The notes under the pieces were generated by a model, which saw only the letters and a list, made by a program, of their open reading frames with translations, was not told the DNA's origin and ran no database searches. 51,596 nt of DNA from Alphaproteobacteria bacterium (GTDB taxonomy: Bacteria; Pseudomonadota; Alphaproteobacteria; RF32; CAG-239): contig JAFVEP010000054.1 of assembly GCA_017475935.1 (NCBI GenBank), positions 1-51,596 on the forward strand, read 5' to 3'. Both the position numbers and the translations under genes were made by a program. How positions within the stretch are numbered: position 1 is the stretch's first letter; each line of letters opens with the position of its first letter. This document shows, piece by piece, positions 1 through 51,596 of this stretch.

Positions 1-57
1 ACAACTCTTTTCAACAATCGTCTTCTTTCGCTATGCGCCGGAGATGCGCCGACTTTT

Positions 58-720
58 TTGAGCGCCGTGTACAACAGAGGTACACAAGCGAAAAAAAGAC
101 AAGCAGATGTGCCTCAATGCGGCCGCAGTATGATTGAGATGTTAGGCGTGCTGGCTATAATCGGCGTCCTGACCGTCGGCTCAATCACCGGCTATTCTCA
201 TGCCATGCGCCGCCACCTTTTGAACAAACAGCGCGAGCAAATCAGCACTATTTTGGCTACCATTGAAACGCAGTATGGCGCACTCTCCGCCAGCATGTCC
301 GATATTCAAGCAGGAGGCAATACACATGTTTTTAAGAATCTCGGATGGATACCTGAAGACATGATCAGAGAAGATAATACATTTGTTTATGACATTTTCA
401 AAAATAGAGCCATCTTCTGGATAAATCGATACACAACATCCACTTTTTTGGGCTTTTACATTTACCTCAACAATGGCAATGCCTTTGAACAATGCGTCAA
501 TTTGTACCAAACAGCCATGTCCTTTCATTCTTCTTTGTGGATGCTAAACATCCACCATGACGACGGGGGTACAGGCGGAAAAAATGGCGATAGAAATTGC
601 CTTGTTAATAATCCTTCTTGTTTACGAAATTCAACTCCTTCCGATATTGCAAAAATATGCCAAAAATGTAAAGATAACAACAGATGTAATATCTATTACT
701 TCTGGCATTTTGAGCGCTAA
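58..720 (+). CDS. Type IV pilin-like protein (prepilin-type N-terminal helix), paralog A
   Basis: Residues GRSMIEMLGVLAIIGVLTVGSITGYSHAM form a prepilin-like hydrophobic N-terminus with Gly at -1 and Glu at +5. This stretch is nearly identical to the N-terminus of ORF 22390..23085. The C-terminus is divergent and Cys-rich. The start is unresolved: the frame is open back to window position 1, no ATG or clear SD lies upstream of the Gly, and GTG at 109 is a candidate. Confidence 0.6.
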   Translation: MSAVYNRGTQAKKRQADVPQCGRSMIEMLGVLAIIGVLTVGSITGYSHAMRRHLLNKQREQISTILATIETQYGALSASMSDIQAGGNTHVFKNLGWIPEDMIREDNTFVYDIFKNRAIFWINRYTTSTFLGFYIYLNNGNAFEQCVNLYQTAMSFHSSLWMLNIHHDDGGTGGKNGDRNCLVNNPSCLRNSTPSDIAKICQKCKDNNRCNIYYFWHFER

Positions 721-772
721 AAAATACCTTATGAAAAACTCACAACCTCGTTAACAAATTTCCGAGATAAAA

Positions 773-930
773 ATAACACCATCTCTTTCGCGGCGTTGCG
801 CGTCCGCGAATCAAGGGATCCCATCTTTGCGCAGCACTATATCTATAAAAATATTGTCATTCCTGCACCTGCACGCCGTGTCAGGTGCTCAAGGAATCTA
901 ACCTTTGCGCAGCGCTATATCTATAAAAAG
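773..930 (+). repeat. Two tandem ~78-bp palindromic repeat units (same family as 21967..22188)
   Basis: Each unit has a 7-bp stem, a 10-nt loop, then a conserved box TCAAGGRATCYNAYCTTTGCGCAGCRCTATATCTATAAAAA. Stems are TTCGCGG/CCGCGAA (787-793/804-810) and GCACCTG/CAGGTGC (865-871/882-888). The CTTTGCGCAGC boxes lie at 825-835 and 903-913. Confidence 0.8.
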
Positions 931-988
931 TGTTACCCTCCCTTTTATGACACGTCTTTTTTTAAAAGCCGTCTTTTGGAAATAAAAA

Positions 989-1021
989 ACAGCGTCAAGC
1001 AAACCGACGCCGTTTTTTTTA
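989..1021. terminator. Candidate bidirectional rho-independent terminator
   Basis: ACAGCGTC (989-996) pairs with GACGCCGT (1006-1013) with one mismatch. A T8 run follows on the + strand and an A-run precedes it. It lies between the repeat array and the convergent histidine kinase gene. Confidence 0.5.
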
Positions 1022-1076
1022 AGTCTGCGGCCTTTACCACGAAAACGAACTTTTGCGGATATGCCGACTCAAGCGA

Positions 1077-2432
1077 CTATAAGGGAAGACTGATGAGAAC
1101 TCTCAAACCTCCCAAATCACTGTCTGATAATTGAATAGATCCGCCGTGCGAAACAATAACGTCTTTGGCAATGGCCAATCCCAAACCGACACCGCCGGTC
1201 TTTTTATTACGTGATCCTTCGACACGGTAAAAGGCCTTAAACACTTCTTCGCGTTTATCTTCAGGAATCCCCGGACCATCATCATCAACCGTCAATTCCA
1301 AGCGTTTTTCATCACTTTCCAACTTAACGGCTATCGTTTCACCGTAATGAAAAGCATTTTCAATCACGTTCGTCACAGCACGACGCAGAGCCTGTTCACG
1401 GCCTTGGACGGCACTCACGTCATAGTTTGTCGAATAGCGAATCATCGCCTTTGAATTTTTGCGATATTTGTTAATGATACTGCTGACCATTTCATTCATA
1501 TCTACAAAGGTCGGTTTTTCGCCGCCCTCACCGCTGACATAAGCCAAATAGCCGTCGAGCATTTTTTCCATTTCATCAATATCTTGTACAAATTCCCGAT
1601 TTTCTTTATTATCCGGCATCATAGCCATCTGCAATTTCATACGCGTCAGCGGTGTGCGTAAATCATGCGAAACACCAGCGAGCATTTGAGTTTTTTCGGA
1701 AATCTGACGTAAAATTCTCTCTTTCATTTTCGTGAAAGCCAATCCGGCACGGCGCACTTCAATTGAACCATACGGCTTAAATTTCGTATTGATACCTTTA
1801 CCGAAATCTTCGGCCGCCTGTGCCAACTGTGTAATCGAGCGCACCTGAACGCGCAGAAACAGCACCGCAACAACAAACAATAAAAGCGAAGTACCGATCA
1901 TCCATAAAACGAATCCGAACACCGATGAGCTGAAAATATTTTTCACCGGCGTATTAAATTCATACAGACCGTTGTTTGTATCAACCAAAATACTTAGGTT
2001 GGAATGATGCTGATTGATAAAGACTTCGCTGTTGGCCATCGGAAATTGTTTATGCAGAGCCTCAACCAAAAAACCGGTCACAAAAGGACTGTCCTTTTTG
2101 CTTTCTTTCCATATAGTATGTTTTGTTTCGTTGTCATAGTACGAAACTTTAAGACCATATAAACTGGAAGCCATTTCTTTAACGTGCTCAAAATTTGTTG
2201 TTTCGTTATCCATCTGAATCACAAAAGCCATATTTTGCGCCAAATTTTCCGACAGCCGACGGCCGACTTTTTTCCAGCTTCCGTCAAAAAAGGCATAAAT
2301 CGATACGACCTGCACGACAATCAGCGGAATAAAAATCAACAGCATTGTTCTGAAAAACAATGATTTCGGTAAAAATTTGCGTCTGAAATAAGCCAAACTT
2401 TTTTCTATTTTCTGCGGAAATTTAATATGCAT
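1077..2432 (-). CDS. EnvZ-like two-component sensor histidine kinase
   Basis: 451 aa with two N-terminal TM segments and an H-box SHDLRTPLTRMKL. G-boxes are DDDGPGIP and GGVGLGLAIAKD. GGAGA SD lies before the ATG at 2432. It sits 9 nt downstream of an OmpR-type regulator gene. Confidence 0.85.
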   Translation of the reverse strand: MHIKFPQKIEKSLAYFRRKFLPKSLFFRTMLLIFIPLIVVQVVSIYAFFDGSWKKVGRRLSENLAQNMAFVIQMDNETTNFEHVKEMASSLYGLKVSYYDNETKHTIWKESKKDSPFVTGFLVEALHKQFPMANSEVFINQHHSNLSILVDTNNGLYEFNTPVKNIFSSSVFGFVLWMIGTSLLLFVVAVLFLRVQVRSITQLAQAAEDFGKGINTKFKPYGSIEVRRAGLAFTKMKERILRQISEKTQMLAGVSHDLRTPLTRMKLQMAMMPDNKENREFVQDIDEMEKMLDGYLAYVSGEGGEKPTFVDMNEMVSSIINKYRKNSKAMIRYSTNYDVSAVQGREQALRRAVTNVIENAFHYGETIAVKLESDEKRLELTVDDDGPGIPEDKREEVFKAFYRVEGSRNKKTGGVGLGLAIAKDVIVSHGGSIQLSDSDLGGLRVLISLPL

Positions 2433-2441
2433 CTTTTTCTC

Positions 2442-3131
2442 CTATTCAGTTAGTAACATATACCCTTTACTGCGCACCGTTTGCAAATAGCGCGGATTTT
2501 TAGAATCGGCCTCAATTTTCTTTCTCAAGCGCGTAATCTGCACGTCAATAGAGCGCGGATTTTGTCCGGCCCCCAGCAGTTCAGCCAATTTCTCACGCGT
2601 AAAAATCTGGCCTGTTTTGGCTCCCAATATGCTCAAAATCTGCTGTTCTACCGGTGTTAAATGAACAACACCGGCCGCTTGATGACGAAATTCCTTAGTA
2701 CTCATATCGTAGGTGCAGTTTCCCATGCGTAAAATCTGTGTACGCGCATGATCTTTTTTCGGCACACGTTTCAAAACATTCTGTATACGCAACACCAATT
2801 CTTTCGGTTCAAACGGTTTGGGCAGATAGTCATCGGCACCGGCCTCCAGCCCGACAATACGATCCTGCGTTTCCCCCATAGCCGTCAGAATAATCGCCGG
2901 AACATCGCTTTCCTGACGCAGTTTTTGCAAAAATTCAATACCGGTTTCATTCGGCATCATCACATCAACAATCAACAAATCCACCGCATATTGCTGCAAA
3001 AACATCCGCGCATTTTCCGCGTCGCAAGCACCGGTGACAGCAAAACCGTTTTCTTGCAAATACCGAAGCAAGAGCGAACGCAATCGATCATCGTCATCCA
3101 CAACCAGAATATGTGCGCAATCCGTTACCAT
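2442..3131 (-). CDS. OmpR-family response regulator
   Basis: 229 aa. Receiver domain motifs ILVVDDD, LIVDVMMP and KPF are present. The C-terminus is a winged-helix (RLRKKIE...YLQTVRSKGY). Confidence 0.9.
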   Translation of the reverse strand: MVTDCAHILVVDDDDRLRSLLLRYLQENGFAVTGACDAENARMFLQQYAVDLLIVDVMMPNETGIEFLQKLRQESDVPAIILTAMGETQDRIVGLEAGADDYLPKPFEPKELVLRIQNVLKRVPKKDHARTQILRMGNCTYDMSTKEFRHQAAGVVHLTPVEQQILSILGAKTGQIFTREKLAELLGAGQNPRSIDVQITRLRKKIEADSKNPRYLQTVRSKGYMLLTE

Positions 3132-3143
3132 ACTGCGCTACAC

Positions 3144-3917
3144 CTATGCTTTGGCGGTTTTACTTATTTTTGCCGTTTTCTTTTTCGGCGCCGTTTTTTT
3201 CTTCACGGTTTTCTTTGCTGTCGATGTTTTTTTAACAGCAACCGTTTTCGGTGCGGCATTTTTAACAATCAATTTTTTTGCGGCATTCGTTTTGTTTTTC
3301 GCTATTGTTTCAGCAGTCGTTGATTTATTTTTCTTTTCTTCGGCTTTTACATATTCCAAACTTTTCTGGTAATACTGATATCCGGTAATAAAGGTCAAAA
3401 CCGCGGCAACCCAGAGCAAAAATTCGCCTAAATACCCCCAAAACATTGAAAGCTGGCAAAACAGCATCATGGATAACGCAGTCATCTGAAAACCCGTTTT
3501 CCACTTAGCCAGTTTTGTCACCGGAAGACCGACATTAACTTCACGCAAAAACTCACGTAATCCGGAAACCAAAATTTCGCGGCACAAAATCACAAAAATT
3601 GGAATAACCGTCAAGCCGAACGAATACATCGGTGTTTCCACACCGCTTTCGGGATGAACATATTTTTTAGCCACAATCACAATCAGCGCCGTTGCCACCA
3701 AAAGTTTATCCGCAATCGGATCAAGCAACTGACCGAAAACAGATGTTTCATTCCAAGCGCGCGCCAAATAGCCGTCCAAATAATCTGTTATGGAAGCGGC
3801 CACAAACAAAATTCCCGCCAGCATTGCCCATACAAAAGATGTGAAATAAATCGACATGAAAATAAACGGGATAACCGCAATGCGGGATATCGTCAAGATA
3901 TTCGGTAAATTATACAC
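3144..3917 (-). CDS. pgsA: CDP-diacylglycerol--glycerol-3-phosphate 3-phosphatidyltransferase with a Lys/Ala/Thr-rich C-terminal tail
   Basis: CDP-alcohol phosphatidyltransferase motif DYLDGYLAR...G..LDPIADK plus multiple TM helices. GTG start with a G-rich SD. The last 67 aa form a low-complexity basic tail. Confidence 0.85.
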   Translation of the reverse strand: MYNLPNILTISRIAVIPFIFMSIYFTSFVWAMLAGILFVAASITDYLDGYLARAWNETSVFGQLLDPIADKLLVATALIVIVAKKYVHPESGVETPMYSFGLTVIPIFVILCREILVSGLREFLREVNVGLPVTKLAKWKTGFQMTALSMMLFCQLSMFWGYLGEFLLWVAAVLTFITGYQYYQKSLEYVKAEEKKNKSTTAETIAKNKTNAAKKLIVKNAAPKTVAVKKTSTAKKTVKKKTAPKKKTAKISKTAKA

Positions 3918-3977
3918 GAGAGCCCCCTGTCAATAAAGTCATTAACGTTAATACAAAAGCAGTATAACGTTATTTTT

Positions 3978-5783
3978 TCAATTATGAAAGTACTTATATA
4001 TTTTTTCCGCTATTTTTTTACTTATACCCTCGACTTTCATCAAATCACCGAGTGAAGCAGATTTAATTTGTTCCACCGAGCCGAAAAAATTCAGCAAATC
4101 TCTTTTGCGTTTAGCGCCTATTCCCTCAATGTCATCAATTTGCGATTTAAACACAGATTTTTCGCGTTTTTTCCGATGTGTTCCGATGGCAAAACGATGC
4201 GCCTCATCGCGTATATTTTGCATATAGAAGGCAAGCGGCGACTGAAATTCAAGGGCAAAGCTTTCGCGTCCCAAAACATGATAAAATTCCTTACCGGCAT
4301 TACGTTCCGGCCCTTTTGAAATGGCAATAATCGTTATATTTCGTAAATCATATTCAGCCAATGCCTGATGCACTGCATGCAATTGCCCCAAACCACCATC
4401 AAGCAAAATCACATCAGGTCTGTTTTCGGCACTCATATGCTCAAAGCGGCGCATTAAAACCTCTTTCATCATGGCAAAATCATCATGCGTATTTTCCGTA
4501 TATTTTATATTAAATGTTCGGTACGATTTTTTATCAAAACCCGACGGCGTTGCCACAATCATGGCTCCGACGGCAAAGCTCCCCTGATTGTGTGAATTAT
4601 CATAGACTTCTATACGCTGAGGTATTTTCGGCAAGCAAAACACTTTCTGCATCTCCGTTAAATTGGCCTGTACGGAAGCCGTTTCCGCCAATTTACGCTT
4701 AATTGCCGCCGCCGCATTATTTTGCGCCTGAAGTAAAATTTTTGCCTTATTGCCTTTTTGAAAAAAGCGAATGGAAGCGCCGATGGCTTTTTCCAAAAAA
4801 GACCGATTTTCGATTTCATGTGAAACAATAATTTCTTTCGGCGGAACATGTTCGGCATAAAAAGAGCTCAAAAAAGCTTCCAAAACTTCTGCTTCCGACA
4901 AGCCGTCAACATGTCTGGGAAAAAAAGGAATGTTGCCGCAGTTCTGCCCGTTACGCACCAAAAAAACTTGTATGCAAACCATATTTTCCTGTTTCACCGC
5001 GGCGATCACATCAACCGATTTCCAATCGGCATATTCCACATTAAAACCGCCCTGCACGCTGCTCAATGCGCGGATTTTATCGCGGATAACCAAAGCCGTC
5101 TCATAATCCTGACGTTCGCTGGCCTCTTGCATCTGCATGGCCAATTCTTCACGCAATTTTGTATTTTTGCCCTCTAAAAACAAAATAACTTCTTCAACGG
5201 ATTGATGATAGTCCTGCGGACTGATTTTGCCCACGCACGGCGCACTGCAGCGTTTAATTTGATAGAGCATACACGGACGCTCACGATGATAAAGCATACT
5301 GTCCCGACAACTGCGCAACAAAAAAGTTTTCTGCACCGTATCCATCACGGCATTAACCGCGCCGGCACTGGCATACGGTCCGAAATATTTAAACTTTTTT
5401 TCTCGTTGTCCGCGGCTTTTACGCAAGGCCGGAAATTCTTCGTGCGGATTAATCATCAGATGCGGAAAAGTTTTATCATCTTTGAGCAAAATATTATATT
5501 TCGGCTCTAATTTTTTAATCAAATCGTTTTCCATCAAAAGCGCTTTGGCTTCGTTTTCAACGATGATAAATTCCATGCGATCCACTTCGGCGACCATCCG
5601 TTTGATATGATCAGCAAGCCGATCGAAATGCGTATAAGCGACAATGCGTTTTTTGATATTTTTGGCCTTGCCGACATACAAAACTTTGCCGTTTTTATCC
5701 AGCATACGATAAACACCCGGATTATCCGGCGCTATTTTAACATTGGCGCGTATAACCTCAATACCATGCTTAATATCAGCCAT
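3978..5783 (-). CDS. uvrC: Excinuclease ABC subunit C
   Basis: 601 aa. N-terminal GIY-YIG (PGVYRMLDKNGKVLYVGKAKNIKKR), a UVR-like region and a C-terminal HhH (GIGAKRKRDLLNFFGS). Confidence 0.95.
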   Translation of the reverse strand: MADIKHGIEVIRANVKIAPDNPGVYRMLDKNGKVLYVGKAKNIKKRIVAYTHFDRLADHIKRMVAEVDRMEFIIVENEAKALLMENDLIKKLEPKYNILLKDDKTFPHLMINPHEEFPALRKSRGQREKKFKYFGPYASAGAVNAVMDTVQKTFLLRSCRDSMLYHRERPCMLYQIKRCSAPCVGKISPQDYHQSVEEVILFLEGKNTKLREELAMQMQEASERQDYETALVIRDKIRALSSVQGGFNVEYADWKSVDVIAAVKQENMVCIQVFLVRNGQNCGNIPFFPRHVDGLSEAEVLEAFLSSFYAEHVPPKEIIVSHEIENRSFLEKAIGASIRFFQKGNKAKILLQAQNNAAAAIKRKLAETASVQANLTEMQKVFCLPKIPQRIEVYDNSHNQGSFAVGAMIVATPSGFDKKSYRTFNIKYTENTHDDFAMMKEVLMRRFEHMSAENRPDVILLDGGLGQLHAVHQALAEYDLRNITIIAISKGPERNAGKEFYHVLGRESFALEFQSPLAFYMQNIRDEAHRFAIGTHRKKREKSVFKSQIDDIEGIGAKRKRDLLNFFGSVEQIKSASLGDLMKVEGISKKIAEKIYKYFHN

Positions 5784-5784
5784 A

Positions 5785-7452
5785 TCAGCCTTTCAACAAA
5801 ACATTAGCAGCGGCTCGCGCTTCATCGGAAATTTTTTCACCGGAAAGCATGCGCGCAATTTCTTCCAATTTTTCACTTTGATCCAACAAGCGAACAAAGG
5901 TTTTTGTATTTTCACCGTCAACCATTTTTTCGACTTTATAGTGCGCCGATGCGCAGGAAGCCACTTGCGGCGAATGTGTCACCACCAAAACCTGAACATT
6001 TTGACCGAGTTTCGCCAATTTTTCGCCGACCGCTGTTGCCGTTGCGCCGCCGATACCGCTATCTACCTCGTCGAAGATCATGGTTTCCACCTGAGAACTT
6101 TGCGCCAAATTAACTTTTAAGGCAAGCATAAAACGAGCCAATTCACCGCCGGAAGCAATTTTATTCAGCGGACCGAACTCACTGCCGATATTGGTCGCCA
6201 CCACAAAATTCACCTCGTCAGTCCCATCCTCATCCCATGAATCAGCGTTTTTTTCCGTAATTTGCGTCATAAAACGGGCTTTTTCCATTTTCAACGCCGG
6301 CAATTCGCGCATAACGGCTTCATCTAATTTTGCGGCCGTCAATTGACGTTGCCGGCTCAGCATGCGTGCACAGGTTTCGTATTCTTCCCGACACTGTTTT
6401 TCTCTCTGGCGCAATGCCTGCAAATCGTCCGCACCGAATTCAATCTGCGCAACATCTTCTTTCATTTGCCGCCACACATTCGGCAATTCATCGACCGTTG
6501 TGTTATGTTTACGAGCCAAAGATTTCAGAATAAAGAGTCTTTGCTCTATATTATTCAGATCTTCCTGATCCACTTGAATTTCCCGTGAGGCATGATCAAT
6601 TTCATTCATTGCTTCTTCGGTATTAATCAACGCCACATCAATAATTTGATAGATATCGGCAAAGCGTTTATTGGTCAGCGCGTTAACTTTGGCCATATGC
6701 GCCTGCGCGCCGCGCAAGCAATCGCGCACACTTTGATTTGTGCCGTTTAAGGCCTGATATGCGCCATCCAAATTCTCCAATATTTTTTCGGCATTCATCA
6801 TCTGCCGACGTTTATCTTCCAGATTTTCGAGTTCACCTTTCTGCGGTTTAACTTTTTCGAATTCTGCTAGCCAGTGGTGCAAATTTTCCAAATTTTTTTG
6901 TGCCGCTTCAAGACGATTTTCAAGTTCAGCTCTTGCCTTTTCAGCTTTTTTCAAGGCCGTAAATTTTTCTTTCACCTCATTTTTTAAATTCAGCAAATGC
7001 CCATATTCATCAAGCACTTTTTGATGTGTTTGTACATTAAGCAACCCCTGATTATCAAATTGCCCGTGAATTTCGATCAAATGCGCGCCTATTTCCTTGA
7101 GTAACTTTTGCGTAATCGGCTGATCATTAAAGAAAATTTTTCCTTTACCATCTCTGTCCAAGGATCTTTTGATGATCACTTCGTGGTCATACTCAAGGTC
7201 ATATTGCCGGCATAACTCACGAATCGAACCATCTGCATCATCAACGGCAAAGCTGGCACAAACCGTCAGTTTATCGCAATCTTTTCTGATTTTATCCGTC
7301 TCGGCACGCCGGCCGAGAACCAAACCGACAGAATCAAGCAAAATGGATTTTCCGGCACCTGTTTCGCCGCTTAATACGCTGAATCCGCCATCAAAATCCA
7401 CGTCCAGTTTATCAATCAAAACAACATTTCGAATTGATAGGGATTTGAGCAT
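5785..7452 (-). CDS. recN: DNA repair protein RecN
   Basis: 555 aa. Walker A GETGAGKS, a long coiled-coil centre, the SMC signature SGGELARFMLALK and Walker B MIFDEVDSGIGG. Confidence 0.95.
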   Translation of the reverse strand: MLKSLSIRNVVLIDKLDVDFDGGFSVLSGETGAGKSILLDSVGLVLGRRAETDKIRKDCDKLTVCASFAVDDADGSIRELCRQYDLEYDHEVIIKRSLDRDGKGKIFFNDQPITQKLLKEIGAHLIEIHGQFDNQGLLNVQTHQKVLDEYGHLLNLKNEVKEKFTALKKAEKARAELENRLEAAQKNLENLHHWLAEFEKVKPQKGELENLEDKRRQMMNAEKILENLDGAYQALNGTNQSVRDCLRGAQAHMAKVNALTNKRFADIYQIIDVALINTEEAMNEIDHASREIQVDQEDLNNIEQRLFILKSLARKHNTTVDELPNVWRQMKEDVAQIEFGADDLQALRQREKQCREEYETCARMLSRQRQLTAAKLDEAVMRELPALKMEKARFMTQITEKNADSWDEDGTDEVNFVVATNIGSEFGPLNKIASGGELARFMLALKVNLAQSSQVETMIFDEVDSGIGGATATAVGEKLAKLGQNVQVLVVTHSPQVASCASAHYKVEKMVDGENTKTFVRLLDQSEKLEEIARMLSGEKISDEARAAANVLLKG

Positions 7453-8417
7453 TACTCATCGCCTTCCCAGCCAAAGAATCCCAAGAGAGTTGATTTTTTT
7501 TCTTCTGACGATACGTTTTTTTCTTCGACAACTGTCGTTTTTTTTGTATCATCGCCCCATTTGAAAATATTCCACCATGGTTTTTTCTCTGCTGACTGCG
7601 TATCGTCCTGCCCGCGCACGGCCTTATCTCCCTCATCTTTAACCGGCGCCGGCGCAATTTTTTTATCTGCATTCGCTTGGTTGATTTTCTGCATAATGTT
7701 TTCCGCTTTGGCTGTCCATTTTCCGTCCGGATAGTTCTGCTTAAGGATTTTATAGTAGCCGTCTGCATATTTATTCATGCCGAAAATGGCATAAATTTCA
7801 ATTTCGCGATACAATGCTTCTTCAATTTGAATTGTTGTCTGGTAATTTTCCAAAACAACATTGAAGCGATTAAGTGCCGAAAGATAGTTATGATTTTTCA
7901 AATAAAAGCGACCGATAATCATTTCCTGTCCGGCACGATAGTCTTCGGTTAAATTGATTTTCTGGCGTGCATCATCCGCATATTTGCTGTCTGGATATAA
8001 GGCAATCAACCGACGAAAAGTTTCTTCCGCTTTTTGTGTATCGCCCTGATCTTTATCCGCCGCCGAAATCTGATCATAGTAACAAATACCTTTCAAATAG
8101 TACGCATACGGCGCATCTTTATTTCCCGGATGATATTGAATAAAGCGATCTGCGGCCAAAATGGCATCATCATATTTTTCGTCTTTGTAATAAGCATAAG
8201 CCCCCATCAATTTTGCTTTAACCGCCCATTTTGAATAAGGATGATCTGTTTCCAATTTTTCGAATCCTTCGGCCGCTTTTTTGTAACGAGTTTTTTCCAA
8301 ATCTTCAAAAGCCTGATTATACAATTCTTCCGCCGACATATTGTCCATGGCTGTTTTATCCGATGCACAAGCCGGCAACAACAAAATCAAGCATAAAAGC
8401 ATATATATTTTTTTCAT
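7452..8417 (-). CDS. bamD: Outer membrane protein assembly factor BamD (ComL/YfiO family) with a C-terminal extension
   Basis: Lipoprotein signal MKKIYMLLCLILLLPAC followed by TPR-like repeats. It occupies the lpxC-bamD-recN position. Its stop overlaps the recN start (TAATG). Confidence 0.8.
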   Translation of the reverse strand: MKKIYMLLCLILLLPACASDKTAMDNMSAEELYNQAFEDLEKTRYKKAAEGFEKLETDHPYSKWAVKAKLMGAYAYYKDEKYDDAILAADRFIQYHPGNKDAPYAYYLKGICYYDQISAADKDQGDTQKAEETFRRLIALYPDSKYADDARQKINLTEDYRAGQEMIIGRFYLKNHNYLSALNRFNVVLENYQTTIQIEEALYREIEIYAIFGMNKYADGYYKILKQNYPDGKWTAKAENIMQKINQANADKKIAPAPVKDEGDKAVRGQDDTQSAEKKPWWNIFKWGDDTKKTTVVEEKNVSSEEKKSTLLGFFGWEGDE

Positions 8418-8418
8418 T

Positions 8419-9273
8419 TTATTCCTCTACCAAAGTATAATTGTCTTCGTCCGAAAACAGTTTTTTCAAAATTTCATTGTTATGAAAATGTCCGCTGTGA
8501 AAGGCATCAACGCGCGCCAGCATTCGATATCCCGATGTATACATATCGCCGATACAATCCAACATTTTATGTTTAACGCATTCATTTTCCACACGGAATC
8601 CGCCTTCATTGAGAATGGTTTCACCATCCAAAACCACGGCATTATCCAGACTACCTCCCTGAATCAAACCGACAGAGCGCAGATAATCCACCTGATATTT
8701 TTCACAGAATGTTCTGGCCGGCGCAATTTCAGAGGCAAACACATCTTCGTCAAAGCTTTTTTCAAACTCTTGATGTCCGACGATTTTCGAAGGAAAATCA
8801 ATCACCGAACGCATAACCAGCTCGTCCGCCGGAGACAAGGTAATTTCAGCACCTTTTCCATCATCAAAGCTGATTTTTTTAAGCACGCGTAAATATTTTC
8901 TTTTTGCCGGCAAATCAACCGTACCGGCTTTTTTCAGCAATTTCCAGAACTTTATCGCACTTCCGTCCATAATCGGCACTTCCGGACCATCGACCTCAAC
9001 AACGGCATTATCAATCCCGACGGCATACAGTGCAGCCATAATATGTTCGATTGTACTAACGATTTGTCCTGACGAATCTCCCAAGCAGGTACAGTTACGT
9101 GTGTCCGCAACATGATTATATAAGGCCGGAAAAAAGTTTTTCTGCGGCAAATCACTTCTGACAAAAACAATTTTATGATCTGCCGGCGCCGGTTTAACCG
9201 TTAATTTTGTTTCTTTTCCGCTATGCAAGCCTATACCATTAATCTCTGCTTCGGCGGCTAAAGTTTTTTGCAT
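8419..9273 (-). CDS. lpxC: UDP-3-O-acyl-N-acetylglucosamine deacetylase
   Basis: MQKTLAAEAEINGIGLHSG... is a typical LpxC N-terminus, and HxxDxxGD-type residues are present (KHKMLDCIGD). I prefer the ATG at 9273, preceded by GAAGGAGA SD, over the TTG at 9297 in the track. Confidence 0.93.
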   Translation of the reverse strand: MQKTLAAEAEINGIGLHSGKETKLTVKPAPADHKIVFVRSDLPQKNFFPALYNHVADTRNCTCLGDSSGQIVSTIEHIMAALYAVGIDNAVVEVDGPEVPIMDGSAIKFWKLLKKAGTVDLPAKRKYLRVLKKISFDDGKGAEITLSPADELVMRSVIDFPSKIVGHQEFEKSFDEDVFASEIAPARTFCEKYQVDYLRSVGLIQGGSLDNAVVLDGETILNEGGFRVENECVKHKMLDCIGDMYTSGYRMLARVDAFHSGHFHNNEILKKLFSDEDNYTLVEE

Positions 9274-9295
9274 ACATTTCTCCTTCAAACCAAGC

Positions 9296-9694
9296 AAGGC
9301 AGCCTGTAAGCCGAGTTTTGTACACGATTTGCTTTACCTTAAAGGGCAAAGATTTGTGCGATAGCTATTCATCTGCGCCGAATGTCGCCATCCGACTTGT
9401 GCGACCTACCTCTGGAGCGGATCGGAAACCATCCTTGCATTTAACGACTGTTAAAGCCTCCTCATTTGGTCTTACATCAGATAGGGTTTACCTTGCCACA
9501 ATCATTACTGACCGTGCGGTGAGCTCTTACCTCGCCTTTTCAACCTTACCGGAATGAATCCGGCGGTAACTTTCTGCGGCACTTTCCCTTGGATCACTCC
9601 AGCCAGACGTTATCTGGTATCTTGTTTCCGTGAAGCCCGGACTTTCCTCATCAACGGATTTTACATTCCGCGACGCAGCTATCCGGCTGCCTTG
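9296..9694 (-). ncRNA. rnpB: RNase P RNA, bacterial type A
   Basis: The minus strand carries GAGGAAAGTCCGGGCT (reverse complement of 9635-9650) and GGTAAGAGCTCACCGCACGG. The 3' element ACAAAACTCGGCTTACAGGCTGCC pairs with the 5' GGCAGCCGGATAGC as P1. Length is about 400 nt. Ends are approximate to about 5 nt. Confidence 0.9.
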
Positions 9695-9831
9695 AGGATC
9701 AAGGTAATCCGATTTTCAAATAAAATCAATGCCAATTAAAGTATTTTCCCAACTTTTAATTAAATATTAAGTATTTATCGCTAAAACTTAGAGCACAACA
9801 ACCATTAATGCTATAGAAAAGGAGTATATCT

Positions 9832-10446
9832 ATGAACAAATTGTTGTTAAGCGCGTCAGCATTAACTTTAGCCTTGGGCCTTGCCGGCGAAGCTATGGCT
9901 GATTGTAACGGAATGTACTTAGCCGCACGCGGCGGTGTTGCAAAACACAAAATTGAAAATCCGGAAGTTGGTGGTACCGGTAACAGCATGAATGATTTTG
10001 ATAAAACAAAACTCATGCTCAGCGGTGCTTTAGGTTATCGTTATGACTATTTCCGTATTGAAGGCGAATATGTATGGCGCGATAACATTAAACTGAATTC
10101 GAATAATGGCGATGCTACATCAAAACGTAACTTTAAATCATACTCTTATATGTTGAACGGTTACTTTGACTTGGCTCCGTACAGCTGGCTGACACCATAT
10201 GTCGGTGCCGGTATCGGTTATACAAAGTTGAAATATAAATCAACGCTTACCATTCCGGGATTGAGCGTCGTTGACGGCAAAAACAAAGAAGGTAACTTCA
10301 CATGGTCTGTCGGCGGCGGTTTAACCGTTAAAGTGACAAATCGTTTCAATGTTGATGCGGGTTATCGCTATTATGACATGGGCAAAATTAACAAAGCTGA
10401 TGTTGATGCTCATGAAATTTACGGCGGTGTTCGTTACGTATTCTAA
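9832..10446 (+). CDS. Small outer-membrane beta-barrel protein (Omp25/OmpA-like barrel family)
   Basis: Signal peptide MNKLLLSASALTLALGLAGEAMA. Alternating Gly/aromatic beta-strand pattern and a terminal YGGVRYVF. AAGGAG SD. Confidence 0.7.
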   Translation: MNKLLLSASALTLALGLAGEAMADCNGMYLAARGGVAKHKIENPEVGGTGNSMNDFDKTKLMLSGALGYRYDYFRIEGEYVWRDNIKLNSNNGDATSKRNFKSYSYMLNGYFDLAPYSWLTPYVGAGIGYTKLKYKSTLTIPGLSVVDGKNKEGNFTWSVGGGLTVKVTNRFNVDAGYRYYDMGKINKADVDAHEIYGGVRYVF

Positions 10447-10463
10447 AAAAATACTTTATTTTG

Positions 10464-10488
10464 AGCCGCTGCAAAGCGGCTTTTTTTA
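10464..10488 (+). terminator. Rho-independent terminator
   Basis: AGCCGCT-GCAA-AGCGGCT hairpin followed by T7. Confidence 0.7.
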
Positions 10489-10505
10489 TATTGGGAGAAC
10501 AGACT

Positions 10506-11852
10506 ATGGGAAAAAAACTTTTCGGAACGGACGGAATCCGCGGAATCGCTAACCAATATCCGTTAACTGTTGATTTTTGTTGCAAATTGGCAATTGTTTT
10601 AAGCCGCAGCGTATGCACGACTCGCAAAAAAGTGGCCATTGCACGCGACACGCGCGTTTCCGGATCCATGCTTTTCAGCGCTCTTGCCGCCGGTTTTACC
10701 TCGCAAGGAATTGATGTGCTTGATCTGGGTGTTATTCCGACACCGCTATGCACAACACTCACGCCGCAGCTTGATGTGGACATGAGCATCATGATCACGG
10801 CCTCACACAATCCTTATCAGGATAACGGTCTTAAATTTATCACCTCTTCGGGCGATAAATTTTCCGATGAACAAAGTGCAGACATCGAATCCGCTTTAGC
10901 GGAAGAATTATCCCCCGTTTTCCATCCCGAACACATCGGAACGATCGAACGTACCGAAGTCGGTATCGCTCATTATGTGAACACAGCGGCACAAATTGCC
11001 GCCCCGAATGCATTGACGGGTATGAAAATTGTCACCGACTCCGCCAACGGGGCTTTTTCGGAGATTTTACCGTTTATTTTCAAAAATCTGGGCGCCGAAA
11101 TCATCTCTCTTTCCGCCGAACCGAACGGTTATAACATCAACCGTGACTGCGGCTCTCAGCATACGGAAAATTTGTGCCGAACGGTTGTGGAAAATGCCTA
11201 TGATCTCGGAATTGCCGTCGACGGCGACGGTGACCGCATCATTATATGCGATGAAAAAGGCAATCGCATCAGCGGCGATCAGATCATCGCTTATTTGGCA
11301 ACCTATTTTAAGAATCATCACCTGCTCAAAGGAAACGCCGTTGTGGCCACGATTTATTCGAATCTCGGTCTGGGCAAATATATTCGTTCGCTCGGCATTG
11401 ATTTTTACACTTCTGCCGTCGGGGAACGTTATGTCATTGAAAAAATGATTGAAACCGAATCCAATGTCGGCGGCGAAGAGTCCGGTCACATGGTTTTAAG
11501 TGACTACGCCAAAACCGGAGATGCTCTGCTGACGGCACTGATTATCTGCCTCGGCATCAAGGAAAGTCAAAAGAAAGCCAGCGCAATTTTTCCGCTGTTT
11601 ACGCCGTTTCCGGCGCAATCGCATAATCTGCGCTTTGACAATCAGGAAACCATTGCACGCATCATGGACAGCACCGAAGTCAAAACATGCATTAACGAAA
11701 TCACGACAGAACTTGCCGGTCACGGATCCGTCATTGTCCGCAAATCCGGAACCGAACCGGTTATCCGTTTAAAAATAGAAGATGAAAGCGCGGAAATTGC
11801 ACAAAGTGCCGCACAAAAACTTTTGACTTGTATCAATCAAGCGGCGCAGTAA
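10506..11852 (+). CDS. glmM: Phosphoglucosamine mutase
   Basis: MGKKLFGTDGIRG N-terminus, active-site TASHNPYQDNGLKF and metal site DGDGDR. The ATG at 10506 is preferred over the upstream alternative start in the track. Confidence 0.95.
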   Translation: MGKKLFGTDGIRGIANQYPLTVDFCCKLAIVLSRSVCTTRKKVAIARDTRVSGSMLFSALAAGFTSQGIDVLDLGVIPTPLCTTLTPQLDVDMSIMITASHNPYQDNGLKFITSSGDKFSDEQSADIESALAEELSPVFHPEHIGTIERTEVGIAHYVNTAAQIAAPNALTGMKIVTDSANGAFSEILPFIFKNLGAEIISLSAEPNGYNINRDCGSQHTENLCRTVVENAYDLGIAVDGDGDRIIICDEKGNRISGDQIIAYLATYFKNHHLLKGNAVVATIYSNLGLGKYIRSLGIDFYTSAVGERYVIEKMIETESNVGGEESGHMVLSDYAKTGDALLTALIICLGIKESQKKASAIFPLFTPFPAQSHNLRFDNQETIARIMDSTEVKTCINEITTELAGHGSVIVRKSGTEPVIRLKIEDESAEIAQSAAQKLLTCINQAAQ

Positions 11853-11920
11853 TCTTGTTAAGATTAAATTTACTTCATTTTTGTATTATGCACCAAAACA
11901 GAAAGGAAAGGAACTGAAAA

Positions 11921-12289
11921 ATGTATGGAATAATTACTTCTTTTATCAGAATCGTTTTGTTAAACCCAATGACTCTTCTGGGTGTTGTCGGCGGCGCGTA
12001 TGGTTTATACCATTATCGTATTGAGGGTTTGCTTAATTTCTGCAAAAGCCCTTATTTATACGGCGCACTGTTTTTAATCGCTTTGGTTTATGCCTTGCTG
12101 TTTAAACACGTTTATCACACAAATTCCAAAAGAATCGACTGGTGGCAAACCATTAAAAGCAGTGTCAATCATATGCTCACGATGATCATTGCGGCTGTTT
12201 TAACTTGCGTTATTATCCTGTCGGCAGATTATGCTTTCGGCGGCGAGTTCACGACAAGTCTTGACCAATATTTGCGTCATCAAAAATAA
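11921..12289 (+). CDS. Hypothetical small membrane protein (3-4 TM)
   Basis: 122-aa ORF with hydrophobic segments and a GGAAAGG SD-like run upstream. No recognisable family. Confidence 0.45.
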   Translation: MYGIITSFIRIVLLNPMTLLGVVGGAYGLYHYRIEGLLNFCKSPYLYGALFLIALVYALLFKHVYHTNSKRIDWWQTIKSSVNHMLTMIIAAVLTCVIILSADYAFGGEFTTSLDQYLRHQK

Positions 12290-12290
12290 A

Positions 12291-13640
12291 TTATTTTTTA
12301 TCGGCATACGGATTGTGCGCTTTGCGCACCGTTATGCGCAACGGAATGCCGCCCAAATCGAATGTATCGCGCAGACTGTTGACCAAATAACGAAAATATG
12401 ATTCCGGCAGCCCTTCCGGATTGCTGGAGAAGATGAAGAATGACGGCGGACGGATTTTAGCTTGAGTAATATATTTAAGCTTGATCCGCCGCTTATTTTT
12501 ACCCATCGGCGCCGGATTTTGTTCTTGAACATCGGCAAACCACTGATTCAGCGGCGCAGTCGGAATGCGCATATTCCAACGTTTATATACTTTAACAATC
12601 GCACGCATCAGTTTATCCAAGCCTTGTTTTTTCAGTGCCGAAATGGTCACTGTCGGCACACCGGCTGCTTGCGTTAAAGATGTTTCCAGCTTATAGTTTA
12701 ACTTTTCCAAAGCTTCCTTGCGTTCGGCAATATCCCATTTATTCACGGCTATCACCAACGCCCTTCCTTCTTCCAAAACTTTACGGGCGATCGTTAAATC
12801 CTGTTTATCCAAAACGGCCGCCGAATCCAAAACTAAAACCACCACCTGAGCCATATTGGCTGCATAAATGGTATTTTCCACCGACAATTTTTCAAGTGAA
12901 TCAGTCACTTTTCCCTGCCGCCGCAAACCGGCGGTATCGACCAATTCAAAATCCTGATTTTCCCATTGCCATTTTGATGTAATCGCATCGCGTGTCATAC
13001 CGGCTTCCGGTCCGGTCAGCATTCTTTCCGAGCCGAGAAGCGCATTCACAAGCGTTGATTTACCGACATTCGGACGCCCGACAAATGCTACTTTAATCGG
13101 TTTTGCCTCATTCGTATCCGCCTCATCTTGCTGTGCTTTTTCTTTTTCCTCTTCGATCGCACGGCTAAGAACCAAATATAAATCTTCAAAACCTATTCCG
13201 TGAACAGCTGAAAAAGGAATCGGCTCACCAAAACCGAGTTTATAGGCTTCAAATACGGAATCCTCCTGCATACGCCCTTCACATTTATTAGCGAGCAAAA
13301 CAACCGGTTTATGCGTTTTGCGCACCAGATCGGCAAACAACTCATCATAGGGTTGCAAACCGGCACGGGCATCATATAAAAACAAACAAAGATCGGCATC
13401 TTCAATCGCCATTTGCGTCTGTTTCCACATTCGGCTTTCCATATTGTCGGACGTAGAGTATTCATATCCGGCCGTGTCAATCACCGAAAACTCCAAATCC
13501 TTAAATTTCGCCTGAGCCATTTTTCGGTCACGCGTCACCCCCGGCTGATCGTGAACAATCGCCAATTTTTTACCGACCAATCGATTAAAAAGTGTTGATT
13601 TTCCGACATTCGGACGCCCGATAATTGCGACAGAAAGCAC
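12291..13640 (-). CDS. der: Ribosome biogenesis GTPase Der (EngA)
   Basis: Two tandem GTPase domains (GRPNVGKST twice; DTAG twice; NKxD twice) plus a KH-like C-terminus. GTG start with GGAG SD. Confidence 0.95.
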   Translation of the reverse strand: MLSVAIIGRPNVGKSTLFNRLVGKKLAIVHDQPGVTRDRKMAQAKFKDLEFSVIDTAGYEYSTSDNMESRMWKQTQMAIEDADLCLFLYDARAGLQPYDELFADLVRKTHKPVVLLANKCEGRMQEDSVFEAYKLGFGEPIPFSAVHGIGFEDLYLVLSRAIEEEKEKAQQDEADTNEAKPIKVAFVGRPNVGKSTLVNALLGSERMLTGPEAGMTRDAITSKWQWENQDFELVDTAGLRRQGKVTDSLEKLSVENTIYAANMAQVVVLVLDSAAVLDKQDLTIARKVLEEGRALVIAVNKWDIAERKEALEKLNYKLETSLTQAAGVPTVTISALKKQGLDKLMRAIVKVYKRWNMRIPTAPLNQWFADVQEQNPAPMGKNKRRIKLKYITQAKIRPPSFFIFSSNPEGLPESYFRYLVNSLRDTFDLGGIPLRITVRKAHNPYADKK

Positions 13641-13652
13641 TTTAGTCTCCTT

Positions 13653-14969
13653 TTATTTATAGGCAATCAATTTTGCGTTGGATGTAATGAAGAACACATA
13701 ACCTTGGGCAACAATCGGAGCCGCATTGAATTTTTCGCCCAGATCCACGGTTTTTTGCTGTTTTCCGGTCAGCGGATCATAGGAAAGTAAATTTCCGTCA
13801 GACAAAGCAACAATCAATTGACCATTAAGCATCAACGGCGAAAAAACAATTGCTTTTGTCGGTTTACCTTCCACTTCAATTGGTTCGCGCCACAAAATAT
13901 CACCATTATTCTTCGCCACAGCCGATAAACGGTTCTGATTATCGACAACATACAACACATTGCCGACAGACAGCGGAGCTTGCGTTCCGCCGATTGTTTT
14001 TTCCCACCGACGTTCCCCTGTGCGCAAATCAATCGCTGTTAAAACATCCGAACTACCCAACGCATAAACGGTTTCGCCTTCAATAACCGGCGCCGCTTTA
14101 ATCGTATGCAAAAACGTCGAAGAATACGCCTGCCGATTAGAAACCAAGCTGTCTGACCACAACGGCGTTCCGATAGACGCATTAAACGCCTGTATTTCGC
14201 CGTTAGAAAATCCGGTGACGGCCATATCCAGCGACGGACTGTACGCCGCCGGCGCTCCGCCGACCATGGTCGTACTTTCCATAGCGATATCATAATCCCA
14301 TAAAATTTCGCCGTTTTTCTGATCCAAGGCCCAAAATTTATTATCCGCACTCTGCACAAAAACTTTTCCGGCGGCTAAAACCGGTGCAATTCTGAGCGGT
14401 GTTTCCAAATCTTTCTGCCAGATTATTTTGCCGTCTTTAGCCTGCAAAGCAAAAACAGAACCATAGCCGGTCACGGCGTAAATGTACGTTCCGTCGCAAG
14501 CTATGCCTATACCTTTAAGCGCGGTTGCATCTTCATATTTATTTTGTGATTCGAGATCAACAGCCCATAAAGTCTCGCCATCTTCAATCTTGAATGCCCG
14601 CACGACGGCATTGGCGTCAATCGTATAGACAGCCTTTCCGCTGACCAATGGCTGTGACACCAAAAATTCGCGTTTCGAACCGCCTTTTCCGAAATCAGCT
14701 TTCCATTGCCGTTTAAAATCCATACCAACTTTCAAATTCGTCAAAGAATGCTGTGCATTCGCCCCTGTTTGCAGCCACCGATCAGAATCGAGAGCTGCCG
14801 GCACATTAACGGAAATTTTTGCATCTTTATTTCGTCCAACATAAGACGGCGTCTGATCCAGAACCGATATTCTTGTACCAGTCGGAATGTCTTTATTTTT
14901 GGAGCACGCACTAACAACAAGCACGGCCGCCATCACCGCCCGTAAAGCCGTTTTTTTACCAACAAACAT
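13653..14969 (-). CDS. bamB: PQQ-like beta-propeller lipoprotein, BamB-like
   Basis: Lipobox VVSAC and repeated W-containing propeller blades (LWxxDL / IWQKDL / ILWDYD / PLWSDS / RRWEKT / ILWREP). It sits between the TPR gene and der. The start at ATG 14969 has a GAGGA SD. Confidence 0.75.
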   Translation of the reverse strand: MFVGKKTALRAVMAAVLVVSACSKNKDIPTGTRISVLDQTPSYVGRNKDAKISVNVPAALDSDRWLQTGANAQHSLTNLKVGMDFKRQWKADFGKGGSKREFLVSQPLVSGKAVYTIDANAVVRAFKIEDGETLWAVDLESQNKYEDATALKGIGIACDGTYIYAVTGYGSVFALQAKDGKIIWQKDLETPLRIAPVLAAGKVFVQSADNKFWALDQKNGEILWDYDIAMESTTMVGGAPAAYSPSLDMAVTGFSNGEIQAFNASIGTPLWSDSLVSNRQAYSSTFLHTIKAAPVIEGETVYALGSSDVLTAIDLRTGERRWEKTIGGTQAPLSVGNVLYVVDNQNRLSAVAKNNGDILWREPIEVEGKPTKAIVFSPLMLNGQLIVALSDGNLLSYDPLTGKQQKTVDLGEKFNAAPIVAQGYVFFITSNAKLIAYK

Positions 14970-14985
14970 GAAATTCCTCATTAAA

Positions 14986-15756
14986 CTACATATCACCTAA
15001 AGAAGAGAGCATATCCTGTACTTTAACCCGAAAACCTTCCGGCAGATCTTTCAGCTGCAAAACATTTTCATAAATACGTTTTGCCGTATCAATATCACCA
15101 TCATGAACGGCAGACATGGCAATCAAGTCATAAGCCAGCGGCCGCCACGAGCTTTTCTCATCGGTCAACGGTTTGAGCATGGCTTCAAATTCAGCGCGCG
15201 GCATTGTATCAACCTTATAAGTCGCCAATTTAATCAGGGCAATATTTTTCACTTCATCATTGACCTGTTTGTCATCAATCAAGCTTTGCAATGTTGCCAA
15301 AGCTTCTTCATTTTTTTTCTGATTAAACAGCACATTGGCAATCTGCAATTTGGCAAAATCGCTGAAAATTCCCTGATTGGCTGTATTGATTTTTTGCAAA
15401 GCTTCAATCGTTTGTTCCGGAGTTTCCAGCTGAGTTGAGGCGATATAGTTTTGAGTACGCGCCTGATTTTGCGCTTGTTTCCAATCTTTAATTTTTTCAA
15501 AAGAAACAGCGGCACTGACGGCCAGAACCACAAAAGCAATCACGAACAGACCATATTTATTCCACAAAACCTTCAGTTGGTCATTTTTCACATCTTCGTC
15601 AATTTCTTTAATAAATTGATCGGTAAATTCCGGATTGACATTCGACGTATCTTTCGCAATGCGTCTTGACTTAACCGAGATTTTTTTTACTGTTTCCGGC
15701 TGCGTTTTTTTCGCAGCGGCACTCACATTTTTTTTCACACTTTTAGCCATTTTCAA
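14986..15756 (-). CDS. Membrane-anchored TPR-like protein (YfgM-like)
   Basis: Basic N-terminus, a single TM (LFVIAFVVLAVSAAV) and a helical-repeat C-terminus. It holds the conserved position upstream of bamB-der. Confidence 0.55.
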   Translation of the reverse strand: MKMAKSVKKNVSAAAKKTQPETVKKISVKSRRIAKDTSNVNPEFTDQFIKEIDEDVKNDQLKVLWNKYGLFVIAFVVLAVSAAVSFEKIKDWKQAQNQARTQNYIASTQLETPEQTIEALQKINTANQGIFSDFAKLQIANVLFNQKKNEEALATLQSLIDDKQVNDEVKNIALIKLATYKVDTMPRAEFEAMLKPLTDEKSSWRPLAYDLIAMSAVHDGDIDTAKRIYENVLQLKDLPEGFRVKVQDMLSSLGDM

Positions 15757-15810
15757 AATCCTTCAAAAATTAGATAATTTATCCATAACAAAAAACAAGT
15801 GACAAAGCAA

Positions 15811-16998
15811 TCAATTTTTTACAATTTCCCGAATAACAAACCCACGGACCGCGCGTAAGTCATCAAGCGGCATATTTTTACCGAAAATCAAACTTTGTTC
15901 ATCTGAAATAACCGACAAGTAATAACGATCCGTCGTCGGATTATGTCCGATATCCACCGCCTCGACATTCTTTTTCATCAAGGTTTCGGCATCAATGCGA
16001 ATAAACAGAATGTTATGTCCCAAAATGACGCGATCATCGGTTATGATCAAAACATCCTTACTGAACAAAATCAACAGGGAAATCAAGATCACGACCGAGG
16101 TTAAGAACATACCGAAGAAAAATCCGACAATACCGATGGCTGATATGATCACATGGCTGTTCATAGCGGCATAAATTGCCAAAGCGCTCAGGATAATCAC
16201 TCCCAAAAAGGCCAGAATCGTATAAATATCAAAAAATATTCGCCGTTCTTTGACAATGGTTTTATTCGGCTTGATCCGGCATTTGACGGAAAGCGGCATT
16301 TCCGCTTCAGAACGGTAAAGCGGTTTGAGCTGCCATTTTTTGGCCATATCTTTCAAGGTTCTGTTGCGTTCGGAATAGTGACGTGAGATCAACCCGTGAT
16401 CGGTCATGAAAAGCATCGGCTGACGCAATTTTTCCGCATAATCCGCCCAAATAGAACGCAACTGATCGCTTTTGGTCGCAATATAAAGCGGCACTCTTTT
16501 GTTCTTTTCTTTATGATAAAGTTCTATAATGTAGCGATTGCGGTTAATCATGCCCAGCTGATAATATTCCACTTTCAGCAACACTCCGAGATAATTCGCA
16601 AGAGATTCGGTAATTTCAACCGGTTTACCAAACAATGTATTGTAGGTAATTTTTATGTTTTCCCCGTCAAAGAAAATTTCTTTATAGCGACGAAAAGCCA
16701 AAACGGATAAAAAGACAACAACCGCGCCCAAAACAAACAAAATTCCGTCAAAAGTGTATCGTTGATACATAATTTCGGCGGCAGAAAAATTAACCGGCGT
16801 TTCAAAATCATATTCTTCCGCCGTGGCAAAAAAATAACCGGATATCAAATCGAAAACGCTTAACGCCAAAAAGGCCACACCGAAAATAAACCCGAACGCC
16901 GACAGTTTTCGCGACAATCTGTCTTTTTGCCGAGCCGGCAGTTTATCAATATCAAACTTGAATTTATAGCTGTAATGATTGGATACGATATGTGTCAT
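15811..16998 (-). CDS. Hypothetical membrane protein with duplicated TM-hairpin plus soluble-domain architecture (bPH-like)
   Basis: 395 aa. There are two blocks, each a pair of TM helices followed by a segment of about 100 aa. These segments start YKEIFFDGENIKITYN and SKDVLIITDDRVILGHN. Confidence 0.55.
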   Translation of the reverse strand: MTHIVSNHYSYKFKFDIDKLPARQKDRLSRKLSAFGFIFGVAFLALSVFDLISGYFFATAEEYDFETPVNFSAAEIMYQRYTFDGILFVLGAVVVFLSVLAFRRYKEIFFDGENIKITYNTLFGKPVEITESLANYLGVLLKVEYYQLGMINRNRYIIELYHKEKNKRVPLYIATKSDQLRSIWADYAEKLRQPMLFMTDHGLISRHYSERNRTLKDMAKKWQLKPLYRSEAEMPLSVKCRIKPNKTIVKERRIFFDIYTILAFLGVIILSALAIYAAMNSHVIISAIGIVGFFFGMFLTSVVILISLLILFSKDVLIITDDRVILGHNILFIRIDAETLMKKNVEAVDIGHNPTTDRYYLSVISDEQSLIFGKNMPLDDLRAVRGFVIREIVKN

Positions 16999-17136
16999 TT
17001 GCTTAATCCTTCCCCGATTTAATGATTCTACAATACACCATTAAAAAATTTTTTCACCATTTTTTTTAAATAATGTTTGTTTTTATCTCTTTTATTTTGT
17101 ACTATAGAATCGTATTGGTTAAAAATGGTGTAATAA

Positions 17137-18795
17137 ATGACTGAATTTATCGCGTTATATCAAGATTCTTCTTTTATGATGTTTTTCATTTCCCTTCTTA
17201 TGGGAAGCTGTGCCGTTTGCCTGACACGCCGTCTTACGGATTTTCGCGGCATTCTCTTATATTTCCTCGGCGGATTGGCCTGTCTGTTAGCTGATTTCAC
17301 TCTTCATAATCCGTATGTTTTGCACGAATCCGATCTGAGTTACAATTTTGTAGCTTTTGTTAACATGATGGCGGCTCTTCTAGCCTCCATAGCCCTGATC
17401 AACTCAGCCTCTTTGCTGCTGAACCGTTTTTGGGCAAACAAAGTCATGCTGACACTCTATATCACCGTCGGTTTGTGCACCGGCATTTATTATTGCTTTA
17501 TCCAATATAATCCTGATGTTTGCCTGAATATTTCCGCACTCATGCTTATGCTCGGTGTTTTTTTAACCTTTTTCGCCGGCTGTGTTTTAGCTTACAAAAT
17601 GCCTTATTCCGGACAGATATTATTTGTCGTATCCACACTGTTTTTGCTCAGTAAAATAATTGTTTCGGTTTATTTTACACAAAACGAAACACTCAATTTC
17701 AATACACTGAATTGGCTGTGGATTTATCCTCTGTGTATCGGTGCGGTTTGTCTTAAATTACAGCAGTTCAAAGAAGATTTAACCGTCAGTCTTAATAAAA
17801 TTGATCGTTTAAATATGCAAACCAACAACATGATCGATTCATCTCCGTTTCCGATTTTAATCGCCAAAATCACCGGCGATAAGCTTCTTTTTATCAACAA
17901 CAAAGCCGCCGAATTATTCGGCATTGTTAAGCAGGAAGCCGGTTTTTACAAGCTGAAAAATCTGTTTGTTGATGAAAGGAATCGGGCTGATTTCTTTTCT
18001 GAGCTTGAAAAATCGCACGAAGTCAACAATTTTGACATTATGGTCTACGACATGGTCAACAGCACGCCGTTCTGGCTGTCAGCTTCAGCCAAAACCATCG
18101 AATTTAACAATGAAATTGCCATTTACATGGCCTTCCAAGATATTACCGTACGCAAGCAACGCGAAACAAAACTGCAATCTCAGGCCGATAAAGATCCGTT
18201 GACCATGACATGGAATCGCCGTTATTTTGCGAAGTATGTTCCGCAAAAAATCAAAGAATCCCTGCAAAAATCAAAAAATTTCAGTTTACTGATGATTGAT
18301 GCCGATCACTTCAAAAATGTTAATGATACTTTCGGTCATAAAAACGGCGACAAAGTTCTGATTGCCATTGCCGAAACATGCAAACATTCTCTGCGTGAAA
18401 ACGATGTTGTTGCCCGTTTCGGTGGTGAAGAATTTGTCATCTTTTTGAACGACACAGATTCTGCCTCGGCAGCCAAAGTGGCCGAACGTCTACGGCAAAA
18501 CATCGAAGAAGCCGTCGTTTATGATGATAGCGAACGCGAAATTCAGTTTACCGTCAGCATCGGCTATGTTTCTTCCGAAAAAACCGCCAGTCTTGAAATT
18601 TTATTGCGGCAGGCCGATGATGCCATGTATTTAGCTAAAAACATGGGCAGAAACAGAATAAGCGGCTACGATGAACAAAAAATTAAAGAACTGAATGTAA
18701 AAAAAGAAGCTACAAATACCGTCCATCCGGTGTTCCAAAATGAAGACGGCGAAGAATTTTCATTAATTGACAGCTACGGTAATGACATTTTATAG
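17137..18795 (+). CDS. Membrane-bound PAS-GGDEF diguanylate cyclase
   Basis: About 200 aa of multi-TM N-terminus, a PAS-like middle and a GGDEF domain. The domain has an active GGEEF and an RxxD I-site (RENDVVARFGGEEF). Confidence 0.9.
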   Translation: MTEFIALYQDSSFMMFFISLLMGSCAVCLTRRLTDFRGILLYFLGGLACLLADFTLHNPYVLHESDLSYNFVAFVNMMAALLASIALINSASLLLNRFWANKVMLTLYITVGLCTGIYYCFIQYNPDVCLNISALMLMLGVFLTFFAGCVLAYKMPYSGQILFVVSTLFLLSKIIVSVYFTQNETLNFNTLNWLWIYPLCIGAVCLKLQQFKEDLTVSLNKIDRLNMQTNNMIDSSPFPILIAKITGDKLLFINNKAAELFGIVKQEAGFYKLKNLFVDERNRADFFSELEKSHEVNNFDIMVYDMVNSTPFWLSASAKTIEFNNEIAIYMAFQDITVRKQRETKLQSQADKDPLTMTWNRRYFAKYVPQKIKESLQKSKNFSLLMIDADHFKNVNDTFGHKNGDKVLIAIAETCKHSLRENDVVARFGGEEFVIFLNDTDSASAAKVAERLRQNIEEAVVYDDSEREIQFTVSIGYVSSEKTASLEILLRQADDAMYLAKNMGRNRISGYDEQKIKELNVKKEATNTVHPVFQNEDGEEFSLIDSYGNDIL

Positions 18796-18804
18796 GAATT
18801 TTTC

Positions 18805-19953
18805 ATGACCTGTCCTTATTTTCAAACATGCGGCGGCTGCACATTGCGTAATCTTTCGCAAGCGGCATACAGAGAACATAAAAGCGAACGTTTCAATCAC
18901 TTTGTTGCGGCCCTCAAGCAAAAAGATATTGCACTCGGCAAACCGTTTTTTGCCGATGATGCCGGTCGTCGTCGGGTTGAATTTTCGTTTCAATTTGGCA
19001 AAAAAGGTTTATCTTTCGGCTTTTACGAAGCGCAAAGCCACACTTTAACCAACATTGATAAATGCCTTTCTTTAACAAATAAAATCAACGCGATTATTGT
19101 GCCGCTCAAAGATTTTCTGACACAGCTGTGTCAAATAAAAGCAAGCACAAAAATCAAAGGCAAAATATGTTCTTTGGGCATCACACAAGGAAAAATATCA
19201 GTCACCGATGCCGCCAACGGATTAGATATTGTCTTGCATATAAAAGAAACCATCAGCCTCGAGCATCGCATGCTGATCTGTGATTTTGCGCAAAGCAATG
19301 CCGCTGTCATTCGTATTTCCGTAACGCAAAACGGACATTCGGCCGAAACCGTCATCGAAAAAACGAAACCATTTATAGAAAACAGCGGCTACCGCATATA
19401 TATTGCGGCGGGAACTTTTCTGCAAGCAACCGACGCTAGTCAACAGGCATTGATTGATCTGGTCAAAAAATACAGCGGAAATGAATCCTTAAAAATAGCT
19501 GATTTGTTCTGCGGGATCGGCACTTTTTCCTATCCTTTGGCGCAGAACATCAAAAACAAAATAACCGCGATTGATTCTTCGGCCGAACTCATCAGCGGAT
19601 TTACCCAAACGGTTAACGCCTTAAAACTGCCGAACATCAAAATCAAGCAGCAGAATTTATTCAAATACCCGCTGGACGGTCGGGAGTTAAGTCAATTTAA
19701 TCTGGTTATATTTGATCCGCCGCGCGCCGGTGCGGCCGCCCAAGTTAAGGAAATCGCCCTGGCAAAAGAAGATGATAAACCGCAAAAAATTATTGCCGTT
19801 TCATGCAATCCGTATACATTTATAAATGATGCCAACGAACTTTTATCCGGCGGATATAAAATTGTTGAAATCACCATGGTCGATCAATTTCCGTACACGA
19901 ATCATTTTGAATTGGTTGCCCTGTTTACAAAAGGAGAAAAAAATGAGTCTTAA
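18805..19953 (+). CDS. RlmD/RumA-family SAM-dependent RNA (uracil-C5)-methyltransferase, no TRAM domain
   Basis: N-terminal Cys cluster CPYFQTCGGC, and motifs DLFCGIGTF, IFDPPRAGA, VSCNPYTF and DQFPYTNHFELV. Confidence 0.85.
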   Translation: MTCPYFQTCGGCTLRNLSQAAYREHKSERFNHFVAALKQKDIALGKPFFADDAGRRRVEFSFQFGKKGLSFGFYEAQSHTLTNIDKCLSLTNKINAIIVPLKDFLTQLCQIKASTKIKGKICSLGITQGKISVTDAANGLDIVLHIKETISLEHRMLICDFAQSNAAVIRISVTQNGHSAETVIEKTKPFIENSGYRIYIAAGTFLQATDASQQALIDLVKKYSGNESLKIADLFCGIGTFSYPLAQNIKNKITAIDSSAELISGFTQTVNALKLPNIKIKQQNLFKYPLDGRELSQFNLVIFDPPRAGAAAQVKEIALAKEDDKPQKIIAVSCNPYTFINDANELLSGGYKIVEITMVDQFPYTNHFELVALFTKGEKNES

Positions 19954-21907
19954 CAATCAAAAATTACAACAGATGGCCAACGCCATTCGCTTTTTAAGCG
20001 CCGAAGCTATTGAAAAAGCCAACTCCGGACATCCGGGAATGCCGCTCGGCATGGCCGATGTCGCCGCCGTTTTATTCGGAAAGTATATTCATATTGCTCC
20101 TGATGCCCCGCGTTGGTTCAATCGCGATCGTTTTGTCTTGTCGGCAGGGCATGGTTCAATGTTGCTCTATTCGCTTTTTTATCTGTTGGGTTATCCGGAT
20201 ATCACGATTGAGGATATCAAAAATTTCCGCCAGCTCGGCGCCAAAACGGCCGGCCATCCGGAATACGGCCATTTAAGCGGTATCGATATGACCACCGGCC
20301 CTTTGGGACAAGGTATCAGTTCAGCCGTCGGCATGGCGATTGCCGAAAGGCTGATTAACGCCAAATACGGCAACGATTTGTGCAATCACTTCACCTACGT
20401 TATCTGCGGCGACGGCTGCTTAATGGAGGGCATTTCCGAAGAAGCCATTTCGTTGGCCGGCCACCTGAAATTAAACAAACTGATTGTCCTGTGGGATAAC
20501 AACAATATCACCATCGACGGAACGGTCGACAAAGCTAACACCACCGATCAACTCGCCCGTTTCAGAGCGGCTGAATGGAACACCATCAGTATCAGCGGTC
20601 ACGACTATGATCAAATCAGCACGGCTATTGAAGAAGCTCAGCGTTCAAACAAGCCGACGCTTATCGCTTGCAAAACAACCATCGGTTTCGGCGCACCGAA
20701 CAAGTCGGGGACATCAAAAGTTCATGGATCTCCACTCGGCAGCGAAGAACTTTCTTTAATGAAGAAAAATCTCGGCTGGGACTATGAACCGTTCAGTGTT
20801 CCGAACGAGGTCATGGCTACATGGCGGGCCGCCGGACAAAAATCAGCGGCGCTGTATCAACAGTGGCGTGAAAAAGCCGAAGCAAATACAGAATTTATGA
20901 ATTTCATTCGTAACAATCTGCCGCAAAATTGGGATAAACATCTGAACGAATTGAAAGCACAAGTTTTGCAACAACAGCCGAAAGTTGCCACCCGTAAAGC
21001 CTCGCAAATGTGCTTGGAAAATTTAGTTTCGTATATTCCGCAAATGATCGGCGGTTCTGCAGACTTAGCCGCATCGAATTTAACCTTTGTCGACGGCATG
21101 AAAACAATCACCGCCGATGATTATAACGGCAACAACATCATGTACGGCATTCGTGAACACGCCATGGCTGCCATCATGAACGGACTGAGTTTGCACGGCG
21201 GCGTTATTCCGTACGGCGGAACATTTTTAGTCTTTTCCGATTATATGCGTCCGTCCATGCGCTTAGCCGCGCTGATGGGGCTGCGCGTCATCTATGTTTT
21301 AACTCATGATTCCATCGGTGTCGGCGAAGACGGGCCGACACACCAACCGATTGAACACTTAGCTTCTTATCGGGCAATGCCGAACATCAATGTTTTCCGC
21401 CCGTGTGATGTGATTGAAACGGCTGAAGCTTGGCAGCTTGCCGTTGAAAGTGAAACAACGCCGAGCATTCTCGCTCTTTCTCGTCAATCCGTTCCGACTT
21501 TGCGCACTTCTTGCAGTGAAAACTTAACCGCCCGCGGTGCTTATATTATTTCGCCGGCGGATGGCAAAGTGCAAGCTACATTAATCGCAACGGGAACCGA
21601 GGTTTCTTTGGCTGTTGCCGCGCAAAAGCAGTTGAAAAATTTAGGCATTGACGTTAATGTCGTCTCTATGCCTTGCTGCGAATTGTTCGACAATCAATCC
21701 GAGGAATATAAACAATCCATTTTAGGCTCTGCCCCGCGCATTGCGGTTGAAGCGGCAAGTATTTACGGGTGGGAAAAATATACCGGCATGAACGGTGCAA
21801 CCATCGGACTGTCCGGTTTTGGAACTTCCGGCAAAGGTGAAGATGTTTATGCACACTTCGGCATCACAGCCGATCACATCGTCGAAGTGGTCAAAAAGTT
21901 TGTATAA
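19943..21907 (+). CDS. tkt: Transketolase
   Basis: SGHPGMPLGMADVA, the ThDP motif GDGCLMEGISEE and HDSIGVGEDGPTHQP. The ATG at 19943 has an AAGGAG SD and overlaps the preceding gene by 11 nt. Confidence 0.95.
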   Translation: MSLNNQKLQQMANAIRFLSAEAIEKANSGHPGMPLGMADVAAVLFGKYIHIAPDAPRWFNRDRFVLSAGHGSMLLYSLFYLLGYPDITIEDIKNFRQLGAKTAGHPEYGHLSGIDMTTGPLGQGISSAVGMAIAERLINAKYGNDLCNHFTYVICGDGCLMEGISEEAISLAGHLKLNKLIVLWDNNNITIDGTVDKANTTDQLARFRAAEWNTISISGHDYDQISTAIEEAQRSNKPTLIACKTTIGFGAPNKSGTSKVHGSPLGSEELSLMKKNLGWDYEPFSVPNEVMATWRAAGQKSAALYQQWREKAEANTEFMNFIRNNLPQNWDKHLNELKAQVLQQQPKVATRKASQMCLENLVSYIPQMIGGSADLAASNLTFVDGMKTITADDYNGNNIMYGIREHAMAAIMNGLSLHGGVIPYGGTFLVFSDYMRPSMRLAALMGLRVIYVLTHDSIGVGEDGPTHQPIEHLASYRAMPNINVFRPCDVIETAEAWQLAVESETTPSILALSRQSVPTLRTSCSENLTARGAYIISPADGKVQATLIATGTEVSLAVAAQKQLKNLGIDVNVVSMPCCELFDNQSEEYKQSILGSAPRIAVEAASIYGWEKYTGMNGATIGLSGFGTSGKGEDVYAHFGITADHIVEVVKKFV

Positions 21908-21966
21908 GACTTGTTGCCGTAAAAGCTCTCCGCAAGAAAGCCCATCCAAACCGGCAAGATAGTGAA

Positions 21967-22188
21967 TTGTCGCCCCTTTCTCGGCACTGCGCGTCCTATC
22001 ATAAACAAAAGTCATCCCTTTTGCGGCGCATCTTTTTTATTGTCATCGCTCGCACGGCACGCCGTGTCCGTGCGTCCAGCGATCTCATCTTTGCGCAGCG
22101 CTATACATTTTTTACTGTCATTTCTCGAAGTGCGCTGCGCGTCACTTCGTCAAGAAATCCCATCTTTGCGCAGCACCATATTTTTTTA
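21967..22188 (+). repeat. Tandem array of one degenerate and two intact units of the palindromic repeat family
   Basis: Intact unit stems are CGCACGG/CCGTGCG (22051-57/22068-74) and CGAAGTG/CACTTCG (22126-32/22143-49). CTTTGCGCAGC boxes lie at 22089-99 and 22164-74. A degenerate unit at about 21967-22038 carries CTTTTGCGGCGC. Confidence 0.8.
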
Positions 22189-22259
22189 ATTCGAAAATAC
22201 CCTGACCTCGTGTGTTCCACACTCGGAGGCATGATTTTTTATTAATTTATAAAAAATCC

Positions 22260-22287
22260 TTGCCTTTTTTGCTGCGGGGGGTAATGT
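22260..22287 (+). promoter_or_regulatory. Candidate sigma70-type promoter for pilin paralog B
   Basis: TTGCCT, a 16-nt spacer ending in a G6 run, then TAATGT, about 100 nt upstream of the start codon. Confidence 0.3.
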
Positions 22288-22324
22288 GAAAAAAAGTATT
22301 TTTAAACAGATAAAGTCACCCCTA

Positions 22325-22347
22325 TTTTTCGCTTTGAAAGCGAAAAA
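22325..22347. promoter_or_regulatory. Perfect 23-bp palindrome (candidate operator) in the pilin B leader
   Basis: TTTTTCGCTTT-G-AAAGCGAAAAA. The 1-nt centre argues for a dimeric protein site rather than an RNA hairpin. Confidence 0.3.
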
Positions 22348-22389
22348 TTCAAGGGGACTCCCGAATCTTAAAGCAAAAGGAGAAGTAAC

Positions 22390-23085
22390 ATGAGAACAAA
22401 AACAAACCAATCCGGTCGCAGTATGATTGAAATGCTCGGCGTCTTGGCTATTATCGGTGTGCTGTCAGTGGGCGGCATCGCCGGCTATTCCAAAGCCATG
22501 CAAAAATACCGCACCAACAAAACCATTGATCAAATCACCCAAATCGCCAACGGTGTCCACATGCTTTACGGAACCCGTCCCAACTACGCCGGCCTCAACA
22601 TCGGCGTCCTTGGCAAAGCCAAAATCATCCCGCAGGAGTTGATTGAAGGAGAAACAATTGAAAGTGCACAAAGAGCCTATGAAGAATTTCAGGGTGATAG
22701 ATCTTCTGGAGAAGGTGCTGCTCTTGTGGAAAGATGGATCTATCTTCAACAGCATCCTGAAGAAGCTCAGTTCACCGGCACCAACCCATTCGGCGGCAGA
22801 GTTCTCCTCTCCGTTGACGGAGATGCCAAAGCCTTCTCCATTAATTACCTCGGTCTGCCGGAAGACGCTTGCATTGACGTCCTCACTCAAGATTGGGGCG
22901 GTGCATCTGCCGGCTTAATCGCCGCCGGTGTTGACAGCACTATTTCATCAACTTACGGCTGCACCGGCGACAAAGGTTCGCATGTTTGTTCCAACCAAAT
23001 GCCGGTAACCGTCCAAAAGGCCATCGATTTGTGCGCCACCATGAATGATTCCCAAAGTAAAGGCGTCATTCTTAAATTTCGCTGA
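22390..23085 (+). CDS. Type IV pilin-like protein, paralog B
   Basis: MRTKTNQSG|RSMIEMLGVLAIIGVLSVGGIAGYSKAM: a short basic leader, Gly -1, Glu +5 and a hydrophobic helix. AAAGGAGAAG SD. C-terminal Cys pairs. Confidence 0.75.
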   Translation: MRTKTNQSGRSMIEMLGVLAIIGVLSVGGIAGYSKAMQKYRTNKTIDQITQIANGVHMLYGTRPNYAGLNIGVLGKAKIIPQELIEGETIESAQRAYEEFQGDRSSGEGAALVERWIYLQQHPEEAQFTGTNPFGGRVLLSVDGDAKAFSINYLGLPEDACIDVLTQDWGGASAGLIAAGVDSTISSTYGCTGDKGSHVCSNQMPVTVQKAIDLCATMNDSQSKGVILKFR

Positions 23086-23103
23086 TTCTTTTATCAGGCA
23101 AAT

Positions 23104-23142
23104 CAAAAACGGCACTGACCACAAAAGTCAATGCCGTTTTTG
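23104..23142. terminator. Bidirectional rho-independent terminator between convergent pilin B and adhE
   Basis: AAAAACGGCAcTGAC...GTCAaTGCCGTTTTT, with A and T runs on either side. Confidence 0.6.
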
Positions 23143-23166
23143 ATTATTCGGTGTTACCCTCTCCGA

Positions 23167-25770
23167 TTAAAGTTTGAAATCAATCACACCGTCATAAGCA
23201 TAACGATACATTTGTTCAATTTCCTTAAACAGCGGATAACGTGGGTTAGCTGCCGTACATTGGTCATCGAAGGCCAATTCCGGAAGCGTTTGCATTGCTT
23301 TTTCCCACTCGTCTTCTTTGATGCCCCATTCACGAATTGAAGCCGGAATATTGAGCTTTTTCTTCATGTCTTCCAGAGCTTTGATCAAATTATCAACGGC
23401 CTCATCATCCGTTTTGCCGCTCAAGCCGATACCGCGGGCAAATGCAGCATAAGCCGCCTTGGTATTCGGAAAACGATATTGTGGGAAGGTTGCCTGTTTA
23501 GCCGGACAATCGTTCGCATTATAGCGGATAACCTGACTGATCAGCAGTGCATTAGCAAAACCGTGCGGAATATGGAAAGCCGCGCCGAGTTTGTGCGCCA
23601 TTGAGTGGCAAACACCCAAAAAGGCATTGGCAAAGGCCATACCGGCAATGGTTGCGGCATGATGGACTTTTTCACGAGCCGCAGCATCCCCTGTTTCATA
23701 CGATTTAATCAAATTTTCATAAATCAGTTTACCGGCTTCCACAGAAAGACCGCGGGTATAATCTGTAGCCATACATGAAACATATGATTCCAGAGCATGT
23801 GTCATCACATCAATACCGGAAGCGGCACACAAACCTTTCGGCATTGTCATGACCAAATCCGTATCAACAATCGCCATTGACGGCGTGAGCGTGTAATCGG
23901 CAACGGCATATTTAACGCCTGTTGAATCATCGGTAATGATGGCAAACGGCGTAACTTCCGATCCCGTACCGGACGTTGTCGGAATAGCAACCATCTGAGC
24001 TTTGACACCCATTTCCGGAAATTCGAAAATACGTTTGCGAATATCCATAAAGCGCCGCGCCAAGTCTTCAAACTTGAGTTCCGGATGCTCATACATAATC
24101 CACAAAATTTTCGTTGCATCAATCGGCGATCCGCCGCCCAAAGCGATCAAGACATCCGGCGCAAAGCTTTCAACCATATCACGAGCTTTGTTAATAGTGG
24201 TCAAATCCGGATCCGGTTTCACATCACTGAAAATTTTATACTGAATTCCCATTGGTTCAAGGATATCCGTAATTTTTTTGGTATATCCTAAGTCAAACAA
24301 AGGTTTATCCGTAACAATGAACGCTTTTTTCTTGCCTTGAAGTTCTTTTAAGGCGAAAGACAAACATCCCGGTTTGAAATAAACTTTCGGCGGAACTTTG
24401 AACCACAACATGTTTTCTTCGCGTTTTGCCACAGATTTAATATTCATCAGATGTTTTACTCCTACATTTTCACTTACCGAATTGCCACCCCAAGAACCGC
24501 AACCAAGCGTTAATGACGGTTCCAATCTAAAGTTATAAATATCACCGATTGCACCTTGTGCTGCAGGGCAATTGATCATCACACGACCGGTCGGCATAAC
24601 GTCGCCATACAATTTGATCCGTTCGTCATTGCGCGGATTCGTATAAAGAATCGATGTATGACCGGCACCGGCAAACAAGACCAATTTTTTAGCTTTTTCC
24701 ATCGCATCATCAAAGTCTTTGGCGTGATACATAGCCAAACACGGCGATAATTTTTCATAAGAGAACGGTTCTTCCGCACCGATTTTCGAAACTTCACCGA
24801 TTAATACTTTGGTATTCGGATCAACTTTAACACCTGCCATTTCGGCAATCTTAGCCGCCGGCTGTCCGACGATTCCGGCGTTCAATTTGCCGTCTTGAAT
24901 AATCGTAGCGGCAACTTTTTCACGTTCTTTTGCCGGCAAGACATAAGCGCCGCGTTTGATAAATTCGGCTTTAACCGCATCATACATGCTATCCACAACC
25001 ACAACCGATTGTTCTGATGCGCAAATCATGCCGTTATCAAAAGTTTTGGACATCAAAATTGAGCTGACCGCCATTTCAATATCTGCCGTTTCGTCAATCA
25101 CAGCCGGTGTATTACCCGGACCAACACCCAAAGCCGGCGTACCTGATGAATAAGCAGATTTAACCATGCCCGGACCGCCGGTAGCCAAAATCAGGTCCGA
25201 CTGTTGCATCAAAAATTGTGTTTTGTTCAATGTCGGTTCATCAATCCATGCAATAATACCTTCCGGAGCACCGGCTTTAACCGCTTCTTCCAAAATAATG
25301 CGAGCGGTTTCAATGGTGCACTTTTTGGCGCGAGGATGCGGTGAAAAAATGATACCGTTACGCGTTTTAAGTGCGATCAACGACTTAAATATAACCGTCG
25401 AAGTCGGATTCGTCGTCGGAATAACGCCGGAAATCACCCCGACCGGTTCGGCAAATTTAATCATGCCATTGGCTTTATCATCTTCGATAATGCCGCAAGT
25501 TTTGGTATTTTTGAACTTATTATAAATATATTCCGAAGCGAAGTGATTTTTGATCACCTTATCTTCGGCCACACCCATTCCGGTTTCTTCGACAGCCATT
25601 TTAGCCAACGGAATACGCATCGATGACGCTTTTAAGGCCACCCGACGAAATATTTCATCAACCTGTTCTTGCGTATATGTTGCGAACTTTTTCTGTGCCT
25701 CACTGACTTTTTTGATCAATTCAGCAACATATTCCTTTTCTTGTTTTTCATCAATTTGATTATTATCCAT
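23167..25770 (-). CDS. adhE: Bifunctional acetaldehyde-CoA / alcohol dehydrogenase
   Basis: 867 aa. The N-terminal aldehyde dehydrogenase half includes the catalytic-Cys region NGMICASEQS. The C-terminal half is an iron-type ADH (GGGSPIDATK, histidine cluster HSMAHKLG). Confidence 0.95.
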   Translation of the reverse strand: MDNNQIDEKQEKEYVAELIKKVSEAQKKFATYTQEQVDEIFRRVALKASSMRIPLAKMAVEETGMGVAEDKVIKNHFASEYIYNKFKNTKTCGIIEDDKANGMIKFAEPVGVISGVIPTTNPTSTVIFKSLIALKTRNGIIFSPHPRAKKCTIETARIILEEAVKAGAPEGIIAWIDEPTLNKTQFLMQQSDLILATGGPGMVKSAYSSGTPALGVGPGNTPAVIDETADIEMAVSSILMSKTFDNGMICASEQSVVVVDSMYDAVKAEFIKRGAYVLPAKEREKVAATIIQDGKLNAGIVGQPAAKIAEMAGVKVDPNTKVLIGEVSKIGAEEPFSYEKLSPCLAMYHAKDFDDAMEKAKKLVLFAGAGHTSILYTNPRNDERIKLYGDVMPTGRVMINCPAAQGAIGDIYNFRLEPSLTLGCGSWGGNSVSENVGVKHLMNIKSVAKREENMLWFKVPPKVYFKPGCLSFALKELQGKKKAFIVTDKPLFDLGYTKKITDILEPMGIQYKIFSDVKPDPDLTTINKARDMVESFAPDVLIALGGGSPIDATKILWIMYEHPELKFEDLARRFMDIRKRIFEFPEMGVKAQMVAIPTTSGTGSEVTPFAIITDDSTGVKYAVADYTLTPSMAIVDTDLVMTMPKGLCAASGIDVMTHALESYVSCMATDYTRGLSVEAGKLIYENLIKSYETGDAAAREKVHHAATIAGMAFANAFLGVCHSMAHKLGAAFHIPHGFANALLISQVIRYNANDCPAKQATFPQYRFPNTKAAYAAFARGIGLSGKTDDEAVDNLIKALEDMKKKLNIPASIREWGIKEDEWEKAMQTLPELAFDDQCTAANPRYPLFKEIEQMYRYAYDGVIDFKL

Positions 25771-25941
25771 TATTTCCTCCTGATTAAACTGTGGTCATCA
25801 TAGAGGATAATTCCCGAAATGAAAGTTTTTTTTCTGTTTTTTTACATCACATTTTATTACCATTTCTAACATTATCCCTTGAAAGACTGCCATCAATGCA
25901 TATATAAGTTTCTGTTCATATTTTAACAGAAGGAGAAGAAA

Positions 25942-26367
25942 ATGAAATATAGAATTTTAGCTTGTTTGGCTCTGGCCGGTTTGGTATATGGCGGTGCCGC
26001 ATCTGCGATGAATAATGCCGCACATTCTGACAGCCACACGCCGGCTGCACAGCAAATGATGTCGGGAAATTCGGCTAAACCGTTATCCAAAGTTTCGGAA
26101 TTAAACGGCAAAAATGATGACGATATGGTTTACGTTCAAGGCTTTATCGTACAAAATTTGGGCGATGATATGTATGTATTCCAAGATCAAAGCGGTACCA
26201 TTAATGTCGAAATTGATGACGACTTGATGCAAAATGCCGTTACCCCGAATACGATGGTTTGGATTGCCGCCACAGTAGATAAAGAAGGTCAAATTACATC
26301 ACTGGATGCGGAAGAAATACAAATTCTGCCGGCTAATGAAAATACGGCCAACAATACCAACAATTAA
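25942..26367 (+). CDS. Periplasmic OB-fold protein, YgiW/BOF family
   Basis: Signal peptide MKYRILACLALAGLVYGGAASA, then VYVQGFIVQNLGDDMYVFQDQSGTINVEIDDD, which is typical of the bacterial OB-fold family. Confidence 0.7.
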   Translation: MKYRILACLALAGLVYGGAASAMNNAAHSDSHTPAAQQMMSGNSAKPLSKVSELNGKNDDDMVYVQGFIVQNLGDDMYVFQDQSGTINVEIDDDLMQNAVTPNTMVWIAATVDKEGQITSLDAEEIQILPANENTANNTNN

Positions 26368-26370
26368 TAA

Positions 26371-26426
26371 AAAAAAGCGGAAAATCTCAAAATACCGAAA
26401 AGCATCCGAGTTTTTCCGCTTTTTTC
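26371..26426. terminator. Candidate bidirectional terminator
   Basis: GCGGAAAATCTC (26377-88) pairs with GAGTTTTTCCGC (26408-19) with one mismatch. It is flanked by A8 and T6 runs. The loop is long, about 19 nt. Confidence 0.45.
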
Positions 26427-26600
26427 TTACCTGATTTTTGAATTTCTGGTCAGGTAAGAACCGATGGCTACAATTGCCATACATGCCAATGACAACATTG
26501 AAAATGCACTGGCAAGAACACTTATTATCATAATATGCAAAAAAATTAGTTATCGAATTTATTGTACGCAAAATTTTCGTCTTTGTAAAGCAAAAATAAC

Positions 26601-27053
26601 TTATACCACCTTATTTTTTATTTTTGCGGCTTCCGCGCGGGCCAACGCATCACACCTTTCATTTTCCGGATGTCCGTTATGCCCTCTCACCCAAATCCAA
26701 CGGATTTCGTGTTTTTGTTGCAATTCATCCAATTTTTGCCAAAGATCAATATTTTTAACGCCCTTATTCTTATGGGCCGTCCGCCACCCTTTTTTCTTCC
26801 AATTATCCATCCACTCGGTCACACCGTTCATCACGTATTGGCTATCCGTGTACAGTGAAATATTGCAACTTTTCTTTAGTGCGCTCAAGGCTTCAATAAC
26901 AGCCGTCAGTTCCATCCGATTATTGGTGGTATTCTCTTCCCCGCCGCTTAATTCCTTTTCAACCTCTTTATATATTAAGATAGCACCCCAGCCGCCAGCT
27001 CCTGGGTTACCCGGACAAGCGCCGTCCGTAAATATTTCCACTCTGTCTGTCAT
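26601..27053 (-). CDS. rnhA: Ribonuclease HI
   Basis: 150 aa. [32 protein letters not shown] and [17 protein letters not shown] carry the DEDD catalytic residues. Confidence 0.95.
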
Positions 27054-28120
27054 TCCGTTATTTCCATAAAGTCATTAAAAAATTCATTCAGCAGAAGTTC
27101 TCTCTGCTCTTCCGAAGAGCGAAACACTTTTGCCACGAATGAACGCAGATTATTCCGCAAGCACTCGATCCGGAAAGATTTAGGCAATGCGCTGTCCGCA
27201 CCGACGACTCCGTTAATCAGCAAATCGCTGTCCGTCATTTCGGATAAAATCATCTCAATTTGTGCAAATTTAATAATTCCGCGCGGCGGTAGACGCTGTT
27301 CGGCTTTGGTCATTAAATTGAGCTGACCTTCTATACCTTTAAAGTTAATCATCTGCCCATAATCTAAAAAGCGCACGCGGTTATATTCACTGCCGCTGCT
27401 TTCCGTCATGCATGTCATATAAAGCTCACGCGCAATCACATTGCTGTCATTTTCGCACATCACATCAAAAGAAACTTTGACATATTTTTGCGGCGGCGTA
27501 TCAATCGTTTTCGGATACAAAATATCTTGATCTCCGTACTCCACAATTTCAAGCTGACGGTTTTCAATACGAATATCAACATCCGGCTGCGGCCGACGTC
27601 CGAACATGCCGGCAATAACCGAGTATGGCGCCGGCACATTATTAGAACCCGAACGAATATAAATACGTCCGCCGAGAGTTGTCATTAACGGTGCGACATT
27701 TGATTTCGGAATATAGGTTGCCAGATAACCGTCACCGTTTTCGTCACAACTGATAATATGATTACGCACCCGATTGTGGCTCGGAATCGTGCATCCGGAG
27801 ATTGCATTTTCCACCCAGCTCATAAAGCGATGAACATTTTGCACTTTAACTTTGGCCTGTGCAACGTCGCCGATATCCATATCGCGCGCGCACTCAACGC
27901 CCCATATCACGATTCCGCCCTCTGAATTACCGAATCCGGAAATACATTTTGCCAGATTGCGGCGATCATCATTGCTCAAAGACCAACCGTGTTTTCCTGT
28001 CGATGTTGCTTGCTTAAAGTCCAAAAAAAGCTCTTCAGTCTGACGCTGAACAATAAATTCATCCAGCGCATCTTCGCCGAAATAAATCAATTTTTCAAAA
28101 ATATCTTCCGCTCTGGACAT
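27050..28120 (-). CDS. AlbA_2 (Schlafen-like) domain protein with an uncharacterised C-terminal half
   Basis: [26 protein letters not shown] and [13 protein letters not shown] match my recollection of the AlbA_2 / divergent-AAA consensus. The ATG at 28120 has a GGAGGA SD. The stop overlaps the rnhA start as ATGA. Confidence 0.65.
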
Positions 28121-28154
28121 CGCTCCTCCATACACTGTTTATAGCATAGAGAGA

Positions 28155-29417
28155 TCAAATATGCAAATATTTTTGCAGTTCATCGTATGACGGATATTCT
28201 TTGAGATTGCCCAACAAGGTGTAAGTCGGTTTTTGCGTAAAAATCTGCTGAGCAATCGATCTTATATCCTCTTTTGTCACGTTTTCAATACGTTCAACAA
28301 TTTCGTTTGTCGGAATGACTCGTCCGTGAATCAAGCGCTGACGGGCAATAACTTCCGCAGTTGAAGATGAACTTTCCAAAGCCATTAAAATACTGGCTTT
28401 TAATTGAACTTTTACTCGGTTTAATTCTTTATCCGATACTTTATCCTGACAAATTTTCTTCAACTCATCACTGACAACCGGTATATATTGACGAATTTCT
28501 TCGGCATTTAATCCGGCATACACCCCGAATAATCCGGACTGCAGATGCGCATTGGAAAAACTGTACACACTGTACACCAAGCCGCGTTTTTCACGAATTT
28601 CCTGAAAAAGCCGCGAAGACATGCTTCCGCCCAAAATGGTCGACATGATTGAGGCGTGATAATACTGCTCACTGTGGTAGCTGACACTCGGAAAACCGAT
28701 TAAAACATGCGCTTGCTCTATTTCTCTGTTTTCAACAAAATTTCCACCCGTATAAATTTGTTTTGCCCGTATAAAATCCGATTTCGGCTGCAGATCGGCC
28801 ATGCGTTCTTCGACCATTTTAACAAAGGCCTCATGGTTCAGATGGCCGACGGCCGCCACAATAATATTGTCTGCCGCATAGTTGTGGTGCATATATTGCC
28901 GCAAACTTTCATCATTGAATGAGCGAACCTTTTCTTCACTGCCCAAAATACTCATACCGACAGGCTGATTTTGAAAGGCTGTATTCTGAAAATAATCAAA
29001 CACAATATCGCTCGGATCATCGTAAGTTTGTTTAATTTCCTGAATAACCACATCTTTTTCCTTTGTCATCTCCGTCATATCAAATGTCGGCGCCATCACC
29101 AGATCGCTCAGAACATCGGTCGCCAGTTCAATATCATTTTTAAGCATTTTTGCATAAAAGACGGTAAATTCTCGTGAAGTATAGGCATTTGTTTGTCCGC
29201 CGACATTTTCGATATCTTCCGAAATTTGCAATGAATTTCTCTTTTTCGTCCCTTTAAAGACCATATGTTCCACAAAATGCGAAATACCATTAATATCTTG
29301 CGTTTCAAAGGCACTTCCCGTATTGACCCAAACACCTAAGGAAACTGTTTCCGTTTCCGGTCTTTCAACCGTTAGTATTTTCAGACCATTGCGTAATGTT
29401 GATGTGTTGACCTGCAT
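28155..29417 (-). CDS. M16-family zinc peptidase (pitrilysin/MPP-like)
   Basis: 420 aa with the inverted zinc motif HFVEHMVFKGT and a downstream Glu region. Confidence 0.85.
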   Translation of the reverse strand: MQVNTSTLRNGLKILTVERPETETVSLGVWVNTGSAFETQDINGISHFVEHMVFKGTKKRNSLQISEDIENVGGQTNAYTSREFTVFYAKMLKNDIELATDVLSDLVMAPTFDMTEMTKEKDVVIQEIKQTYDDPSDIVFDYFQNTAFQNQPVGMSILGSEEKVRSFNDESLRQYMHHNYAADNIIVAAVGHLNHEAFVKMVEERMADLQPKSDFIRAKQIYTGGNFVENREIEQAHVLIGFPSVSYHSEQYYHASIMSTILGGSMSSRLFQEIREKRGLVYSVYSFSNAHLQSGLFGVYAGLNAEEIRQYIPVVSDELKKICQDKVSDKELNRVKVQLKASILMALESSSSTAEVIARQRLIHGRVIPTNEIVERIENVTKEDIRSIAQQIFTQKPTYTLLGNLKEYPSYDELQKYLHI

Positions 29418-29449
29418 AAAAAATTCGTCCTTATCCTAAAAAAATCAAT

Positions 29450-29478
29450 TTGACAGTATTATATTGTCAGATTAGGAT
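29450..29478 (+). promoter_or_regulatory. Candidate sigma70 promoter for the elbB-like gene
   Basis: TTGACA (29450-55), 17 nt, TAGGAT (29473-78). It is embedded in the nested inverted repeats TTATCCTAA/TTAGGATAA and TGACA/TGTCA. Confidence 0.35.
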
Positions 29479-29514
29479 AAATCAATACAAATATTTTTGT
29501 CAGGAGAAAAAATT

Positions 29515-30189
29515 ATGGAAAAAAATCCGCATTTTGCCGTTATTTTATCAGGTTGCGGCCGTGCTGACGGTTCTGAAATTCATGAAGCCGTCTTTGCACT
29601 GCTGTGCATCGAAAACATGGGATGTACATACCAGTGCTTTGCCCCGAACATCAAACAGGCGGCCGTTATTAACCATTTAAACAACCAAACCATGCCCGAA
29701 CAGAGAAATGTTTTAATCGAAGCGGCGCGAATCGCTCGCGGCAATATTTTGGATATTCAGGAATTTAATCACAATGAATTTGACGGCATTATTTTCCCCG
29801 GCGGCTTAGGTGCAATTACCAATTGGTGTGATTTTGCCTCAAAGGGAACGGAATGCACGGTCAATACAAGCATACGATCGGTTATCCGTCAGTGTTACGA
29901 CCATAAAATCGTGATAGGAGCTATGTGTATTGCACCGGTTTTAATTGCACTTGTGCTGGCCGATAAAAAAATTCATTTCACCCTCGGCGCCGGCGGTGCA
30001 ACTGCCGCCAAACTTGAACAGCTCGGCGCAGTTCACGAAGAAGTCGGTGTGACCGATGTATGCATTGACCGCCAAAACAGAATATGCTCAACACCGGCAT
30101 ACATGCTCGCCACCAACATGCTTGATGTCTGCCAGGGCGCGCAGAATATGATAGGCGCAATGTGTCAGCTCATCAAAGAATCCGCGTAA
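29515..30189 (+). CDS. elbB: DJ-1/PfpI-family protein, ElbB-like glyoxalase
   Basis: FAVILSGCGRADGSEIHEAV and GAMCIAP are typical of ElbB. The ATG at 29515 follows an AGGAG SD. Confidence 0.75.
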   Translation: MEKNPHFAVILSGCGRADGSEIHEAVFALLCIENMGCTYQCFAPNIKQAAVINHLNNQTMPEQRNVLIEAARIARGNILDIQEFNHNEFDGIIFPGGLGAITNWCDFASKGTECTVNTSIRSVIRQCYDHKIVIGAMCIAPVLIALVLADKKIHFTLGAGGATAAKLEQLGAVHEEVGVTDVCIDRQNRICSTPAYMLATNMLDVCQGAQNMIGAMCQLIKESA

Positions 30190-30264
30190 AGATCATAAAA
30201 AAACACTTGCAATCCTTGTTTTTTGTTCTATGCTGTGTGCATTGAAATCAACAGGGGATGGAAA

Positions 30265-31713
30265 ATGAAAGTTAGAACCAGATTTGCGCCAAGTCCGACC
30301 GGTTACATGCACATCGGGAATTTACGCACCGCATTATATGAGTATTTGATTGCAAAATCGCAGGGCGGTGATTTTATACTGCGCATTGAAGATACCGACC
30401 AAAAACGCTATGTTGAAGGAGCGGTTGATATCATATACAGCACATTGAAACGTGTCGGCATGAACTGGGATGAAGGTCCGGATATCGGCGGCAATTATGG
30501 TCCTTACGTTCAATCTGAACGCCGTAATATATATGCCGAGTATGCACATCGCTTGGTTGAACTCGGCGGCGCACATTATTGCTTTTGCAAAAACACGGAA
30601 GAAACCGCCGACAGCGATGAAGATGTTCCGACCGAAAGCCATGTTAAACTGAAAGACCCTTGCAAGCATATTTCCCTGGAAGACGCTCAAAAACGCATTG
30701 CTGCCGGTGAATCTTACGTCGTTCGGCAAAATATCAACAAAAAAGGAACATCCGTTTTTCATGATGTCGTCTATGGTGATATTGAAATAGATTACGATGA
30801 ACTCGATGAAGGTGTTTTGCTCAAAAGTGACGGCCTGCCGACTTATAACTTTGCCAACGTCATTGATGACCACCTGATGGAAATTTCACATGTGGTGCGC
30901 GGCAATGAATATATTTCGTCCACGCCGAAATATAATCTGATTTATGAAGCCTTCGGCTGGACACCGCCAATTTATGTACACGTGCCGCCGGTTATGAAAG
31001 ATTCTCAGCATAAACTCAGTAAACGTAACGGCGACGCTTCGTTCCAAGATTTGGTGGCCAAAGGTTATTTACCGGAAGCCATTTTGAACTATATCGCCTT
31101 GCTCGGCTGGAATCCTGGTGATGATAGGGAAATCTTTTCAATTCAAGAGCTTAAAGATATATTCTCAAGTGAAAGATTGAATAAATCTCCGGCAATTTTT
31201 GATATTACAAAACTGACATGGATGAACGGATGTTACATTCGTAATGCAAGCGCGGAAGATTTTGCGGCAATGGCTGCACCATACCTGAAGCATATTACAC
31301 GTCCGATTGATCGAGAGATGCTGTGCGCTGTTCTGCAACCTAGAATCGAAACCTTGGCGCAAATTAGCGAACAAACAGATTTCATGCAAGATATCTCAGA
31401 TTATCCGCTTGATCTTTATGATAACAAAAAGATGAAAACAGATGCCGAAGTTTCCCTTCGCTCTCTGCAACTAGTCGTTCCCGTTTTGCAAAATGCACAG
31501 GATTGGAACAATGAATCTTTGTTCGAAACATTGAAAACCGTCGCACAGGAAAATGAGCTGAAAAACGGACAAATCCTCTATCCGGTACGCGTCGCCTTAT
31601 CCGGAAAAGCAACAACTCCGGGCGGTGCAACGGAATTAGCCGTCATTTTCGGTAAAGATGAAACTTTAAGACGCCTGTCTTTAGCTATCCAGAAACTTAA
31701 TGACAGAAAATAA
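30265..31713 (+). CDS. gltX: Glutamate--tRNA ligase
   Basis: RFAPSPTGYMHIGNLRTALY (HIGH motif) and KLSKRNG (KMSKS motif). The start at 30265 is preferred over the upstream alternative in the track. Confidence 0.95.
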   Translation: MKVRTRFAPSPTGYMHIGNLRTALYEYLIAKSQGGDFILRIEDTDQKRYVEGAVDIIYSTLKRVGMNWDEGPDIGGNYGPYVQSERRNIYAEYAHRLVELGGAHYCFCKNTEETADSDEDVPTESHVKLKDPCKHISLEDAQKRIAAGESYVVRQNINKKGTSVFHDVVYGDIEIDYDELDEGVLLKSDGLPTYNFANVIDDHLMEISHVVRGNEYISSTPKYNLIYEAFGWTPPIYVHVPPVMKDSQHKLSKRNGDASFQDLVAKGYLPEAILNYIALLGWNPGDDREIFSIQELKDIFSSERLNKSPAIFDITKLTWMNGCYIRNASAEDFAAMAAPYLKHITRPIDREMLCAVLQPRIETLAQISEQTDFMQDISDYPLDLYDNKKMKTDAEVSLRSLQLVVPVLQNAQDWNNESLFETLKTVAQENELKNGQILYPVRVALSGKATTPGGATELAVIFGKDETLRRLSLAIQKLNDRK

Positions 31714-32551
31714 AATTTGGCATGAACGTCTGCAACAAAGCGACGAAGCACGGAAAAAACGTCAAAAACGAAAAAGAATCAAAAGTTTGATCTTTAAGGG
31801 ACTTCTGATCGTTCTGATTTTTAATTTTTTCTACCCCGCATACCTCAAACGGATGATCTATCCGTACTTATTCGGACAAAGATCCGATGAGCAGCTGATT
31901 ATCTCCGCAGAAGATTATTTTCACGATATTTCAGCACCGGAAGTCACTTTGAACCGCAAAGGAAAGAAATTTCGCCTTATTCCCAAAACCAACTATAAAG
32001 TTACTGCCCGTCTCGGCTATATTGACCACTACGACACTTTATTCAACCGCTTTTTCCGCGGTCAATTTCAAGGAGACTATATTAATCTTGTACCGCGGGA
32101 TTTACTGCTGGTTATAGGAGATATGGCAAAACCGGAAATTTTTGATTTATTCCGCTTTGAACATGAAGAACGGCTCGGGATTGTTAAGTGCAAAGGCGTA
32201 ATTTATCGAGAATCTTTTGTCTCCGGCATTGGCATATCGGAAAAAAAATGGCAGAAATCCGAGGCAGCCAATAAAACCTGCAGTCCGCATATTAACACTC
32301 TTCTCTATAACAACTATCACCCCATTCCGGCCAATGAGCGCATCGATAAAGCATTAAGCATGCTGCTTCCCGGTGATATTGTACAAATAGAAGGAACGCT
32401 GGTCGATGTGATTATGCCTGACGGCGGTGTGCTTGATACCGGCACACGCAAAAATCAATATCATAACATGTTTACCGGAGGACAAAAACCGGGAAAATGT
32501 TTTATCATCTACACAACGAAAATAACCGTCAACGGCTTCAGCTACAAATGA
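31700..32551 (+). CDS. Hypothetical N-terminally membrane-anchored protein
   Basis: 283 aa with a basic N-terminus and one TM (LIFKGLLIVLIFNFFYPAY). It overlaps the gltX end by 14 nt. No recognisable family. Confidence 0.5.
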   Translation: MTENKIWHERLQQSDEARKKRQKRKRIKSLIFKGLLIVLIFNFFYPAYLKRMIYPYLFGQRSDEQLIISAEDYFHDISAPEVTLNRKGKKFRLIPKTNYKVTARLGYIDHYDTLFNRFFRGQFQGDYINLVPRDLLLVIGDMAKPEIFDLFRFEHEERLGIVKCKGVIYRESFVSGIGISEKKWQKSEAANKTCSPHINTLLYNNYHPIPANERIDKALSMLLPGDIVQIEGTLVDVIMPDGGVLDTGTRKNQYHNMFTGGQKPGKCFIIYTTKITVNGFSYK

Positions 32552-32557
32552 ACGTGA

Positions 32558-33436
32558 TTATTTGATCGGCTTAGTCCAAGGATTTCCCTGCAATAAAAAC
32601 GCAGGCAATTCCGCTAAAGATGAAGCTCCGGCTGCTTTGGCATGCCCGCCGCCGCCGAATTTAGCGGCTATTTTCGAAACATCAACATCATTTTTGGCGG
32701 TATAAAATGTTAAATTCCACTTATTCTTTTTATTCATGAAAAAGTTGACCATAAAATCAAAATCACGAATATTATCCAAAGAATCAAAAAACTCCGATTG
32801 TCCCTGTGCCATATTCGAGCAAATGCAACGCAACCCCTCAAATTCGCTTTCAAAAGCCATACCGCGCACCAGGCGATAATTGCGATGTTTTACCCACGAT
32901 AAAATCGCATTTCCCTTTTCAACGGTTGCCTTAATATCCAGTTGATTATCCATAATCATCGACCAAATTTTATCCGTCGGACGATTGACGCCATAAGTCT
33001 GGATGGCATATTCAAACGGACGCACGCGTCGATCACGCAAATCATAAATATCATTCAGTCCCAGCAGGCGAAGTCCTTCAGGCAACTCCTGATCCGGATA
33101 AAAATACGACCATGTCAAAACCAAAGCTGCCGTTCCGACCTGACGAATACCCTTGATCGGCGCATATTCTCCGCTTTTTATCAATTCGTCATATTCATTA
33201 ATAACGGATACATGATGGTCAATCCAAGTCAAATCTGCTTTACGATTCAACTCCAGCATATATTTAACCGGCAAAGCGATATCGCATATCACGATTTTAT
33301 CGTGTTTTTCGATTTCATCATACGGAATTTCCATATCATGATTTAAGCCCATCAACTCTGTTTCCGGAAATTTTCTTTTAACAATGGCGGCGGATCCTTT
33401 CCCGTCATGATCTGCAATATGATAAATACAAAGCAT
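32558..33436 (-). CDS. DHH/DHHA1-family phosphoesterase
   Basis: HIADHDGKGS (motif I), DHH (WIDHHVS) and the DHHA1 motif GGGGHAKAAG. Confidence 0.8.
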   Translation of the reverse strand: MLCIYHIADHDGKGSAAIVKRKFPETELMGLNHDMEIPYDEIEKHDKIVICDIALPVKYMLELNRKADLTWIDHHVSVINEYDELIKSGEYAPIKGIRQVGTAALVLTWSYFYPDQELPEGLRLLGLNDIYDLRDRRVRPFEYAIQTYGVNRPTDKIWSMIMDNQLDIKATVEKGNAILSWVKHRNYRLVRGMAFESEFEGLRCICSNMAQGQSEFFDSLDNIRDFDFMVNFFMNKKNKWNLTFYTAKNDVDVSKIAAKFGGGGHAKAAGASSLAELPAFLLQGNPWTKPIK

Positions 33437-33444
33437 TTCTTCTC

Positions 33445-34230
33445 CTATAAATCAATGATTAAGCCGTCATTGGCCGGATGCATATTCGGTGCGCTCATCG
33501 CCTCAACCGCATCATAATCGCAATACTGAGACATGTGCGTAAAAAATACTTTTTGCGGATTAATCTGCTTGATATAGCGCATGTCATCCTCCATGCCGGC
33601 ATGATACGGGCAAGCATCTATATTCGTCAAGGGCATAATTAAAACATCAACATCAAATTTTTCCAAAACTGCCATAGTTTCAGGCAAAATATATTTGTAA
33701 TCAGGAACAAGTAAAATTTTCCCTCTATTCAATAAAAAGCCGGTTGTCGGCATCGGATGCCCCGCAAATTCAAGCGGTAAAATTTCAATATCACCTATTC
33801 GAAACGTTTCACGATAACGAATAATATTCATCTTCAGCAACGGACGATGTGTTGCATCCGAACCGGTATAATCATTAAAAACATACGCAAATCGCTCATG
33901 AAGATTTTGCATATGCGCCGCGGTTGCATAAACATTCAACGGAGTGGAATGATGATAAGTCATTGCCCGTAAATCATCAATGCCGGCCGTATGATCTGCG
34001 TGTGTATGCGTATATAAAACGGCATCAATATGTTCAATATGATTATCAATCAGCTGATTACGCAAATCAGCCGATGTATCAATCAAAATTTTTGTATCTC
34101 CGATTTCAACATAAACGCCGGCACGGCTGCGTCTGTTTTTCGGATTTTCAGGATTGCAATTTCCCCACCCCGCAGAAATTGTCGGCACTCCGGCGGCAGA
34201 TCCGCTGCCCAATATTATCATTCTACCCAT
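33445..34230 (-). CDS. MBL-fold metallo-hydrolase (PhnP-like)
   Basis: MGRMIILGSGSAAGVP and HTHADHTAG. The ATG at 34230 overlaps the tatD stop by 8 nt. The upstream extension in the track lies inside tatD. Confidence 0.8.
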   Translation of the reverse strand: MGRMIILGSGSAAGVPTISAGWGNCNPENPKNRRSRAGVYVEIGDTKILIDTSADLRNQLIDNHIEHIDAVLYTHTHADHTAGIDDLRAMTYHHSTPLNVYATAAHMQNLHERFAYVFNDYTGSDATHRPLLKMNIIRYRETFRIGDIEILPLEFAGHPMPTTGFLLNRGKILLVPDYKYILPETMAVLEKFDVDVLIMPLTNIDACPYHAGMEDDMRYIKQINPQKVFFTHMSQYCDYDAVEAMSAPNMHPANDGLIIDL

Positions 34231-35008
34231 TTTGATTAACCTTTGCAAAAAGCCGAAAGAAATTTTCCGTAACAGTTTGAGTAAGTTTCTCTGTCGATAT
34301 ATGCTTAATTTCAGCCAATTTTTGCGCCGTCTGAACAACATAAGCCGGCTCATTACGCCGACCGCGATAAGGCTCGGGAGCCAAAAATGGAGAATCCGTT
34401 TCCACCAACAATCGATCAAGCGGCACGCGCGAAAAAATATCTCTCAACTCTTGACTCTTCTTAAAAGTTATGATGCCGGAGGCCGATATATAAAATCCCA
34501 ATTCAAGAGCAAACGAACATAATTTTTCCGAAGAAGAAAAACAATGCAATTCGCCCGTAAACTTGTGCTGACGATATGCCGTACCTAAAATTTCCATCAT
34601 ATCTTCATCGGAATCCCGATTATGAATAATCAACGGCAAGCCTGTTTTTTGCGCAGCGTCAATATGTTGCAAAAGAATCTTGATTTGCTGATCTTTTGTT
34701 TCCCGATTATAGTAATAATCAAGCCCACACTCACCGATACCGATCACATAAGGAGATTGAGATCGTTCAATCAAATCCATAGATGAAAAATCGGGATATT
34801 TTTCGGCCAATTCCGGATGCACTCCGACTGTTGTATAGATGTTTTCATGTTGCCGGCAGAATGCTATAATTTCATCAGTTTTAGCTATATCGTCACACAC
34901 ATCGACAATATATTTAACACCGGCCGATCGAGCCCGTGCAACCACATCTTCCCGATCAATCATAAAATCGTCTGCATTAATATGACAATGACTATCCGCA
35001 ATCATCAA
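34223..35008 (-). CDS. tatD: TatD-family metal-dependent DNase/hydrolase
   Basis: ADSHCHI, GECGLDYYY, IIHNRDSDED and ETDSPFLAP. Confidence 0.9.
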   Translation of the reverse strand: MMIADSHCHINADDFMIDREDVVARARSAGVKYIVDVCDDIAKTDEIIAFCRQHENIYTTVGVHPELAEKYPDFSSMDLIERSQSPYVIGIGECGLDYYYNRETKDQQIKILLQHIDAAQKTGLPLIIHNRDSDEDMMEILGTAYRQHKFTGELHCFSSSEKLCSFALELGFYISASGIITFKKSQELRDIFSRVPLDRLLVETDSPFLAPEPYRGRRNEPAYVVQTAQKLAEIKHISTEKLTQTVTENFFRLFAKVNQNG

Positions 35009-36051
35009 AAAAACCGCCTCAATTCGGCAAAAAGATTAATCAACATAAGCCGTTTATCCATGTTAATATACCGACAATCGGCAAACATGGCATTAATGGT
35101 ATTTATATACTCGCACAATTCCTCCGGTTCACGGCTATCGGCAATTTTGTCTTTAAACAATTTAACAATCAACTCTTGCAGCACATCAAATTTATCCTCA
35201 TCTGAGGCTGTTTCCGTACTGAATTGTATGATTTGTTCCAGTGAAAATTTTGCTGTAGACGTTATATTCATCAATTTCCGGTAGATATCATCGGCCTTAG
35301 CATCGGCATATTTGAGCGCACGTCCTATACTCCCCCGACTTAATTGCGATAACAACAAAACCTGCTGTTCATCCAATTGCGGCCGATATCGGCGAATAAG
35401 GCTGGCAACATCGGTCTGGCTCAGTGTCTTTAAAGATAATTTGGCACATCTGGAGCGAATGGTCGGTAGAAGTTTACCGAGATTATGGCTGACCAACAAT
35501 AACACCGTTTTTGCCGGCGGTTCTTCCAAAATTTTAAGAAGCGCATTTGCGCTGTTGGAATTAAGATCATCGACGCTATCAATAAGAACAACGCGCCACC
35601 CTTCATTAAATGACGTTTTAGAGAGAAAATTGTTAATTTGCCGCACATCATCAATGCGAATATAGGCAGACTTTTTCATATTCGCCAAATCATCTTCATC
35701 TATCGCCTCGCCTTTACGAATCGCACTGATAATTTTTTTCCGATCCGTTTCGATAAAATCACGCTGCAACACCTTCAGATCCGGATGCGATCCGGAGGCA
35801 ATTTGCTGAAACACCACGGAATCAACGGGAATATTCAACGACTGATATTGTTCTCGTTTTGCCGGATCGGCCCACAGTAAAAAGCGAGCTATTCTATAAG
35901 CCAGTGTTGCCTTGCCGATTCCTTCGGCACCAAAGATAATCCACGCATGATGCACAGTATTATTTTTCCACGCACGCAAAAACAAACTCTCAGCTTCCGA
36001 ATGCCCGAGCAAATAGCTATTCTTGTGCGGTAAAAAATCCATATCACTCAT
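35005..36051 (-). CDS. holB: DNA polymerase III subunit delta-prime
   Basis: HAWIIFGAEGIGKATLAYRIARFLL (degenerate Walker A), LKILEEPP and TIRSRC. The ATG at 36051 overlaps the tmk stop. Confidence 0.85.
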   Translation of the reverse strand: MSDMDFLPHKNSYLLGHSEAESLFLRAWKNNTVHHAWIIFGAEGIGKATLAYRIARFLLWADPAKREQYQSLNIPVDSVVFQQIASGSHPDLKVLQRDFIETDRKKIISAIRKGEAIDEDDLANMKKSAYIRIDDVRQINNFLSKTSFNEGWRVVLIDSVDDLNSNSANALLKILEEPPAKTVLLLVSHNLGKLLPTIRSRCAKLSLKTLSQTDVASLIRRYRPQLDEQQVLLLSQLSRGSIGRALKYADAKADDIYRKLMNITSTAKFSLEQIIQFSTETASDEDKFDVLQELIVKLFKDKIADSREPEELCEYINTINAMFADCRYINMDKRLMLINLFAELRRFF

Positions 36052-36694
36052 CAGCTTTCCATCTCTTGGTAACAACTTCAACAATCTGCTGATGTAAATC
36101 ATCAATGTTTGTATCGGCATTTAAGACGACACATCTGTTCGGCTCTCGCCGCGCAATTTCCAAAAATCCGCGGCGCAGATTATGATGAAATTCCATTTGC
36201 CGGCTTTCGAAACGCAATTCTTTCACTTTCATACCTTCGGCTTTTTGCAAAGAACGCCGCATACCGACTTCCGGTTCAATATCCAAGATAAAAGTCAAAT
36301 CCGGCTTAAAATCTCCGGCAACAATCTGATACAGATCCTGTAAGGTTTGATAATTTATTCTGCGATCATATCCGTAATACTGATAGGCTTCGGTCGAGTC
36401 CGCATAACGATCACTCAAAACCCACTGATTTTCTTGAAGCGCCGGCCATACAACTTTAGTCAAATGGTTGCGCCTGTCTGCATAGTACAGCAACACCTCC
36501 GCAATCGGATCAAATTTATCTTTATCACCGGTCACCAGAAGCTGCCTTAATATTTGGCCTTCTTGTGTTCCGCCGGGTTCTTTGGTTTCAACGGTATTTA
36601 TCCCCTGACGACGCAAATATCGGGCAAGCAACTGCATCTGCGTGGACTTGCCGCAACCTTCACCGCCTTCAAAAGTGATAAATTTCCCCGCCAT
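36044..36694 (-). CDS. tmk: dTMP kinase
   Basis: GKFITFEGGEGCGKSTQ P-loop and DRYADS. The start at 36694 overlaps the upstream stop (TAATG). Confidence 0.95.
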   Translation of the reverse strand: MAGKFITFEGGEGCGKSTQMQLLARYLRRQGINTVETKEPGGTQEGQILRQLLVTGDKDKFDPIAEVLLYYADRRNHLTKVVWPALQENQWVLSDRYADSTEAYQYYGYDRRINYQTLQDLYQIVAGDFKPDLTFILDIEPEVGMRRSLQKAEGMKVKELRFESRQMEFHHNLRRGFLEIARREPNRCVVLNADTNIDDLHQQIVEVVTKRWKADE

Positions 36695-37833
36695 TATTTT
36701 GCACCGAAAATAAAATATTTTATGTTTGCCCAAAAACGACCGAGCAATCCGACTTTTTCCACATTTTTAGCAGCAACCAACGGAACAGATATGGCATTTT
36801 GTCCTTTGATTTCAATTTTCAGCGTACCAAGTTGCTGTCCCGCTTCAATCGGTGCTTTAACCGGTTCATCAAATTCAACGGTTGTCTTAACATGATCAAT
36901 CTGGCTTAAATGAATTGTTTTCAAAACATCATCAGCAACGATCAAATCAACTTTTTTATCTTTTCCGTACCAAACAGCGACATCTGATATAACTTGCTGT
37001 TTGCGGAATAAAAGATAGTTACCGAATTCACGAAACCCCCAATTCATCAGTCTTTCCGCCTCTTCGGAACGTTCTTTATTGCTGTTCATACCGCTCATCA
37101 CTTCAATCAAACGGCGATTTCCCTTTGTTGCCGAGGCATCAAGACAAAATCCGGCTTCTTCCGTGTGTCCGGTTTTCAAACCATCGGCGCCATCCATCGT
37201 ATAAAGAAGCGGATTGCGATTACCTTGTTTAATATTGTTATAGGTAAACTCTTTTTCTTTAAAGTAATGATACAAATCCGGAAATTCTTTAATAATGTGT
37301 CTGGATAGGATGGCTAAATCTTCCATAGACATTTTCTGATCCGGATGCGGCAAGCCAGTTGAATTGGCAAAGCTGCTGTTTTCCAGACCGAGTTTTTTAG
37401 CAGTTTTATTCATCAGGATGGCAAAGTCTTCTTCCGATCCGGAAATATTTTCGGCCACTGTAATACACGCATCGTTGCCGGACTGGATCACAATACCTTT
37501 GATTAAATTTTCCACACTGACGTTATCGCCGATAGATAAGAACATTGTCGATCCGCCGGTTGCCGCACCACCCTTACGCCACGCATTCTCACTGACAGAA
37601 AATGTATCATCCAGTTTAATGCTGCCGTCTTTGATTTTGCTCATCAGAATATAAACCGTCATCAATTTGCTCATCGATGCCGGCGGCACGCTTTCTTTGA
37701 TGTTTTTTTCATACAAATATTCACCGGTATCAAAATCCATTAAGATCGCGTTACGTGCAGAAGTTTCATATGCCAGTGCATCAAAACAAAAAAAGACCGA
37801 TCCGAGTAATACTGCCGCAGAAAATTTATTCAT
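36694..37833 (-). CDS. D-alanyl-D-alanine carboxypeptidase (S11, PBP5/6-like)
   Basis: Signal peptide, then SMSK (SxxK), SGND (SxN) and KTGHT (KTG). The ATG at 37833 lies 7 nt after an AGGAG SD. Confidence 0.9.
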   Translation of the reverse strand: MNKFSAAVLLGSVFFCFDALAYETSARNAILMDFDTGEYLYEKNIKESVPPASMSKLMTVYILMSKIKDGSIKLDDTFSVSENAWRKGGAATGGSTMFLSIGDNVSVENLIKGIVIQSGNDACITVAENISGSEEDFAILMNKTAKKLGLENSSFANSTGLPHPDQKMSMEDLAILSRHIIKEFPDLYHYFKEKEFTYNNIKQGNRNPLLYTMDGADGLKTGHTEEAGFCLDASATKGNRRLIEVMSGMNSNKERSEEAERLMNWGFREFGNYLLFRKQQVISDVAVWYGKDKKVDLIVADDVLKTIHLSQIDHVKTTVEFDEPVKAPIEAGQQLGTLKIEIKGQNAISVPLVAAKNVEKVGLLGRFWANIKYFIFGAK

Positions 37834-37843
37834 TATCATTCTC

Positions 37844-38917
37844 CTATTTCTTTTCAATTCTTGTATCATTTATGCCGTAATATTTCAGCTTAGCTTGCGC
37901 CACTTTGGCTTCTTCAACATAGTTATAAGGGCCGACGGATACTCTGTAATAAGAGGTACCGCCGACATCAACATTAGAAATATGGCTCTCACCGTATTCT
38001 TTTAAGCGCACCATCAATTTATGGGCCAGATCATATTGTCTGAATGAACCGGCGTGTATGTAATAGTATCCGTTCATATAGTGGTAAGTATCAGCCGAAT
38101 GCGAAGAGGCTGTACGGGCAATAGGTTCCGGACTGCCGATCACCCCCAATGCACCGCTTTTCTGAGTCCCGTCTGCCGAGGCTGCGCTGCCATATGCCGC
38201 CTGCTCAGGAATATTGATCTGCAACGGGAGTGTGCCGCTTTGATATGTTTTATCGCCGGCCTGAGCATATACGGCAAGTTTTTCTTCCTCTTGCTGTGAA
38301 ACTTTCTTTCTCTCATCATTTGTTTCATAAAGAGAATGTGCCGGAACAGACTGAGCCGCCGCGGCATATGCTTTTTCTTTTTGTTCCGCCGGTTCATTGA
38401 GCATGGCAAGCTTGAGTGCTTTACTTTCTTTGGCCATAACTTCGACTCTGACACGTGTAGTTCCCTGCCCCATATACCCGAGCAGTTGCGCCCCATGTTT
38501 AGACAGATCAATGATCCTGTTTTTAACATAAGGACCTCGGTCATTCACTCTCACCACGATGGAACGGCCGTTTTGCAAATTGGTTACTTTCACAATACTC
38601 GGCAACGGAAGTGTTCGGTGAGCAGCCGTCAGCGTATTCATGTTATAACGTTCGCCGTTCGCTGTCATTTTACCGTTAAAATCTTCACCATACCAAGAAG
38701 CCATACCTTCTTCAACATAGCTGTAATCTTCTTTCGGATAATACCATTGTGAACCGATTTTATATGGATTTCCGACTTTATAAATGCCCCCGTAATGTTT
38801 AATTGCCTCCGCTTGTGCCTGCGGTGACAATCCTGACAACTCCGGTGTCCCTGTTGAACATGATGTGAGCAGAAGCATCATCCCAAACAACAGAAAAAAA
38901 GGCTTCATACCGTTCAT
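37844..38917 (-). CDS. rlpA: Septal ring lytic transglycosylase RlpA-family lipoprotein with a SPOR domain
   Basis: Lipobox LLTSC, DPBB core ASWYGEDFNGKMTANGERY...VRVNDRGP and a C-terminal SPOR-like YYIHAGSFRQ...YRVSVGPY. Confidence 0.9.
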   Translation of the reverse strand: MNGMKPFFLLFGMMLLLTSCSTGTPELSGLSPQAQAEAIKHYGGIYKVGNPYKIGSQWYYPKEDYSYVEEGMASWYGEDFNGKMTANGERYNMNTLTAAHRTLPLPSIVKVTNLQNGRSIVVRVNDRGPYVKNRIIDLSKHGAQLLGYMGQGTTRVRVEVMAKESKALKLAMLNEPAEQKEKAYAAAAQSVPAHSLYETNDERKKVSQQEEEKLAVYAQAGDKTYQSGTLPLQINIPEQAAYGSAASADGTQKSGALGVIGSPEPIARTASSHSADTYHYMNGYYYIHAGSFRQYDLAHKLMVRLKEYGESHISNVDVGGTSYYRVSVGPYNYVEEAKVAQAKLKYYGINDTRIEKK

Positions 38918-39001
38918 TTTCTCTCTCTTAACAAATTTAACGTATCTGCAATAGACTATCCTGTTTTTGATGGTCAAGCAAGTTTTTTTACACAGTTATA
39001 C

Positions 39002-40249
39002 TTATTTCTTTTTCTGTTTTTTCGTCGGTAACGGTGCCGAAAAACCGATCTGACGATTATAGTTTTTAATTTTGTTTAAAAGGCGATAATCCGGATACCC
39101 GTCTTCAGGAAGCTTGGCTTTTTTCTGCAACACTTTAACGGCTTTTCTTGTTTCCGGTCCCAATTTGCCGTCGGCTTTAATCTGATGGCGATGTTGTTGA
39201 TTATAAAACTTTTGGATCAGCTGAATCTCGTCACTGTTCATCGTATATTGCTCATGAGCCGTCATCGGCGTCCACCGACGATCCGGATGTGCGATATAAT
39301 CTGCCAAAGTCACCACCGCCACGGCATAATTGTCAGATCTGTTCCAAATCATGACCCTCTTGAAATTACTTAACACCACAAACGCCGGACCTTTGCGCCC
39401 GTCAGGTAAAATAACCGATGCTTTAATTTCATTATCAAACGGAAGGTTATTACCGTTAAATGTTTTCACGCCTTTATCTTTCCACTCAGCAATGGTTTTG
39501 GTGGTTTGACGACCGGCTTCGGCAAAATCAAAATTCCACGGAAGTTGAACTCTGACGCCCCAACCTTCATTCTTTTTCCAACCGAGTTTGGTTAAGTAAT
39601 TTTCAGCCGAAGCGATAGCATCCGGAAGCGAATCCCATATATCCGGAACATGATCTCCGTCATAATCGACGGCATAGTTGTTGTATGTTGACGGCATGAA
39701 TTGAAAATGCCCCATTGCACCGGCCCACGAACCAAGCATTTTTTCTTCGTTCAGGTTTGTTTTATCCATAATTTTCAAGACATTAAACAGCTCATTTTTG
39801 AAAAACTTGGCGCGCCGATTCTTATAGCTTAAATTTGTCAGACTGTCTATCAGATGAAATTTACCTTTATTTTGCCCGAAATTTGTTTCCACACCCCAAA
39901 AAGCGATAATGTAGTTAAAGGGAACGTTATATTTCTGTTCGATTTTTTTATATTTTTTCTGCCACTCTTTATATTTTTTGCGTGCTGTTTCAACACGTTC
40001 TTTCGTCACAAGGCGATTAACGTATGTGCATGTCGTCATCACAAATTCGGCCTGTTTTTTATCTTGTTGCACAACTTTCGGCGCCACATGATAATAGTTT
40101 TTGCCTTTATAAGCTTTATCGATTGTTTTCTGCGAAATCCCACGAGATTTCATTTCCCGCTTTAAATTTTCAATATACAAATTCCACTCTTTCGGCGGCG
40201 TATTCGTTGATTCCGCCTGTACTTTGGCGATGCCAAAAGCGAAACACAC
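39002..40249 (-). CDS. Lytic murein transglycosylase (MltB/SLT_2 family) with a C-terminal peptidoglycan-binding domain; the N-terminus is interrupted by an in-frame TGA
   Basis: WGVETNFG, GAMGHFQFMPSTY and a C-terminal PG_binding_1-like DGKLGPETRKAVKVLQ. The track ORF starts at GTG 40249. An in-frame ATG at 40288 encodes MKKLQRLFFV and is then cut by TGA at 40256-58. Confidence 0.85.
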   Translation of the reverse strand: MCFAFGIAKVQAESTNTPPKEWNLYIENLKREMKSRGISQKTIDKAYKGKNYYHVAPKVVQQDKKQAEFVMTTCTYVNRLVTKERVETARKKYKEWQKKYKKIEQKYNVPFNYIIAFWGVETNFGQNKGKFHLIDSLTNLSYKNRRAKFFKNELFNVLKIMDKTNLNEEKMLGSWAGAMGHFQFMPSTYNNYAVDYDGDHVPDIWDSLPDAIASAENYLTKLGWKKNEGWGVRVQLPWNFDFAEAGRQTTKTIAEWKDKGVKTFNGNNLPFDNEIKASVILPDGRKGPAFVVLSNFKRVMIWNRSDNYAVAVVTLADYIAHPDRRWTPMTAHEQYTMNSDEIQLIQKFYNQQHRHQIKADGKLGPETRKAVKVLQKKAKLPEDGYPDYRLLNKIKNYNRQIGFSAPLPTKKQKKK

Positions 40250-40374
40250 AAAAAATCAAACAAAAAACAAACGCTGTAATTTTTTCATCTTTTAATCCCA
40301 TAAAATTTCCTTGAATTTTAACTCCATTTACTTTATATATCATTAAGTTAATCAACAAACAAACAGAAAATATC

Positions 40375-41184
40375 ATGTCTCATTTTCTCTCTGCAATCTT
40401 TATATGTTTTTTCTTCGGAATATTTCTGTTATTGTATGCAACCGTTATTGAGCCATATTCCTTAGACATTACACGATATAATGTCCACAATCCGCACATT
40501 CCGAATTTAAAAATCGTGTTTGTTTCAGATTTACATATCGGTCCGTCGCGTTTTGAAGAACACCGATTTAATCATATTGTCGAAAAAATAAATCAAGAAA
40601 ATGCCGACTTGATATTTTTGGGCGGTGATTATGTTAAAGGTCATCAAAGGCAATCATCTGCGCCGATTCAAAAAATTGTTGAAAAGCTCTCGACACTTAA
40701 AAATAAATATGGCATTTTTGCCGTATTGGGCAATCATGACAATTACTACGGCAAGCAAGAAGTTTTGGATGCATTTTCCCACTCAAACATTATCGTTCTG
40801 GATAATCAAAACGTGACCATACCTGTGTATGACTTGAACATAACCATAGCCGGAGTCAGCGATCTCTCCACCGATAAACCGGATATAGATAAAGCCTTAT
40901 CGGATGCAACCTCGCCAACCATTTTGCTGTCGCATTCGCCCGATTTGTTCCCTGACATCAAAACCATCGATCTGATGCTTGCCGGCCACACGCACGGCGG
41001 ACAGATTGTCATTCCCTTTGTCGGCGCACCGCTGGTGGCATCAAATTATGGTCAAAGATATCGTTATGGTTTCATTCGCGAGCCACAGAAAAATATGATT
41101 GTCAGCAAAGGCCTCGGAACCAGTCTGCTACCTTTGCGCTTCAATTGCCGGCCGGAAATTGTTGTCATTCAATTTACACCGTAA
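40375..41184 (+). CDS. Membrane-anchored metallophosphoesterase (calcineurin-like, YkuE-type)
   Basis: N-terminal TM, then SDLHIG, GGDYV, GNHD and GHTHGGQ. Confidence 0.85.
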   Translation: MSHFLSAIFICFFFGIFLLLYATVIEPYSLDITRYNVHNPHIPNLKIVFVSDLHIGPSRFEEHRFNHIVEKINQENADLIFLGGDYVKGHQRQSSAPIQKIVEKLSTLKNKYGIFAVLGNHDNYYGKQEVLDAFSHSNIIVLDNQNVTIPVYDLNITIAGVSDLSTDKPDIDKALSDATSPTILLSHSPDLFPDIKTIDLMLAGHTHGGQIVIPFVGAPLVASNYGQRYRYGFIREPQKNMIVSKGLGTSLLPLRFNCRPEIVVIQFTP

Positions 41185-41311
41185 TGCTACGGTGGGATTG
41201 GCTTCGCCGCCTCTGCGCTCATCTGCTTCGCCGACCGGCACACCCCCGTGTGCCTTTCGCTTGCGGTCAAACCCGCTTCTCGCGGTTTCTTCTCCTCACT
41301 GCTCATTCCAA

Positions 41312-41340
41312 CAAAAAAAAGGCCGCCCTAAGGCGACCCT
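41312..41340 (-). terminator. Rho-independent terminator of tRNA-Lys
   Basis: The minus strand reads GGTCGCC-TTAG-GGCGGCC followed by T8, starting 8 nt after the tRNA CCA end. One pair is G-U on the minus-strand transcript and a mismatch on the plus strand. Confidence 0.6.
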
Positions 41341-41347
41341 CTTTTGT

Positions 41348-41423
41348 TGGTGAGCTCGGTGGGATTCGAACCCGCGACCCTTTGATTAAAAGTCAAATGC
41401 TCTACCGACTGAGCTACGAACTC
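41348..41423 (-). tRNA. tRNA-Lys (anticodon UUU), CCA encoded
   Basis: The reverse complement GAGTTCGTAGCTCAGTCGGTAGAGCATTTGACTTTTAATCAAAGGGTCGCGGGTTCGAATCCCACCGAGCTCACCA folds as a cloverleaf. The anticodon loop is CTTTTAA and there is one C-A mismatch in the T stem. Confidence 0.9.
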
Positions 41424-41438
41424 GCTTAACAGGTTATG

Positions 41439-41467
41439 CTTATAAAAGATAAAATCCTTTAAGTCAA
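41439..41467 (-). promoter_or_regulatory. Candidate sigma70 promoter of tRNA-Lys
   Basis: The minus strand reads TTGACT, 17 nt, TATAAG, ending 15 nt upstream of the mature tRNA 5' end. Confidence 0.45.
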
Positions 41468-41571
41468 CAAAAAAAATAAAAAAAGTTAAAAAAATTGAAA
41501 TATGTGTTTATTTCTTAATATTTATGTGTTATCTTGAGCCAAAATGTAGATTTGTTATCGTGAGGTTATGA

Positions 41572-41892
41572 ATGACTATAAGTAATGAAATAGGGCAAAA
41601 AGGCCACTACAGCATTTTGCAAAATGCTCAAGGGGAAATCATGATCTTGATCGAAAGTCGCACCGGTGGTCCGGAAGAGCCGCGTTTTTTCTATGACGGC
41701 GGTGATTTGGCTCTGCTTTATCGCTCAAAAGAAAATTCGATTGCTTTCAGAAATATAGAATCCGGCGCTCGCATTCCGCTCAAGTCCGTTTCTGAAGTTC
41801 TGGTTGTTGAAATTGAAGACGATGACGTTGAAAGAGAATATATTGTTCCGGTGCGCATTGTTAAAAATGTGAACAATTTTATTATTTCATAA
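41572..41892 (+). CDS. Uncharacterised small soluble protein, paralog 1
   Basis: 106 aa with GAGG SD 6 nt before the ATG. No TM or signal peptide. About half its residues are identical to the next ORF. Confidence 0.6.
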   Translation: MTISNEIGQKGHYSILQNAQGEIMILIESRTGGPEEPRFFYDGGDLALLYRSKENSIAFRNIESGARIPLKSVSEVLVVEIEDDDVEREYIVPVRIVKNVNNFIIS

Positions 41893-41917
41893 AAGCAAAA
41901 AGGCAAAGAGGTGCTTC

Positions 41918-42226
41918 ATGAGTGAGATTTTTTGCAAAATTTATCAAAATGCCAAGGGTGAAATTATGATGATGGTCGATTCTTCTGACGGTGGACCGGA
42001 GAATCCGCGTTTTGTGTATGATGGCGGCTCCAGAGCTTTATTTTATCGCACCCAGAAAAAACCTTTTATACTGCGCAACATTGAAGAGCCGGCTCGCGTT
42101 CCGCTGAAATCCGTCAAGGAAATTCTAATTGTTGAAATCGACGGACAAGAAGTTGCCCGTGAATATATGATTCCGGTACGCATTGTGGAAGATTTAAACA
42201 AACTCAAATTTTCTGAAGTTCGGTGA
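41918..42226 (+). CDS. Uncharacterised small soluble protein, paralog 2
   Basis: 102 aa with AAGAGG SD. It shares the motifs GEIM, GGPExPRFxYDGG, ARxPLKSVxExLxVEI and REYxxPVRIV with ORF 41572..41892. Confidence 0.6.
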   Translation: MSEIFCKIYQNAKGEIMMMVDSSDGGPENPRFVYDGGSRALFYRTQKKPFILRNIEEPARVPLKSVKEILIVEIDGQEVAREYMIPVRIVEDLNKLKFSEVR

Positions 42227-42232
42227 CCTTAG

Positions 42233-43900
42233 ATGATTGCATACACAACGTTGCTCCTTTTTTTCATCGGCACGATTGGTTATGCTAAAGTCAGCACAAA
42301 ATACGATAAAATTTTATCTTTTGTGATGTTGGCATCGCTTTGTGCTGTTTTTGCGCATTTTTATGAAGATATGGTTACCGGCATTAATCATACTTTTTCT
42401 TTTGTGTGGAACAGCTCCCCCGGCGGTGATATTAAAATTGACATCATTTCGAATCTTCACAATTATGAATTAATTTTTCCTTTTTTCGTCATGACGCTGT
42501 CGGCCGTATTTTTCAATCAACTCTTTAAGTACGAAGAACGGCGCAGTCAATATAACTCCGTGCTATGTTTTAACTTGGCGGCGCTTATTGTTATGATCAC
42601 CAGCAATAACTTCGTACAGTTGCTTTCCGCCGTCTTTATTATTGACATACTTGCGCTTTTTCTCATCCGCAATTGGAGTGCGTATCGGCGATTCGCTTTA
42701 ATGAATTTTGCCGCCGACATGATGCTTTTCACGATTTTGGCCATGATCAACTGTAAAGTCGATTCTCTGGATTTGCGGCAAATTTTAATGTACAAAAAAA
42801 CAGGATTTCATATCAATGAAATTGCCTTGCTCGGCCTGACCTGCGTTTTTATCAAAACGGGATTCTTTTTATTCCACCTATCTTTGGCTGATCTAAAAAA
42901 TGTACGCATGCACCGCCTGCAATGCATATTATTTTTATCAGCCCCGATCAGCGCTTTGATTTTACTCTTAAAATTCCATCTTCTGTGGCAAGCTTCACCC
43001 TACTTTATTCCGTTTTTAAAATTTGAGTGTGTGACCACGATTGCCTTTGGGTTTTGGAACTTTTGCCGTCTTGATAACATCAAAAGCAAACTCATCGGCC
43101 TGCAAACAGCCTTCTGGGCACTATTGATTCTTTTGCTCAGTTTCAATGGTTTTATATGGGATAAGCGGATCAACTTTTTACTGTTGCAAAATTTTGTTGT
43201 TTTCGGGTGTTTTTACCTTATTTATTTCCATATGAATCGCCCTAACCTTCTGTCCTCACTGAGCGAAAAAAAAATCGGCAACAAAAGCTCTGTTATCGCA
43301 GCCGTCTGCATTCTGACCGCATCCGTTGCGGCCATGGCCGGAACATTAACGGCTATATATAATAACAGCAACCGTTATTATATATGGGGATTCGGTCCGA
43401 TTTTTGTGATTCTGTCGGCGTTGTTCTGCCGGCGCATCTTATGGACTTTGCAGCAAAAAACATTTTCCGCCCGGCAATCCGGTAAATTCTTGCCATCGCT
43501 GTTCCTTACATCACTAGCAGTGGTTCTGAGTAAAGATCTGATGACAACCGATCTTATAGCATGGATATTTCCTCTGGTCTTTTTATTGATATGCATTATT
43601 CCCGTCAAACATCCGTTAAAATTTTCCGTTCAAGACAATCAAACCGATGCGGTCAGTGCATTATATAAATACATACTGATTAGGCCGATTAAACTGTGCG
43701 GAAGATTGTTATGGTTATGGGTAGATCGCATGTTGGTAGAAAAATTGATCCTCGGTTTAATTATTACTTTTGCACGAAGTTGTTTGAGGTTATTCCGCAG
43801 AGCGCACAGCAACGGTCTTATCGGCGCTCTGATTGTGATCATTTTTACTTGTTTGCTGTTGTGGAGCTCTTTCTTAAACGGGGAGATCGGCAATGTATAG
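42233..43900 (+). CDS. Divergent NuoL/MrpA-like proton-conducting membrane transporter subunit
   Basis: 555 aa and polytopic. FIKTGFFLFHLSLAD occupies the place of the GKSAQ..H.WL.DA helix. The NuoL-type C-terminal segment is LYKYILIRP...WVDRMLVEKLI...RRAHSNGLIGALIVI. Several canonical charged positions look substituted. Confidence 0.7.
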   Translation: MIAYTTLLLFFIGTIGYAKVSTKYDKILSFVMLASLCAVFAHFYEDMVTGINHTFSFVWNSSPGGDIKIDIISNLHNYELIFPFFVMTLSAVFFNQLFKYEERRSQYNSVLCFNLAALIVMITSNNFVQLLSAVFIIDILALFLIRNWSAYRRFALMNFAADMMLFTILAMINCKVDSLDLRQILMYKKTGFHINEIALLGLTCVFIKTGFFLFHLSLADLKNVRMHRLQCILFLSAPISALILLLKFHLLWQASPYFIPFLKFECVTTIAFGFWNFCRLDNIKSKLIGLQTAFWALLILLLSFNGFIWDKRINFLLLQNFVVFGCFYLIYFHMNRPNLLSSLSEKKIGNKSSVIAAVCILTASVAAMAGTLTAIYNNSNRYYIWGFGPIFVILSALFCRRILWTLQQKTFSARQSGKFLPSLFLTSLAVVLSKDLMTTDLIAWIFPLVFLLICIIPVKHPLKFSVQDNQTDAVSALYKYILIRPIKLCGRLLWLWVDRMLVEKLILGLIITFARSCLRLFRRAHSNGLIGALIVIIFTCLLLWSSFLNGEIGNV

Positions 43901-45317
43901 TATGTTGTTTATCCTTGTACTTCTGCCTCTCTTTGGCAATATATTTGCGCTAACCTCACGACAAAATGAAAGCAACGCCTACAATGTTACTCTTTTGACG
44001 ATGGGAACCGGTATTTTAATCATCCTAAAGTTATTTGCCGCCATCGACATATCATCCGGAGCGGTTCAATTTGTGCATCAGGTTCCGTGGCTTGAAACGA
44101 TGAACATCACTCTGTCTTTCGGTATTGATCCGTTTGCTCTTCTCTTATTATTCGGCATCTATCTTTCACTTTTAATCGGTTTAATCGGCTTACCGGCCCA
44201 CGAACGTAAAAACCGCTCACTTTTTGTCCTATTCCTTTATTTTTTGTGGACAATCACCGGTTTTTTAACGGCTGATGACATGATTTCTTTTTACGTTTTT
44301 TTCGCTGCCATGCTCATTCCGCTGTTCATGTTGATCGGATCTTACGGACGTTACCGAAAATCATTGTCTTTATATCTGTTTTTCCTGATTAACATGGCCG
44401 GTATTCTGTTTTTGCTTATATCTATGCTGATTACGTACAAATTCTATCATGGCAACATTCAGCTTCATGAAATTGCTTTTGTTAAAATGCCTAAGCACGT
44501 CGGTTTATTGGTTTGGGGCTTTGTCTGCTTAGCTTTTGCTTCACGCATACCGGTATGGCCGTTTCACTCATGGATTTGCGCTATCAGCGCCGGAATCCGC
44601 AATCCTTTGGTTTATATTATGGCCAATCTCATTCCGTTGACCGGATTATACGGGTTCGCACGATTTTGGCAGGTTGCCGTTGCCGACAGCATGTTGGCTT
44701 ATATTCCGATTGTCACGGTTTTTTGCTTGATAACGATGTTTTTTATTGTTTAAATCGGCGTAGTCCATAAAGACTTTTTATATAAGCTGTTTTCTTACAT
44801 GACGGTTTATTATCTCCTGTTTTTGTTGACGGTTATTCTTCTTTCCTCCATTTTGCTTGGTGAAACGCTGAAAATGAACATGGCTTATTCGCTGTTTATT
44901 TTCTTGATTGTCAACGCTTCTCTGGTTGTTTTGGATTTCAAATTGGAAAATGAATGTGAAAACAAAAAATGTGAATATAAAGGAATTCTGGCATATATGC
45001 CGCGGCTGTCCAAAATATTTTCATTTTTTGTACTGGTCGCGATCGGATTACCTGTTTCCTCAATGTTTTGGAATAATTTTATCATTATTTCATCTTTATT
45101 CAACTTAAGCTCCGTTGTCGGTCTGACGGTCATGGCTGTCATTACGGTTATCAGCCTTTCGCTGCTCTACGAGCTTTATTTTATGCGCGATTTACAAAAA
45201 CATATTCAATTTTCCGAGAACATCTCTGATCTTACACAAAGAGAATTTCTCTTTTTCTTGGGCATTATTGTTATTCTGTTCTTATCATTTTTCGACCCGA
45301 TGTGGTTTGTTATATAG
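43893..45317 (+). pseudogene. Divergent NuoM/MrpD-like subunit interrupted by a single in-frame TAA (44751-44753)
   Basis: ORFs 43893..44753 and 44799..45317 are in the same frame. Family similarity runs through the stop (IV*IGVVHKDFLYKLFSYMTVYY corresponds to the ..Q.D.K.L.AYSS..H region). PVWPFHSWICAIS and MPRLSKIFSFFVLVAIGLPVSSMF are NuoM-like. Confidence 0.65.
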
Positions 45318-45326
45318 GAAATTGAC

Positions 45327-46745
45327 ATGATCGAAAGTTTTATATATTTATCTCCTTTATTGGTTCTTCTGGTCGGTTTAATGTTATTTTCGGCCACCGA
45401 ATTTGAAAATGACGAGCAAATGCGGTGCTTTAAAATATGCCGCAATATTTTAAGTCTCAGTTTGTTTTTAGCTGTCATTTTCTACAACCGTCCGATGATC
45501 ACCGGTTTAACTTCAGCCAACAAATTCACCTTAGTTTTTCAAATCATAACTTATACCAGCGCACTGGCTGTTTTATATTTATCCCGCAAGTGGTTTTCCA
45601 ACATGAAAATCTCCGGACATAAATACTGCTATTGCTTAATAACTTCGGTTTTAGCCGCTGATCTGCTGATTATTTCCCACAATATTCTGCTCACACTCGG
45701 ATCATCGTTGCTCCTTCTCTTCAGCAATTTTTTGATGATGAAAAATGCGGAAAACAAAAAAGACCTGTCTATCAATGTCCGCGTTTATCTTATATCATCA
45801 ATATGCTTTGTGACTTTAATGTGTATTGCCGCCTTTTTACTTTATTATTTGAGTAATTCATTTGATTATACCGCTATTTTGGCTTACCTGGATACACAAC
45901 AGCAAGACGCCATCACATTTACAGCTTCGGCGATGTTTATCCTCGGTTTTATCTTCATGATCGGTTTAGCCCCGATGCATTTTTGCTTAACGGAAACACT
46001 CGGAAAAGTTATGCTTCCGGTTTTTGCCTATTTTATGCTGGTTCCGACAGCTGCATACTGGGCTGGTTTCATTCGTTTAAACATGAAAATGCTATCCCCT
46101 TTGATCAATGAATTTCATCTTTTTTACATTACAATCGCGCTACTTTCTGTTGCTGTCGGCGCCATCGGAACATGCAGCGGGCAAAATATCCGCAAAATCA
46201 TGGCATACAGCGCGGTATACCAATGGGGAATCATATTTTTAATGTTGCAGTATTTTACACCGGATTCCGCCGATGCTGCCTTTGTCTGTTTAATTTTATA
46301 TCTTCTGGCAATGTATGGCATATGCGTCTGCCTTTTCAGTTTAAAAATAAAAGGAGAATATCTTTTCATGCTCAACGAATTTTCCGGCGCATCAACAAAG
46401 CGACCATATGTCTCGGCTTTATTTACCGTATTTTTATTTTCTCTTTTGGGATTTCCCCCTCTTCCCGGATTTTTAAGCATTTTTTCCGTACTCAACAATC
46501 TTTCCATGCACGGACACTATTATCAAATCGTTTATCTTTTAACGATGATGTTTTTCATCGCCTACGCCTATCTGCAGATCGTTAAGACCTTTTATTTTGA
46601 AACAAAACAGAGTGCCTTTGACAGAGCCGATTGGGGGATCTATGCCTTGCTGTGTATTCAGGTTGTTTTCATGTTTCTGATCGTGTTAAAGCCGCACTAT
46701 CTTTTGGAAAATTTAAATTTTATGATGGAGGCAGCCCTTGGATAA
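45327..46745 (+). CDS. Divergent NuoN-like subunit
   Basis: 472 aa and polytopic. GLAPMHFCLTETLGKVMLPVFAYF, KIMAYSAVYQWG and LLGFPPLPGFLSIF are NuoN/ND2-like. The end overlaps birA by 8 nt. Confidence 0.7.
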   Translation: MIESFIYLSPLLVLLVGLMLFSATEFENDEQMRCFKICRNILSLSLFLAVIFYNRPMITGLTSANKFTLVFQIITYTSALAVLYLSRKWFSNMKISGHKYCYCLITSVLAADLLIISHNILLTLGSSLLLLFSNFLMMKNAENKKDLSINVRVYLISSICFVTLMCIAAFLLYYLSNSFDYTAILAYLDTQQQDAITFTASAMFILGFIFMIGLAPMHFCLTETLGKVMLPVFAYFMLVPTAAYWAGFIRLNMKMLSPLINEFHLFYITIALLSVAVGAIGTCSGQNIRKIMAYSAVYQWGIIFLMLQYFTPDSADAAFVCLILYLLAMYGICVCLFSLKIKGEYLFMLNEFSGASTKRPYVSALFTVFLFSLLGFPPLPGFLSIFSVLNNLSMHGHYYQIVYLLTMMFFIAYAYLQIVKTFYFETKQSAFDRADWGIYALLCIQVVFMFLIVLKPHYLLENLNFMMEAALG

Positions 46746-47457
46746 AATACAGCCATGGGAACTTTTTTGTTTTGACGAGGTTACAAGCACCAATGACAAA
46801 GCCAAAGAGCTTTGCCGTGAAGGCGGTCATTTTTACGTTGTTTCCGCCCGAAAACAGACCAAAGGACGCGGGCGGCGCGGCCATCACTGGATCAGTCAGG
46901 AAGGAAATTTATTTTGTTCTCTGGCTTTTGAATTTTCGCTTCAAGACTTGGGAGCCATTGTTTTACTGACCTCACTAAGTCTTTTGCAAACAATAACATC
47001 TTACGATCAAAATGCCGAAGTTACTTTAAAATGGCCGAATGATGTTCTCTTGAATAAAGCCAAAATCAGCGGTATATTAATTGAAAAGGCTGAGCAAGAT
47101 TATTGGATTATCGGAATCGGTGTGAATATCAAACAAGCTCCGGAGTTGACTGATTGCACCTATAAAGCAACCTCATTGATGGACCACGAAATTGATACTT
47201 CGGCCCCGATATTTTTGCAAAAATTTTTGCATACTTTTACAAAAAATATAGATATGTGGCATACCGCCGGTTTTGCAAGTGTAAAAAATTCATGGTTGAG
47301 TCACGCCCCCGATCTCGGCCGAACAATCAAGGTCAGACTTGAAAACCAAAATGTAGAGGGAGTTTTTACGGATATTGACAATAACGGTTTTTTATTGTTA
47401 AAAACAAATACAGGTGTAATCACGATCACAGCAGGTGAAATTTTTACGGATAGGTAA
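46738..47457 (+). CDS. birA: Biotin--[acetyl-CoA-carboxylase] ligase (class I, no HTH)
   Basis: QTKGRGRRGHHW, KWPNDVL and KISGILIE. TTG start. Confidence 0.9.
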   Translation: MDKIQPWELFCFDEVTSTNDKAKELCREGGHFYVVSARKQTKGRGRRGHHWISQEGNLFCSLAFEFSLQDLGAIVLLTSLSLLQTITSYDQNAEVTLKWPNDVLLNKAKISGILIEKAEQDYWIIGIGVNIKQAPELTDCTYKATSLMDHEIDTSAPIFLQKFLHTFTKNIDMWHTAGFASVKNSWLSHAPDLGRTIKVRLENQNVEGVFTDIDNNGFLLLKTNTGVITITAGEIFTDR

Positions 47458-47459
47458 AC

Positions 47460-49130
47460 ATGGCAGATTTAACAAAGGAAGGTATTTACTTTTTGCCGCT
47501 GGGCGGCGCTGATGATATTGGCATGAATATGTATGTTTATGCCGTCAACGGAAAAATGATTGTCGTTGATGTCGGCTACGGCTTTTTACTGGATTACCCG
47601 GGAATGGAGATGGCTTACGCCTCACCGGATTTTTTTGATGAACATCAAGAAGATATTTTAGGCCTATTCATTACGCATGCACATGAAGACCATTTGGGGG
47701 CTATCGCACAGATATGGCCGCATCTGAAATGTCCGGTTTATGCTATGGACTTCACAATCGGTTTAATCAAAGAACGCTTAAATGAATTCAAAATGGCCGA
47801 TCAAGTTCCGCTGATTTCGGTGAATCAAAGCCGAAATGTTATTTTACCGAACTTCAACGTTGAATTTATCCCTGTGGCTCATTCCGTACCGCAGACTTGT
47901 GCATTGGCTATTCGTACCCGATACGGCAACGTTTTACACGCCACCGATTGGCGTTTCGATGACGAGGCTTTGTCTATGCTTCCGACTGATTATGCGGCCC
48001 TGCAGAAATTCGCCGATGAAGGGGTTTCATTGTTTGTATGCGATTCGACGAATGTTATGTTAGATCAAAAAACGCCAACGGAAGCAGATGTGCGCAAAAA
48101 CTTAATCCGGCTTATTCCAACCATTGAAGGGGGCATTATCGTGACTTGTTTTGCATCCAATATGATGCGCCTCGAAAGTTTAATGCTAGCCGCAGAAGCC
48201 GCGGGACGAACGCCGGTTTTACTGGGACGCTCTCTAGCCACATGCGTCAAAATCGCCAAAGAATGCGGTTATTTAAACACCGGCGCACAGGCCTGCACCA
48301 TTGAAGCCGGAAAAGATATTCCAGCAGATAAAGCCTTATATATCTGCACGGGCTCACAAGCTAACTATCGCAGTGCCATGAGCCTGATTGCCAACGGCGA
48401 GAGCAAATACGTCAAACTCGATAAGTCCGATACGGTTATTTTTTCTTCCAAACTCATCCCCGGCAATGAAGAAAAAGTTGAACGCATGCAGGAAAAAATG
48501 CATGATTTGGGCGCGACAATCATTACCAATGAAACAGATTTAGTCCATGCCACCGGACATGCTTGCAAAGAAGACCTTAAGAAGATGTATGATCTGATAA
48601 AACCGGCCATTGTGCTTCCGGTTCACGGCGATAAAAGGTTCATCCGCGAACACAAGCGTTTTGCGTCGGCATGCGGAATCAAAGAGGTTTTTTCGGCACG
48701 CAACGGCGATGTCTGCCTGCTTCAGAATAACCACATCCATCTTGAAGACACTGTGATCACCGATGTTCTCGGATGGGATCGGTCGCACGCCGTTTCCCTG
48801 TCCTCACAAGTGATCAAAAACCGTCGACGAATTGCTTTTAACTGCTCCATGTACATCAGTGCGGTCATCAAAGACAAACAGCTTCTCGACATCAACGTCA
48901 CATCAATCGATATTCTCAACGAAGAAGATTGGATGAATTTAATTGATGAAATATTGCAAAAGGTACGTCCGCTCATCAGTGAAAAGCTTCTGGTCACAGA
49001 AAACAGAGCACAAATTGAAGATTTTATTCGCGGACAAATCAGACGGCGAGTCTTTTCTGCCACTGATATTAAACCGGTCACTATGCTCCACATCTATTAC
49101 CTTGACGATTGCACATCCGATGAAAAATAA
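47460..49130 (+). CDS. rnj: Ribonuclease J (MBL/beta-CASP)
   Basis: 556 aa. HAHEDHLGA, beta-CASP motifs and the position after birA. Confidence 0.9.
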   Translation: MADLTKEGIYFLPLGGADDIGMNMYVYAVNGKMIVVDVGYGFLLDYPGMEMAYASPDFFDEHQEDILGLFITHAHEDHLGAIAQIWPHLKCPVYAMDFTIGLIKERLNEFKMADQVPLISVNQSRNVILPNFNVEFIPVAHSVPQTCALAIRTRYGNVLHATDWRFDDEALSMLPTDYAALQKFADEGVSLFVCDSTNVMLDQKTPTEADVRKNLIRLIPTIEGGIIVTCFASNMMRLESLMLAAEAAGRTPVLLGRSLATCVKIAKECGYLNTGAQACTIEAGKDIPADKALYICTGSQANYRSAMSLIANGESKYVKLDKSDTVIFSSKLIPGNEEKVERMQEKMHDLGATIITNETDLVHATGHACKEDLKKMYDLIKPAIVLPVHGDKRFIREHKRFASACGIKEVFSARNGDVCLLQNNHIHLEDTVITDVLGWDRSHAVSLSSQVIKNRRRIAFNCSMYISAVIKDKQLLDINVTSIDILNEEDWMNLIDEILQKVRPLISEKLLVTENRAQIEDFIRGQIRRRVFSATDIKPVTMLHIYYLDDCTSDEK

Positions 49131-49133
49131 ATC

Positions 49134-49162
49134 TTGAATTTTGTTTATTTCTTTGCTATAAT
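49134..49162 (+). promoter_or_regulatory. Near-consensus sigma70 promoter
   Basis: TTGAAT (49134-39), exactly 17 nt, TATAAT (49157-62), immediately upstream of the 49183 CDS. Confidence 0.5.
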
Positions 49163-49182
49163 TGGACAAAATGGAGCGAGTA

Positions 49183-50463
49183 ATGCCTAATCTTTTAGAT
49201 GTAAATAGACCTTTAGCCCAAGGTATTGTGGGAGAAACAGAGGATAAAAGAAATGAAAAATTGCTTCGTATTGCGCATTTAAAAGAGCGCAACACGCTTC
49301 TGTTTACCCAAAATGCTGATGAAAAAAAGCCTTCAGATGCTCAGGCCTATCAAGAAATCACCGAAGCATGTTTTGATTTTTTAAGAACAAGAAGTCAAGA
49401 AGACGAAGATGCGCTGGCTCAAGTTTTGGAAAAAAACAATCTTGAATTGCATTGCTATAAAGCAAGCCCTGTATCTAGAGATAAAAAGTTAGTTGCCCGC
49501 ATGGCTTTTAATGGTTATGTTGACAGACCGAATGAATATGAACTTTCACCTTTATTTCGCAATATGAAAAATAATCCGCTACAACGTCAGCCATACAAAA
49601 GTGAAGACTATGATCTCTCTTACTCTACGGCATGGAATGTTTTTAAACAAGTTCCCGAATTTGCCGAAATTGAAGATGCCGTCAAGAAAGGATTGGCAAC
49701 GTATGGCATTCCGCCGGAAAAATTAAGCGAGATAGGAGCTAAAGATTTGTGTTTTATCATCAATGAACAATTCCGTGGCCGAGGTCGTGACAGTGCAAAA
49801 GTTTTTTCGGAAAGTTATAAAGCACGGCACACCAAGCGTTTTATCAATGAAAATGAAAAAGAATTTCGGCACAGCCTCCTCTCGTGCGGGGGGGTACGCC
49901 GAGACTACGTGGATGCTTTAGTTGCTGCCATGAAGCGAGGATTGACAGATTTAACCAAAATTCGCGATGAACAAGGAAATCCTATATGGAAAGAAGAATG
50001 GAAAGATCAACCGGTTGTTGATGTTCACCATATTGTTAACATTAAAGATTGCTCTGCTTTGGAAGAAGACGGCTCAAAAAGTTTTATGAATGTCAACAAC
50101 TATGAAAATATGTGCTTTATTGTGCGCCATCCTCAACACGATGCCATGCATGCGCTGGAACATGACCTTGTTGAAGACAGACCGCGCAATGATATTTTCT
50201 ACAATCGCGAGCTGGATGAAAAATATATCTATCGCATCCAACCGCCGGAAGGTGTAAAATGTATGGTTGGTTTTCATAATTTTATTTATGATAAAGAATA
50301 TTTACAAAAGCATTCTCAAGAAGCAACTAAACATGCTAAAGCACAAAGTTACTACAAAAACCAACAGCAAAACAGAAACAACGATCGCTTCAATAATAAA
50401 GGTCTGAAATTTAAAGGCGGACGCCTGTCACAGAAACATAAAGGAAATAATTATGGATACTAA
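49183..50463 (+). CDS. Uncharacterised protein with a C-terminal HNH/AHH-like (beta-beta-alpha-Me) nuclease motif; candidate toxin
   Basis: VVDVHHIVNIKD...NVNNYENMCFIVRHPQHDAMHALEH at nt ~50015-50165, followed by a basic Asn/Gln/Lys-rich tail. No signal peptide. The ATG at 49183 lies 6 nt after GGAG. The track's TTG at 49162 sits inside the -10 box. Confidence 0.5.
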   Translation: MPNLLDVNRPLAQGIVGETEDKRNEKLLRIAHLKERNTLLFTQNADEKKPSDAQAYQEITEACFDFLRTRSQEDEDALAQVLEKNNLELHCYKASPVSRDKKLVARMAFNGYVDRPNEYELSPLFRNMKNNPLQRQPYKSEDYDLSYSTAWNVFKQVPEFAEIEDAVKKGLATYGIPPEKLSEIGAKDLCFIINEQFRGRGRDSAKVFSESYKARHTKRFINENEKEFRHSLLSCGGVRRDYVDALVAAMKRGLTDLTKIRDEQGNPIWKEEWKDQPVVDVHHIVNIKDCSALEEDGSKSFMNVNNYENMCFIVRHPQHDAMHALEHDLVEDRPRNDIFYNRELDEKYIYRIQPPEGVKCMVGFHNFIYDKEYLQKHSQEATKHAKAQSYYKNQQQNRNNDRFNNKGLKFKGGRLSQKHKGNNYGY

Positions 50464-50878
50464 AATTATGATTGAAACACTAAAAACACATGTCGGTTAC
50501 AATCTACCGGCAACGTTAGCGCAAATTAAAATGTGCAACATGAAACTTAAGCAAAACAATCTGCCGGAAATCCCTATTGATTTTGCCAATCTGTTGATGC
50601 AATGCAATGGTTTTTCCAATGATGATGCTGAGGTTTTCGGTGCTGAAAGCAAAGGACACAATGTGTATCGTGATCTGGTTGAGTACAATCTATCATTCTT
50701 CCGCCATCAGGCAGCCAGTTGGCTGGTTTTGGGCAAAGATGACATGTACTTCTTAGGTTATGATCAGAAAAAGGGCATGTATGCCATTATTGATCAAGAT
50801 ACACTGGAAGCCGAATTTTCAACTGAAAGTTTGCCCGAAGCACTGGGGTACATCCTGCGCGTTGATCTCAATGATTAA
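50453..50878 (+). CDS. SMI1/KNR4 (SUKH)-like protein; candidate immunity protein
   Basis: 141 aa. LPEIPIDFANLLMQCNGFS...VFG resembles the SUKH LPxDYxxFLxxxNG motif. AAGGAA SD. It overlaps the upstream gene by 11 nt. Confidence 0.5.
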   Translation: MDTKIMIETLKTHVGYNLPATLAQIKMCNMKLKQNNLPEIPIDFANLLMQCNGFSNDDAEVFGAESKGHNVYRDLVEYNLSFFRHQAASWLVLGKDDMYFLGYDQKKGMYAIIDQDTLEAEFSTESLPEALGYILRVDLND

Positions 50879-50890
50879 CACGATAGTACA

Positions 50891-50920
50891 AAAAAAGGCA
50901 TCGTTTGATGCCTTTTTTTT
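50891..50920. terminator. Bidirectional rho-independent terminator
   Basis: A7-GGCATC-GTTT-GATGCC-T8. Confidence 0.7.
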
Positions 50921-50937
50921 GTTGTAACAGTCTCTTT

Positions 50938-51493
50938 TTAGAAGATGTACTTCAATCCAATCAGCCCCGTGTGATCTTGATAATCATCACGATAAGCGCC
51001 CAGATAGTTGACATTCGCCGACAAACGATCCGTCAACTCTGCTGTTAATCCCGCATTGAATTCAACGCCGAACCGCGGCAATCTCTTACCATGAACCGTA
51101 TAGCTTGCACCATTGGCCACGCCGACAACCCATGCCGCTGCCGCTCGTTAAGCTGATCAAATTCAAACCGCCGTAACTCTTATCACCGTTTTCCGGTTCA
51201 TACATGCCTAAGTTGACCTGTGCTGCATCCGTAAAGCTGACTTTCTGCGCACTCATTGTGTTATTTAAATTCAATTCCGCCGCATTACCGATATTGACAG
51301 TACCATTTCCACCTTCAAAACTACCGTTAAACGTCGTCTTTGAATTTGCCATTTTGATATCTTTGGCCTCGTACCGGAAAAAACAAGCGTCTATTCCATA
51401 TATCTGCGAAAAAGAATACGAACTTTTTGCATATATGTCAATATTTTTTAAATATTTTGTGTTTGCACATTTAAAATGGAACACCTTTTGCAC
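50938..51493 (-). pseudogene. Autotransporter / OMP beta-barrel remnant (frameshifted, truncated)
   Basis: The C-terminal piece ends ...GAYRDDYQDHTGLIGLKYIF, with a terminal aromatic. The upstream piece has passenger-like NGTVNIGNAAELNLNN. The two pieces overlap in different frames at 51086-51120. There is no signal peptide and about 190 aa in total, too short for a barrel. Confidence 0.5.
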
Positions 51494-51539
51494 AATTAAA
51501 ACGGAACAGTTAGAGTTAGCATATACAGGAGCTAACTCT

Positions 51540-51596
51540 ATGAAAAATCAAGAAGAAAAAGAAAAATATCAATCAATAATCGATGAACGTTTAAGC
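51540..51596 (+). CDS. 5' end of an unidentified CDS running off the window
   Basis: AGGAG SD then ATG at 51540 (MKNQEEKEKYQSIIDERLS...). Only 19 codons are visible. Confidence 0.3.
   Translation, partial: MKNQEEKEKYQSIIDERLS

Follow-up and report, generated by a model that had tools for sequence, protein, structure and literature searches.

Organization of the locus

The window, by which we mean the whole 51,596-nucleotide stretch that was analysed, carries two small genes followed by three large ones, all on the forward strand. Small gene A (S-A; 41572-41892, 106 aa) is separated by 25 nt from small gene B (S-B; 41918-42226, 102 aa), which lies 6 nt before the L-like (NuoL-derived) gene (42233-43900, 555 aa). 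The M-like (NuoM-derived) gene (43893-45317, 474 codons) overlaps the L-like gene by 8 nt, and an in-frame TAA at 44751-44753 splits it into ORFs of 286 and 172 aa. The N-like (NuoN-derived) gene (45327-46745, 472 aa) starts 9 nt after the M-like gene and is overlapped by 8 nt by birA (46738-47457; biotin-protein ligase, TIGR00121, 164.5 bits), which is followed on the same strand by rnj (47460-49130; RNase J, with the RNase J beta-CASP domain; TIGR00649, 353 bits). In an ORF check of the window, the module's ORFs and spacings all agreed with those given in the original prediction, and every motif quoted there was found in the translations.

Upstream of S-A lies a tRNA-Lys(UUU) gene on the reverse strand (41348-41423). 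Within the 148-nt gap between the two, a consensus scan found a promoter-like site on the forward strand at 41426..41455 (TTAACA and TAAAAT, 18 nt apart; 10/12 matches), a weak candidate for an operon promoter. The ORFs of the window outside the module are housekeeping genes, with no further nuo or mrp gene (Pfam or NCBIfam, 38 of the 46 ORFs of at least 150 aa), and a tblastn search of the window with E. coli NuoA-K was empty, as the original prediction had it. The window also bears adhE on the reverse strand (23167-25770; 1370 bits), which together with the literature on relatives agrees with the proposed anaerobic, fermentative lineage.

Relationship to complex I subunits

The three large genes had been described as an orphan, highly divergent NuoL/M/N set, and reciprocal BLASTP bears this out, each protein matching its own complex I subunit best. 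In HMM searches, both halves of the M-like protein (51.8 and 22.6 bits) and the N-like protein (77.5 bits) exceed the PF00361 cut-off of 21.5 bits. Their best NCBIfam matches are NuoM for the M halves (TIGR01972; 127.7 and 36.7 bits, cut-off 263.8) and NuoN for the N-like protein (TIGR01770; 130.4 bits, cut-off 332.6). Because these best matches fall below the equivalog cut-offs, the M-like and N-like proteins are, by sequence comparison, genuine but highly divergent NuoM and NuoN. Profile searches against the PDB gave the same assignment. The M profile matched Paracoccus NuoM (2e-50; 175 bits) ahead of plant ND4 (150 bits), E. coli (122 bits) and MrpD (82 bits), and the N profile matched E. 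coli NuoN (9e-45) and Paracoccus NuoN (4e-44), both at about 155 bits, compared with about 68-78 bits for MrpD and only a weak match to DabB (9rd0_B, 1.5e-9).

The L-like protein as a single sequence has no Pfam or NCBIfam match at E <= 1, so that its recognition as NuoL by eye lacked support from these databases; the family profile and the structural model nevertheless agree with it. A profile of six L-like sequences matched Paracoccus NuoL (8qby_L, E = 1e-11) over the core and the C-terminal region, with residues 469-547 aligned to residues 616-696 of Paracoccus NuoL. The AlphaFold (AF2) model (pLDDT 86.6) aligns full-length with NuoL chains, and its top 49 Foldseek matches are all NuoL/ND5/NdhF chains with probability 1.0. 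It has 16 TM helices, with a beta-hairpin at residues 53-73 and a break in TM7, and at the C-terminus a 53-residue lateral helix (473-525) followed by a TM anchor helix (528-550), features shared with L of the Paracoccus denitrificans complex I (8qby). The C-terminal extension of NuoL, a lateral amphipathic helix plus TM anchor, is thus recovered by both model and profile, and the best-conserved L segment (window residues 485-508) is the start of the lateral helix. The L-like protein departs from the complex I subunit in that TM12 is an unbroken, uncharged helix in the model and the lateral helix has only about 53 residues.

The original prediction had also held that nuoN, birA and the RNase J gene are neighbours in many alphaproteobacteria. 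This synteny was confirmed in Sinorhizobium meliloti CP090106.1, where the order is nuoK-L-M-N-birA-rnj. The own-subunit best matches, the preserved gene order and the birA-rnj pair downstream as in S. meliloti all favor the view that the three genes are positional descendants of nuoLMN, one-to-one orthologous to NuoL/NuoM/NuoN (Nqo12-14, ND5/ND4/ND2) and sharing their fold. The identity between the window and S. meliloti is only 22% for L, 26% for M and 21% for N, whereas S. meliloti and E. coli share 40% for NuoL, 38% for NuoM and 35% for NuoN; L, M and N of the window's lineage appear to have undergone accelerated divergence.

Distribution, selection and missing subunits

The L-like gene is carried by 62 species-level genomes. 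The hosts of the module are uncultured anaerobic Alphaproteobacteria from gut, rumen and digesters, in a clade whose names include 'Azospirillum sp.' and Candidatus Scatocola. Wherever a locus extends far enough, birA follows N and the order L-M-N-birA-rnj is kept, and even the most distant L-like homolog found, from a bioreactor metagenome, sits inside such a module. N homologs form about 85 clusters of 461-478 aa, and M is intact in relatives at 467-478 aa. The L, M and N frames run their full length in every locus but the window and one other (L050), a poor assembly in which rnj is broken too. The dN/dS values estimated from 15 genome pairs are 0.07-0.17 for L, 0.02-0.10 for M, which shows the tightest constraint of the three, and 0.05-0.24 for N, compared with 0.06-0.24 for birA and 0.01-0.15 for rnj; many residues are invariant across the L/M/N family. 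L, M and N are kept as intact genes under strong purifying selection, comparable to that on birA and rnj. The check on relatives proposed in the original prediction, with dN/dS at 0.02-0.24 and no widespread frame breakage, together with frames intact in 62 species, thus speaks for retention rather than free decay.

The TAA in the M-like gene had been taken as a sign of gradual pseudogenisation, a reading that does not hold at the family level given the dN/dS of M. In a 98.97%-identical contig the codon at 44751-44753 is TTA (Leu), the only difference being A versus T at 44752, and M is an intact 474-aa gene. The TAA must stem either from a nonsense mutation of very recent origin or from an error in the assembly.

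No homolog of NuoA, B, CD, E, F, G, H, J or K was detected by tblastn with E. coli queries in 1.2 Mb of sequence made up of the window and about 70 loci, and NuoI gave weak ferredoxin-like matches in two loci only; the same search detected a canonical nuo operon used as a positive control. No locus examined (about 10-50 kb around the module) has nuoA-K beside it, and upstream of it lie unrelated called genes that differ from locus to locus. The tRNA-Lys, which the original prediction had named among the replacements for the rest of the operon, is not conserved there either. No MrpB/C/E/F/G-like genes were seen among the called genes of the operons, and tblastn gave no NuoK/MrpC-like match. Nor does a DabA- or CupA-like protein lie beside the module, the sole conserved upstream gene encoding a protein of about 105 aa with no family matches.

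For Azospirillum sp. CAG:239, whose name makes it a probable relative, a published table lists only NuoE-, NuoF- and NuoN-like genes of complex I, and none for oxidases, bc1, SDH or quinone synthesis (PMC6431628 Table S2). Both NuoE/F-like proteins and [FeFe]-hydrogenases are known from the clade, and the NuoE/F-like genes of CAG:239 cluster with a soluble HymABC-type hydrogenase (PMC4967309).

Small upstream proteins

Most relatives have a single small gene upstream of the L-like gene, and S-A is its orthologue, with 68-86% identity and a dN/dS of 0.00-0.06. It is a soluble protein, its AF2 model (pLDDT 86.8) being mostly beta, and searches of Pfam, NCBIfam, PADLOC, PHROGs, PDB and BFVD gave no match to it. 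S-B is a tandem paralogue of S-A (55% identity in alignment). A second copy is also present in two other contigs (L071, the near-identical one with intact M, and L072), other relatives being single-copy; the duplication is confined to the window's sub-lineage. The small gene is directly upstream of the module in 49 of 69 loci, kilobases away on the opposite strand in 6, and missing from the available flank in 11. The S domain is found in hundreds of other, unrelated proteins as well, with a TIR domain in half of the multidomain ones, which marks S as an apparent member of a widespread uncharacterised domain family that is elsewhere fused to TIR effector domains. The proposal that the small proteins are partners of the module is therefore supported by their strong conservation and frequent adjacency, but weakened by the loci where the gene lies elsewhere or is absent and by the wide spread of the domain. 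S is a frequent operon neighbor and may possibly be a subunit.

Replacement of the proton relay residues

Relay residues were called from alignments of 59-61 family members with the E. coli subunits, with identities of 20-25%; within L the TM11-12 stretch aligns poorly, and its TM12 Lys-Asp region not at all. The conserved charged relay (TM5 Glu, TM7 Lys, TM8 Lys/His, TM12 Lys/Glu) is not preserved in the L/M/N family. The original prediction had noted by eye that many canonical positions are replaced in the window, and the explicit alignment shows that the relay is largely gone across the family and not in the window alone.

In L, only 1 of 61 sequences has kept the TM5 Glu, and the TM8 His and TM11 His/His/Lys have given way to uncharged residues in nearly all 61. 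The only canonical relay residues retained are the TM7 Lys (61/61) and the TM6 Asp (59/61). In 38 of 61 sequences an Asp occupies the position one helical turn beyond the missing TM5 Glu; relay residues may have shifted position, as with this Asp. In M, all 61 sequences have Arg in place of the TM7 Lys (Lys234), Leu in place of the TM8 Lys (Lys265) and Asn in place of the TM12 Glu (Glu407), and 17 of 61, the window included, have lost the TM5 Glu. N keeps the TM7 Lys (Lys217) in 2 of 59 sequences and the TM8 Lys (Lys247) in none, with hydrophobic residues at these positions, and the TM5 Glu in 6 of 59; the TM12 Lys (Lys395) is kept in 36 and lost in 23, the window included.

The hot spots of conservation in M and N fall on channel-lining helices, namely TM4-5, TM7-8, TM9-10 and TM12 of M and TM12 of N. 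M has an invariant Arg and an invariant His in TM7; Asn, Thr, Tyr and Ser residues that are invariant or nearly so occupy former relay positions or lie close to them.

Origin and possible role of the module

We consider it probable, at roughly 0.6, that L-M-N descended in place from nuoLMN, that the rest of complex I was lost, and that the module has been retained for another membrane role. L, M and N would derive from nuoL, nuoM and nuoN of an alphaproteobacterial complex I operon, and would have stayed upstream of birA-rnj while a strictly anaerobic, fermentative clade lost the remaining complex I; we infer that this loss is genome-wide from the published table for one probable relative. The three proteins most likely still form an L-M-N membrane complex, because the antiporter-like fold appears to be retained in all of them and L keeps the beta-hairpin, lateral helix and C-terminal anchor that tie the subunits together, with the start of the lateral helix best conserved. 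The Glu/Lys/His chain, through which protons move in complex I and in Mrp antiporters, has largely given way to uncharged residues, with further erosion in individual lineages. Because the canonical Lys/Glu/His relay seems to have been largely dismantled in all three subunits, L-M-N is unlikely to be a conventional redox- or gradient-driven proton pump, and probably cannot be one. Its role would instead depend on the fold and a few surviving or new polar residues (Asp162-Lys208 in L; Arg218, His225, Asn394 and Asn395 in M).

As to what this role is, we tentatively suggest a structural or scaffolding function in the membrane. It would be odd, though, for a small genome to keep 4.5 kb for a purely structural function. 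Residual or altered cation binding or conduction is possible though doubtful, and the remaining probability falls to some other role. We are equally doubtful that L-M-N works as an autonomous, redox-independent membrane machine for cation binding, conduction or sensing, possibly with the S protein; if it did, it would be the first distal complex I pump module working alone in the part of the literature that was checked.

The original prediction had offered an ion-translocating system as one reading, which finds no positive support in a family whose charged relay has been replaced. On this reading, L-M-N would still be an ion transporter, a conductor or antiporter of the Mrp/DabB type with rewired polar residues, perhaps regulated or completed by S. 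The strong purifying selection, the focus of conservation in M and N on channel-lining helices and the near-universal TM7 Lys and TM6 Asp of L are consistent with this, and the TM7 Arg/His of M with its near-relay Asn, Thr, Tyr and Ser could ligate a cation. The antiporter-like fold is known to work outside complex I in Mrp and DabB. However, no subunit has continuous titratable residues across the membrane, and N has lost nearly all of its titratable residues yet is equally conserved. The M TM5 Glu, the N TM12 Lys and the L TM5 acid have moreover been lost independently in several lineages, which is unexpected if these residues carried ions. The known systems of this type also differ in composition. 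The Mrp antiporter (MrpA/MrpD with MrpB, C, E, F and G) shares the antiporter-like fold and likewise has no redox module, but it keeps the charged relay that the present family has replaced, and its small subunits were unseen in the operon. DabB-DabA and NDH-1MS (NdhD3/F3 with CupA/CupS) resemble the module in setting a PF00361-type protein beside a soluble protein lacking any redox cofactor motif, but the module keeps three such subunits rather than one, no DabA- or CupA-like protein was seen next to it, and S has no detectable kinship to any solved structure. We therefore regard continued ion transport as unlikely.

That L, M and N serve a complete divergent complex I or a membrane-bound hydrogenase encoded elsewhere is improbable. 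The short span of the window and loci around the module leaves room for it, as do the NuoE/F-like proteins and [FeFe]-hydrogenases of the clade. However, the CAG:239 table holds only NuoE-, NuoF- and NuoN-like genes and no quinone biosynthesis, and the NuoE/F-like genes belong with a soluble hydrogenase. Working NuoL, NuoM and NuoN are, furthermore, far more conserved (35-40%) than the window's proteins are relative to S. meliloti (21-26%), and the relay residues essential for coupling are gone. Slow decay of pseudogenes, open by chance or for read-through transcription to birA and rnj, might be read from the window's TAA and the lost canonical residues, but is hardly credible at the family level against frames intact in essentially all 62 species down to 21-26% identity, dN/dS matching that of essential neighbors, many invariant residues, and a TAA one base from an intact gene in a conspecific contig.

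Descent in place from nuoLMN followed by retention for another role would set this clade apart. Complex I is normally lost or kept whole, and in anaerobes the surviving fragment is the soluble NADH module (NuoE/F). Reduced mitochondria offer a parallel in hydrogenosomal NuoE/NuoF, where a fragment of complex I likewise outlives respiration and is repurposed (PMC4967309), but what is retained in that case is the soluble NADH module, the membrane pump having been lost, whereas the present clade keeps the outermost pump subunits too. The L-M-N relic would show the opposite end of complex I surviving over the long term while residues thought indispensable for the one activity known for these subunits are replaced. 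It would provide a natural experiment on what the NuoL/M/N fold and the lateral-helix clamp can do beyond proton pumping, and on which residues serve folding and assembly as opposed to transport. The relic is of interest, too, for the way in which respiratory chains are taken apart during adaptation to anoxia in the bacterial class ancestral to mitochondria, and it draws attention to about 4.5 kb of genes that are labelled 'hypothetical', or wrongly annotated, in bacteria common in the gut and rumen.

Gene Layout and Origin of the Module

The module consists of three genes derived from nuoL, nuoM and nuoN (hereafter L, M and N) together with birA and the RNase J gene (rnj). In the window, two genes for copies of a ~100-aa protein (S) precede it, at 41572–41892 (S-A) and, 25 nt further on, at 41918–42226 (S-B). 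L (555 codons, 42233–43900) starts 6 nt after S-B and overlaps by 8 nt with the M frame of 474 codons (43893–45317), which contains an in-frame TAA stop (44751–44753). N (472 codons, 45327–46745) follows M after 9 nt and overlaps by 8 nt with birA (46738–47457), and rnj (47460–49130) comes directly after birA. This layout matches exactly the coordinates and spacings (25, 6, −8, 9 and −8 nt) in the original prediction, and every peptide motif quoted there was found in the translations. A tRNA-Lys(UUU) is located just upstream of the small genes on the opposite strand and was the only RNA matched in an Rfam scan of the module; adhE lies elsewhere in the window. Promoter and terminator scans of the module returned only weak consensus matches.

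Directly 3′ of rnj is a 433-aa ORF (49162–50463) with His-rich motifs (DVHHIV..., HPQHDAMH) and no Pfam or NCBIfam match; the two closest relatives bear a 426-aa gene at the equivalent position (7790–9070 in contig L071 and 7796–9076 in L072), followed by a gene of ~140 aa. The window also carries a type IV pilin gene (PilS/bundlin-like, 22390–23085) and a gene with a Schlafen AlbA_2 domain (27050–28135), and a pilin-like gene is present just upstream of the module in another relative (locus L001, 4754–5374). GC skew is negative to ~46 kb and slightly positive beyond, and gene orientation changes from mostly minus to plus at ~40.3 kb; this pattern may reflect a replication landmark or simply the coding strand. 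Over the LMN region, T is in strong excess (AT skew −0.16 to −0.25).

The annotation of Sinorhizobium meliloti shows nuoI-J-K-L-M-N in this order; a gene for biotin ligase comes next and overlaps nuoN, and the RNase J gene follows it. The window shows the same order from L to rnj and the same kind of overlap between N and birA. Because order and overlap are shared, L, M and N are positional descendants of nuoLMN, as originally proposed, and in BLASTP against S. meliloti the best match for each was its own subunit. The S. meliloti order was read from CP090106.1, a 3.7-Mb record in a plasmid collection labelled "plasmid pSymB"; since it holds the chromosomal nuo-birA-rnj region, it appears to be a mislabelled chromosome. 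Three ordinary NuoN matches (P0088, P0094 and P0087) were uninformative for synteny, as they lie in non-alphaproteobacterial operons without birA-rnj.

Identity between the window and S. meliloti is 22% for L, 26% for M and 21% for N, and 34% and 33% for birA and rnj. By comparison, NuoL, NuoM and NuoN of S. meliloti share 40%, 38% and 35% with those of E. coli, a member of another class. L, M and N have thus evolved far more rapidly than the genes of a functioning complex I.

Fold of L, M and N

Both halves of M, as well as N, pass Pfam PF00361. Their best NCBIfam models are NuoM and NuoN at ~130 bits, which fails the equivalog thresholds of 264 and 333, respectively. L had no Pfam or NCBIfam match in single-sequence scans and was therefore identified through profile and structure. 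A profile built from six L-like sequences matched NuoL of Paracoccus denitrificans (8qby_L, E = 1e-11) twice, once over the core and once over the C-terminal part with the lateral helix and the last transmembrane helix. The AlphaFold2 model of L (54 homologues as input, pLDDT 86.6, pTM 0.83) has 16 transmembrane helices, a beta-hairpin (residues 53–73), a broken TM7, and at the C-terminus a 53-residue helix (473–525) and a final helix (528–550). When the model was compared with the PDB by Foldseek, the best 49 matches were without exception chains of NuoL, ND5 or NdhF (probability 1.0). It is evident that L retains the clamp elements of NuoL. The family profile of M matched Paracoccus NuoM at 2e-50 and that of N matched E. 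coli and Paracoccus NuoN at about 1e-44, both far above MrpD, hydrogenase subunits and DabB. Fold and descent place all three proteins in the NuoL/M/N-MrpA/D superfamily.

Loss of the Proton Relay

The canonical relay consists of Glu, Lys and His residues that move protons through complex I subunits and Mrp. We aligned 59–61 family members with E. coli NuoL, NuoM and NuoN, having verified the E. coli numbering. In L, Asp178 and Lys229 are kept (59 and 61 of 61 sequences), His254, His334, His338 and Lys342 have uncharged replacements in nearly all 61, and the Lys399-Asp400 region has no counterpart, TM12 being unbroken and uncharged in the model. Glu144 in TM5 is kept in a single sequence of 61; an Asp that follows at a distance of one turn was rejected as a general rescue, because only 38 of the 61 have it. 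In M, Lys234 is replaced by Arg, Lys265 by Leu and Glu407 by Asn in all 61 sequences, and His322 by Tyr and His348 by Phe or Tyr in 60 each; Glu144 is kept in 44 (Ala in the window). In N, Glu133 is kept in 6 of 59 sequences, Lys217 in 2 (mostly Met, Leu or Phe instead), Lys247 in none and Lys395 in 36 (Ile in the window). Residue assignments from HMM alignments to PDB chains agree with the family alignment. L, M and N do not carry the charged relay of the superfamily, and these alignments show it dismantled family-wide, with the remnants disappearing separately in individual sub-lineages. In M, conservation is nevertheless concentrated on TM4–5, TM7–8, TM9–10 and TM12, and in L no stretch is better conserved than the start of the lateral helix.

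Absence of Other Complex I Genes near the Module

We searched the window and all homologous loci (1.2 Mb) by tblastn with E. coli NuoA, B, CD, E, F, G, H, I, J and K. No complex I subunit was found; the matches to NuoI, in two loci only, are ferredoxin-like, and a canonical operon used as control was picked up. Pfam and NCBIfam scans of 38 of the 46 window ORFs of at least 150 aa revealed housekeeping genes and, outside the module, neither nuo nor mrp genes, in agreement with the earlier statement that the window holds none. The genes upstream of the module vary from locus to locus. Neighbouring nuo genes are absent, and at the locus level no other core subunit of complex I accompanies L, M and N.

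For Azospirillum sp. CAG:239, a strict anaerobe, the complex I entries are NuoE-like, NuoF-like and NuoN-like only, and nothing is entered for oxidases, bc1, succinate dehydrogenase or the synthesis of quinones (Degli Esposti et al. 2019, PMC6431628, Table S2). Gut bacteria of this kind possess pyruvate:ferredoxin oxidoreductase as well as [FeFe]-hydrogenases whose partners are NuoE/F-like (PMC4967309). From the naming of the MAGs, we infer that CAG:239 belongs to the clade bearing L-M-N. Set beside this inventory and the tblastn result, a complete complex I or hydrogenase hidden elsewhere in the genome and using L, M and N is unlikely. The "NuoN-like" entry is also the only earlier trace of the family that we found (PMC6431628, supplementary table) in an incomplete literature check, so that a prior description is possible; literature searches on RF32 yielded nothing relevant.

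Distribution and Selection

L-like homologues form 114 clusters (full-length ones about 543–570 aa) and N-like homologues about 85 (full-length ones 461–478 aa). All are from uncultured Alphaproteobacteria, and most are unnamed or "hypothetical", a few being named NuoN or proton-conducting transporter subunit. When a single genome was scanned for each species, the L-like gene was present in 62 species, all of them MAGs from gut, rumen or faeces and among them Candidatus Scatocola (under Rhodospirillales in NCBI taxonomy) and several "uncultured Azospirillum sp."; the most distant homologue found, from a bioreactor metagenome, lies within the same module. In an HMM survey of all loci, the L-M-N-birA-rnj order was seen in each locus long enough to tell, and L, M and N are each one full-length frame except in the window (M) and in locus L050. 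In the L050 MAG, the N-like gene (5499–6889) and rnj (7670–9320) are each in two frames; because rnj is split as well, assembly frameshift errors rather than gene loss are suggested.

The original prediction had proposed dN/dS as a check on decay. Among 15 genome pairs, the Nei-Gojobori estimates are 0.07–0.17 for L, 0.02–0.10 for M and 0.05–0.24 for N, against 0.06–0.24 for birA and 0.01–0.15 for rnj. L, M and N are under purifying selection, and the module has been kept under selection across a clade; plain decay is very improbable.

The TAA in M had been taken as a sign of gradual pseudogenisation, a reading that does not hold. A contig from another sample (L071), which shares 98.97% identity with the window across 9.5 kb, has an intact 474-aa M, and the sole relevant difference is at 44752, where the window has A and L071 has T (TAA vs. 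TTA, Leu). M is also intact in a second relative with 76% identity in N (L072). The stop stems either from a very recent mutation, in which case the most conserved subunit has just been knocked out, or from a fault in the assembly.

The Small Protein S

S-A and S-B are tandem paralogues with 55% identity, S-B being without the N-terminal tail. The duplication is confined to the sub-lineage of the window (also L071, 179–833, and L072, 179–823), and other relatives have one copy. Of 69 loci, 49 have S immediately before L; it is kilobases off on the opposite strand in 6 and absent from the available flank in 11; it is a frequent but non-obligatory neighbour of the L-M-N relic. Its identity is 68–86% where that of N is 41–51%, and its dN/dS is 0.00–0.06. 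The protein is predicted to be soluble, with a mostly beta fold (pLDDT 86.8), and a diverged NuoK or NuoJ was ruled out since S is soluble and without BLASTP similarity to them. No match was found in Pfam, NCBIfam, PADLOC or PHROGs, and nothing significant in the PDB (sequence profile and Foldseek) or BFVD (Foldseek).

A profile of S searched against 1.84 billion representative proteins recovered 575 relatives (E ≤ 1e-3). Many are stand-alone proteins of ~100 aa, and in many others the domain forms the C-terminus of a larger protein. Among 62 multidomain examples, 32 begin with a TIR domain, while Sel1, TPR or STAND modules occur in others. Such associations are typical of conflict or signalling systems. 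S thus belongs to a domain family that is widespread but uncharacterised.

Possible Role of a Putative L-M-N Complex

Stand-alone uses of this fold are known in Mrp, DabB and CupA-bearing NDH-1, in which the relay is kept and the partners differ, whereas in the L-M-N family the relay itself is dismantled. What anaerobic eukaryotes retain of complex I is its opposite end, whereas this clade has kept the outermost membrane subunits. L, M and N probably still assemble as a complex, which is unlikely to be a conventional pump and would instead serve some other membrane role. That role may be structural, to which we give a probability of about one in three; nearly as likely is residual or altered cation binding or conduction through Asp162-Lys208 of L and the invariant Arg, His and Asn of M.
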